Source: Candidatus Heimdallarchaeota archaeon
GTDB lineage: Archaea > Asgardarchaeota > Heimdallarchaeia > JABLTI01
Assembly: GCA_018238155.1 (NCBI GenBank)
Contig: JABCTZ010000019.1
Coordinates: forward strand, 6,832-30,831
Direction: 5' to 3'
Length of the DNA: 24,000 nt
The notes beneath the pieces are model-generated. The model was not told where the DNA came from, made no database searches, and saw only the letters and a list, made by a program, of their open reading frames with translations. Shown here one piece after another: positions 1-24,000 of this stretch. The position numbers and the translations under genes were made by a program. Numbering within the stretch: position 1 is the first letter of the stretch; every line of letters starts with the position of its first letter.

Positions 1-266
1 AGCTCAAATCAAATAAAAAATGAATGGGTGTAATGAAGCGGGTCACTAATTTTGTTGAACGAAAGAGATGAAGGGGTCATCTCTAACTAAAGATTACTAA
101 TTCATTTATTTTTGATCTTTTTTCTGTAGATTAGTAGACACAGTACAACTACCAATACAGCAAATACAGGTACCCTGCGCTTCACTATCATCATCTTCTC
201 AAGTAAAAGAAAGAACAGATGTAGAAGAAGGATTTTTTTCTGAAAATCGACTTTTACTTTAGGTAT

Positions 267-1094
267 TCATAATTGATTCTCAAGAAGAAATTCAGTTAAT
301 ACTCTGTTAAATTCCTTGGGGTTTTCCAAATTTGAAGTATGACCTGCATTATGAATAATTGCCATTGAGGAATGCTCTATTAATTCGTTCATTTTATTAG
401 CATGTTTAAAAACAGCTTTTGATTCAAATTCACCATTAATTAGTAAAGTGGGAACATTGACTTGAGAAAGATCTTGAATTTTATAATCATAAATCGCACT
501 AAATATCTTGTTAAATTCCTTAACAGTAAATCTGTTCATTTCTCCTTTTTCATAGTCAATAATACTATCATCCTCACCAACCCACTTCTTCCCTCGAGAC
601 ACTTTGGCAAACCAAAAAGCAAAGTTAGTATATCGTTTTACTCCAAATATTCGCACTATTAGTAGAAACAACCATTTTGGGGCAAAAAGATACTTTAGTA
701 GCTTATCGCCGAATGTAAGTTCAGAAGAAATTGCGGTATCAGATAGAATAAGTGCTTTAATACCATAATCAGAGAATTTTGTTGCTAAAACTTGAGCAAC
801 CATTCCACCCATTGAAAGTCCAACGATAATTGGATTTCTTATTTGAAGCTTTTCTAACATCTCTTTCAAATCAAAAGCAAATAACTCCATTGAATATCTC
901 TTCTTCAAAGAACCGCCAGTACGTCCATGACCTCGAATATCAAAAGTAATAACTTGATAATTATTTGAAAAATGTTTCACTTGGGGCGCCCACATCTTGT
1001 GACTGACCCAGCCACCATGAATAAAAAGCAAAGGATGTCCTTTGCCAAGAATTTCATAATAAATATCAATATCACTAATAGCTATTTTTGGCAT
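267..1094 (-). CDS. alpha/beta-fold hydrolase
   Basis: 275-aa ORF. It has an HGG oxyanion-type motif (LLFIHGGW), the nucleophile elbow GLSMGG (GxSxG) and a C-terminal catalytic His context (HNAGHTSNLENP). ATG start. Confidence 0.85.
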   Translation of the reverse strand: MPKIAISDIDIYYEILGKGHPLLFIHGGWVSHKMWAPQVKHFSNNYQVITFDIRGHGRTGGSLKKRYSMELFAFDLKEMLEKLQIRNPIIVGLSMGGMVAQVLATKFSDYGIKALILSDTAISSELTFGDKLLKYLFAPKWLFLLIVRIFGVKRYTNFAFWFAKVSRGKKWVGEDDSIIDYEKGEMNRFTVKEFNKIFSAIYDYKIQDLSQVNVPTLLINGEFESKAVFKHANKMNELIEHSSMAIIHNAGHTSNLENPKEFNRVLTEFLLENQL

Positions 1095-1249
1095 AATAAT
1101 ACTTCTCTTTATTCATTTGAATAGGTTTCTCATAAGCATTAAATAAAATCAAAAAAAGGAAAATATTCCTTCAATGAGCATGATAATGGGTTACAAATAA
1201 TTTGTAGTATAATTCAAATAACAGAAATAACATCATAATAAATCCAGAG

Positions 1250-2059
1250 TTGAGCATTGACGTGGAAATTACGAATGTAATAGCTATTGTTGTATTCATT
1301 GGACCTACTCTAGGAATAATTGCTTTTCTAATAGGGATGAAATTAACAGGTATGGAACGAAGAAATTATTCTGTTCGTAAATCAAGTGATATCGTTAATG
1401 GAAAAAAGGCAATTGAGATAGTTGAAAAATATAAGCCAATAATATATCAAACGGATAATATAGAGAAAGATATTCAATTCCTTTTTTATGAGCTAGTGGA
1501 ACAAAAGGAAAAAATAGTACTAATCTATAGACCAGTATGGAATGACGAAATACATCCTAACCCGATCATTCACTCATTATACAAATACTTTAGATGGATT
1601 TTCTATGGATCAGTAAAAGACATAGAATTTATTGAAATTTATATTGACAAAAAAACAGGCGAAGTAGAATCATTCAATTATGAAACTCTAACAGAAGGGT
1701 CTACAATAGAAGCTCCTGAACACGAATTCACAGAAATAGAGAAGAAAGGGGAAAAATACTACAACAAAACGAAGGGAAAAGAACTTGGTTATAGTCCATT
1801 TGAAGAGTATCGATGCATTTTACAAGTGAAAACTTGGAATCATTTACTAAGCATCACAGAAAAACCTCAGGGAAAGAAGTTTGACAGTCCTGTAACACCC
1901 TTAACAAATTGGCTATTTAGGAAATATTCTATCTCAAGAAGATCAACCGGGTATATAAGAACAAAATCAAAGAAATGGGTGAAATATATGGTGTCATTTG
2001 TATTACTGATTGTTTTTGGTATTGGTTTCCCACTTGTACTGTATTCCATCCTTCTGTAA
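1250..2059 (+). CDS. hypothetical membrane-anchored protein (N- and C-terminal TM helices)
   Basis: 269-aa ORF with a TTG start. Hydrophobic helix at the N-terminus (VIAIVVFIGPTLGIIAFLIGM) and at the C-terminus (MVSFVLLIVFGIGFPLVLYSILL). No family recognised. Confidence 0.5.
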   Translation: MSIDVEITNVIAIVVFIGPTLGIIAFLIGMKLTGMERRNYSVRKSSDIVNGKKAIEIVEKYKPIIYQTDNIEKDIQFLFYELVEQKEKIVLIYRPVWNDEIHPNPIIHSLYKYFRWIFYGSVKDIEFIEIYIDKKTGEVESFNYETLTEGSTIEAPEHEFTEIEKKGEKYYNKTKGKELGYSPFEEYRCILQVKTWNHLLSITEKPQGKKFDSPVTPLTNWLFRKYSISRRSTGYIRTKSKKWVKYMVSFVLLIVFGIGFPLVLYSILL

Positions 2060-2154
2060 TCAGCATGAATTCCAATTAAGGTGGAAATATCTTCTCAACG
2101 TTAGCAAGGAAAAGAGGAGCAAAATTTCAACTTTGTTTTCTATAGGATGTTGAT

Positions 2155-2415
2155 TTAGAGGTTTGAATTTTCGGTCTGTTTGCTAGTTTTGCGCAATCGG
2201 CTAAAACTTACTCCAAAGATTATTGTTGGAATCAATGAGATAAGAAAAACAAAAGCCATAATTAACGTCATTGTTGGTAAGATAAAGTATTCCTCAGTCA
2301 AACCCACAATAATAGTTCCAATAAGAAGAAATACTGATAAAATAAGGAAGATAATAAAGAAGCTAATCCTTCTTCTAATTCTTTTTGTTAGATTTTCTGC
2401 CAAAGTATTGAACAT
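2155..2415 (-). CDS. small two-TM membrane protein
   Basis: 86-aa ORF with an ATG start and two long hydrophobic segments. The overlapping plus-strand ORF 2180..2431 is its antisense shadow. Confidence 0.45.
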   Translation of the reverse strand: MFNTLAENLTKRIRRRISFFIIFLILSVFLLIGTIIVGLTEEYFILPTMTLIMAFVFLISLIPTIIFGVSFSRLRKTSKQTENSNL

Positions 2416-2824
2416 CCATATTCTTTTCTAGAAATAACAACGTGAAAGTACTTTTTAAAGAAATCGTAAGAACAAAATAATTGATAGATGTTCTTTAAAT
2501 ATTACCAATTACAAGTACAACAACCTATATACTATAATCTCCTAAGTCAACCTCAAAATCTCTAAATGTCCTATAATTTTTAATATGAATGTGTTTAATT
2601 CTCACTATTTATATGCCCCAATATTAATCTTCGAAGTTTAAAATAGAATTAATTGTTGTTTATTATGTAAACAAAAATTAGCCCATTTTCCAAATTCATT
2701 ATATCTATACCAACATTGTTTTTAAATATAATTCTGATGAAAAAATAATGAAGAACTCAATTTAATTACTTGGCTTAAGAAAAATAAGACGAAAACAATA
2801 ATATAGCTTTCTTTACCTTCTTCT

Positions 2825-3562
2825 TTACTCAATTTTACAAACATCTGTTAATCTACAATTCCAGCAAGAAGTTTCGATTAATGGAAATTTCTCTTGGGAA
2901 ATCTCGGAGAGTATTCGTTGATAAGATTCTTGAAAAGATAATAACTCATCTACTTTCAATTCAAAGATTCTCTCAATTCCTGATTTGTAATAATAGCAAC
3001 CAATTTCTACTACATTATACAAGAATTCATCATATTCCATATTTTCAGCCCTAAAGTTGTTTAACAAATTTGCATAAAATACCAGTGCTAGCTTATCATT
3101 TTGATGAGGTTCAGATTTATAGTCAATTATTCTTAATCCATCTTTACTCTTGCACAATTCCACACAATCAATTATTCCTCTCTGCCTTTCTGTCATTAAT
3201 CGTGACTCTGTTTGAACAGGTATCCAGTAATCAGAGTCTTCGAAATATTTTCTCTGTTGATACAACCAATAAAGTAATTTTATTTGATTACTAGCAATTT
3301 CTTTTGGTGGTTCTGGTTCAGTTATTCTATTCCGATATTTTTTATGAAACGTTTCAAAGAATGAGTGTTTGATTATTCCATTCAAATTATCTCCACTATA
3401 ATTACGCAGAACATAGCTAGAAGTGCTCCTTTTTGAATTCATGAAAGCCGTCTTGTAGGGTATTGGATTCAATATTCGATGAATGCGGAATTTCTGAAGG
3501 CACTCAAGATAATACAAATATTCCGTTTTGCTTAAATTTATTTCATAATCAAGAACTACCAT
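2825..3562 (-). CDS. Cas4-like PD-(D/E)xK nuclease with 4-Cys (Fe-S type) signature
   Basis: 245 aa. Motifs: N-terminal Cys (YYLEC21LQKF); GIIKHSFFE; RGIID132CVE ... RIID147YK149 (D...DxK); helix LALVFYANLL; C-terminal C233-x2-C236-x5-C242 (nt 2837-2866). This one N-terminal plus three C-terminal Cys arrangement is typical of the Cas4/DUF83/AddB family. ATG start 6 nt after the upstream gene's stop. Confidence 0.65.
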   Translation of the reverse strand: MVVLDYEINLSKTEYLYYLECLQKFRIHRILNPIPYKTAFMNSKRSTSSYVLRNYSGDNLNGIIKHSFFETFHKKYRNRITEPEPPKEIASNQIKLLYWLYQQRKYFEDSDYWIPVQTESRLMTERQRGIIDCVELCKSKDGLRIIDYKSEPHQNDKLALVFYANLLNNFRAENMEYDEFLYNVVEIGCYYYKSGIERIFELKVDELLSFQESYQRILSEISQEKFPLIETSCWNCRLTDVCKIE

Positions 3563-3568
3563 CCTTAT

Positions 3569-4264
3569 TCACCCCTTATGTTTTAAAGAAAAAACCAAAG
3601 AAGGCTCTTCCATAAGTAAACTTTCAATGTTCTTCAGAATTCCTTTTTTCTTCCCTACTTTACTATGCCAATACATCGAAGCTATTTTTTCAGCTAATTG
3701 CTCTATTGATCGTTTATTAGCTGGAAGAATTCTCTTTTTTTCTCCCTCTAATTTCTCTCTCTTTTCCTCATATTTTGCTAATTTAGAATAATAATTTCTT
3801 GTTGCTTTTTTCAGATCTACCAGTGAACTTTTTGGTATTTTTTTCTGATGTTTCAGACAGTGGAATAACCTCAATTCTTGCAATGATATGCGTTCAAATT
3901 TATTGTTGAAAAAATCTTCAAGGGTAAGACAGCAATTCTTTTTGCCAGTAGCATCTCGAGAGTATATTAGTAATCCACTCTCTTCTAATGCATCACAATA
4001 TTTCTTTGTCTGATCCCAAGACCAAGGAAGTGCGGAACGAATTTCATGCAAACTCTTACTAGATAATTCCCCCATCTCAAATAATTCATTTATCCAATTG
4101 ACGAGGAATGCGTGTGTTCGTATGAATCCTTTTTGAGCTATAGTTTTGATTACTAGGCTCAAATTTCGATGATTGTTCTTCTTCACTAGTTTATAATCAT
4201 GTTCTCGTTGTAGACAAGCAACATTCTCATGCAACAATGCTATACAATCTTTCTCAAAAACCAT
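3569..4264 (-). CDS. hypothetical protein, probable winged-helix DNA-binding domain plus Lys/Glu-rich coiled-coil tail
   Basis: 231-aa ORF. wHTH-like stretch LSSKSLHEIRSALPWSWDQTKKYCDALEESGLLIYSRDATGKK. Sits 13 nt downstream of the Cas1-like gene and 6 nt upstream of the Cas4-like gene. Confidence 0.5.
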   Translation of the reverse strand: MVFEKDCIALLHENVACLQREHDYKLVKKNNHRNLSLVIKTIAQKGFIRTHAFLVNWINELFEMGELSSKSLHEIRSALPWSWDQTKKYCDALEESGLLIYSRDATGKKNCCLTLEDFFNNKFERISLQELRLFHCLKHQKKIPKSSLVDLKKATRNYYSKLAKYEEKREKLEGEKKRILPANKRSIEQLAEKIASMYWHSKVGKKKGILKNIESLLMEEPSLVFSLKHKG

Positions 4265-4277
4265 AATCTTACCACCT

Positions 4278-6296
4278 TCAATTTACCTCATCAATCGATA
4301 AAGGCTTAAAAACAAAATTCTCTGAAAAGAACCGTTGAGAGAAAGTTTGTATTTGTTGCCGTTCCTTTTGAGTTAAAACATCTATCCTCTTTGTTTGTTG
4401 TAGCTTCTTCCAAAGAGTGAGTAGTTTGCTATTTGTTGATTGTTCTCTGCCTGTTAATTCTACAGAATGATTTGCCAGTTTATTCACGAGTTCTTTCTGT
4501 TGCTGAAGATAGCTTTCATACGCTCGTTTAAGGTTCGTGTTTTGTCCCGAGGTTAAACTTATTGTTGTATTAAGAGCACGCAAACCGATTTTTCTAATGA
4601 GTGTGTGAACATCTGAGTTGGGTTCAACACAGTAGTACGGGTCATAGCGTTTCCCTCGATTGACTAGAAAGTCGCCAGGACGTATTTCTTCGTTTCGGAT
4701 TGCTTCATGAATCCAGAGTAAAGCAATGATCTTAGCTTGTTCGATAGTATCCAAGTATAAACCGAAGGAATAACCTCGATGACACCAGCCACGAAAACCA
4801 TCCCAAGCAAGAGAAATGACATTATAGATCTCCTTCTTCAAGTATGAAGTAATGATCAAGTTGACACCATTAATAAGAGAATCATAAGCAGAACGAGCAT
4901 AGAAATAGGCAAAGGGAAGGAACCGTTCAAAACGAACCATACGAGAAACGCTACGAGCGGGAGTCAGGAAACCATATTTCTGTGCTTCACGTTTTAATGG
5001 TTCAACCATCAAACTACTAACACCACCTTCATATCTTTGCCACTGCTTGAAATGAAGACTAGGCACACTCCAATAATTGCGAATAGTGTCTTTCATGTTG
5101 TCTAATGCATCGATAAAATAGATTTTCAGGTCAGCATCAACAAATTTTCGTATCTTCGTTTCAATAAGCGTTACTCGTGTTCGAAGGTTTGCTTGAAAAG
5201 TAGGGATATTGAGAATACTGCTAGCAATAAGGAGCTCATTACCACCAACCTCTTTATCCTGTGGTTCGACACTTTCGATAGTATCAATTGGGGAATAGAG
5301 TCTGATTTTATAGTAGAGTTTGAGACCTGTTGCAGGATCAATCTTGTGGAGTAGATTCTCAAGATAATGATAATCATCCCAGTGCTTTGCATAAATATAT
5401 TTTAACTTTCGAAGAGGAAAATAAGTCAGATCAGCAGAATGGACCAGCTCTTCTGTAGTGGTTTTACTGCCAATAAATAAGTTCTCTTCTTTAGTACGAA
5501 GAGTAAAACTGCCAGGTTTAATGATAGAAATACCATACCAATATTTTTCTAGAGAGTCGAGACTATCCTTATTTTGAGGTGGAAGTGTTTCGCCAGTAAG
5601 ATCATGAAAGCTCTTCTGGAGAATGTCAAAATGACTGTCCCAATAGTACACACGATAATCATCAAAGTGCTCATCATATCCAAATTCCATAGGCGAACCA
5701 CAGTGAGGACAGTAAAAAGTAGTAGAACCAATTCTGATGTTCTGCAAATAAAAACTAAATGCACCAATAACTTGCTTGCAACGGTCAATCGGACAACGAA
5801 AGAATTCACCATCTCTATTCTCTCGAATAAAACGAGCCATCGTTCTACTCTTCAGTTGTCCAGGCACTCGACAGTTAAAGAATTCGCATTTGGGAGCATC
5901 ACGAGGAACTGCTTGAAGAGCTACCCGGAGTTTCAAATGAGCAGCCATAAGCGAAGGATTGCTCTTGAAAGCAAGGTCTAATAATGTGCACCTTTGGATA
6001 GCAGATAACCACTGACAAGCACCACAATTAGATCGGTCATCAGTTGGAGCTTCATCTTCTTGAGGTTGTCCTTCTGAACTATAATATAACCGAACAGATC
6101 GTTCAAGGGATTGCTTGTCAGTATAATACTGAATATTTCCTTGGACAGCAAGGGTACGTAATACTTGACAGATTTGTGAATGGCTCCTGTTTAAATTAAT
6201 AGCAAGATCCTTACTTGAAACAGCTTGTGTGGGATCTACGCGGTCATGCACCAAAGATGCAACTAAAGAGCGAAGATCATTTCTACCTGTTCTCAT
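4278..6296 (-). CDS. multidomain protein: wHTH + Cys-rich (Zn-ribbon-like) region + Cas1-like integrase core
   Basis: Numbering follows the 694-aa track ORF.
- wHTH, about aa 45-85: SSKDLAINLNRSHSQICQVLRTLAVQGNIQYY.
- Cys pairs: C113xxC116, C159x4C164, C190x4C195, C218xxC221.
- The C-terminal half matches the Cas1 pattern: RYE445GG...REAQKYGF, then ARSAYDSLINGVNLIITSYL, then GFRGWCH528RGYSFGLYLD538TIE541.
- The H+10 Asp and H+13 acidic spacing is the same as E. coli Cas1 H208/D218/D221 (recalled from memory).
The start is uncertain. ATG at 6296 overlaps the upstream stop by 14 nt. The track start is TTG 6362 / ATG 6359, which would add a hydrophobic 22-aa leader. Confidence 0.65.
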   Translation of the reverse strand: MRTGRNDLRSLVASLVHDRVDPTQAVSSKDLAINLNRSHSQICQVLRTLAVQGNIQYYTDKQSLERSVRLYYSSEGQPQEDEAPTDDRSNCGACQWLSAIQRCTLLDLAFKSNPSLMAAHLKLRVALQAVPRDAPKCEFFNCRVPGQLKSRTMARFIRENRDGEFFRCPIDRCKQVIGAFSFYLQNIRIGSTTFYCPHCGSPMEFGYDEHFDDYRVYYWDSHFDILQKSFHDLTGETLPPQNKDSLDSLEKYWYGISIIKPGSFTLRTKEENLFIGSKTTTEELVHSADLTYFPLRKLKYIYAKHWDDYHYLENLLHKIDPATGLKLYYKIRLYSPIDTIESVEPQDKEVGGNELLIASSILNIPTFQANLRTRVTLIETKIRKFVDADLKIYFIDALDNMKDTIRNYWSVPSLHFKQWQRYEGGVSSLMVEPLKREAQKYGFLTPARSVSRMVRFERFLPFAYFYARSAYDSLINGVNLIITSYLKKEIYNVISLAWDGFRGWCHRGYSFGLYLDTIEQAKIIALLWIHEAIRNEEIRPGDFLVNRGKRYDPYYCVEPNSDVHTLIRKIGLRALNTTISLTSGQNTNLKRAYESYLQQQKELVNKLANHSVELTGREQSTNSKLLTLWKKLQQTKRIDVLTQKERQQIQTFSQRFFSENFVFKPLSIDEVN

Positions 6297-7074
6297 GTAA
6301 CCTCTTCTCCAGTATAAAATCATCAACCATAAGACTATGGGGACCGATAGAAGATTCATCAAGCCAAGGAGGAAGCTCCTGGTAATCGGTAAAGACTGAG
6401 AGAATAATCTCTATCAATTCTTTATCATTCAAATCGTTAGCTCGAGTAATTTCCACTTGATTGATCCGAGAAACAACCTCTTCAGAGAATAGTTGTAAGG
6501 AATTATCATCATAATCATCCGATTCTTCTCTCTTCGAATCCTTCGCATAAGCAATCGTTCGTTTAATCTTTTTGACCCACTCAAACCATTCCTGATACTC
6601 AGCAATTGATTTATCAACGGTTCGTTCCTTCAGTTGAAGGAAGGTCAGAAATTTAGGAACATTCTCAGCAGAAGGAAGAAAACCGAAGGAATGATCGTCA
6701 CTACAACCATCTTCACTATCCAACTTATTAGCTAACCAAGCATTAAAACCGAAAAAACGAAACAAAGCACTAGAAAGAAAAGGATGGTCAAGCTGAAGAT
6801 CAACAACACGACGACGACCTGAACGATAATACGTAATAAGACCAAGATTTGCCAGTGACTTGAGACTAGAACCAATAGCATTAGGGGATCGGTCTAGAAA
6901 CCGACAAAGAAAACCAACAATATTGACAAACTTGCATGTGAAATTCAAGATAAACAATAACTGAAGTGTAAGCAAAACTTCCTCCATAACAGGAGTGAAT
7001 TTAACATTCATATTCAACTCAGCAAAACGATACTCGTCTACCTCTGTTAAGACAAGATTATTCTGAAACTTCAT
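6283..7074 (-). CDS. hypothetical wHTH (MarR-like) protein with acidic C-terminal half
   Basis: wHTH-like IVGFLCRFLDRSPNAIGSSLKSLANLGLITYYRSGRRRVV. ATG at 7074 is preceded by GGAGA 8 nt upstream. The track's longer version starts at TTG 7155. The stop overlaps the start of the Cas1-like gene. Confidence 0.5.
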   Translation of the reverse strand: MKFQNNLVLTEVDEYRFAELNMNVKFTPVMEEVLLTLQLLFILNFTCKFVNIVGFLCRFLDRSPNAIGSSLKSLANLGLITYYRSGRRRVVDLQLDHPFLSSALFRFFGFNAWLANKLDSEDGCSDDHSFGFLPSAENVPKFLTFLQLKERTVDKSIAEYQEWFEWVKKIKRTIAYAKDSKREESDDYDDNSLQLFSEEVVSRINQVEITRANDLNDKELIEIILSVFTDYQELPPWLDESSIGPHSLMVDDFILEKRLHENR

Positions 7075-7156
7075 AAGATTTTTCTCCAACAGAACTCTCC
7101 GACAAAATTGCTTATAAACCTCTAACTCACAAAAAATACCAGAATGCCTTCCCAAT

Positions 7157-7230
7157 ACTCACAAATAATTCAGAAAACCAATGCACTTCTAGGTAAATTT
7201 ACGCAAATTTCCTTCACTCACAAAAAATTC
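7157..7230. repeat. two copies of a 15-nt direct repeat upstream of the wHTH/Cas1-like operon
   Basis: actcacaaataattc (7157-7171) and actcacaaaaaattc (7216-7230). They match at 14 of 15 positions and lie 59 nt apart, in the operon's 5' flank. Confidence 0.3.
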
Positions 7231-7404
7231 TGTAAACTCCTTTAGTCCGCGCTATTCTTACTTCTAAGAATGCCAATTTTCCTCTTCTTATCCCTTCTCA
7301 TGACTAAATAAACCCCTCTTGTACATTAGCGAAAGTTAAACTCTATTCCTATTAACAAAGTACTCAAAGAAGAAAAAAATTGTTGAAATTTAAATTTGCT
7401 TTTT

Positions 7405-7527
7405 TCAAGATTCCAATTCATTCATTCGTTTCTCAAATGCATCAAGTCTTCTCCAAACTTCTTTTATTTGTTCATCAAGCTTTTGCTCTAGTTTGTCAAT
7501 TCTTTTGTTTACGTACATGCTACTCAT
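7405..7527 (-). CDS. possible 40-aa coiled-coil micro-protein
   Basis: Hand translation: MSSMYVNKRIDKLEQKLDEQIKEVWRRLDAFEKRMNELES*. ATG is preceded by GGAAGAGGA. Below the track's size cutoff. No family evidence. Confidence 0.25.
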   Translation of the reverse strand: MSSMYVNKRIDKLEQKLDEQIKEVWRRLDAFEKRMNELES

Positions 7528-7564
7528 TATTATCCTCTTCCTATATTGATTTTCTAATAGTTAC

Positions 7565-7637
7565 TCGCGTTGGAACGTTAAGCAAGACCACTGTAAGTGG
7601 GCTTGTAGTGACCGCGAATCTGCGACTAGCAGAGCTA
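7565..7637. ncRNA. possible structured RNA or terminator element (GC-enriched stem-loops in an AT-rich spacer)
   Basis: - Outer stem: 7565-7569 (tcgcg) pairs with 7613-7617 (cgcga).
- Inner hairpin: 7582-7591 pairs with 7597-7606. It has 9 pairs (one is G-T) plus one A/G mismatch, and loop tgtaa.
- Second hairpin: tagc-aga-gcta at 7627-7637.
Strand unknown. Confidence 0.2.
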
Positions 7638-7688
7638 TTAGGAATTTCTTTCTTCTATGAACACTACTTAAAAAATAGATTAGTATAT

Positions 7689-9263
7689 TTAATGATTTTC
7701 TTGTTTTACTAGGTTACTAAAAGTTTTTAAAAAATACCTTACAACTCCATTCCTAATTAGATTTTTTTCTATTTCTGTTCCAAAATGTTCTTCAATTTGA
7801 GAAAGCAATTTCTTATCATCTGAATCAATTCGAATATAACTTTCATAAAAAATCATTTTTTTTGCAAAGTATTTTAGTTGGGCATTTGGTCTCAAATCAA
7901 GGAAAACTGGTGCTGCTCTAAACCTTCTATATTGTATTCGACGTCCATGATAAAGTAAAAATTCCATCAAAGATTTTTTCTCCTCTGATAAAATTTTTTC
8001 AAGTACTTTTATTGATACTGCACTTTTTCCTGCTTCTATATATTGAACAGACTTAGTACTAATCCCTAGTTTCTGTGCAAACTCAAATTGTGTTGTTTTT
8101 TTTCTATATCCCTTTAGTAATTGTCCTAATCCAACTATTTGTAAATCTGATATTAAACTAAAATCAAAATAGCCGTTTGGTATAGTGTCTTTCTTGAAAT
8201 CTTGAAATTGATAAGAAATTTTGCTTTTTATCTCTCTTCCTTCTTTTAACTTTAAGAATTGCACCCTCTTTTCAGGATGACAACTGTACATTTCACTCTT
8301 GTATATTTGATTATACTTTCTAGGAATGTATATTTGAAATGTATTGTCTGGTCTTTCAGTTAATCTTGACTTGATAGATAATGATACTAAGAATCTAGTG
8401 AACTCATTTACATAAAATTTACTTGCACTTGTGAATGTAATACTGCCACTAGCATAGCTCCCATCAGCATCCATTACACCAGACCAATAATGTGAACGAA
8501 ATGGTTGTTCTTGGAAAAGTAACGGCTCACGTAATTTTTGATATTTCCTTCCACCAATAGGTTGATTTGTAAGAAAAGAAAATAATCGTGCTACCCAGAG
8601 ATTGGTAATAATGAGTTTCGGGCAATTCTCAGTTTGAAGTTGAATTCTCCCTGTTTGCTTGAATAATCGTTCGAACTGTTCCTTTAACTGTCGAATGTTT
8701 TCAATGGAATAATCAACAATATTGAGAACATATTTAGTGATATTCCCATCACCATTGACCATACCACAAAGATAAGCAAGCTCAGTAGTTAAGCTAGTAG
8801 GCATCGCAAAGGTTTCACCTCGAGAGGATTCAAGTATTCGTTCATGGAAATTAAGTTCAAAGTGATCCGGAAAGCAACGATAGAAGGGCAGGGGAACAGC
8901 ACCTCGCTCGAGATACTTTCGAAGGATATCACGCCATTCGAGGATCTTACGATTATCAGATCGGTAAAAATAATCACGCAATTTTTCAGCGACAAGAAGG
9001 TCTTGATTACTTACAAGTTCCTTTTCCTCCTCAGTAAGCTGAACATAGGGTAAACGAGCAAGGATACGGTCAGAATGTTTTTCCCGGACAAAATCCGCCC
9101 TGCGAACAAGGATAGGAAAAAGGTTGAGAATATTGGTACCTTCAAGAATGATTTCTTTTCCTCGATTGCTTTCTAGTAACTCATTGGCGTTTATCCACTG
9201 ATTGACCGGCTTAACCTCTGCATCAAAATAGATCGAATCATTAAGCCAATTGAGCACTGCCAA
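7689..9263 (-). CDS. free-standing double-motif LAGLIDADG endonuclease-like protein fused to a C-terminal XRE-type HTH
   Basis: 524 aa.
- Motif 1: LAYLCGMVNGDGN (nt 8742-8780).
- Motif 2: HYWSGVMDADGSY (nt 8454-8492).
- XRE-like HTH: LGQLLKGYRKKTTQFEFAQKLGISTKSVQYIEAGKSAVSIKVLEKIL (nt about 7992-8138).
- The N-terminal 160 aa are unassigned.
TTG start; there is no in-frame ATG before the domains. Confidence 0.75.
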   Translation of the reverse strand: MAVLNWLNDSIYFDAEVKPVNQWINANELLESNRGKEIILEGTNILNLFPILVRRADFVREKHSDRILARLPYVQLTEEEKELVSNQDLLVAEKLRDYFYRSDNRKILEWRDILRKYLERGAVPLPFYRCFPDHFELNFHERILESSRGETFAMPTSLTTELAYLCGMVNGDGNITKYVLNIVDYSIENIRQLKEQFERLFKQTGRIQLQTENCPKLIITNLWVARLFSFLTNQPIGGRKYQKLREPLLFQEQPFRSHYWSGVMDADGSYASGSITFTSASKFYVNEFTRFLVSLSIKSRLTERPDNTFQIYIPRKYNQIYKSEMYSCHPEKRVQFLKLKEGREIKSKISYQFQDFKKDTIPNGYFDFSLISDLQIVGLGQLLKGYRKKTTQFEFAQKLGISTKSVQYIEAGKSAVSIKVLEKILSEEKKSLMEFLLYHGRRIQYRRFRAAPVFLDLRPNAQLKYFAKKMIFYESYIRIDSDDKKLLSQIEEHFGTEIEKNLIRNGVVRYFLKTFSNLVKQENH

Positions 9264-9341
9264 TTATTTTTCCTCAGCAGCTTTGGTCAAATAAGAAATA
9301 AATACTCTTCTCTAAAAGAATTATTTCTACCTTAAAAATAG

Positions 9342-9656
9342 CTATTTCTTTATTATTTTACGCTCTCTATAATTTGATTCAGCAGTAAAATTCTCATCAT
9401 CAGGATAGTATGAAGTTCTTACCCAAATAATCTTAGTTTTAAAATCAGGTTCACATGGAATATGTACAAATCGACTATTTTCTAATTCCCCCCACAACAA
9501 GTACCGTCCATCTTTTGTATCCTCAATAACATCCCATTGTCGAACAATTTCTTCTATTTCATCTGGTGGTATACTTCGCTCTCTCCAACGAAGCTCTCCA
9601 TGTCCTCTCTGAAAGCGAATAATAAATTCTTTGTTTTTTTCTTTAAAGTGGTTCAT
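9342..9656 (-). CDS. DUF4258-like small protein (putative toxin-type)
   Basis: 104 aa. The sequence GHGELRWRERSIPPDEIEEIV...GRYLLWGE...IIWVRTSYYP fits the DUF4258 pattern: H...R.I, a helix, and a beta-rich C-terminus ending in V.T.Y. Confidence 0.55.
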   Translation of the reverse strand: MNHFKEKNKEFIIRFQRGHGELRWRERSIPPDEIEEIVRQWDVIEDTKDGRYLLWGELENSRFVHIPCEPDFKTKIIWVRTSYYPDDENFTAESNYRERKIIKK

Positions 9657-9700
9657 GGAACTAGAGGGGGAAATATATAAATCTTGTGCATCTATACACT

Positions 9701-9710
9701 ACACATGTGT
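9701..9710. promoter_or_regulatory. perfect 10-bp palindrome in a divergent intergenic region (candidate operator)
   Basis: ACACATGTGT is its own reverse complement. It lies between divergent starts at 9656 (-) and 9784 (+). A TATA-like aaatatataaat lies at 9671-9682. Confidence 0.2.
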
Positions 9711-9783
9711 TTATCCTCTGGATCTATTATTTGCTGAAATAGTGTTTCCATTTCCTAAATCTCATTTATTGAATAACTGAACC

Positions 9784-10539
9784 GTGAGAAAAATGAAACA
9801 AAGTAATCCCTATTCTAAAGAAGAGAAATTTAGAGAACTAATAAAAGAAGCTTACAGAAAAGTCTTCATCACGGAAAAACAAAAAACCGCACTTTTAGCA
9901 AAATATAATCGAAAGTATGATGGAGACGCTCTGTCCATGCAAGATAGAAATGCTCTGCGAATGCTAAGAAAAACTATAATACAGTATCGAACTTCTGTGT
10001 CTGAGTCTGCAATAGCTGCTCTAAAATTTGAAAGTGTTCTTGAATTACTTTCACTTGTGGATAAAAGCTCTGGTATTTATTGTCATGTTTGTAAAGTGGG
10101 AATATTAGTATCACGAACCGTGAGTTCTTGGATTGTGGGTAAGGATTATGAATTAATTTTAGAACAGAAACCTGCGAAAGTATGTAGTAACAATACTTGT
10201 AAAAGTACTTCATTTAGCTTAGCAGTAGAGAAATATGAGGATGAGCTAATCAATGAAGTTGAAAAGCAATTACGATCGATTAGAATTACAAACACCGAAA
10301 AATTAGATCAAAAGAAATGTCCGCAGTGCCGTTCAGAAACGTTAGAAGCAAACCATACTGGTGATGTATACAAATATCATCAGGGATTATATCATATCAA
10401 GATCAGGGATGTTCCACTAAAAGCATATTGCAACATTTGTCACTATCAAGAAGTAGGAGAAAATATAATAATAGAATTGGAAAAATTAGAAACCCTCTTA
10501 GATACTGAAACACTCGAATTGTTGAAATTGGATGGCTAA
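9784..10539 (+). CDS. protein with helical N-terminus and two tandem YgiT/MqsA-type zinc-finger modules
   Basis: 251 aa.
- Module 1: C90HVC93 ... C134SNNTC139.
- Module 2: C179PQC182 ... YKYHQGLYHIKIRDVPLKAYC216NIC219.
Each has a CxxC, then a beta-hairpin, then a second Cys pair, as in the MqsA N-terminal domain. GTG start in the track; ATG 3 codons later. Confidence 0.55.
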   Translation: MRKMKQSNPYSKEEKFRELIKEAYRKVFITEKQKTALLAKYNRKYDGDALSMQDRNALRMLRKTIIQYRTSVSESAIAALKFESVLELLSLVDKSSGIYCHVCKVGILVSRTVSSWIVGKDYELILEQKPAKVCSNNTCKSTSFSLAVEKYEDELINEVEKQLRSIRITNTEKLDQKKCPQCRSETLEANHTGDVYKYHQGLYHIKIRDVPLKAYCNICHYQEVGENIIIELEKLETLLDTETLELLKLDG

Positions 10540-10589
10540 TAAATTAAATTCTCTCTGCTAATAACTATACTAAACACTGTTATAAATTG

Positions 10590-10766
10590 CTATTTTGTCA
10601 ACTCAAAAACTATCTTCTTTGACCCATCAAGATAACACAACACTTCTTCTCCAGGTTCAATATTGAGTGCCTCAACTAATTCTAATGGAATGCTGACCCG
10701 ATGTGTTCCAGAACTGAAAATTATTTTTCTCTTAAAGATAATTTTAGGATCTTTTTCTTCATCCAT
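10590..10766 (-). CDS. AbrB/SpoVT (MazE-like) domain protein, 58 aa
   Basis: Hand translation: MDEEKDPKIIFKRKIIFSSGTHRVSIPLELVEALNIEPGEEVLCYLDGSKKIVFELTK*. The core (R.SIP.E...LNI.PGEEV) is a typical looped-hinge-helix motif. Missing from the ORF track because it is under 60 aa. Divergent from the RAMP operon. Confidence 0.6.
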   Translation of the reverse strand: MDEEKDPKIIFKRKIIFSSGTHRVSIPLELVEALNIEPGEEVLCYLDGSKKIVFELTK

Positions 10767-10890
10767 ATCTAATCACAATAAATGATGGTTTAAAATATTT
10801 AAAAATGCTGTTCAAATCGGTCAGAGAAGTGCTTATATATGATGACTAACAACATAATAATATGATGATTGAGCTAATTGGTGAACAAAA

Positions 10891-11658
10891 ATGAATGTCT
10901 CTCGAAACTTTAAGCGAATAAAAATAACCGCAAAAACAGCAATAGCAAAACCCGGGAACGGGCAAATTGGGGGAGGAAATACCAAGAACTTATTACTAGT
11001 TCATAACGGACGAGGGTATGGGCGAGAAGGAAAGAGATACCTAGTGAAGGGATTAAGAGGATTGCTAAATCATTCAATGATGGAGCTTGCAAAACAAAAA
11101 GGAATAGAAGTATGTCACTCATCGGACAAAAAAGAAACACAAACAGGAGAAAAATTGCTACCAGACGCATTTCATCCAAACGGCTCGTGCTATCCAGAAG
11201 AGGAGTGCATAAGACACAGATTAATGGGTTCAATGAAAAAACAATCAGTGCTGCGATTTGAACCAGTAGTGATAGTATCGGATAATATAACAGGGGAGTT
11301 CGAAGACGCACAGAAAATACACATAGCAACGGACAAAAGAAATGCGCTAGTGCAAGGAACAAAAAGAAGCATACAAGATTTCGGAGAAAGATACATAGCA
11401 GGAGAATTTACCTATTCGATAGAATTATTGAAAGAAATCTCTCTAGAAGAAATGGGATTCTTACTGAAAAGTATTCTCTACATGCCAGAATTGCGGTGGG
11501 GTGCATCAGGAAATAATGGAGCGGGAAAATTAGAATTAGAAGAAGTAAATCTACAAGAAGTAATGCGCACAAGAACTGTCAAGAAAGGAAAAGTGTCCGA
11601 AAAAGAAAATGAAAAAAATCTTTGGAAACAAATGGAGGAGGGACTTAAAGCTTGGTAA
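10891..11658 (+). CDS. RAMP superfamily protein, Cas7 (Csm3/Cmr4)-like
   Basis: 255 aa.
- YLVKGLRGLLNHS (nt 11038-11067), compare the IPGSSLKGxLR motif.
- CIRHRLMGS (nt 11206-11232), compare C.vC.lFG.
- IHIATDKRNALVQGT...ERYIAGEFTYSIELL, compare the idr.tg.a ... E.i..G..F block.
- Gly-rich loop WGASGNNGAGKLEL (nt 11497-11529). Confidence 0.65.
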   Translation: MNVSRNFKRIKITAKTAIAKPGNGQIGGGNTKNLLLVHNGRGYGREGKRYLVKGLRGLLNHSMMELAKQKGIEVCHSSDKKETQTGEKLLPDAFHPNGSCYPEEECIRHRLMGSMKKQSVLRFEPVVIVSDNITGEFEDAQKIHIATDKRNALVQGTKRSIQDFGERYIAGEFTYSIELLKEISLEEMGFLLKSILYMPELRWGASGNNGAGKLELEEVNLQEVMRTRTVKKGKVSEKENEKNLWKQMEEGLKAW

Positions 11659-12635
11659 TAAGGGAAATATATACACTAGAAGGAGAATTGCTGTCACCAA
11701 TTATTGTTTCTTCATCATTGATAAAGAAAGGAAGAATTTGGATTAGAATAGTAAGGGAGTTAGGAACTGAAGAAAAACCACAAAAGAGCTTCACTGCGAA
11801 ACTAATAAAGGGGGAACGAAAAGCACCAGACCATGTGAACGCATACAGAGGATTTGTGAGAATAACTACAGTTGATTCAAACACATCTCGAGCGAAGAAA
11901 AACATTGATCTCTATCTTAACAAAGATTTCCTTGGAAGACGTGTAAACGAAGGATTTGGAAAAGTCAAGTGGTTGAATTATAAAATAGAAAATTACGTAA
12001 GAAATGCAACTGAAAAAAAACAAAAGAAATTCAGAATACGAAAAGGACTAGGACCAAATTATCCAAAAGAATTGCAAAGATTGCTTAGAGCTCTAATGTT
12101 ACATGATTTTGTGGAAACAGAAAAACATCCAAGTAAGATATTCAAAGAAATTTCAATTAAGGATGAGGAAATAAGAGAAGCTTGCTTAAAACATCATAAT
12201 GTAGGATACTGCAAGAATATACTACTCCCACTGGTCAGGTATTATGACCATTTAGCTGCATACATGAACAGAAAAAGCGTACACATAAGAAACTGCAGAT
12301 ATGATTATGAGAATGGAAAAATAGATTTTGAAAAATTAGCTAATGACATAGAAGAAAGACAACAATCTGCCTATAAATTATATAATTTCATCTATTACTC
12401 AAAAGAATTAAGTAGAACAGTGGAAGCAATGAAATTTGGAAAAACATCTCTGCGAGATCATTTGTTGTTAATGGCTAATCTAGCTATACATGGCTACTGC
12501 AATAGGTGGTTAATAATGGAAAATGGAAAAATTGAACTCGAAAAGAAAATCTCATCATCGGTAACAAGAAAGGATGAACTTGAATGTGCTAAAGATGTTG
12601 AGATGCATCTGTTATCTAGTATGAGCAATGCTTAA
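11652..12635 (+). CDS. two-part protein: short RAMP-like N-terminus with Gly-rich loop, plus a helical C-terminus with possible HD-type motifs
   Basis: 327 aa. TTG start overlaps the upstream stop by 7 nt, and there is no in-frame ATG for 148 codons.
- FLGRRVNEGFGKVKW (nt 11928-11972) resembles the terminal G-rich loop of Cas5/Cas6-type RAMPs.
- ALMLHDFVETEKH (HD at nt 12102-12107), KHHN and RYYDHLAAYMNRK (nt 12240-12275) loosely resemble Cas10/Cas3-type HD motifs.
The functional call is weak. Confidence 0.4.
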   Translation: MVIREIYTLEGELLSPIIVSSSLIKKGRIWIRIVRELGTEEKPQKSFTAKLIKGERKAPDHVNAYRGFVRITTVDSNTSRAKKNIDLYLNKDFLGRRVNEGFGKVKWLNYKIENYVRNATEKKQKKFRIRKGLGPNYPKELQRLLRALMLHDFVETEKHPSKIFKEISIKDEEIREACLKHHNVGYCKNILLPLVRYYDHLAAYMNRKSVHIRNCRYDYENGKIDFEKLANDIEERQQSAYKLYNFIYYSKELSRTVEAMKFGKTSLRDHLLLMANLAIHGYCNRWLIMENGKIELEKKISSSVTRKDELECAKDVEMHLLSSMSNA

Positions 12636-12723
12636 TCGTAGAGTACGTTCAACTCAATGATCGAGAAAGTAAAAAACATAACTGGGTAAAAAATAGCAAA
12701 TAGAAGCTATTAGAAAGTAAAAT

Positions 12724-12868
12724 TGGCGCCCCGAACGGGATTCGAACCCGTTTATGGTGCTTGATTTTTTTTCAAGCTTGTCCATCGGGCTCTGCAGCCA
12801 AAAGCTTGCAGTGCACATTTCTTGGCTTTGACAGCCGAAGATGATGAGCCGTACTACACTATCAGGGC
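12724..12868 (-). tRNA. tRNA-Asp: tRNA-Asp (GUC) with two introns and genomically encoded CCA
   Basis: Read on the minus strand.
- Acceptor stem: GCCCTGA pairs with TCGGGGC, followed by discriminator G and CCA.
- D region: AGTGTAGTACGGCTCATCAT.
- T arm: ACGGG-TTCGAAT-CCCGT.
- Anticodon: GTC at 12830-12832, in a spliced loop CTGTCA/C.
- Intron 1: 39 nt (12790-12828) at 37/38, with a canonical helix-bulge(3)-helix(4 bp)-bulge(3)-helix.
- Intron 2: about 26-28 nt (roughly 12753-12778) between the anticodon and T arms, containing a 6-bp hairpin GCTTGA-A7-TCAAGC. Confidence 0.85.
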
Positions 12869-12941
12869 GTAATTACTTTTTTTCTGTTCTTTTTTCCTTT
12901 TTAATCTTTTCTAAGCTTATGTTTTTGATGTTTGTTTGTTT

Positions 12942-14258
12942 TTAAAATATCTTAATTTCTACTATGTGTTCTATTGGATATTTATCTGTGTAGTTTCCCG
13001 GGTCGATAATATATTCTACTCCTGGGAACCATACTAATTCTGACCAGTAATTCCCTTGATCGGTTTCTTCATCAAACCATTTTGTAAATCCTACAAAATC
13101 AGAACAATTACCTTCTACCCTTGCTTGTGAGTGGATTTCTGTGATGTTATTATAGTTATTGTCTATGAAATTATTATTCCATATTGTTGCATTTACTGCT
13201 TCCGTTTCTATTCCGTATTGTTCATTGTGCTCTAATATGTTGAAATTGATAGCTGTAATATTTGAACATCGTAAAGACATTCCTATAGTATTATCAAAGC
13301 AACTATTATTTGTTATAGTACAGAGATCATTCATTAACATTGCAATACCATATTCTCTATTAGATTTGAAAGCATTGCTTTGACAACAGCTGTTTTTGCT
13401 TCTAACCATCAACAACCCAAAATTGCTTCCCGTACAATTGTTTCCAATTATTGTACAGTTGTTTGAATAATATACACCTATCCCCCGAAAAGAATTATTA
13501 GTTATATTATTGTTTAGTAACCTAATATTTACGCAATCCAAAATACCGATACCATAGTTCCCATTTTCTATGGTATTATTTTCCACAATTACATTTGAAG
13601 CTGTAAGAATGTCGATATCCTCTGAACCAGTATTTGTGAAATAATTATTCTGAACAGTTACATTATCTACCTGACTTAAGGTTATTCCGTAATCACAACT
13701 TTGGAAAATATTTCCTTCTACTCTCGAATTATTACTCATATATAATTCAACCCCTCCATCATTATAATTTCTGTAAAATCTATTGCTTGTAATATTTACA
13801 GTTCCAAAACGTACCTCAATTCCTTGCCGGTAATTTCTATCGAAAGAATTATTTGTAATTAGGCATTTCTCGAGATAACTGATAGAGATTCCAATATCTC
13901 CTCCAATTAAATTATTTTTAATAACTATAGTTCCATCTGCAGTGATATTTGATAGTTTTATTCCACATGACAGCCTACAATTTTGAATGATAAAATGCTT
14001 TGTTACTCCACTAATTTTGATACCATATAGGACTCCTTGCAAGGTATATCCCTCTATAATGTATGGTTCTTCCTTTGTGCCTTTCCCTGGAAAGTTATAT
14101 TTCCAGTAGAAATCTGAATCTCTCTTAATCTCTATTATCTCGATATCTTTTCTTAGATTAATCCATCTACCCAAGAAAATTCCTGAAATTGTTACAGAAC
14201 AAACTAATACAACAATTAGAATTACTTTTACTGATTTTTTTAAGTCTCTGAATCCCAC
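12942..14258 (-). CDS. membrane-anchored right-handed parallel beta-helix (PbH1/NosD-like) surface protein, paralog 1
   Basis: 438 aa with a GTG start. Has an N-terminal TM anchor and FPGKGTKEEPYIIEGY (typical PbH1 entry). Repeated N-rich, roughly 22-aa turns (NNxIxxNxxGI). About 16 N-x-S/T sequons by my count. Conserved tail IDPGNYTDKYPIE. Confidence 0.8.
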   Translation of the reverse strand: MGFRDLKKSVKVILIVVLVCSVTISGIFLGRWINLRKDIEIIEIKRDSDFYWKYNFPGKGTKEEPYIIEGYTLQGVLYGIKISGVTKHFIIQNCRLSCGIKLSNITADGTIVIKNNLIGGDIGISISYLEKCLITNNSFDRNYRQGIEVRFGTVNITSNRFYRNYNDGGVELYMSNNSRVEGNIFQSCDYGITLSQVDNVTVQNNYFTNTGSEDIDILTASNVIVENNTIENGNYGIGILDCVNIRLLNNNITNNSFRGIGVYYSNNCTIIGNNCTGSNFGLLMVRSKNSCCQSNAFKSNREYGIAMLMNDLCTITNNSCFDNTIGMSLRCSNITAINFNILEHNEQYGIETEAVNATIWNNNFIDNNYNNITEIHSQARVEGNCSDFVGFTKWFDEETDQGNYWSELVWFPGVEYIIDPGNYTDKYPIEHIVEIKIF

Positions 14259-14507
14259 TCTGAATTCCTCTTCGATTGTTTGGTAATTGTAGTATTTATA
14301 CCTTTCAGTTTTGAAAAATAATGATTGTATAAATCATTTGACATATTTCTTTATGAAAACAGTTTTCTTTACATTATATTTTGATCATTACTATTTTGAT
14401 TTAAGAAATCTTCTTATTTTTGTAATCGATTGTTTATGTACCTTTTTTCGGGGGGATGATAATTTGAATAAAAGGTTTTCACTGTTTTTTGTTTTCTTTT
14501 TCTTGCT

Positions 14508-15821
14508 TTATATTTTGATTGTCACTGGTTCTTCTAGGGGATAGTTATCTGTGTAATTTCCTGGATCGATAATATATTCCATTCCTGAGAACCATACTAT
14601 ATCCGACCAGTAATTCCCTTGATCGTTTTCTTCATCAAACCATTGTGGGTATCCAACATAATCAGTACAGTTTCCCGCTACTTTAGCTTGTGCTTGTATT
14701 GATGGTATGTTATTGTAGTTATTATCTATAAAATTATTATTCCAGATAGTTGTGTTTACTCCTTGTGTCACCATTCCATATTCCAAATTATGTTCGAATA
14801 CATTGAAGCTAATTCTTGGTATCCTTGAACAATATAGTTCCATCCCAAGTGTATTGTTATAGTATGAATTATTATTTATCTCTGTAGAGTAACTTAACCA
14901 AACATAAAGTCCACTAACATTATTCGAAATAAGATTATTGTTGGAAAAGAGGCTATCTGAAATTCCATAAGCAGAAATTCCGTAATAAACATTTTTAGAA
15001 CAATTATTTTCCTTAATTAAGCCATTGTTTGTGTAACTAATTAATAACCCAGAACCATTCTCTGTTAAATTATTTCCCACAATATTGACATTTTGACTAT
15101 AAACAATAGCAACACCTAAACCACAATTTATTACTGTGTTATTATCAAATTGGATATTCTTTATATATTGCATTTGTGCACCCCATCTTGTACAGTTTAT
15201 GAGATAATTTTTCTCTATAGATATTAGTTCAGAATCCAAAATTGTAAATCCATCTTCGCAAGAATCGAAGGTATTTTTCTTTATGCTTGTATTATAATTA
15301 TCTAGTACATGTATTCCATCTCCTTGATTTTTGAGAAAAGTATTTGAAGTAATTTCCAAGCTACCAGTAGATGTTGCTTCTATTCCTCTGCCATTTTTGA
15401 AGAATTTATTACCACTTATTAGGCAATTGCTACTTATTCTTATAATAACCCCATAGTCATTACTTTGTATAGTATTGTTTACTATTTTTGCAATACCATT
15501 TGATAATCCTCTTAAATCAATACCCTTATTGGAGTTTCGTAAAACACAATTTTGAATGACAAAATGTTTTGTTATATCATAGATTTTGATATTGTGAAAC
15601 CTATTACCAGATAATTCATAGCCATCAATAATAAACGGATCTTCTTCTGTTCCTTTTCCAGGAAAGTGATATTTTCGAGAAAAATCCTTATCCTCATATA
15701 TTTCTATCACATTTATTGGTCGAAACCATACACCTAAGAAAATTGCAGTTCCAGTTATTGTTACAACTAATCCAATTATTACTATTGTAAGAACTTTGTT
15801 GTTTATTTTCTTCAATTCCAA
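14508..15821 (-). CDS. membrane-anchored parallel beta-helix surface protein, paralog 2
   Basis: 437 aa with a TTG start. Same architecture as paralog 1. Tail: QGNYWSDIVWFSGMEYIIDPGNYTDNYPLEEPVTIKI. Confidence 0.8.
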   Translation of the reverse strand: MELKKINNKVLTIVIIGLVVTITGTAIFLGVWFRPINVIEIYEDKDFSRKYHFPGKGTEEDPFIIDGYELSGNRFHNIKIYDITKHFVIQNCVLRNSNKGIDLRGLSNGIAKIVNNTIQSNDYGVIIRISSNCLISGNKFFKNGRGIEATSTGSLEITSNTFLKNQGDGIHVLDNYNTSIKKNTFDSCEDGFTILDSELISIEKNYLINCTRWGAQMQYIKNIQFDNNTVINCGLGVAIVYSQNVNIVGNNLTENGSGLLISYTNNGLIKENNCSKNVYYGISAYGISDSLFSNNNLISNNVSGLYVWLSYSTEINNNSYYNNTLGMELYCSRIPRISFNVFEHNLEYGMVTQGVNTTIWNNNFIDNNYNNIPSIQAQAKVAGNCTDYVGYPQWFDEENDQGNYWSDIVWFSGMEYIIDPGNYTDNYPLEEPVTIKI

Positions 15822-16360
15822 TTTCTCACCATTTTGTTATATGTAGCACTATAAATACCATTTCAGATTTTACATTGAGTAATTCTAATGTTTTTTTTGT
15901 TTCTTATAGGTTAAGTGAATTTCTGTAAATTCTCTCTACATTTCTAGGATTTGTTTTAAGATGCCTTTTTCCTTTCTTTTCCAACTGAATTTTCTTAATC
16001 ATTAATTCATTCTAGTCTTAGTGAAAGGGAAATTTGAGTGCCTGCTAGAAAATATTATATTAAGCAATTAATTACTCACATTAAAGATTTTTCTTTTGAC
16101 AGTGATCTTGATTCAATATTTGCTACTTCTCGTGCTCTTTAATCCTTAGAGCGGTATAGAGAGGACATTCCTGAGTTGCTTTCTCTTTCAATGAAGCTTT
16201 TGAAGGATTTTTATCTCCAAGAGAATGAAATTACTTTTCCAGTCAATCTTAGAATGACTGATGAAAGATAAATAGCTATTTCTGAAGTTTACTGGAATGC
16301 TCTCCATGCCATACATTTTCACGATTGATCTGTTCCCTCTCATATTGCTTTTTTCTTGCT

Positions 16361-17707
16361 TTAGAGATTGATTGTCACTGGTTCTTCTAGTGGGTAGCTA
16401 TCAGTATAATTTCCTGGGTCGATAGTATACTCCACTCCTGTATACCATACTAACTCCGACCAGTAATTTCCCCTTCCCATTACTTCATTATGCCACTTTG
16501 TGTGTTCTTCATAATATGTTCCATCAAATGAGCAATTTCCATTACTTCTTGCTTGTGAATGTATTGTTGTAATGTTGATGTAATTATTGTCTATGAAATT
16601 ATTATTATAAATGGTAGTATTTACTCCTTGAGTTACTATACCATATTCTAAATTGCGTTGAATAATATTACAATTAATTTGAGTAATATTTGAACAAAAT
16701 AATTCCATTCCTAGACCATTATCAACAAAGCTATTATTGTTTATTGAAGAGATATCACTTGCCCACATTGATATTCCACTTTTATTATTTCCATTAAAGA
16801 AATTGTTACAACAATTACTATTGGTTAACCAATATATCCTGATACCAAAATCACTATTTCCTGATCCATTATTTCCCGTAATTAAGCATTTGTTTATGGT
16901 TTCTAAATAAAAACCGTTACCTCTATTGTCCACTGAAGTATTATTTACTAAGTCTATATTTTGACTTTGACATATTCCGAATCCTAAACTACAATTTGTT
17001 GCTGAATTATTACCTATAATTATATTCATTACTTCTTCTGCATAAAATCCTAATATGCAGTTTGTAAAATTGTTTCTTTTTGTTAGAATATTTTCCGAAC
17101 GATAAATTACTAATCCACTATTAAAAGAGTCAAAGGTATTGTCTTCTATTCTTGTATTATTGTTATCCGAAAAATTCATCCCTTCAATCCAAGCAATGTG
17201 GTCATACTTGTTATTGATAAGGATATTTGATTGTATTGTATAACTACCTGTTCCCGCTTCTATTGCTTGATGGTTATTGATGAAAGTGTTATTACTGATG
17301 ATACAATTATTATATCCTCTAATAATAATTCCAAAATCATTATCTCTTATAGTGTTGCTTAGTATTTGTGCAACTCCATAAGTTAAGTTAACTAAATCCA
17401 TACCTTTGCTGGATTTTTCCAAAATACAATTTTGAATGATGAAGTATTTTGTTATGCCTACAATTCTGATGTTATGATGAGAATTTCCTGATAACTCGTA
17501 ACCGTCAATAATATAGGGGTCATCCTCTGTTCCACTGCCTGGAAAATGATATTTTTGTGAGAAGTCCTTATCATCAAAAATTTCTATTTGTTCTATTGTT
17601 CTAAACCGCCAGCCAAAGAAAATCGCTGTCCCAATTGTTGACACGACTATCGCTATGATTATTACTGCTTGAACTTCACTACTTAGTTTTCTAAATCTCA
17701 CTTTCAA
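16361..17707 (-). CDS. membrane-anchored parallel beta-helix surface protein, paralog 3
   Basis: 448 aa with a TTG start. Same architecture as paralogs 1 and 2. Tail: RGNYWSELVWYTGVEYTIDPGNYTDSYPLEEPVTINL. Confidence 0.8.
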   Translation of the reverse strand: MKVRFRKLSSEVQAVIIIAIVVSTIGTAIFFGWRFRTIEQIEIFDDKDFSQKYHFPGSGTEDDPYIIDGYELSGNSHHNIRIVGITKYFIIQNCILEKSSKGMDLVNLTYGVAQILSNTIRDNDFGIIIRGYNNCIISNNTFINNHQAIEAGTGSYTIQSNILINNKYDHIAWIEGMNFSDNNNTRIEDNTFDSFNSGLVIYRSENILTKRNNFTNCILGFYAEEVMNIIIGNNSATNCSLGFGICQSQNIDLVNNTSVDNRGNGFYLETINKCLITGNNGSGNSDFGIRIYWLTNSNCCNNFFNGNNKSGISMWASDISSINNNSFVDNGLGMELFCSNITQINCNIIQRNLEYGIVTQGVNTTIYNNNFIDNNYINITTIHSQARSNGNCSFDGTYYEEHTKWHNEVMGRGNYWSELVWYTGVEYTIDPGNYTDSYPLEEPVTINL

Positions 17708-17817
17708 ATCCCTAATACATTATCTTTTACTATATACTAAATATCTTTTCCATCTTTTCTAAAGAATATATTCATGCTTTTTTTGTTTTCTTCTTCATTA
17801 TTACTGTTATTTGCTAC

Positions 17818-18285
17818 TCAACCAGATAGACAAAAACTTGTCGTTGGAACTTGAGGATAACCCATTGAAATGTGGCAAACATCTATACGGTAAACAGGAT
17901 CTCTCATAAAAGTCACAAATCGATTTGCTGTTGGGATTGTTGTTGAATATATCCTTAGTTCTCCTTCAACACAAACAATGATTTCCTCTCTCCAATCACC
18001 AAAAACATCTGCCCAAGCAATACCATCATTTGGTAAGGATGCTATTTTCTGATCCGAAATCAAATATTGTCTTATCGTGTATTAATTCTCTTTGCAAATC
18101 TGCATCCCAATAAGCAGCAAATAATGTATAACCAAAGTCGTATTCTTGTTCTGTTGCGATGACTGAACCATTTGCTGCATGTATTCTTCGGTAAGGCGCT
18201 TTTTTATCTCCCGAATATCCTTCCATGCCAGGGTACCGAGAGTCAAAATCTGACACTAATCCTTGACCATGAATATGATTTAGCA
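17818..18285 (-). pseudogene. 5'-truncated and frameshifted remnant of an FG-GAP/beta-propeller gene (rhamnogalacturonan-lyase-family-11-like C-terminal region)
   Basis: Track ORFs 18026..18256 and 17818..18063 are consecutive pieces of one reading frame, offset by 1 nt.
- Piece 1: HIHGQGLVSDFDSRYPGMEGY.
- Piece 2: AWADVFGDWREEIIVCVEGELRIYSTT...DPVYRIDVCHISMGYPQVP.
These match the GDWREE ... LRIYTT ... Y(N/P)QP pattern of that family. The frame break is at the A4 run near 18045. Only about 150 codons remain. Confidence 0.65.
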
Positions 18286-18320
18286 GGTGTTTTCTCTTCT
18301 TTTTTTTTGAATAGTTATTT

Positions 18321-18851
18321 TTAGCCTTTGAATCTTCTATTGAGATTTTCCAAATTTCTCTCTTCTTTCGTTTCTTTGTGATTGTTTATCTGAATAATTT
18401 CTTCAATGGTCTCTCCAATAATTTCGTCATTTTCTAATAGAAACCCTTCATCTTCTTCTGTTGGTCGAACTATTGACACATTATCGTTTTCCTTGAAATG
18501 TAATTTTGATAAATTTTCTTCCTCTTTGTTTTTCTCCTTTGAATTCTTCTTATAATTATTTTTGGTTTTCCGTCTAATGTAGATGATCCCTATTACACCA
18601 CTTATTATCACTGCCAAAACTACAACTATGATGAGCATTATTTTTCCTATTCGTATTAGCTCAGAAATATCATTTACACCAAAATATAATGGTATAAGCA
18701 TTATCCCTGCAAAAACCAAGAAAACGATGAACCCTAGGTCTGAGCTTTGATTATTCTTCATTTCTCTCACCTTAGAATGATTGATGAAGTGATTTAAAGA
18801 CCGCTTTTTTTTTGATAAATACGCGTCCTCTAAATAACTCACTAGAAACAT
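18321..18851 (-). CDS. hypothetical two-TM membrane protein with Lys/Glu-rich cytoplasmic tail
   Basis: 176-aa ORF with an ATG start and an alternative start at M31. Hydrophobic helices GFIVFLVFAGIMLIPLYFGV and IMLIIVVVLAVIISGVIGIIYI. Confidence 0.5.
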   Translation of the reverse strand: MFLVSYLEDAYLSKKKRSLNHFINHSKVREMKNNQSSDLGFIVFLVFAGIMLIPLYFGVNDISELIRIGKIMLIIVVVLAVIISGVIGIIYIRRKTKNNYKKNSKEKNKEEENLSKLHFKENDNVSIVRPTEEDEGFLLENDEIIGETIEEIIQINNHKETKEERNLENLNRRFKG

Positions 18852-18964
18852 TTTAGTGAAAAATCTAAAAAGGGATAGACTAAATTATAAGTTAGTTAAT
18901 TTCATTTCTACTAAAAAATGGGATTATTATAAGATCATACTTCCTAGACTGAAGAGGCGAATAA

Positions 18965-21727
18965 ATGTCAAAAGAACAATCTTCCTTGGATTCATTTTTT
19001 GGTGTAAAGGCCAAAAAAGAAGCGAAAGTGGAAAAGAAGAGAAAGAAATTTTCCGAAAAAGAAAAGAAACAACCTAACAGTTCTACAAGAAATAATCAGG
19101 GACCTGCTTCAAAAAAAGTTATTGTTGATTTAGAGGAAGAGGATGATATCTCTGAATTTGAGAAAAAGGGTGTTGATGTGGAGGTTATCCATGAGGGTGC
19201 CCCTGTAGAATACTGTCCGAAAAATTCTCCCCCTAGTTGCCTTTTCCAGTCTATTTATGAAGGAAAAAGCGCCAAAGGATTTCTCTCCTTACTTGACGAG
19301 CAATCCAATCGATTAATTGGCTATTACGATAGTACTGGTCATAAACCCTATTTGCTTACAGATTTAACCGTGGAACAACTACAACAAATTTCTTCTGTTA
19401 AGAATTTTAGGAAGATTATCGCTTACAAGAAAGTGCAATTGAAAAATCTCCTTACTGATAAAGATGTAAATATGACTAAAATAGTCGTTACAGATCCTTT
19501 AGCCATTGGTGGTAGATATGATAGTCTCCGAGAAAAATTACCCGCTGCCTGGGAAGCAAATATTCGTTATCACAAAAATTACTTGTATGATTTGAAGCTT
19601 TACCCGGGAATGTTTTATCAATTAAAAGATGGTCATCTGAAACCTGCTGTTCAGAAGCTAGACAAAAAAGTAGAAGCTCAAATTAAAGAATTATTCAAAG
19701 ATTCTCCCAAAGAAGTACAGGATCTTATTCCTATTTATTTGCCCTTGTTTTTGACTCGAGTCCCCCATATCAAGCGCGCAGCAATTGATATTGAAGTTTT
19801 CACTAAAAACATGGATCGAATTGCTGACCCTGCAAAAGCTCTTGAAAAAGTGATTTCAATTTCATTAGTAGGTAATGATGGAGCTAAATTTGTCCTTGTT
19901 TTACAACGTGATGACGTTCCTCGTGGCACTCGCCCAAAGGAGCTTGCTGCTGATGTTAAAGTAGAATTCTTTGACGATGAAAAAGAGCTTCTCTTGAAAA
20001 CTTTTGCATTAATGAAAGATTATCCAGTTATTATAACCTTCAATGGTGATAATTTTGATTTACCATATCTTCGGAATCGAGCGAATCGTTTGAAAATAGA
20101 CTCTCGAGATAATCCTTTAATTGAAAACAGAGATTACTATTCCATTCGGAATGCCATTCATTTTGATGCTTACAAATTCTTCAATCAAGCGGCAATCAAA
20201 GTTTATGCTTATGGTGGTAAGTATAATGTTAGTTCTTTAAATGCTATCACTTCTGCTTTGCTTAAAGATCACAAAGTAGAATTAGATAAAGACATAGGTC
20301 TGTTAAATTGCTATGAACTTGCTTACTATAATTATTGGGATAGTAAAATCACTCTGGAATTGACTACTTTTAATGACAACCTTACTATGCGATTAATAAT
20401 TATGTTAATGCGTATAACTGGTATGCCCTTTGAGGATATAACAAGACAAGCAGTTTCTACTTGGATACGAAGTTGGTTATTCTCAGAGCATCGTCATAGA
20501 AATTATCTTATTCCTCGTCCTGAAGAGATTATTGGCTCCCGAGGGGATTCAACTACAAGCGCGATGATCAAAGGAAAGAAATACAAAGGAGCCATTGTTG
20601 TTTCTCCTTCTCCAGGTATTCATTTTGATGTTACCGTTTTAGATTTTGCAAGCCTCTATCCAAGCATAATTAAAATTTGGAATCTCTCTTATGAGACAAT
20701 GAATTGTACGCACGAAAGTTGCCAAAAGAATAAGAAAATGATACCTGACACTGATCATTGGGTCTGTACTAAAAATAAAGGGCTTATGTCTATTTTAATA
20801 GGCTTTATTAGAGATATTCGAGTTGATTGGTTTAAACCCAAAACCAAAGATAAATCACTTGATCAAAACACCAGAGACTTTTACAATGTTATTCAAGCTG
20901 CGTTAAAAGTCGTTATTAATGCTTCTTATGGTGTTTTTGGTGCTGCTCATTTTCCATTCTATTGTCCGCCTTTAGCTGAAGCAACGACAGCAATAGGTAG
21001 AAAAGCTATTACAGATACGATTGAGAAATGTGAAGAAATGGGCATTCCAGTTATCTATGGTGATACTGATTCGGTTTTTCTAAAAAGCCCCACAAAAGCT
21101 CAAATAAAAGAACTCATCAAATGGAGTGATGATCATCTAAAAATTGACCTTGATGTCGAAAAAAACTATCGATACTTGGCATTATCTGATAGAAAGAAAA
21201 ACTATCTTGGTGTGTATCACGATGGAAAAGTTGATGTCAAAGGATTATTGGGCAAAAAACGAAATACTCCTACATTCCTCAAAGATGTGTTTAATGATGT
21301 CGTTCAAATTTTAAGTGAAATAAAAGTTGAAGAAGATATCGTGGATGCGCGAAAGAAAATTGAAGAGCGAGTACAACAATGTTATAAAGACCTCAAAAAC
21401 AGAAAATTACCTATTGAAGATCTTGTATTTCGAGTACAGTTAAACAAAGCTCTCGCACAATATATTAAAACTACACCTCAACATGTTAAAGCCGCTCGAA
21501 TATTGTTGGAAACAACTGGTAAAGAGTTGGGTGCAGGTGATTTGATATCTTTTGTGAAAACATCAAGTGGAATTGGTGTTAAACCCTTAGAACTAGCAAA
21601 AATTTCTGATATCGATATCGATAAATATTTAGCTCAAATGGAATCAACTCTAAAACAAGTTTTGGAACCAGTTGGTGTTTCCTTTGAAAAAATAATTGGT
21701 ATTAGGTCTCTTGATGATTTCTTTTGA
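18965..21727 (+). CDS. polB: family-B DNA polymerase
   Basis: 920 aa.
- ExoI: AIDIEVF.
- ExoII: FNGDNFDLPYL.
- ExoIII: YNYWDSKITLEL.
- PolA: LDFASLYPSII.
- PolB: KVVINASYGVFG.
- PolC: YGDTDS.
ATG is preceded by GAGG. Confidence 0.95.
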   Translation: MSKEQSSLDSFFGVKAKKEAKVEKKRKKFSEKEKKQPNSSTRNNQGPASKKVIVDLEEEDDISEFEKKGVDVEVIHEGAPVEYCPKNSPPSCLFQSIYEGKSAKGFLSLLDEQSNRLIGYYDSTGHKPYLLTDLTVEQLQQISSVKNFRKIIAYKKVQLKNLLTDKDVNMTKIVVTDPLAIGGRYDSLREKLPAAWEANIRYHKNYLYDLKLYPGMFYQLKDGHLKPAVQKLDKKVEAQIKELFKDSPKEVQDLIPIYLPLFLTRVPHIKRAAIDIEVFTKNMDRIADPAKALEKVISISLVGNDGAKFVLVLQRDDVPRGTRPKELAADVKVEFFDDEKELLLKTFALMKDYPVIITFNGDNFDLPYLRNRANRLKIDSRDNPLIENRDYYSIRNAIHFDAYKFFNQAAIKVYAYGGKYNVSSLNAITSALLKDHKVELDKDIGLLNCYELAYYNYWDSKITLELTTFNDNLTMRLIIMLMRITGMPFEDITRQAVSTWIRSWLFSEHRHRNYLIPRPEEIIGSRGDSTTSAMIKGKKYKGAIVVSPSPGIHFDVTVLDFASLYPSIIKIWNLSYETMNCTHESCQKNKKMIPDTDHWVCTKNKGLMSILIGFIRDIRVDWFKPKTKDKSLDQNTRDFYNVIQAALKVVINASYGVFGAAHFPFYCPPLAEATTAIGRKAITDTIEKCEEMGIPVIYGDTDSVFLKSPTKAQIKELIKWSDDHLKIDLDVEKNYRYLALSDRKKNYLGVYHDGKVDVKGLLGKKRNTPTFLKDVFNDVVQILSEIKVEEDIVDARKKIEERVQQCYKDLKNRKLPIEDLVFRVQLNKALAQYIKTTPQHVKAARILLETTGKELGAGDLISFVKTSSGIGVKPLELAKISDIDIDKYLAQMESTLKQVLEPVGVSFEKIIGIRSLDDFF

Positions 21728-21742
21728 GCTCTATGAGAGCTC
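21726..21742. terminator. perfect 7-bp-stem hairpin containing both convergent stop codons (candidate bidirectional terminator)
   Basis: gagctct-atg-agagctc. The polB TGA is at 21725-21727 and the PPAT TAG (complement) is at 21731-21733. Confidence 0.35.
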
Positions 21743-22246
21743 TGCATCATCATTTTTCATTTTTATTTGTCTTTGCAATTGGAGCTCTAATTTTCTAAAA
21801 GTTTGTGAACTAACTATTTTTCCGCTTTCATCTCTATGATATGGTATTGCAATTGCAATAAGCTCTTCAATGTCATTCTCTCGACGTATATCGTTTATCT
21901 CAAGAAGCTTGCCATATGTCTCAGGACTGAGAACAATAAATTCTAATTCGGGAATTTCATCTGCATATTGAGTTGCTTTGGATAGCTCTCTAATATCTAT
22001 TCTATCATCTATTACTCCCAAGGAGTGTAAATAATCTCTTACATCACCTGCACGTTTTTCAAAAGGATAGATTAAATCAGGTATCTCTTTTCCTCTTCGT
22101 GCAAGATCATCACTTGTGATGCCAATGAGCACTCTTTCAGATAATTTAAAAGCTACTTTCAATAGAAGTTTATGACCACCATGTACTCTATCAAAGGTAC
22201 CACCTAAGCACCCATATTTAAAATGACATTTCTTTGCTTCGGGCAA
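21731..22246 (-). CDS. coaD: phosphopantetheine adenylyltransferase (archaeal/eukaryotic-type cytidylyltransferase fold)
   Basis: 171 aa. Nucleotidyltransferase signature GGTFDRVHGGHKLLL (GxFxxxHxGH). Size and layout resemble archaeal PPAT. A TTG start is required because the motif begins at residue 15. Confidence 0.75.
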   Translation of the reverse strand: MPEAKKCHFKYGCLGGTFDRVHGGHKLLLKVAFKLSERVLIGITSDDLARRGKEIPDLIYPFEKRAGDVRDYLHSLGVIDDRIDIRELSKATQYADEIPELEFIVLSPETYGKLLEINDIRRENDIEELIAIAIPYHRDESGKIVSSQTFRKLELQLQRQIKMKNDDAELS

Positions 22247-22403
22247 ATCATTTCCTCACAGTTAGTAATTGTTTGAGAATACTAATTATTCGTTGTATTC
22301 TAAATTTAATTTCATTCTGCGTTCAAAAAAGCTTCAAGTGTATTTAATTTCTTTGTTTCCTCTCCTATGTGTAAAGAAGAGAGAAAAAGGAAGCTCCACT
22401 TCC

Positions 22404-23324
22404 TTAAAAGCTTCTTTTTGGAAGGGATGCTGCAGAAAACAGTACTCCCATAAATGCTACTACACCTGAAACAAAAGATAGGAATGGTGCCAACCAAGTT
22501 GGTAATGAATCATGTGACGGTAAACTATCTGCATTATTTGACATTGTCTCAATTGCAGTAATTGCCTTATCAGATAAAGTGCAGTACAGTACTCCAAACA
22601 ACAATATACCTATGAATACACCGGCAATAACAAATGATGTTGGACTATTATAGCCTTTTGCTCTAGCACCTGTGCTGAGTGCAATAGCACCAATTAATCC
22701 AATAAACCAGAATATTAGTAACCAATATGCCTTTCTAATGTGTATTACAACAACAATTTGCAAGGTCAAAGAAATACTAATTAAAATTCCACCAATAAGG
22801 GCACCTGGCTTGACACCTTTCATTTGTTTGTTAGTGCCTGTTATGATGAACAAGAAGGACGCAGCAACCATAATTGCCGATAGAGAGGAAAATCCCACTG
22901 CTCCAATGACCCAATAGCTATTTCCGAGTTCAAGGGAATCTACAATATTATCCCATTGAAAGAGTATGAAATATATTGTAAGAGATATAATTGCACCAAA
23001 TCCAATACCTGATATTGTGAAATGCTCCATTTTCTCACTTTCCCCAAAAGCAGTTCCGCCCCAAATGTAAAATCCACCTGCAATAAATCCTGCTCCTAAA
23101 ATGAATAGTAACCACCAAAATTGAGCAATTTCTAATAGAGTAACAACTTGTAATGCAAGTGCAATTGCAATAATAAATCCACCAATGATTGAACCAGGTT
23201 TGACCATTTTTTTATCGATAGCTCCAACAATAGTCTTTAACAGAGAATGAGCTGAAAAACTAAAAAAGGTTTGCATTCGAAAAAGTAAAGAGTTTGATGT
23301 TGATAGAAATAATTTATTTGCCAT
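22404..23324 (-). CDS. polytopic membrane protein with internal duplication
   Basis: 306 aa with an ATG start. Two homologous halves: VKPGSIIGGFIIAIALALQVVTLLEIAQFWWLLFILGAGF... and VKPGALIGGILISISLTLQIVVVIHIRKAYWLLIFWFIGL... Confidence 0.6.
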   Translation of the reverse strand: MANKLFLSTSNSLLFRMQTFFSFSAHSLLKTIVGAIDKKMVKPGSIIGGFIIAIALALQVVTLLEIAQFWWLLFILGAGFIAGGFYIWGGTAFGESEKMEHFTISGIGFGAIISLTIYFILFQWDNIVDSLELGNSYWVIGAVGFSSLSAIMVAASFLFIITGTNKQMKGVKPGALIGGILISISLTLQIVVVIHIRKAYWLLIFWFIGLIGAIALSTGARAKGYNSPTSFVIAGVFIGILLFGVLYCTLSDKAITAIETMSNNADSLPSHDSLPTWLAPFLSFVSGVVAFMGVLFSAASLPKRSF

Positions 23325-23587
23325 TTATTCTTCAAGTTACTTATGAAAACTAAGTCAGGAAAACAAAGAAAAATATGAACCTCAATACTCTACCAGATAA
23401 ACTATTTTAGTAAAAAGTTTGGTTTTCAGGTCAATTAAATAGTGCTAAATCAAAAGCTAAAAATATGCTATTACCCTAATAATAATCAAAGTAAATCTTA
23501 AAGACACAAAGATTGCTCAAAAGAAGCATTTTTGCTATTTAGAAAGCTTTTATTTAGTGAACGTAAAATATTGTGTTATTAGAATAA

Positions 23588-24000
23588 ATGGATGGAAAAA
23601 TTACTATGGTATTTGGAAAATTCGCTCGCTGGTTAGGCGGCGGTAAATCTACTCGAGATTATATTATTGATTTGAAAATGGTAAATAAACGACTATCCCG
23701 AACTTCAAGAAAACTTGAAAATGACGAAGCAAAGATTCAACGAAAAACACGTGAAGCGATGCGTAAGGGATTAATGGATCAAGCACGACTTTATGCATCC
23801 AATGTAGCTAGAAATCGTAAATGGGTTTACAGTTACACTCGCTTAACAACCCGAATTGAAGGAATAATTTTCAGATTAGAACAAGCAGATTCTGTTCAAC
23901 AACTCGCAGGTGAACTGAAAGGAATGGCAGGAGCTCTTCGTGAAGTAAATGCAACATTAAATGCACCTGAAATTTCTTCTTTGATTAGTGATTTGGAGAA
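23588..24000 (+). CDS. ESCRT-III / Snf7-family protein (5' part; runs off the window)
   Basis: Hand translation from ATG 23588: MDGKITMVFGKFARWLGGGKSTRDYIIDLKMVNKRLSRTSRKLENDEAKIQRKTREAMRKGLMDQARLYASNVARNRKWVYSYTRLTTRIEGIIFRLEQADSVQQLAGELKGMAGALREVNATLNAPEISSLISDLE. This is the typical Snf7 helical-hairpin pattern: a basic alpha1, then kkG..d.Ar.yA...ir.rk. Absent from the ORF track because there is no stop in the window. Confidence 0.8.
   Translation, partial: MDGKITMVFGKFARWLGGGKSTRDYIIDLKMVNKRLSRTSRKLENDEAKIQRKTREAMRKGLMDQARLYASNVARNRKWVYSYTRLTTRIEGIIFRLEQADSVQQLAGELKGMAGALREVNATLNAPEISSLISDLE

Follow-up and report, generated by a model that had tools for sequence, protein, structure and literature searches.

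The locus described here raises two questions: what kind of system is formed by a tight operon that encodes a Cas1-like and a Cas4-like protein together with two wHTH proteins, and whether the raised GC content of this operon means that its genes were acquired horizontally or are mosaic, as had been proposed in a sequence-only reading. Cas1 is the hallmark enzyme by which CRISPR memory is formed; outside CRISPR, to our knowledge, only casposons and an inactivated "solo" group are known to have it. The window, i.e., the whole stretch of DNA that was analysed, comprises 24,000 nt from Candidatus Heimdallarchaeota archaeon (GCA_018238155.1 JABCTZ010000019.1:6832-30831) and contains the following features.

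2825–3562, minus strand: gene for the Cas4-like PD-(D/E)xK nuclease, 245 aa
3569–4264, minus strand: wHTHb gene, 231 aa
4278–6296, minus strand: Cas1-like gene, 672 aa
6283–7074, minus strand: wHTHa gene, 263 aa from the ATG at 7074
7119–7230, minus strand: three direct repeats, presumed operators and promoter of the operon
7300–7329, minus strand: Box A, an invariant non-coding box, CTAATGTACAAGAGGGGTTTATTTAGTCAT
7689–9263, minus strand: LAGLIDADG–HTH gene, 524 aa, the conserved upstream partner of the operon
10891–12635, plus strand: gene pair encoding a RAMP protein and a 327-aa protein, a frequent divergent neighbour of the module but not part of its core

The four minus-strand ORFs proposed earlier (2825–3562, 3569–4264, 4278–6296 and 6283–7155) were borne out, and their junctions (a 14-nt overlap, a 13-nt gap and a 6-nt gap) are exact by start and stop codons, with a GGAG/GGTG-like (Shine-Dalgarno-like) motif preceding the start of each gene. 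The first ORF itself stands, but its start at 7155 does not: the ATG at 7074 is the probable start, because all homologues begin there in an alignment of seven. The segment 7075–7155 contains conserved non-coding repeats and a TATA-like box.

The 672-aa protein had been called Cas1-like, and this proved correct although the protein is undetected by curated models. Pfam, NCBIfam, PADLOC and PDB sequence searches with this protein gave no Cas1 match, and none of the Cas1 models of Pfam (PF01867), NCBIfam and PADLOC matched either the window protein or the 13 family members at E ≤ 10. Its domains are an N-terminal wHTH (residues ~10–75), which matches wHTH structures both by profile (E = 1.6e-6) and by Foldseek, two conserved 4-Cys clusters (C91/C94/C103/C137 and a zinc ribbon, CPxxRC…YCPHCG) and a Cas1 fold (~250–672). 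The best eight PDB matches of its AlphaFold model in Foldseek are Cas1 or casposase without exception (E = 1.4e-7 to 3.9e-5, probability 1.00, 377–434 aligned columns, target-normalised TM-score 0.41–0.51), and the model, with a moderate overall pLDDT of 68.9 that is higher in the Cas1 region and with the metal-binding region unmodelled, shows the two-domain arrangement of Cas1, an N-terminal beta-sandwich and a C-terminal alpha-helical catalytic domain. A broadened family profile (A6) matches casposase 6opm (E = 9.8e-6) in an alignment that pairs the motifs NGV/NYGY, RGWCH/GFLH and LDxxE/YDLQE. The family profile also finds a distant relative, P0041 (E = 7e-5), which passes Pfam Cas_Cas1 (34.7 bits vs a cut-off of 22.3); membership of Pfam Cas1 is only indirect, because the link runs through P0041. 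Among 13 core-family sequences, E423, H506 and D516 do not vary, and conservation of E519 is at least 90%; H506 and D516 remain invariant across 23 sequences, distant relatives included. In a weak hhalign alignment (E = 0.032), these four residues align with E141/H208/D218/D221, the catalytic residues of E. coli Cas1 (as given in PMC4046053). Judged from profiles and the predicted structure, the protein belongs to the Cas1/casposase superfamily, as a very divergent member with an intact catalytic E-H-D-E set.

The Cas4-like call likewise holds, in the sense of a PD-(D/E)xK nuclease with Cas4-type C…CxxCx5C cysteines. The protein is matched by Pfam PDDEXK_1 (3.2e-9), as were all 8 members tested, and D132 and the D147-Y-K149 motif are invariant. 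One N-terminal Cys followed by a C-terminal CxxCx5C spacing is typical of the Cas4 Fe-S cluster, and the corresponding cysteines (C23 and C233-x2-C236-x5-C242) are present in seven of eight homologues, being lost in locus L003. The similarity to Cas4 models is weak (TIGR00372, E = 0.007; PADLOC Cas4, 0.0019) and falls below the curated Cas4 cut-off of TIGR00372 (16.2 bits vs 65); PF01930 was matched by two of eight members, at E = 0.11, and the family profile matched nothing in the PDB.

The wHTH segments noticed in three of the products (wHTHa, the N-terminus of the Cas1-like protein and the 231-aa wHTHb) were supported. In wHTHa, an ArsR/SmtB-like winged helix, here a predicted DNA-binding domain, is followed by a helical C-terminal domain; its profile (A3) matches SmtB (E = 8.5e-5), and its score lies below the NCBIfam ArsR/SmtB cut-off (14.8 bits vs 55). 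wHTHb has a winged-helix-like core (residues ~60–120) and a coiled-coil-like C-terminal half, and hhalign places it against the wHTH region of wHTHa with E = 7e-5 and a probability of 63%. The wHTHb protein gave no match to a curated family and no PDB sequence match, and the family is kept in all loci.

The protein encoded upstream of the operon comprises a conserved N-terminal domain (~150 aa), a double LAGLIDADG core, an Xre-type HTH and a C-terminal domain, and is matched by Pfam LAGLIDADG_3 (3.4e-8) and HTH_3 (4e-6). The top Foldseek matches of its AlphaFold model (pLDDT 93.9) are the archaeal intein/intron homing endonucleases TliVMA intein, PI-PfuI, I-Tsp061I and I-DmoI (E = 5e-10 to 1e-6; target-normalised TM-score ~0.7 for I-DmoI), with WhiA ranking lower (4e-5). 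As in I-DmoI and PI-PfuI, the double fold is present and both motif aspartates are kept, D172 and D267 being invariant in 50 sequences; unlike homing endonuclease genes, this one is free-standing, with no surrounding intron or intein and no conserved flanking target found, and its product carries the additional N-terminal domain. A LAGLIDADG core with a C-terminal HTH is shared with WhiA, in which the catalytic residues are lost, whereas the family described here keeps the motif aspartates. In most loci with a contig that extends far enough, the gene is located on the upstream side of the operon; the closest relative, L009, has no copy within 934 nt upstream. Locus L012 contains a second LAGLIDADG copy, which adjoins a duplicated gene fragment. 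In the same kind of search, the LAGLIDADG family was larger than the Cas1-like family (91 clusters vs 12), and it was also found without a detectable Cas1-like partner; therefore, it may be an independent neighbour or a regulator rather than a subunit.

Between the LAGLIDADG gene and wHTHa lies a leader of ~270 nt, made up of Box A, the three direct repeats and a TATA-like element. Box A, located ~250 nt upstream of the operon start codon, is present as a single copy per locus and always on the operon strand. Its core, TACAAGAGGG, is shared without change by 16 of the 17 aligned loci, with a single substitution in L003, and extends to ACAAGAGGGGT in most of them, although the proteins of those loci are only 30–45% identical. 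The repeats are direct, on the minus strand, and follow the pattern GGAnTTTTTT-NNN-AGT.

7211–7230, minus strand: repeat R1
7151–7172, minus strand: repeat R2
7119–7140, minus strand: repeat R3, which abuts the TATA-like TTTATAA at 7112–7118

The repeat-derived motif TTTGTGAGT occurs three times in the window, always in the leader, and three matches were reached in none of 100 shuffles. The repeat spacing and the T-tract are conserved in the 17 loci; the 3-nt core of the repeat varies by locus (GTG, ACC, ACG or GGG) and is mostly uniform within a locus. A role of the wHTH proteins as specificity or regulatory subunits, as proposed earlier, is plausible, and the three leader repeats, with a core that varies between cassettes, are candidate binding sites.

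The order LAGLIDADG–HTH, leader, wHTHa, wHTH–Cys4–Zn-ribbon–Cas1 fusion, wHTHb and Cas4-like recurs in more than 20 Heimdall-group loci. The four-gene order is intact in all ~20 independent core-family loci, down to 35–40% protein identity, and at every locus adjacent genes either overlap or lie close together; in a distant branch, LAGLIDADG, wHTHa, Cas1-like and wHTHb are retained and Cas4 is absent. The distribution is patchy and rare (10 loci in ~6 genomes in a species-representative scan). The four genes are very probably the core of a conserved module of Heimdall-group Asgard archaea that has no CRISPR array and for which we found no published description.

The neighbours of the module are suggestive of an association with defence islands. 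In two subfamilies, type I restriction-modification genes lie 70–90 nt downstream on the same strand, near CHAT-TPR proteins, and further neighbours of the module are a methyltransferase, toxin-antitoxin-like pairs, TnpB and a Cas7-like RAMP; several loci are located among housekeeping genes (RNA polymerase subunits, PCNA/GINS, ribosomal protein L10). In the window, the divergent pair consists of two genes.

10891–11658, plus strand: solo Cas7/Csm3-like RAMP, 255 aa (PADLOC Csm3, 2.7e-5; profile against the PDB, Cas7 5.7e-4 and Csm3 1.2e-3)
11652–12635, plus strand: uncharacterised 327-aa protein

This pair, or at least the RAMP, adjoins the LAGLIDADG gene in the window and in L004, L012, L014 and L019, and probably in L115; it may be accessory to the module, outside its core. 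A DUF4258 protein gave a weak Csx19-like match.

The second question concerned composition. The operon had been described as more GC-rich than its surroundings on the basis of five hand counts over 60-nt lines (28, 26, 20, 17 and 21 of 60), all of which are exact, and computed profiles sustain the description for the Cas1-like and upstream wHTH genes but not for the Cas4-like and 231-aa genes, which together have the background GC content (0.322). The GC content of 4278–7074 is 0.387, against a mean of 0.326 (sd 0.019, maximum 0.356) in equal-sized windows elsewhere; its tetranucleotide distance is the largest in the window (27.9 vs 12–21), and the plus-strand AT skew flips sign across it. The 5′ third of the LAGLIDADG gene was also correctly recognised as GC-richer (8660–9263, 0.404; 7689–8659, 0.304). 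If the four genes had recently been acquired by an AT-rich genome, the raised GC content would be an un-ameliorated donor signature, and this strongest deviation in the window, the raised GC3 (0.31–0.33 vs 0.21–0.28 elsewhere) and the general horizontal mobility of the module would fit. However, the deviation affects just two of the four genes, and the rise in GC1 and GC2 matches that in GC3, pointing to an effect of amino-acid composition. Moreover, the same gene-by-gene pattern (wHTHa, Cas1-like and the LAGLIDADG 5′ third GC-richer, 231-aa and Cas4-like near background) is found again in the orthologous modules of almost every other AT-rich genome; it was seen in L001, L003, L004, L006, L009 and L012, which have hosts of similar GC content and different cassette alleles, and in L012, a syntenic relative, it holds in a divergent allele of the cassette. 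The window locus is syntenic in L009 as well as L012, and the GC boundary at ~4270 does not coincide with the recombination breakpoint at ~3565. This recurrence and the mismatch of boundaries indicate that the GC signal is a property of the gene families rather than of a recent transfer here; recent acquisition is therefore improbable, being largely refuted by the recurrence of the pattern in other AT-rich loci. The general caution is that a local rise in GC content in an AT-rich genome can be a conserved family trait and not a sign of recent transfer.

While the argument from GC richness to acquisition is thus not supported, the horizontal exchange and mosaicism that it was meant to support are real on separate evidence. 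The flanking genes differ from locus to locus, some genomes have two to three copies that diverge from one another, and the central cassette is swapped between close relatives: between L012 and the window, amino-acid identity jumps from 88% in the Cas4-like protein to 65% in the Cas1-like protein. Identity to L012 is lowest beside Box A and rises with distance on the LAGLIDADG side. In L013 and L016, the identities of LAGLIDADG and the cassette are discordant. In L010, the leader and four genes have a GC content of 0.47–0.57 within flanks of 0.25–0.42, although this contig could be an assembly chimera.

Compared with known systems, the module shares with the CRISPR adaptation module (Cas1–Cas2–Cas4, type I-C, PDB 8d3l, whose Cas1 is among the top structural matches to the Cas1-like model) a Cas1-family enzyme and a Cas4-type Fe-S PD-(D/E)xK nuclease in one operon. 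It differs in that two wHTH proteins hold the places flanking Cas1, no Cas2-like gene was present in any locus table, and no CRISPR array was found within ±10 kb of 20 loci or in the window, whereas the E. coli positive control was detected; the three leader repeats, unlike those of CRISPR arrays, are fixed in number and spacing. A decayed CRISPR-Cas locus, in which Cas1, Cas4 and a type III-like RAMP remained after loss of the array, Cas2 and effectors, might be suspected from the Cas1-like, Cas4-like and Cas7/Csm3-like genes within 9 kb and from the weakly Csx19-like DUF4258 protein. This origin is nonetheless most improbable, since the array and Cas2 are missing at every locus, while the module genes are intact and strongly conserved in more than 20 loci with invariant catalytic residues, and the architecture (fusions, wHTH partners, leader, LAGLIDADG) is specific and stable, unlike decay. 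Cas1-solo group 1 of Methanomicrobiales is a stand-alone Cas1 homologue, unlinked to CRISPR or casposons, for which a lack of the full catalytic set and of horizontal transfer has been reported (PMC4046053); here, by contrast, the catalytic residues are kept, exchange is evident, and the host belongs to Heimdallarchaeota.

The closest resemblance is to casposases (Cas1-solo group 2) and casposons, which also have a Cas1-fold integrase without Cas2 or a CRISPR array: casposase 6opm is the best structural and profile match, the catalytic tetrad is kept, and small HTH proteins, zinc-binding proteins and nucleases accompany the integrase. The HTH of family 2 casposases is C-terminal, while the Cas1-like protein has N-terminal DNA-binding modules (wHTH and two Cys4 clusters) and, in a further difference from casposases, is not detected by Pfam Cas_Cas1. 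An HTH domain in family 2 casposases is mentioned in PMC8464041, and a Cas4-like domain was reported for one casposon (PMC4046053). The module could accordingly be conceived as a self-mobilising, PolB-less casposon-like transposon or a cassette-homing element, with a Cas1-like integrase, a break made by LAGLIDADG and end processing by the Cas4-like nuclease. Besides the match to casposase, the variable flanks, the two to three divergent copies in some genomes, the compositionally foreign leader and four genes of L010, the resemblance of the L012 identity pattern to a gene-conversion tract and the second LAGLIDADG copy of L012 beside its duplicated fragment argue for such mobility. Yet only chance-level 10–13-nt matches between flanks, and no terminal inverted repeats or target-site duplications, were found at 12 loci, nor did a repeat scan of the window reveal anything relevant to casposon ends, although the ends of an element might lie farther out. 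The module itself contains no PolB; the only loci with a PolB homologue inside 10 kb are the window and L017, where it adjoins ordinary-looking cellular genes, and it is absent from the other loci. Further points against self-mobilisation are that the leader repeats and Box A are confined to one end, in a conserved one-sided leader that, like the fixed LAGLIDADG–HTH partnership, distinguishes the module from casposons, that metagenomes contained no recognisable module-free Box A sites as targets, that the family is absent from viral contigs, and that within-genome copies are 40–85% identical, which gives no sign of recent transposition. Altogether, self-mobilisation appears unlikely, though it deserves more weight than the remaining alternative, that of a housekeeping DNA-repair or regulatory module of Heimdallarchaeia acting, e.g., on branched DNA outside any conflict with mobile elements. 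Activity of E. coli Cas1 on branched DNA has been reported, some loci are located amid replication and transcription genes, and the family-B DNA polymerase of the window and L017 is in keeping with such a role; the patchy, rare distribution, multiple divergent copies, shifting positions, swapped cassettes and frequent defence neighbours speak against it and leave it with little probability.

The reading that we prefer overall, with middling confidence, is that of an undescribed Cas1–Cas4 DNA-processing module whose function we infer; its biological role is most probably that of a defence-island or selfish DNA-processing module. A role in defence comes just short of an even prospect and is more likely than that of a transposon. 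The mechanism that homology and genomic context suggest is tentative. Transcription of the operon would be driven by the TATA-like box that lies ~40 nt ahead of wHTHa, and the wHTH proteins might autoregulate it at the three adjacent repeats, in the manner of the controller proteins (C-proteins) of restriction-modification operons. By analogy, the module would resemble C-protein operons in having an HTH gene at the head of a nuclease operon, repeated operator-like sites over the promoter and the behaviour of a horizontally moving unit, although the wHTH proteins are unrelated to C-proteins and the module has three repeats and an invariant distal box. The Cas1-like enzyme, lacking Cas2, would be guided to its place on DNA by the wHTH and zinc modules that it carries and by its translationally coupled wHTH partners, and would cut or join DNA by 3′-OH transesterification, as do casposases and Cas1, with the Cas4-like nuclease trimming the DNA ends. 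The LAGLIDADG enzyme may cut or bind a long site sequence-specifically, possibly at Box A. The module as a whole would spread and diversify through homologous cassette exchange, not transposition.

That the casposase-like integrase, Cas4 and the LAGLIDADG endonuclease in fact cooperate without Cas2, PolB or arrays is rather doubtful, but two versions of such cooperation can be envisaged. It might constitute a defence system that captures or destroys invading DNA, or a "cassette-homing" element in which Box A, itself invariant, would be the site cut by LAGLIDADG and gene conversion would replace the specificity cassette (leader repeats, wHTHa, Cas1-like and wHTHb).

If the Cas1–Cas4 module is what we take it to be, it would represent a third stand-alone Cas1 lineage, catalytically intact by its residues and invisible to current annotation models, and would add to the roles in which Cas1-type integrases are known. 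Biochemists would also gain a compact candidate system for DNA integration or defence to work on. Cas1 and Cas4 could then partner outside array-based immunity, which bears on the casposon-to-CRISPR scenario; and, should either version of the cooperation be true, this would be an independent array-less Cas1–Cas4 partnership, with implications for the assembly of the CRISPR adaptation module out of casposon-like ancestors.

The four minus-strand open reading frames described in the sequence-only reading are present in the window, and the junctions it gave (a 14-nt overlap, a 13-nt gap and a 6-nt gap) match the start and stop codons, with a GGAG/GGTG-like motif preceding the start codon of each of the four genes. 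The first of these genes had been drawn from 7155; since all homologues begin at the ATG at 7074 and 7075–7155 is a conserved non-coding leader, it almost certainly starts at 7074, as judged from the aligned homologues. The components are as follows.

7689–9263, minus strand: LAGLIDADG–HTH gene
7300–7329: Box A of the leader, with the core TACAAGAGGG identical in 16 of 17 aligned loci
Leader: three direct repeats, GGAnTTTTTT-NNN-AGT, with spacings of 59 and 32 nt
Beside the last repeat, ~40 nt upstream of the start codon: TATA-like box
6283–7074, minus strand: wHTHa gene
4278–6296, minus strand: Cas1-like gene (672 aa), encoding a winged helix and two conserved four-cysteine clusters N-terminal to the Cas1 fold
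3569–4264, minus strand: wHTHb gene (231 aa)
2825–3562, minus strand: Cas4-like gene (245 aa)

The operon and its leader form part of a conserved module. The four genes were found in the same order, with tight or overlapping junctions, in ~20 independent loci of the core family, and a LAGLIDADG–HTH gene (520–550 aa) lies upstream in most of the loci whose contig extends that far. No such gene was found in the 934 nt upstream of the operon in L009, the closest relative of the window locus, and a distant branch (24% identity) keeps the LAGLIDADG, wHTHa, Cas1-like and wHTHb genes, with Cas4 missing. In the literature searched, no description of the Cas1-like family or of the module was found, and the source databases call members of the family “hypothetical protein.”

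The Cas1-like protein gave no Cas1 match in sequence and profile searches of Pfam, NCBIfam, PADLOC, PHROGs and the PDB, and none of 13 family members matched the Cas_Cas1 model even at E ≤ 10. Its placement in the Cas1 superfamily is carried by three independent lines of evidence. Each of the best eight PDB matches of its AlphaFold model (pLDDT 68.9, 13 homologues as input) is a Cas1 or a casposase; their E values run from 1.4e-7 to 3.9e-5, and they include 6opm, 4n06, 7kft, 4xtk, 2yzs and 8d3l. Among the 31 relatives recovered by an exhaustive profile search, one distant relative, P0041, passes the Pfam Cas_Cas1 model (34.7 bits against a cut-off of 22.3). Additionally, a profile including distant relatives matched the Methanosarcina mazei casposase structure at E = 9.8e-6, with NYGY-like, GFLH-like and DLxE-like motifs lining up. 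The catalytic residues are intact: E423, H506 and D516 are invariant in the core family and E519 is at least 90% conserved, H506 and D516 being invariant in all 23 sequences. In an alignment that is weak, these positions correspond to E141, H208, D218 and D221 of Escherichia coli Cas1, the experimentally defined catalytic residues (PMC4046053); direct hhalign comparison with E. coli Cas1 located the correct motif with a score that was not significant. One of the N-terminal cysteine clusters is a CPxxRC…YCPHCG zinc ribbon.

The 245-aa product has the features of a Cas4-type nuclease: it is a PD-(D/E)xK nuclease (Pfam, 3.2e-9) in which the D…DxK residues are invariant and the cysteines are of the Cas4 type (CxxCx5C and a single N-terminal one), and it scores below the curated Cas4 thresholds. 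A Cas4-like gene at another locus (L003, 7195–7962) lacks the C-terminal cysteine motif, and its N-terminal portion can be read only beyond the limits of the called open reading frame; the gene may be decaying. The winged-helix segments that had been noticed in three of the products were borne out in wHTHa, which is ArsR/SmtB-like, in wHTHb, whose winged helix is related to that of wHTHa, and in the N-terminus of the Cas1-like protein. The LAGLIDADG protein (model pLDDT 93.9) has a core resembling archaeal intein and intron homing endonucleases, with a weaker match to WhiA; the aspartates of both motifs show no variation among 50 sequences, and an Xre-type HTH is also present. The LAGLIDADG family outnumbers the Cas1-like one, and beside some of its copies no Cas1-like gene could be detected; a 1199-aa protein beside a distant copy (L116) was considered as a fused Cas1-like protein, which was not supported. 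In L012, the syntenic relative, a second LAGLIDADG–HTH copy without the operon (3658–5431, 61% identical) adjoins a duplicated 27-codon 5′ fragment of a RAMP gene, which suggests that the LAGLIDADG gene is able to duplicate or move independently.

The leader between the LAGLIDADG gene and wHTHa has a fixed length of ~270 nt and is conserved in 17 loci. Its Box A core is usually extended to ACAAGAGGGGT, while the proteins of these loci are 30–45% identical. The repeat core TTTGTGAGT occurs three times in the window, a number reached in none of 100 shuffles, and the 3-nt core within the repeats varies between loci, being mostly uniform inside one locus. We infer that the repeats are putative operators for the wHTH proteins of the operon and that Box A is a candidate site for a component with invariant specificity. 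Several other readings of the leader were rejected. As a structured RNA, it gave an RNAalifold consensus of −0.23 kcal/mol and no Rfam match at E ≤ 1, and the hairpins seen by eye are out of register between loci; a small open reading frame from the Box A ATG is open in L004, and by eye has ATA or early stops in the window group. The idea that Box A is a homing target, with unoccupied sites in other places, was not upheld by Box A scans. These gave 83 matches in metagenomes and 6 in viral sequences; only 4 of the 83 carry the module, and the recurrent extended match in metagenomes is a GC-rich bacterial sequence of coding appearance.

The interval from the LAGLIDADG stop codon to Box A contains a GC-rich non-coding segment of ~95 nt (7552–7648), 96% identical in L012, recognisable in L114 with altered arm sequences, and missing where the stop codon sits 5–47 nt from Box A. 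It has a predicted multi-hairpin, cloverleaf-like fold (plus strand, −28.2 kcal/mol, z = −2.07), is not a tRNA according to ARAGORN, and has no Rfam match; it may represent either a small RNA or an inserted element. The same intergenic region holds a 40-codon open reading frame (7404–7526, minus strand) for a coiled-coil-like peptide, MSSMYVNKRIDKLEQKLDEQIKEVWRRLDAFEKRMNELES.

Nucleotide identity between the window and L012 changes along the locus.

9700–8700: 0.82–0.88 (one bin 0.70)
8700–7500: 0.69–0.77
7500–3500, leader to wHTHb: 0.57–0.76, mostly 0.6–0.7
3500–2900, Cas4-like gene: 0.86–0.93

By these identities, the window locus shows mosaic ancestry relative to L012. Protein identity to L012 is 88% for the Cas4-like product and only 65% for the Cas1-like protein, against 90% and 94%, respectively, to L009; between L013 and L016 the discordance runs the other way (LAGLIDADG 63%, Cas1-like 92%). 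In L010 (2000–6600), the leader and all four genes have a GC of 0.47–0.57 (GC3 ~0.6) between flanks of 0.25–0.42, the downstream DNA being at 0.25–0.34 and the LAGLIDADG gene at ~0.40; either the cassette was transferred recently from a lineage richer in GC, or the assembly is chimeric here. Together, the discordant identities and the L010 jump indicate, from comparison of the loci, that the cassette is exchanged by recombination between conserved neighbours. A 7.3-kb contig of another assembly (GCA_018238125.1, JABCTY010000050.1), which matches the left part of the window exactly, ends within the 3′ end of the Cas1-like gene; this assembly break at the locus is possibly due to population heterogeneity in the cassette.

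Horizontal acquisition or mosaicism had been proposed from base composition, and the locus is mosaic and horizontally exchanged on the evidence just given, but the GC argument itself is not supported. All five 60-nt G+C counts made by hand proved exact on recounting. In the AT-rich window (33.3% GC), the rise claimed for the whole operon was confirmed for 4278–7074 (Cas1-like and wHTHa genes), at 0.387 against 0.326 ± 0.019 (maximum 0.356) in equal-length windows elsewhere, whereas the Cas4-like gene and the 231-aa gene do not rise above background (0.322). GC is raised at all three codon positions of this segment, which has the largest tetranucleotide deviation in a whole-window computation, and AT skew (plus strand) flips sign across it. 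As had been noticed, the LAGLIDADG gene is also richer in its 5′ third (0.404 against 0.304 in the remainder). At the same time, this gene-by-gene pattern, raised in wHTHa, the Cas1-like gene and the LAGLIDADG 5′ third and near background in wHTHb and the Cas4-like gene, recurs in L001, L003, L004, L006, L009 and L012 regardless of the cassette allele, and the GC boundary and the recombination breakpoint do not coincide. So, the GC signal is genuine, but it is a property of the family. It could stem from constraint at the amino-acid level, from a compositional history shared within a circulating gene pool, or from a recombination hotspot at which gene conversion is GC-biased.

The named hosts are all metagenome-assembled genomes of Asgard archaea (Heimdallarchaeota, Gerdarchaeota or “Promethearchaeati”), and a scan of species-representative genomes found 10 loci in ~6 genomes, three of which carry two to three divergent copies. 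The flanking genes vary between loci and include housekeeping genes (RNA polymerase subunits, PCNA/GINS, ribosomal protein L10 and metabolic genes). Toxin–antitoxin-like pairs, TnpB and a Cas7/Csm3-like RAMP recur, and in two subfamilies type I restriction–modification genes lie 70–90 nt downstream, near CHAT-TPR proteins. In the window, a solo RAMP (255 aa) overlaps an uncharacterised 327-aa protein with an invariant LMLHDFVxTEKH motif (10891–12635, plus strand). This pair is found upstream of the LAGLIDADG gene, in divergent orientation, in the window, L004, L012, L014, L019 and probably L115, with no further type III genes and no array nearby; assignment of the 327-aa protein as an HD nuclease was rejected (a single member matched, at E = 0.14, and there was no PDB match). 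In the window (9342–10539), as in L012, a divergent toxin–antitoxin-like pair is inserted so that it separates the RAMP pair from the LAGLIDADG gene. Its minus-strand member is a DUF4258 protein of 104 aa, and its plus-strand member, which L003 has as well, is a YokU-like zinc-ribbon protein of 251 aa. The window is archaeal, encoding a family-B DNA polymerase (PolB) and several paralogous membrane-anchored beta-helix proteins; three tandem paralogues (12942–17707, minus strand; 437–448 aa, N-terminal transmembrane helix; DNA 69–78% identical in register) probably carry right-handed beta-helix repeats, judging by eye from their NN-rich repeat sequence. In L017 (4765–9335), the module directly adjoins the orf176–PolB–cytidylyltransferase block that the window carries too (16361–21727), in the opposite orientation relative to PolB and with the beta-helix and RAMP genes missing; the PolB-adjacent region appears to be a variable island.

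No CRISPR array was found in the window or within ±10 kb of 20 loci by TRF, a repeat scan and a k-mer array detector validated with a positive E. coli control array, and the locus tables contain no Cas2 gene. In 12 loci, the module was not flanked by terminal inverted repeats or target-site duplications. Box A and the repeat core were not found at its far end. PolB lies near the module only in the window and L017, beside ordinary cellular genes. The module thus fits the definition of neither a CRISPR adaptation module nor a casposon (PMC4046053). It is also distinct from Cas1-solo group 1, which is reported to lack the catalytic set and to show no horizontal transfer (PMC4046053). A viral origin was likewise rejected, with no relative in IMG/VR contigs and no match among viral structure predictions. 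Set beside the casposase matches on the one hand and the lack of terminal inverted repeats on the other, a self-transposing element is regarded as unlikely. A defence-island or selfish DNA-processing module is favoured over it, with defence itself a serious but still tentative prospect.

The module might work as follows. The operon would be autoregulated at the leader repeats, and the LAGLIDADG enzyme would act site-specifically, perhaps at Box A. LAGLIDADG cleavage gives 3′ overhangs with 3′-OH ends, the kind of substrate used by Cas1-type integrases. The DNA ends may be trimmed by the Cas4-like nuclease, and the Cas1-like complex, positioned by the wHTH and zinc modules, would act independently of Cas2. 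The module bears on the evolution of CRISPR and casposons and on Asgard biology.

Follow-up and report, generated by a model that had tools for sequence, protein, structure and literature searches.

CRISPR memory is written, and casposons are moved, by the enzyme Cas1. To our knowledge, the widest diversity of Cas1 homologs is found in Asgard archaea, and we know of none among them that has been characterized. As summarized in PMC8730458 and PMC12669027, Makarova et al. 2020 (CRISPR J) described array-less ARAMP loci of Asgard archaea with a diverged Cas1. Very diverged Asgard Cas1 homologs ("aCas1") have been reported, by computation, together with distinct forms of Cas4, Cas5, and Cas7 (PMC8730458, PMC12669027, and PMC10691335), and Altae-Tran et al. 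2023 (PMC10691335) described putative aCas1-TnpB transposons, Cas1H-Asgard-1 and -2.

Here, we analyzed a stretch of 24,000 nucleotides from a Heimdallarchaeota contig (the window) that encodes a large Cas1-like protein, in the following called aCas1. The first-pass annotation of this DNA regarded its architecture as not described, but diverged Asgard Cas1 proteins in array-less loci have already been published (PMC8730458, PMC12669027, and PMC10691335). Since the locus fits the published array-less ARAMP/aCas1 loci, it is a further example of a kind of locus already computed. Our main reading, to which we give a probability of about 0.7, is that aCas1 is an Asgard-type Cas1 in an array-less, CRISPR-derived module of the Heimdall/Gerd group, of the type "ARAMP with a distinct Cas1."

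With the ARAMP loci, as summarized in PMC8730458 and PMC12669027, the aCas1 locus shares the Asgard host, the extreme divergence of Cas1, the lack of a CRISPR array, and the neighboring diverged Cas7-like RAMP and PD-(D/E)xK (Cas4-like) nuclease. Through these summaries of Makarova et al. 2020, the wHTH-Zn-Cas1 family, with its five-gene module, can be likened to the ARAMP groups. As a difference, only about half of the informative loci have the RAMP pair, and the Cas1 operon thus also occurs without it. An Asgard Cas1 variant and a meganuclease-like (LAGLIDADG plus HTH) companion are also features of the aCas1-TnpB transposons, and TnpB abuts some of our loci, but the window itself lacks TnpB, and no flanking repeats were found.

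In the PDB, aCas1 is matched best, by structure as well as by sequence, by casposases (e.g., PDB 6opm); they too combine the Cas1 fold with extra DNA-binding domains and work without Cas2 or a CRISPR array, both of which the aCas1 locus likewise lacks. In contrast to casposases, however, the aCas1 module has no terminal inverted repeats (TIRs), target-site duplication (TSD), or element-borne PolB, its extra domains are an N-terminal wHTH and a Zn region instead of a C-terminal HTH, the identity is only about 12 to 14%, and aCas1 is constantly accompanied by a Cas4-like nuclease, a LAGLIDADG protein, and two small proteins of the DNA-binding type. The Cas4-Cas1-Cas2 modules (types I-B, I-C, and others; PDB 7mi4 and 8d3p) share the Cas1 fold, the catalytic residues, and a Cas4-family nuclease in the operon. 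They differ in that the aCas1 locus has neither Cas2 nor an array, that its Cas4-like protein matches cas4 models weakly, and that aCas1 has twice the usual Cas1 size, with added wHTH and Zn modules.

Gene content of the aCas1 module

The module consists of a four-gene operon and a LAGLIDADG-HTH endonuclease gene, to which many loci add a divergent MazE plus Cas7-like RAMP pair. In the window, the following features were found:

2825..3562, minus strand: operon gene 4, Cas4-like PD-(D/E)xK nuclease (Pfam PDDEXK_1, E = 3e-9)
3569..4264, minus strand: operon gene 3, 231 aa, mostly helical, possible wHTH (low-confidence model)
4278..6296, minus strand: operon gene 2, aCas1, probable coding sequence of 672 aa
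6283..7053, minus strand: operon gene 1, SmtB/ArsR-type wHTH protein of ~256 aa (alignment A4)
7054..7323, minus strand: conserved non-coding operon leader with a box, three direct repeats, and a TATA-like motif
7689..9263, minus strand: LAGLIDADG-HTH protein, 524 aa (Pfam LAGLIDADG_3 and HTH_3)
10608..10736, minus strand: MazE-like small ORF or remnant between RAMP pair and module (tblastn)
10891..11658, plus strand: Cas7/Csm3-like RAMP protein, 255 aa, divergent from the module
11652..12635, plus strand: RAMP partner, 327 aa, always the downstream neighbor of the RAMP gene

The tight operon, in the order SmtB-like wHTH protein, aCas1, 231-aa helical protein, and Cas4-like nuclease, was found in about 20 loci of the Heimdall/Gerd group, all hosted by Heimdallarchaeota or Gerdarchaeota MAGs. 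Overlaps or gaps of 6 to 14 nt between the genes indicate co-translation. In every informative locus, the operon and its LAGLIDADG neighbor are kept, at aCas1 identities of 35 to 94%. The earlier designation as a "Cas1-solo" therefore does not apply: aCas1 always stands in the four-gene operon with the Cas4-like nuclease, the LAGLIDADG-HTH gene adjoins, and in the window the RAMP pair is near.

Gene 1 has its true start at the ATG at 7053, not at the TTG at 7155; its profile matched SmtB in the PDB (E = 1e-3), and the match to ArsR/SmtB in NCBIfam was weak. The 231-aa protein is specific to the aCas1 module, and its model (pLDDT 55) gave only insignificant matches of the wHTH type. The Cas4-like protein was matched weakly by the cas4 models of NCBIfam and PADLOC (E = 0.002 to 0.007), and it keeps four Cys (C21 and C233-x2-C236-x5-C242) and the GxIDC and IDYK motifs (alignment A7). 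Judged by these residues, the product is a predicted 4Fe-4S PD-(D/E)xK nuclease with an intact Cas4 signature.

The LAGLIDADG-HTH gene lies upstream of the operon in all 12 loci in which that region is visible, and homologs also adjoin distant aCas1 relatives; both LAGLIDADG motifs retain the acidic residue (MVNGDG and MDADG). A MazE gene is found at the same position in L004, L008, L015, and L001, and the L015 protein matched the window ORF at 10608-10736 in tblastn (35% over 43 aa, E = 4e-5). The RAMP protein was recognized by Pfam RAMPs (E = 6e-4) and PADLOC Csm3 (E = 3e-5), and its family profile found Cas7 (E = 3e-4) and Csm3 (E = 1e-3) in the PDB. The 327-aa partner gave no significant family match, including to Cas5-like RAMP; inspection by eye revealed GFGKVKW, a motif rich in G, and LHDFVH...H...HH...D, an HD-like pattern. 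The pair adjoins the module in the window, L004, L008, and L025, and aCas1 is missing from L015, where the RAMP pair, MazE, LAGLIDADG, and the Cas4-like gene are present. In L005, L007, L010, and L023, no RAMP pair is present within 10 kb, and therefore, the ARAMP link is facultative.

aCas1 as an extremely diverged relative of Cas1

The ORF of 694 aa at 4278-6362 on the minus strand exists as listed, with a TTG at 6362 as its upper end. However, because all homologs begin at M23, the ATG at 6296 is most likely the true start, which gives a predicted protein of 672 aa and an overlap of 14 nt with the stop of the upstream gene. The domain order is wHTH, Cys-rich Zn region, Cas1 N-terminal beta domain, Cas1 alpha-helical catalytic domain, and C-terminal extension (residues numbered as in the 694-aa ORF):

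6078..6284, minus strand: N-terminal wHTH, aa ~27-95 (profile A1 and Foldseek)
5700..6026, minus strand: Cys-rich region, aa 113-221 (invariant or near-invariant A1 columns)
5283..5549, minus strand: beta-rich domain, aa ~272-360, equivalent of the Cas1 N-terminal domain
4563..5258, minus strand: alpha-helical catalytic domain, aa ~369-600 (profile, hhalign, and conservation)

Profile A1 matched the wHTH weakly to ArsR/MarR/Lrs14-type regulators in the PDB (E = 0.007 to 0.07), and Foldseek with the aCas1 model also returned SmtB and other wHTH chains. The Cys-rich region contains eight conserved Cys in alignment A1 (C113, C116, C125, C159, C190, C195, C218, and C221), the "four Cys pairs" noted before; close pairs are limited to C113/C116, C190/C195, and C218/C221. 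Zn-ribbon matches in Pfam at aa 207-227 were weak, and the region has a low pLDDT in the predicted model; it probably forms two Zn-binding modules. Strands at aa 276-325 of the model mark the beta-rich domain.

Pfam (including PF01867, Cas_Cas1), NCBIfam, and PADLOC gave no Cas1 match to the aCas1 protein, even at E ≤ 1. A profile from 11 family sequences matched the wHTH alone in the PDB and no Cas1. The link to Cas1 by sequence emerged after the profile was widened with distant relatives: profile A2, a superfamily profile of the catalytic core from 28 of them, retrieved only Cas1 or casposase chains from the PDB sequences (6opm_A, E = 1.7e-5; 7cr6_A, 1.3e-3; 4xtk_A, 6e-3). With 17 to 22 bits, the distant relatives P0049 and P0059 come just short of the Pfam Cas_Cas1 cut-off of 22.3. 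Since the family as a whole escapes the standard profile libraries, its genes stay "hypothetical" in public annotation.

In the structural search, the Foldseek comparison of the AlphaFold2 (AF2) model with the PDB placed Cas1 or casposase chains at every rank from 1 to 30 (E = 1.9e-7 to 8e-3), with target-normalized TM scores of ~0.45 to 0.55 over ~380 columns. The alignments span ~370 to 440 columns against Cas1 chains of 310 to 360 residues, and thus, both Cas1 domains are covered. The pLDDT of the model is moderate (69.6) and falls below 50 around H528 (aa 522-535).

The catalytic residues were assigned by hhalign of A2 with E. coli Cas1, which pairs E445 with E141, N498 with N177, H528 with H208, D538 with D218, and E541 with D221. 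The E. coli residues given in the first-pass annotation proved right when the sequence was re-derived from NC_000913. Its motif placements were also correct (RYE445GG from aa 443, SLIN498GVN from aa 495, WCH528RG from aa 526, and YLD538TIE541 from aa 536), as were the frame-derived nucleotide positions of E445 (5028-5030), H528 (4779-4781), D538 (4749-4751), and E541 (4740-4742). Further key residues are R470 (4953-4955), R474 (4941-4943), and N498 (4869-4871). The spacing from N to H, given as 31 residues here and 32 in E. coli, is in fact 30 and 31; the difference of one residue stands. Across 42 relatives reaching down to about 18% identity, R470, R474, N498, G525, H528, and D538 are 100% conserved, and D replaces E at position 445 in 4 relatives (E in 38) and at position 541 in 13 (E in 29). 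The catalytic residues are beyond chance because they are invariant or conservatively replaced over this range.

In sum, the Cas1 homology proposed at first sight is borne out by the Foldseek and A2 searches, the assignment of E445/H528/D538/E541 by hhalign and conservation, and the extra wHTH and Cys-rich modules by the fold and profile searches; the profile and structure searches found Cas1, and the proposed residues are conserved. By profile and model evidence, aCas1 is a real but extremely diverged Cas1 relative, and its E-H-D/E metal-binding active site is predicted to be intact. A catalytically dead, DNA-binding regulator with a Cas1 fold, or a resemblance to Cas1 that is a mere artefact of the model, is most improbable. 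The failure of direct Cas1 matches in Pfam, NCBIfam, and PADLOC, the low pLDDT at the His loop, and the three wHTH-type proteins of the operon with operator-like repeats upstream, suggestive of regulation, would fit such an explanation, but sequence-only evidence (A2 and hhalign) reaches Cas1 independently, and the conservation of the catalytic positions in very divergent relatives is not expected of inactivated Cas1 homologs.

CRISPR hallmarks

The earlier statement that the window has no CRISPR array or Cas2 holds, yet other cas-like genes are present, namely the Cas4-like gene at 2825-3562 and the RAMP gene at 10891-11658. No array was detected in the window or within 10 kb in ~20 loci (TRF, repeat finder, Rfam, and k-mer scan), and no window ORF matched a Cas2 model in Pfam, NCBIfam, or PADLOC, with small ORFs also inspected. 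The 231-aa protein was considered as a Cas2 analog and rejected, as it has no sequence match and its AF2 model, though of low confidence (pLDDT 55), is all-helical and has no Cas2-like fold.

These results bear on the idea that aCas1 is a CRISPR adaptation integrase that acts in trans on an array elsewhere, with the Cas4-like nuclease processing prespacers and the 231-aa protein replacing Cas2. Linkage of Cas4 and Cas1 is typical of adaptation modules, and Cas4-Cas1-Cas2 complexes are among the closest PDB matches. Furthermore, a distant relative of 1383 aa in L012 has a bona fide CRISPR array ~250 nt away, whose repeats and spacers are both 37 nt long. However, the first unit of this array is degenerate, which suggests that its trailer end and not its leader faces the Cas1-like gene. 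With no array near the roughly 20 loci, no Cas2, and no effector genes beyond the array-less RAMP pair, adaptation in trans is very improbable.

Mobility

A different explanation is that the module is a non-self-replicating mobile element, with aCas1 as its transposase/integrase, casposase-like in function, and with the LAGLIDADG and Cas4-like nucleases aiding excision or target cleavage. Indeed, the core-gene neighborhood differs by genome, with PolB/PPAT in the window, RNA polymerase in L001, and PCNA/GINS in L002, and in L006 the module adjoins the same PolB neighborhood as in the window but is inverted; the PolB/PPAT neighborhood itself is syntenic in L006, independent of module orientation. 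One MAG has two copies (L007 and L008) that are 84% identical in nucleotides across 4.4 kb with sharp bounds; two genes of one copy are frameshifted, and Cas4 is truncated in the other, although "one MAG" could reflect a mixed bin. The best PDB match being a casposase also speaks for mobility, as does a TnpB gene that abuts the module in L005, L007, and L023 and the 1383-aa relative in L012. However, these TnpBs look like independent insertions, since their mutual identity is only 23 to 41% and the block of nucleotide similarity does not include them; searches for flanking repeats found none.

The ends expected of such an element were not found. A seed-and-extend inverted-repeat search in 7 loci and general repeat searches revealed no TIR bracketing the module, no TSD was identified around it, and neither the conserved leader box nor the repeats have an inverted copy at either end of any locus. 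A 21-nt, 95% complementary pair (3582-3602 and 9627-9647) was rejected as ends, as it is of low complexity and inside coding sequence. Similarity between copies stops exactly at gene ends, and there are just 1 to 2 copies per genome. Searches of 2.9 million viral contigs (IMG/VR) gave no aCas1 relative and BFVD generic wHTH matches only, and a viral origin was dismissed on these grounds. The sole PolB of the window (18965-21727; archaeal replicative PolB equivalog, 1047 bits) is chromosomal and 12 kb from aCas1, and thus, with neither TIR nor TSD, "casposase-like" is not supported in the casposon sense. Taken together, we regard a mobile element as an unlikely explanation, and as to the output of the module, we lean toward a role in a defense island or as a CRISPR derivative over mobility.

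Proposed mechanism and operon leader

Within our main reading of an array-less, CRISPR-derived module, the aCas1 fold is that of a Cas1-type DNA transesterase, an activity predicted from sequence and model. The Cas4-like nuclease may trim DNA ends to give 3'-OH substrates, which an aCas1 dimer would join to a DNA target by strand transfer. The choice of substrate and target would then come from the wHTH and Zn modules of aCas1 and the two accessory DNA-binding proteins instead of Cas2 and a CRISPR repeat. A bolder version, which we offer as tentative and rather doubtful, is that the four operon products (the wHTH protein, aCas1, the 231-aa protein, and the Cas4-like enzyme) make up a self-contained DNA-integration machine that can do without Cas2 or array, with target choice in the wHTH/Zn modules of Cas1 and its partners and possibly coupled to LAGLIDADG. 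If true, this machine would add a third function to the two branches of the Cas1 family that serve CRISPR adaptation and the transposition of casposons. It would then be relevant to the recruitment of Cas1 for immunity and could serve as a programmable or site-specific integrase. In any case, the conserved operon, the predicted intact active site, the constant partners, and the candidate operator sites make the locus a defined experimental target that offers what is needed to test a role of Cas1 without Cas2 and array.

The candidate operator sites lie in the operon leader. It starts with the box TACAAGAGGGGT (7301-7323), followed by three direct repeats GAATTTTTTGTGAGT at 7216-7230, 7157-7171, and 7125-7139 and, after these, a TATA-like TTTATAAG. 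From their sequence and arrangement, these elements are probably promoter and operator sites; the repeat spacing of ~30 nt is compatible with operators, and the repeats may be bound by one of the wHTH proteins. The repeats were also considered as a proto-array, but related loci have homologous segments between the repeats, one locus is simply short of one unit, and this possibility was rejected. The closest relative, L004, does not keep the hairpin that follows the leader box, which folds in most loci and in which one stem looks compensatory between groups.

Cas1 homology and conservation of the active site

The window is AT-rich (GC ~33%), and since both an archaeal replicative PolB and an archaeal PPAT are encoded in it (NCBIfam), it is archaeal in origin. 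The open reading frame at 4278-6362 on the minus strand had been read in the first-pass annotation as a large Cas1-like protein, and its translation, the motifs cited for it and their codon coordinates all proved correct on re-check. We refer to it as aCas1 and number its residues along the 694-aa translation. Profile libraries gave no sign of its nature: aCas1 did not match Cas_Cas1 in Pfam even at E≤1, nor the Cas1 models of NCBIfam and PADLOC (both E≤0.1), and the family profile alone retrieved wHTH regulators and no Cas1 from the PDB. Standard annotation misses proteins of this type.

Two independent routes led to Cas1. An AlphaFold2 model built on an alignment of 11 sequences reached a pLDDT of 69.6, with values below 50 in part of the Cys region (aa 194-222) and in the His loop (aa 522-535). 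Searched against the PDB with Foldseek, it retrieved Cas1 or casposase chains at every rank from 1 to 30, including a casposase (6opm, E 1.9e-7), A. fulgidus Cas1 (4n06, E 4e-7) and the Type I-C Cas4-Cas1-Cas2 complex (8d3p, E 4.6e-7), in alignments of ~380 columns with a target-normalised TM of ~0.5; below rank 30 there were wHTH proteins only. The second route was by sequence. When 1.84 billion representative proteins were searched exhaustively with a profile, 52 relatives came up, among them proteins of 800-1400 aa that have the catalytic region in common; the C-terminal halves of four (P0030, P0033, P0035 and P0038) match almost the entire wHTH-Zn-Cas1 architecture, and two small relatives (P0049 and P0059) score just below the Pfam Cas_Cas1 threshold. 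A profile of the catalytic core made from 28 diverse superfamily members (A2) retrieved five PDB sequences at E<10, all five of them Cas1 or casposase (best matches 6opm_A, E 1.7e-5, and 7cr6_A, E 1.3e-3).

In the alignments of A2 to the PDB sequences and, by hhalign, to E. coli Cas1 (sequence from NC_000913), residues E445, N498, H528, D538 and E541 of aCas1 correspond to E141, N177, H208, D218 and D221 of the E. coli protein. The active-site assignment made at first pass (E445, H528, D538, E541) is thus borne out. Among 42 superfamily members, R470, R474, N498, G525, H528 and D538 are conserved without exception, position 445 holds Glu in 38 and Asp in the other 4, and position 541 Glu in 29 and Asp in 13. 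Because the structure and the sequence route both reach Cas1, the homology and the residue assignment stand: aCas1 has the Cas1 fold, and its active site is conserved in full.

Eleven family members could be aligned over their full length. In this alignment there is little or no variation at N28, E445, N498, H528 and D538 or at eight cysteines (C113, C116, C125, C159, C190, C195, C218 and C221), and position 541 is E or D. The eight cysteines probably form two Zn sites.

Domains of aCas1
aa ~27-95: wHTH (PDB profile matches and Foldseek)
aa 113-221: Cys region, eight conserved Cys, weak Zn-ribbon matches
aa ~272-360: beta-rich domain (AlphaFold2 model)
aa ~369-600: helical catalytic domain (AlphaFold2 model and A2 against the PDB)
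aa 601-694: conserved C-terminal extension with no assigned fold (11-sequence alignment)

A giant protein of 3922 aa from the exhaustive profile search (P0031) has nine tandem stretches, spaced by ~260 residues, that match positions 291-361 of the aCas1 profile, the region directly ahead of the catalytic domain; it is perhaps a repeat protein of other descent with one small domain in common with aCas1.

A fixed operon with a conserved leader

We compared the surroundings of aCas1 in the window and in three further sets: contigs retrieved by exact-protein look-up, 7 loci of GTDB species genomes and 13 loci of metagenomes (L-numbers below denote such loci or related ones). aCas1 was never alone; the same genes flank it in every locus, in the order ~255-aa protein, aCas1, ~231-aa protein, ~250-aa PD-(D/E)xK protein, and they overlap or are separated by just a few nucleotides. 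The first protein carries an SmtB/ArsR-type wHTH (PDB profile, E 1e-3). Relatives of the third are confined to aCas1 modules; it had no sequence match in the PDB, and its low-confidence model is all-helical with a wHTH-like element and no match to Cas2. The fourth has a PDDEXK_1 match at E 3e-9 and weak matches to cas4 models; the nuclease motifs GxIDC and IDYK, an N-terminal Cys and, at the C-terminus, C-x2-C-x5-C are all retained. By these matches and motifs it is a predicted Cas4-like nuclease. aCas1 and this nuclease share a fixed operon, which is part of an Asgard-specific, array-less module that in many cases also has a Cas7-like RAMP pair.

The mechanically called starts of the first two genes, TTG 7155 (ORF 6283-7155) and TTG 6362, lie too far upstream; homolog alignments give ATG 7053 and ATG 6296. 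All aCas1 family members in the 11-sequence alignment begin at the equivalent of M23, and therefore the true start of aCas1 is most likely ATG 6296, not TTG 6362. With this start, aCas1 overlaps the 3' end of the gene before it by 14 nt. With the starts moved, the repeats of the leader no longer fall inside coding sequence. All loci conserve this non-coding leader, the ~270 nt ahead of the first gene.

Features of the leader
7054-7323, minus strand: leader
7301-7323: box TACAAGAGGGGT
7216-7230, 7157-7171 and 7125-7139: direct repeats of GAATTTTTTGTGAGT type

The box, for which 0 matches are expected by chance, occurs once per locus and lies precisely where the similarity of paralogous copies breaks off on the left. 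It is followed by the repeats, in 2-4 copies per locus ~30 or 60 nt apart, and these by a TATA-like element, a layout common to all related loci. We considered whether the repeats are a mini CRISPR array and rejected it, since the segments between them are homologous between related loci. The repeats are probably operators that one of the wHTH proteins binds. Between the leader and the LAGLIDADG gene lies a 40-aa ORF of coiled-coil character, MSSMYVNKRIDKLEQKLDEQIKEVWRRLDAFEKRMNELES (7405-7527, minus strand).

Neighbours of the operon

Neighbouring genes of the module
7689-9263, minus strand: LAGLIDADG-HTH gene
10891-12635, plus strand: Cas7/Csm3-like RAMP gene and its 327-aa partner (~330 aa in the family)
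L005 6048-7241, L007 5744-7240, L023 5121-6566: TnpB (IS605 OrfB) genes, next to the LAGLIDADG gene on its upstream side and in divergent orientation

In each of the 12 loci in which the region is visible, the LAGLIDADG-HTH gene comes before the operon, and the translation of the window's copy keeps the acidic residue in both LAGLIDADG motifs. In the window, L004, L008 and L025, a MazE-like gene and the divergent RAMP pair lie beyond it. In L005, L007 and L023 a TnpB gene takes their place; the mutual identity of these TnpBs is just ~25% and nucleotide similarity between the loci ends at the TnpB 5' ends, which points to several independent insertions at one site.

The RAMP family extends further than that of aCas1, with 52 clusters at 54-91% identity bar three more distant matches, and all named clusters but one are from Asgard MAGs. 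A RAMP family member occurs alone in L016. L015 (6832-11787), located between genes for SRP54 and Rpb7/Spt4, has the RAMP pair, MazE, a LAGLIDADG-HTH homolog with 38% identity to that of the window and a Cas4-like nuclease with 32%, and lacks the aCas1 operon; it resembles the module with Cas1 left out. The RAMP gene and its constant downstream partner are widespread in Heimdall-group MAGs. By eye, two features stand out in the 327-aa partner: the motif GFGKVKW, rich in glycine, and the HD-like pattern LHDFVH...H...HH...D.

The genes around the module, among them DUF4258/YokU toxin-antitoxin-like genes, MazE, TnpB and one for a NERD-NACHT protein, are of the kind usually seen in variable or defence regions. 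The toxin-antitoxin-like pair at 9342-10539 consists of a DUF4258 protein (104 aa, minus strand) and a 251-aa protein (plus strand) with a YokU/YgiT-type zinc-finger C-terminus; inserted here, it separates the LAGLIDADG gene from the MazE/RAMP genes, and L004 has this pair too. In L008, four additional small genes lie between the LAGLIDADG gene and the operon.

Defence derivative, mobile element or adaptation

In our model, the Cas4-like nuclease would ready DNA ends and a dimer of aCas1 would carry out 3'-OH strand transfer, with specificity coming from the wHTH/Zn modules and accessory proteins and not from Cas2 and a repeat. No Cas2 was found in the window by profile scans and inspection of small ORFs. 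The module matches published descriptions of Asgard Cas1 variants and of ARAMPs, the array-less Asgard CRISPR derivatives of Makarova et al. (2020) that are related to HRAMP in the summaries given in PMC8730458 and PMC12669027; going by these summaries, a diverged Asgard Cas1 in array-less cas-like loci is a kind already described, by computation.

Asgard Cas1 has also been proposed as the transposase of TnpB-linked elements (PMC10691335), and the module could be a mobile element. The core-gene neighbourhood of the module differs from genome to genome, TnpB genes abut it in several loci, and in L006 it is inverted beside the same PolB neighbourhood as in the window. Furthermore, MAG 12F4_9 has two copies of the operon (L007 9036-13470 and L008 9037-13477) with 84% nucleotide identity; frameshifts break both the wHTH gene and aCas1 of L008 into two ORFs, and in L007 the Cas4-like gene is truncated. 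However, neither element ends (including terminal inverted repeats around the module loci) nor a target-site duplication were identified, the copy number is low, and the searches found no viral or plasmid-like carriers and no viral relatives. We consider a transposase rather improbable, and the reading as part of a defence island or as a CRISPR derivative has the edge.

It is also imaginable that aCas1 acts in trans for a distant CRISPR array. No array is present in the window or in the loci of the aCas1 family; a genuine one stands beside the 1383-aa relative in L012 (11890-12173; 37-nt repeat GTTTCAATCCTTATTTTATTGGATGTTAGTCTTCAAC, 37-nt spacers, first unit degenerate), ~250 nt downstream of a gene set of MazE, TnpB, LAGLIDADG-HTH (35% identical to the window's and adjoining the relative), the Cas1-like protein itself and a DEAD/MZB helicase. 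The contig ends within this array. For aCas1, action in trans is unlikely.

Other genes of the window

Downstream of the Cas4-like gene there is a 26-codon stub, VRIKHIHIKNYRTFRDFEVDLGDYSI* (2522-2605, minus strand), which presumably resembles the N-terminus of AAA/OLD/RecF-type ATPases and may be a gene remnant. At 12942-17707 (minus strand), three tandem paralogs of 438, 437 and 448 aa with 43-51% mutual identity encode right-handed beta-helix/NosD-type proteins.

Follow-up and report, generated by a model that had tools for sequence, protein, structure and literature searches.

In the 24,000-nt stretch of DNA analysed here, which we refer to as the window, two overlapping genes encode a Cas7-like protein (ORF1) and a protein combining a RAMP domain with a probable HD-type phosphohydrolase domain (ORF2). 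We propose, with a probability of roughly 60%, that they form the effector pair of an ARAMP (Asgard RAMP) locus, an array-less CRISPR-like system that has been described as type III-derived. ARAMP was described by Makarova, Wolf, Shmakov, Liu, Li & Koonin 2020 (CRISPR J 3:156) and is summarised in two reviews (PMC8730458, PMC12669027), the relevant passages of which give Asgard hosts, lack of an array, derivation from type III, diverged Cas5 and Cas7 proteins, a distinct Cas1 and PD-(D/E)XK nucleases as its characteristics. Our assignment follows these published descriptions in the consulted passages and not a sequence match to the families of 2020. Since the locus fits the account given in the two reviews, we regard the pair as a member of ARAMP rather than as a decayed remnant. 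The preliminary description had presented the pair as an orphan and as a potentially new system; it turned out to belong to a recurrent multi-gene locus, of a kind that was described in 2020 according to the same passages.

The gene pair

ORF1 (10891..11658, plus strand) starts with ATG and codes for 255 amino acids, while ORF2 (11652..12635, plus strand) starts with TTG and codes for 327 amino acids. As the ORF listing and the sequence itself demonstrate, the two genes overlap by 7 nt (11652-11658), the TTG start being located within ...GCT TGG TAA. This arrangement had been described correctly and all motifs quoted at that time are present in the translations, in ORF1 namely KGLRGLL, C-IRHR-LMGS, the idr-like block HIATDKRNALVQGT and the terminal loop GASGNNGAGK.

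The earlier reading of ORF1 as a Csm3/Cmr4-type Cas7 protein was supported by profiles and structure prediction alike. ORF1 yielded weak matches to Pfam RAMPs (E 6.4e-4) and PADLOC Csm3 (E 2.7e-5), and the profile of its family found type VII Cas7 (E 1.5e-4) and Csm3 (E 1e-3) in the PDB. Foldseek searches with the AF2 model (pLDDT 84, pTM 0.83) returned type VII Cas7 as best matches (E 4.8e-9, TM 0.6-0.67), with type IV Csf2, Csm3 and Cas7-11 ranking next. Judged by sequence profiles and the predicted structure, ORF1 is thus a Cas7-type RAMP with a Cas7 fold, the putative backbone subunit of the pair. It additionally carries a CCCH zinc-finger signature (C75, C100, C106, H109). The region in which type III Cas7 proteins have their catalytic Asp reads GGGNTKNLLLVHNG in ORF1, and none of the positions of the N-terminal loop holds a conserved Asp in the family alignment, in line with what had been noticed in the single sequence. 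ORF1 is hence predicted to be catalytically inactive.

For ORF2, a RAMP-like module and, more doubtfully, an HD-type domain had been suggested, and both have gained support. The protein comprises a single RAMP domain (residues ~1-115) with the G-rich loop LGRRVNEGFGKVKW and a probable HD-type domain (~135-298); its translation also carries LHD, KHH and YDHLAAYMNR. Searches with ORF2 itself gave no match in Pfam, NCBIfam or PADLOC, and nothing significant was obtained in sequence-profile searches of the PDB. With the AF2 model (pLDDT 82), the N-terminal domain retrieved exclusively RAMPs from the PDB (type VII Cas7, Csm3 and Cmr1; E 7e-4 to 1e-2). The fold match is weak (TM 0.24/0.36, E ~1e-3) and, despite the RAMP fold and the G-rich loop, points to no single class among Cas5, Cas7 and Cas6; the domain is possibly Cas5-like. 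The HD assignment comes from family members and conserved residues, while the protein encoded in the window has no significant HD match of its own. Pfam HD was matched by 12 of the 26 ORF2 family members, the best of which (E 7.5e-5, 23.4 bits) exceeds the gathering score of 22. Conserved residues are H151-D152, H159, H181-H182, D199 and H270, with H151, D152, D199 and H270 being invariant over the extended family. The motif order (HD..H..HH..D..H) is atypical and no conserved His is located upstream. As far as the alignment allows us to judge, the domain retains the full His/Asp metal-ligand set and the nuclease is probably active.

Conservation of the pair

Both proteins have 50-60 close homologues each (36% to 91% identity), and a profile search with ORF2 yielded 131 relatives, including one (P0135) in which a RAMP is fused to an ORF2-like region. 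Almost all named hosts are Heimdallarchaeota, Gerd-, Thor- or Borrarchaeota, or metagenome-assembled genomes (MAGs) of the 'Asgard group'. One homologue labelled 'Zixibacteria' and one labelled 'Bathyarchaeia' look like binning errors. Collection of the neighbourhoods demonstrated that the pair is conserved as a unit: the two genes neighbour each other in ~36 loci of Heimdall- and Borrarchaeota, i.e. in two Asgard phyla, with a single genome often carrying several diverged copies, and they were always found side by side and overlapping in the loci examined. Ratios of dN/dS range from 0.09 to 0.21 (0.09-0.10 for ORF1) at saturated dS, indicating that the pair is under purifying selection. Given the number of close homologues, the 131 profile relatives and these ratios, the pair is not a product of chance.

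The numbers also bear on decay, which had been offered earlier, for type III/IV, as one of two options and by which the pair would be a functionless leftover of a CRISPR-Cas locus of type III, IV or VII. Such a remnant would agree with the weak Cas-family sequence matches and with a 24-kb window in which neither a large subunit nor Cas6, Cas11 or an array was found. It is at odds with the low dN/dS at saturated dS, with intact frames and a conserved overlap in so many loci, with HD ligands, G-loops and zinc-finger residues that are invariant among the homologues, and with the existence of the fused variant; the range of identities also shows that the homologues are not assembly duplicates. We consider decay hardly credible and abandon this option. 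The other one, a CRISPR-derived module without a local array, fits our results, as does the description of the surrounding genes as a scattered cas-like set without CRISPR.

The Cas1-like operon and the question of mobility

Genes linked to the pair code for a Cas1-like protein, a Cas4-like protein, two winged-helix proteins and a LAGLIDADG-HTH protein. The first two had been reported 4-8 kb away and are real. The Cas1-like protein (4278..6362, minus strand; 694 aa) carries a winged helix at its N-terminus along with several zinc ribbons; among its conserved residues are E444, H527 and D537/E540, which are of catalytic type. It has no direct match in Pfam, and its profile retrieved only close relatives from a large protein database. 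The link to Cas1 is provided by Borrarchaeal proteins of 1330 aa: the Heimdall orthologues align with their C-terminal half (hhalign probability 98.1, E 1.2e-13, 539 columns), and the Borrarchaeal protein matches Pfam Cas_Cas1 (E 3.9e-9, 36.5 bits at a gathering score of 22.3, model positions 7-264/283). In a PDB profile search, the H...D..E block was aligned to the Cas4/Cas1 fusion 7mi4 with an E-value of 0.19. Via its Borrarchaeal homologues, the gene product is, by sequence comparison, a highly divergent Cas1 homologue and a putative integrase; in Borrarchaeum it is fused to an SF2 helicase. We found the gene in 10 Heimdall-type loci and in 7 Borrarchaeal ones. Within 10 kb of the pairs of L019, L021, L024, L017, L027 and L028 no Cas1-like gene was found, thus the link of the pair to Cas1 is not obligatory. 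A 732-aa zinc-ribbon neighbour in L024 was tested as a Cas1 homologue and is not one.

The operon starts with a gene for a conserved protein of ~250-260 aa (6283..7155, minus strand; start probably M28), which reads by eye as winged-helix-like and has orthologues at the same position in L001, L003, L016, L020, L045 and L049. Downstream of the Cas1-like gene follows a conserved 231-aa protein (3569..4264, minus strand) with orthologues in L001, L003, L014, L016, L020, L045 and L005. Neither protein matched a family. The operon ends with the gene for the Cas4-like PD-(D/E)XK nuclease (2825..3562, minus strand; 245 aa; Pfam PDDEXK_1, E 3.2e-9; PADLOC Cas4, E 1.9e-3), which is kept at this position in 7 loci. 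Besides PD-(D/E)XK, the locus contains HD-type and LAGLIDADG domains; no HNH domain was seen.

But why should a locus of this kind occur so often in one genome? Borrarchaeum weybense has at least 10 copies, one Heimdall MAG has at least 6, and copies adjoin genes for tRNA-Asp, GluRS, EF-2, TopoVI-B, TFS and Snf7/CDC48. One answer would be that the locus is a mobile element or a derivative thereof, in which the Cas1-like protein serves as integrase or transposase and the Cas7/RAMP-HD complex picks or prepares the insertion site, loosely comparable to a CRISPR-associated transposon or a casposon. Copy numbers and the genes next to the copies speak for this answer, as does the conservation of catalytic-type residues in the Cas1 homologue; moreover, novel mobile elements may include some of the Cas1 homologues of Asgard archaea, according to the consulted part of PMC8730458. 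However, neither terminal inverted repeats nor a duplicated tRNA end were found, and IMG/VR contains no relatives. Synteny between the window and L001 extends over ~16 kb at ~72% identity and takes in the tRNA and NosD genes on the flank; the Snf7/CDC48 neighbours are retained around another copy in five assemblies. The PolB gene of the window is located 12 kb off, past chromosomal genes. Copies sharing a genome have no more than 38-60% identity, hence nothing points to recent transposition. Taken as a whole, we judge mobility of the locus to be unlikely.

Neighbours on both sides of the pair

Divergently oriented to ORF1 and separated from it by 124 nt lies a gene for a 58-aa protein of the AbrB/MazE (SpoVT-AbrB) type (10590..10766, minus strand), as the preliminary description had stated. 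The protein matches Pfam MazE_antitoxin (E 2.8e-5), its 24.4 bits narrowly missing the cut-off of 24.7. A divergent AbrB/MazE gene sits directly beside the pair in 15 fetched loci, and the proteins of the window and L001 are 98% identical (dN/dS 0.016). We assume that it probably regulates the pair.

The gene for the LAGLIDADG-HTH protein (7689..9263, minus strand; 524 aa) combines two LAGLIDADG motifs (Pfam LAGLIDADG_3, E 3.4e-8) with a C-terminal XRE-type HTH (HTH_3, E 4e-6). The motifs read ..NGDG.. and ..DADGS.., with invariant G171-D172-G173 and D265-A266-D267-G268. The protein recurs in Heimdall-type loci, 13 of which carry it beside MazE and the pair. On the other side, the 3' end of tRNA-Asp(GTC) (c[12724,12868]) follows 88 nt past the ORF2 stop, again as reported before. 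ARAGORN detected this gene with its 63-nt intron in intron mode, whereas default ARAGORN and Rfam did not.

A structured RNA and a locus with CRISPR arrays

Between the Cas1-like operon and the LAGLIDADG-HTH gene, we found a structured RNA motif of ~75 nt (7564..7639, plus strand) consisting of three helices round an invariant CACUGUAAGUG hairpin. The element is 88-97% identical to its counterparts in L020 and L001, compared to ~70% in the flanks. Covariance models detected 17 instances, in which 94.5% of the pair cells are paired (24-51% in slid controls) and compensatory changes occur at 8 pairs. No Rfam family was matched. Eight of the 12 metagenome matches adjoin ARAMP genes, and the RNA accompanies a subset of ARAMP loci; it seems, on sequence grounds, to be a new candidate ARAMP-associated ncRNA. 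In the Borrarchaeal intergenic region between helicase and RAMP genes, no second ncRNA was found, only a conserved TATA-like promoter.

Copies of the motif designated type B lie on the strand of MazE, 25-45 nt past its stop codon. This position, together with the immediate neighbourhood of MazE/AbrB in the 15 loci, the extreme conservation of MazE/AbrB and the multi-copy, patchy distribution of the loci, could indicate a toxin-antitoxin or abortive-infection module: the ORF2 HD nuclease with ORF1 would be the toxin, held in check by AbrB/MazE, by the small RNA after MazE, or by both. Against this, MazE is divergent from the pair and not co-transcribed with it, is absent from the Borrarchaeal loci, and belongs to a type of domain that is common in plain transcription factors. 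Further, a Cas7 fold implies an RNA-scaffolded assembly, which goes beyond the needs of a simple toxin. We therefore deem a toxin-antitoxin function quite unlikely.

The observation that no array was in view holds for the entire 24-kb window and, within ±10 kb, for 43 of 44 loci. The sole exception, L005, carries CRISPR arrays just past its LAGLIDADG gene, where some genomes have the 75-nt RNA; this positional correspondence seems to be a new observation. The L005 repeat is absent from the window, its leader region has no match in Rfam, and no family was found for the small proteins of L003 or for those encoded between the arrays of L005.

One may speculate that the Cas7-like/RAMP-HD complex has the 75-nt RNA as its dedicated partner, which would make ARAMP a CRISPR-derived ribonucleoprotein nuclease working on a fixed, non-spacer RNA. 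In that case, L005 would capture a guide array giving way to, or giving rise to, a single structured RNA, and the divergent Cas1 and Cas4 would be retained for a DNA transaction. We regard this scenario as improbable. If the RNA turned out to be the partner, target finding by an array-less CRISPR derivative would become directly testable.

Comparison with known systems

By the descriptions in the consulted review passages, the locus shares with ARAMP its Asgard host, the lack of an array, a diverged type III-like Cas7, a very divergent Cas1 and a PD-(D/E)XK nuclease (2825-3562). Several features found here are absent from the ARAMP summaries consulted: an HD-type domain attached to the second RAMP, a LAGLIDADG-HTH protein, an adjoining AbrB/MazE gene, the fusion of Cas1 to a helicase, a structured RNA of 75 nt, and arrays in a single locus. 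A related case is HRAMP (Makarova et al. 2019, FEMS Microbiol Lett 366:fnz079), according to the consulted part of PMC8730458 a haloarchaeal array-less class 1 derivative. Compared by description, both combine lack of an array with diverged Cas5 and Cas7 proteins and nucleases in one archaeal lineage; the host lineages differ, however, and the same source names a distinct Cas1 as an extra in most ARAMPs.

The best structure and profile match of ORF1 is the Cas7 of type VII (Cas14 beta-CASP, Cas7 and Cas5; PDB 8yhd, 8yhe, 8z4l, 9j9e), which is catalytically inactive and leaves cleavage to a separate nuclease (PMC13069675, as far as consulted). Sequence identity to type VII is only 14-16%, and the predicted nuclease of the locus is an HD domain on a RAMP; neither the window nor the neighbourhoods inspected gave a match to a beta-lactamase/beta-CASP protein such as Cas14, and no array is present. 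Type III is likewise not supported, with no Cas10 or Cas6 match among ORFs of at least 90 aa, no conserved Asp in ORF1 and no array; adding the 58-aa AbrB/MazE ORF to these ORFs, Pfam matches to Cas10, Cas6 and beta-CASP are absent from the window. For type IV, neither Csf1, DinG nor CysH was found and Csf2 is merely a secondary fold match of ORF1. Type IV-C and types III-G/III-H resemble the locus in being reduced offshoots of type III whose cleavage is predicted to come from an HD nuclease instead of Cas7; adaptation genes are missing from them, and III-G also lacks an array of its own. Their HD domain is carried by a Cas10-like or Csf1 large subunit, whereas here it is carried by a small RAMP, no large subunit was seen and a Cas1-like gene is present.

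Casposons and Cas1-solo systems share with the locus a Cas1-family integrase outside a CRISPR adaptation module, accompanied by a Cas4-like nuclease. The locus differs in lacking TIRs and an adjacent PolB inside the element, in giving no hint of recent mobility, and in its Cas1, which is far more divergent and extended by a wHTH and zinc ribbons or by a helicase. A casposon was rejected as there are no convincing TIRs and PolB (18965-21727) lies behind the tRNA and NosD genes in conserved chromosomal synteny. Aloposons (PMC8813620) were considered for the multi-copy loci and rejected, the defining giant Otus/Ephialtes genes being absent. A viral origin was rejected given the lack of relatives in IMG/VR.

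Proposed function

How might an ARAMP effector pair of this composition work? By analogy to known Cas7 backbones, several ORF1 subunits would polymerise along an RNA, and the RAMP domain of ORF2 may cap the filament in the fashion of Cas5. The HD domain of ORF2 would act as the nuclease for bound or nearby nucleic acid, since the Cas7 backbone itself is predicted to be unable to cut. Candidate RNA partners are crRNAs provided in trans or the 75-nt RNA (7564-7639), and AbrB/MazE would act on the divergent promoter region of 124 nt to control transcription. Most likely, the system would defend its host against foreign nucleic acid or take part in conflicts between genetic elements.

ARAMP systems are among the most divergent relatives of CRISPR, and their hosts constitute the archaeal lineage closest to eukaryotes. 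They unite a scaffold of the Cas7/Cas5 type with a Cas1-type integrase, but do so without an array. Our analysis adds the helicase-fused Cas1-like protein of Borrarchaeota, a structured RNA as candidate ligand and one locus that kept its arrays. With a probably active HD domain on the second RAMP and a Cas7 protein that appears inactive, it also predicts from where the cleavage activity of these systems would come.

Locus and affiliation

Both plus-strand ORFs of the preliminary description are present, ORF1 at 10891-11658 (ATG start, 255 aa) and ORF2 at 11652-12635 (TTG start, 327 aa), overlapping by 7 nt, and every motif quoted for them was found in the translations. A TTATATA box is located ~50 nt upstream of ORF1, with a similar conserved box also upstream of the Borrarchaeal genes. 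The divergent AbrB-type gene, 124 nt upstream of ORF1, was found as well (10590-10766, minus strand, 58 aa); its product matches Pfam MazE_antitoxin (E 2.8e-5, 24.4 bits, slightly below the 24.7-bit cut-off). Compared with its counterpart in the homologous locus L001 (7152-7328), this protein shows 98% identity and a dN/dS of 0.016, a constraint far above that of the effector genes, while neighbouring proteins share 59-74% identity. The tRNA-Asp downstream of the pair is real: ARAGORN in intron mode detected an intron-containing tRNA-Asp(GTC) on the minus strand (c[12724,12868], 63-nt intron after position 37/38), which default ARAGORN and Rfam at its gathering threshold missed. The long direct repeats of the window are explained by three NosD/right-handed beta-helix paralogues in tandem, ~440 aa each (12942-17707, minus strand); the same expansion occurs in L001.

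No CRISPR array was found in the window, and none of its ORFs of at least 90 aa matched Cas10, Cas6 or beta-CASP. The feature set is that of ARAMP (Asgard RAMP), array-less CRISPR-like systems, as described in two reviews (PMC8730458, PMC12669027): matched by description, the two share an Asgard host, the absence of an array, an extremely diverged Cas7 with a second RAMP, a distinct Cas1 and PD-(D/E)XK nucleases. Membership in type III, type IV, type VII or the casposons fails in each case on defining features. By these features the system belongs to an already known kind, so far described only computationally, and the earlier interpretation of the pair was largely right. The primary description of ARAMP is reportedly that of Makarova et al. 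2020 in the CRISPR Journal.

ORF1 and ORF2

At the sequence level, the matches of ORF1 to RAMP/Csm3 families are weak and mutually consistent (Pfam RAMPs, E 6.4e-4, slightly below the gathering score; PADLOC Csm3, E 2.7e-5). A profile built from 31 homologues matched a type VII Cas7 chain in the PDB (8yhd and related entries, E 1.5e-4) and a Csm3 (E 1e-3). AlphaFold modelled ORF1 confidently (pLDDT 84, pTM 0.83). Among PDB structures, the model is best matched by type VII Cas7 (E 4.8e-9, TM up to 0.67) and next by type IV Csf2, Csm3, I-D Cas7 and Cas7-11, so that profiles and predicted structure both support the RAMP fold. C75, C100, C106 and H109 are kept across the family as a CCCH pattern similar to the zinc fingers in Cas7 domains of the Cas7-11 type. 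No conserved Asp occurs in the N-terminal loop of the ORF1 family, which is variable, modelled at low confidence and, in Csm3/Cmr4, the site of the cleaving Asp. Type VII Cas7 is also catalytically inactive (PMC13069675). Based on these matches, the missing Asp and the inactive type VII relatives, ORF1 is a Cas7-type backbone protein, probably without cleavage activity, in agreement with its initial assignment as a Csm3/Cmr4-type Cas7 without the cleaving Asp.

ORF2 had been described as RAMP-like with a possible HD domain. The query itself matched no family in Pfam, NCBIfam or PADLOC and no PDB sequence. In its model (pLDDT 82), residues ~1-115 form an N-terminal domain rich in beta-strands and residues ~135-298 a helical one, and the top Foldseek PDB matches are exclusively RAMPs (type VII Cas7, Csm3, Cmr1), at weak scores (E 7e-4 to 1e-2, TM 0.24/0.36). 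Searching 1.84 billion representatives with a profile yielded 131 relatives; Pfam HD was matched by 12 of the 26 aligned family members, the best at E 7.5e-5 and 23.4 bits (cut-off 22). Invariant positions are H151, D152, D199, H270 and, in the G-loop, the glycine G103; H159 and H182 are almost invariant. Both parts of the description thus gained support through structure matches and relatives. In one relative, P0135 (536 aa), a Cas7-like RAMP (residues 82-239) and an ORF2-like region (275-516) occur within a single protein. This natural fusion of both genes supports the view that ORF1 and ORF2 are physical partners.

Conservation and genomic context

For each of the two proteins, 50-60 close homologues were found, almost all in MAGs of Heimdallarchaeota and other Asgard archaea. 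A survey of homologue neighbourhoods, as had been proposed, found the pair adjacent in about 36 of 44 sequences (the window and 43 fetched loci, the same contig being covered twice in some cases). A single genome carries several diverged copies: Borrarchaeum weybense has at least 10 and the Heimdall MAG CSMAG_2352 at least 6. Since dN/dS between orthologues of the pair is 0.09-0.21, the suggested decaying type III/IV remnant is ruled out.

Paralogous copies have differing downstream neighbours, all of them housekeeping genes (tRNA-Asp, GluRS, EF-2, TopoVI-B, TFS, Snf7/CDC48). Orthologous copies keep the same neighbours across species, and synteny between the window and L001 extends over ~16 kb at roughly 72% identity, both of which argue against a recently mobile element. 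Neither inverted terminal repeats nor a duplicated tRNA end were found and IMG/VR held no relatives, which speaks against recent mobility as well. The 170-kb contig JAUWKS010000002.1 carries four diverged MazE-RAMP-RAMP/HD trios (L019, L021, L024, L010), only one of them with the Cas1-like operon, while the others abut GluRS and a PfkB kinase. Three of four copies lacking this operon beside housekeeping genes suggest the trio as the minimal unit.

The Heimdall-type gene order runs from a Cas4-like PD-(D/E)XK protein (2825-3562, minus strand) through a 231-aa protein, a ~690-aa zinc-ribbon protein (the Cas1-like protein, 4278-6362, minus strand) and a ~255-aa protein to a 524-aa LAGLIDADG+HTH protein (7689-9263, minus strand), AbrB/MazE and the divergent RAMP pair. 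The Cas4-like protein matches Pfam PD-(D/E)XK (E 3.2e-9) and PADLOC Cas4 (E 1.9e-3). In Borrarchaeota, a 1323-1363-aa protein immediately upstream of the pair is a fusion. Its N-terminal part is a DEAD-box SF2 helicase and its C-terminal part a Cas_Cas1 domain (E 3.9e-9; 36.5 bits, cut-off 22.3; almost the whole model covered), and wHTH and zinc-ribbon linkers connect the two. At least seven copies of this fusion occur in two Borrarchaeum MAGs (L026, L029, L031, L034, L036, L038, L039; e.g. L039 4099-8190), often adjoined by LRR/TPR proteins. In profile-profile comparison, the Heimdall ~690-aa protein proved homologous to the last 600 residues of the fusion (probability 98.1, E 1.2e-13, 539 columns). 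An E...H-x9-D-x2-E pattern is retained in the window protein, whose alignment to the catalytic block in a Cas4/Cas1 structure is not significant alone (E 0.19). Owing to the Cas_Cas1 homology, the PD-(D/E)XK matches and the recurrent gene order, the Cas1-like and Cas4-like calls hold, and the pair is no orphan.

A DUF4258-like 104-aa gene (9342-9656, minus strand) and a 251-aa zinc-ribbon/YokU-like gene (9784-10539, plus strand) form a divergent pair between the LAGLIDADG gene and MazE in the window and L001 only; this looks like a toxin-antitoxin insertion, not a system component.

Structured RNA motif and CRISPR arrays

Immediately beyond the LAGLIDADG gene, on its 3' side, lies a GC-rich structured RNA motif of 75 nt (7564-7639, plus strand), 88-97% identical between loci against about 70% in its flanks. 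Covariance models gave 17 instances in two subtypes, the first adjoining the LAGLIDADG gene and the second 25-45 nt past the MazE stop; copies occur at L001 4125-4199, L020 5836-5910 and L019 8686-8758 (minus strand), and also in L021, L024, L006 and L044-L055. The three-helix structure is 94.5% paired (slid controls, 24-51%) with compensatory changes at 8 pairs, and the many G-U pairs fix its strand. The motif contains no variable segment, matches no Rfam family and is missing from many ARAMP loci, among them every Borrarchaeal one. A pattern scan across metagenomes gave 12 matches; 8 lay beside ARAMP genes, and of the other 4, 3 were at a locus edge. The motif is possibly a new element and may be a ligand of the effector, a regulator or unrelated to either role. 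A short conserved CAATAGT-like motif directly precedes most copies. Just beyond the motif, the window holds an unlisted 40-aa ORF (7405-7527, minus strand; MSSMYVNKRIDKLEQKLDEQIKEVWRRLDAFEKRMNELES), coiled-coil-like by eye, in the same place as a called 34-aa gene of L001 (3963-4067).

Among the 44 loci, only L005 (contig JACCLD010000003.1) has CRISPR arrays within 10 kb. Its two genuine arrays, at 4547-4890 (5 copies, partly degenerate) and 6743-7240 (7 copies), lie inside the ARAMP locus, flanked on one side by the Cas1-like/Cas4-like genes and on the other by the LAGLIDADG-MazE-RAMP genes, with a 37-nt repeat on the minus strand (GTTGCAAAAGTAAAAGCTCAATTAAGAGTATTGAAAT, ending in ATTGAAAT). 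The second array is ~535 nt past the LAGLIDADG gene, the position of the RNA motif in other loci. Three small genes of no assigned family separate the two arrays, and one of them has a faint HEPN match.

Proposed mechanism

We infer that the Cas7-like subunits (ORF1) would assemble on RNA and be capped by the RAMP domain of ORF2, while AbrB/MazE would regulate the divergent promoter. As the ORF1 backbone is without the cleaving Asp, nuclease activity would come from the HD domain of ORF2. The system is of interest mainly for its RNA motif, its RAMP-HD architecture and its helicase-Cas1 fusion, all of which offer experimental handles.
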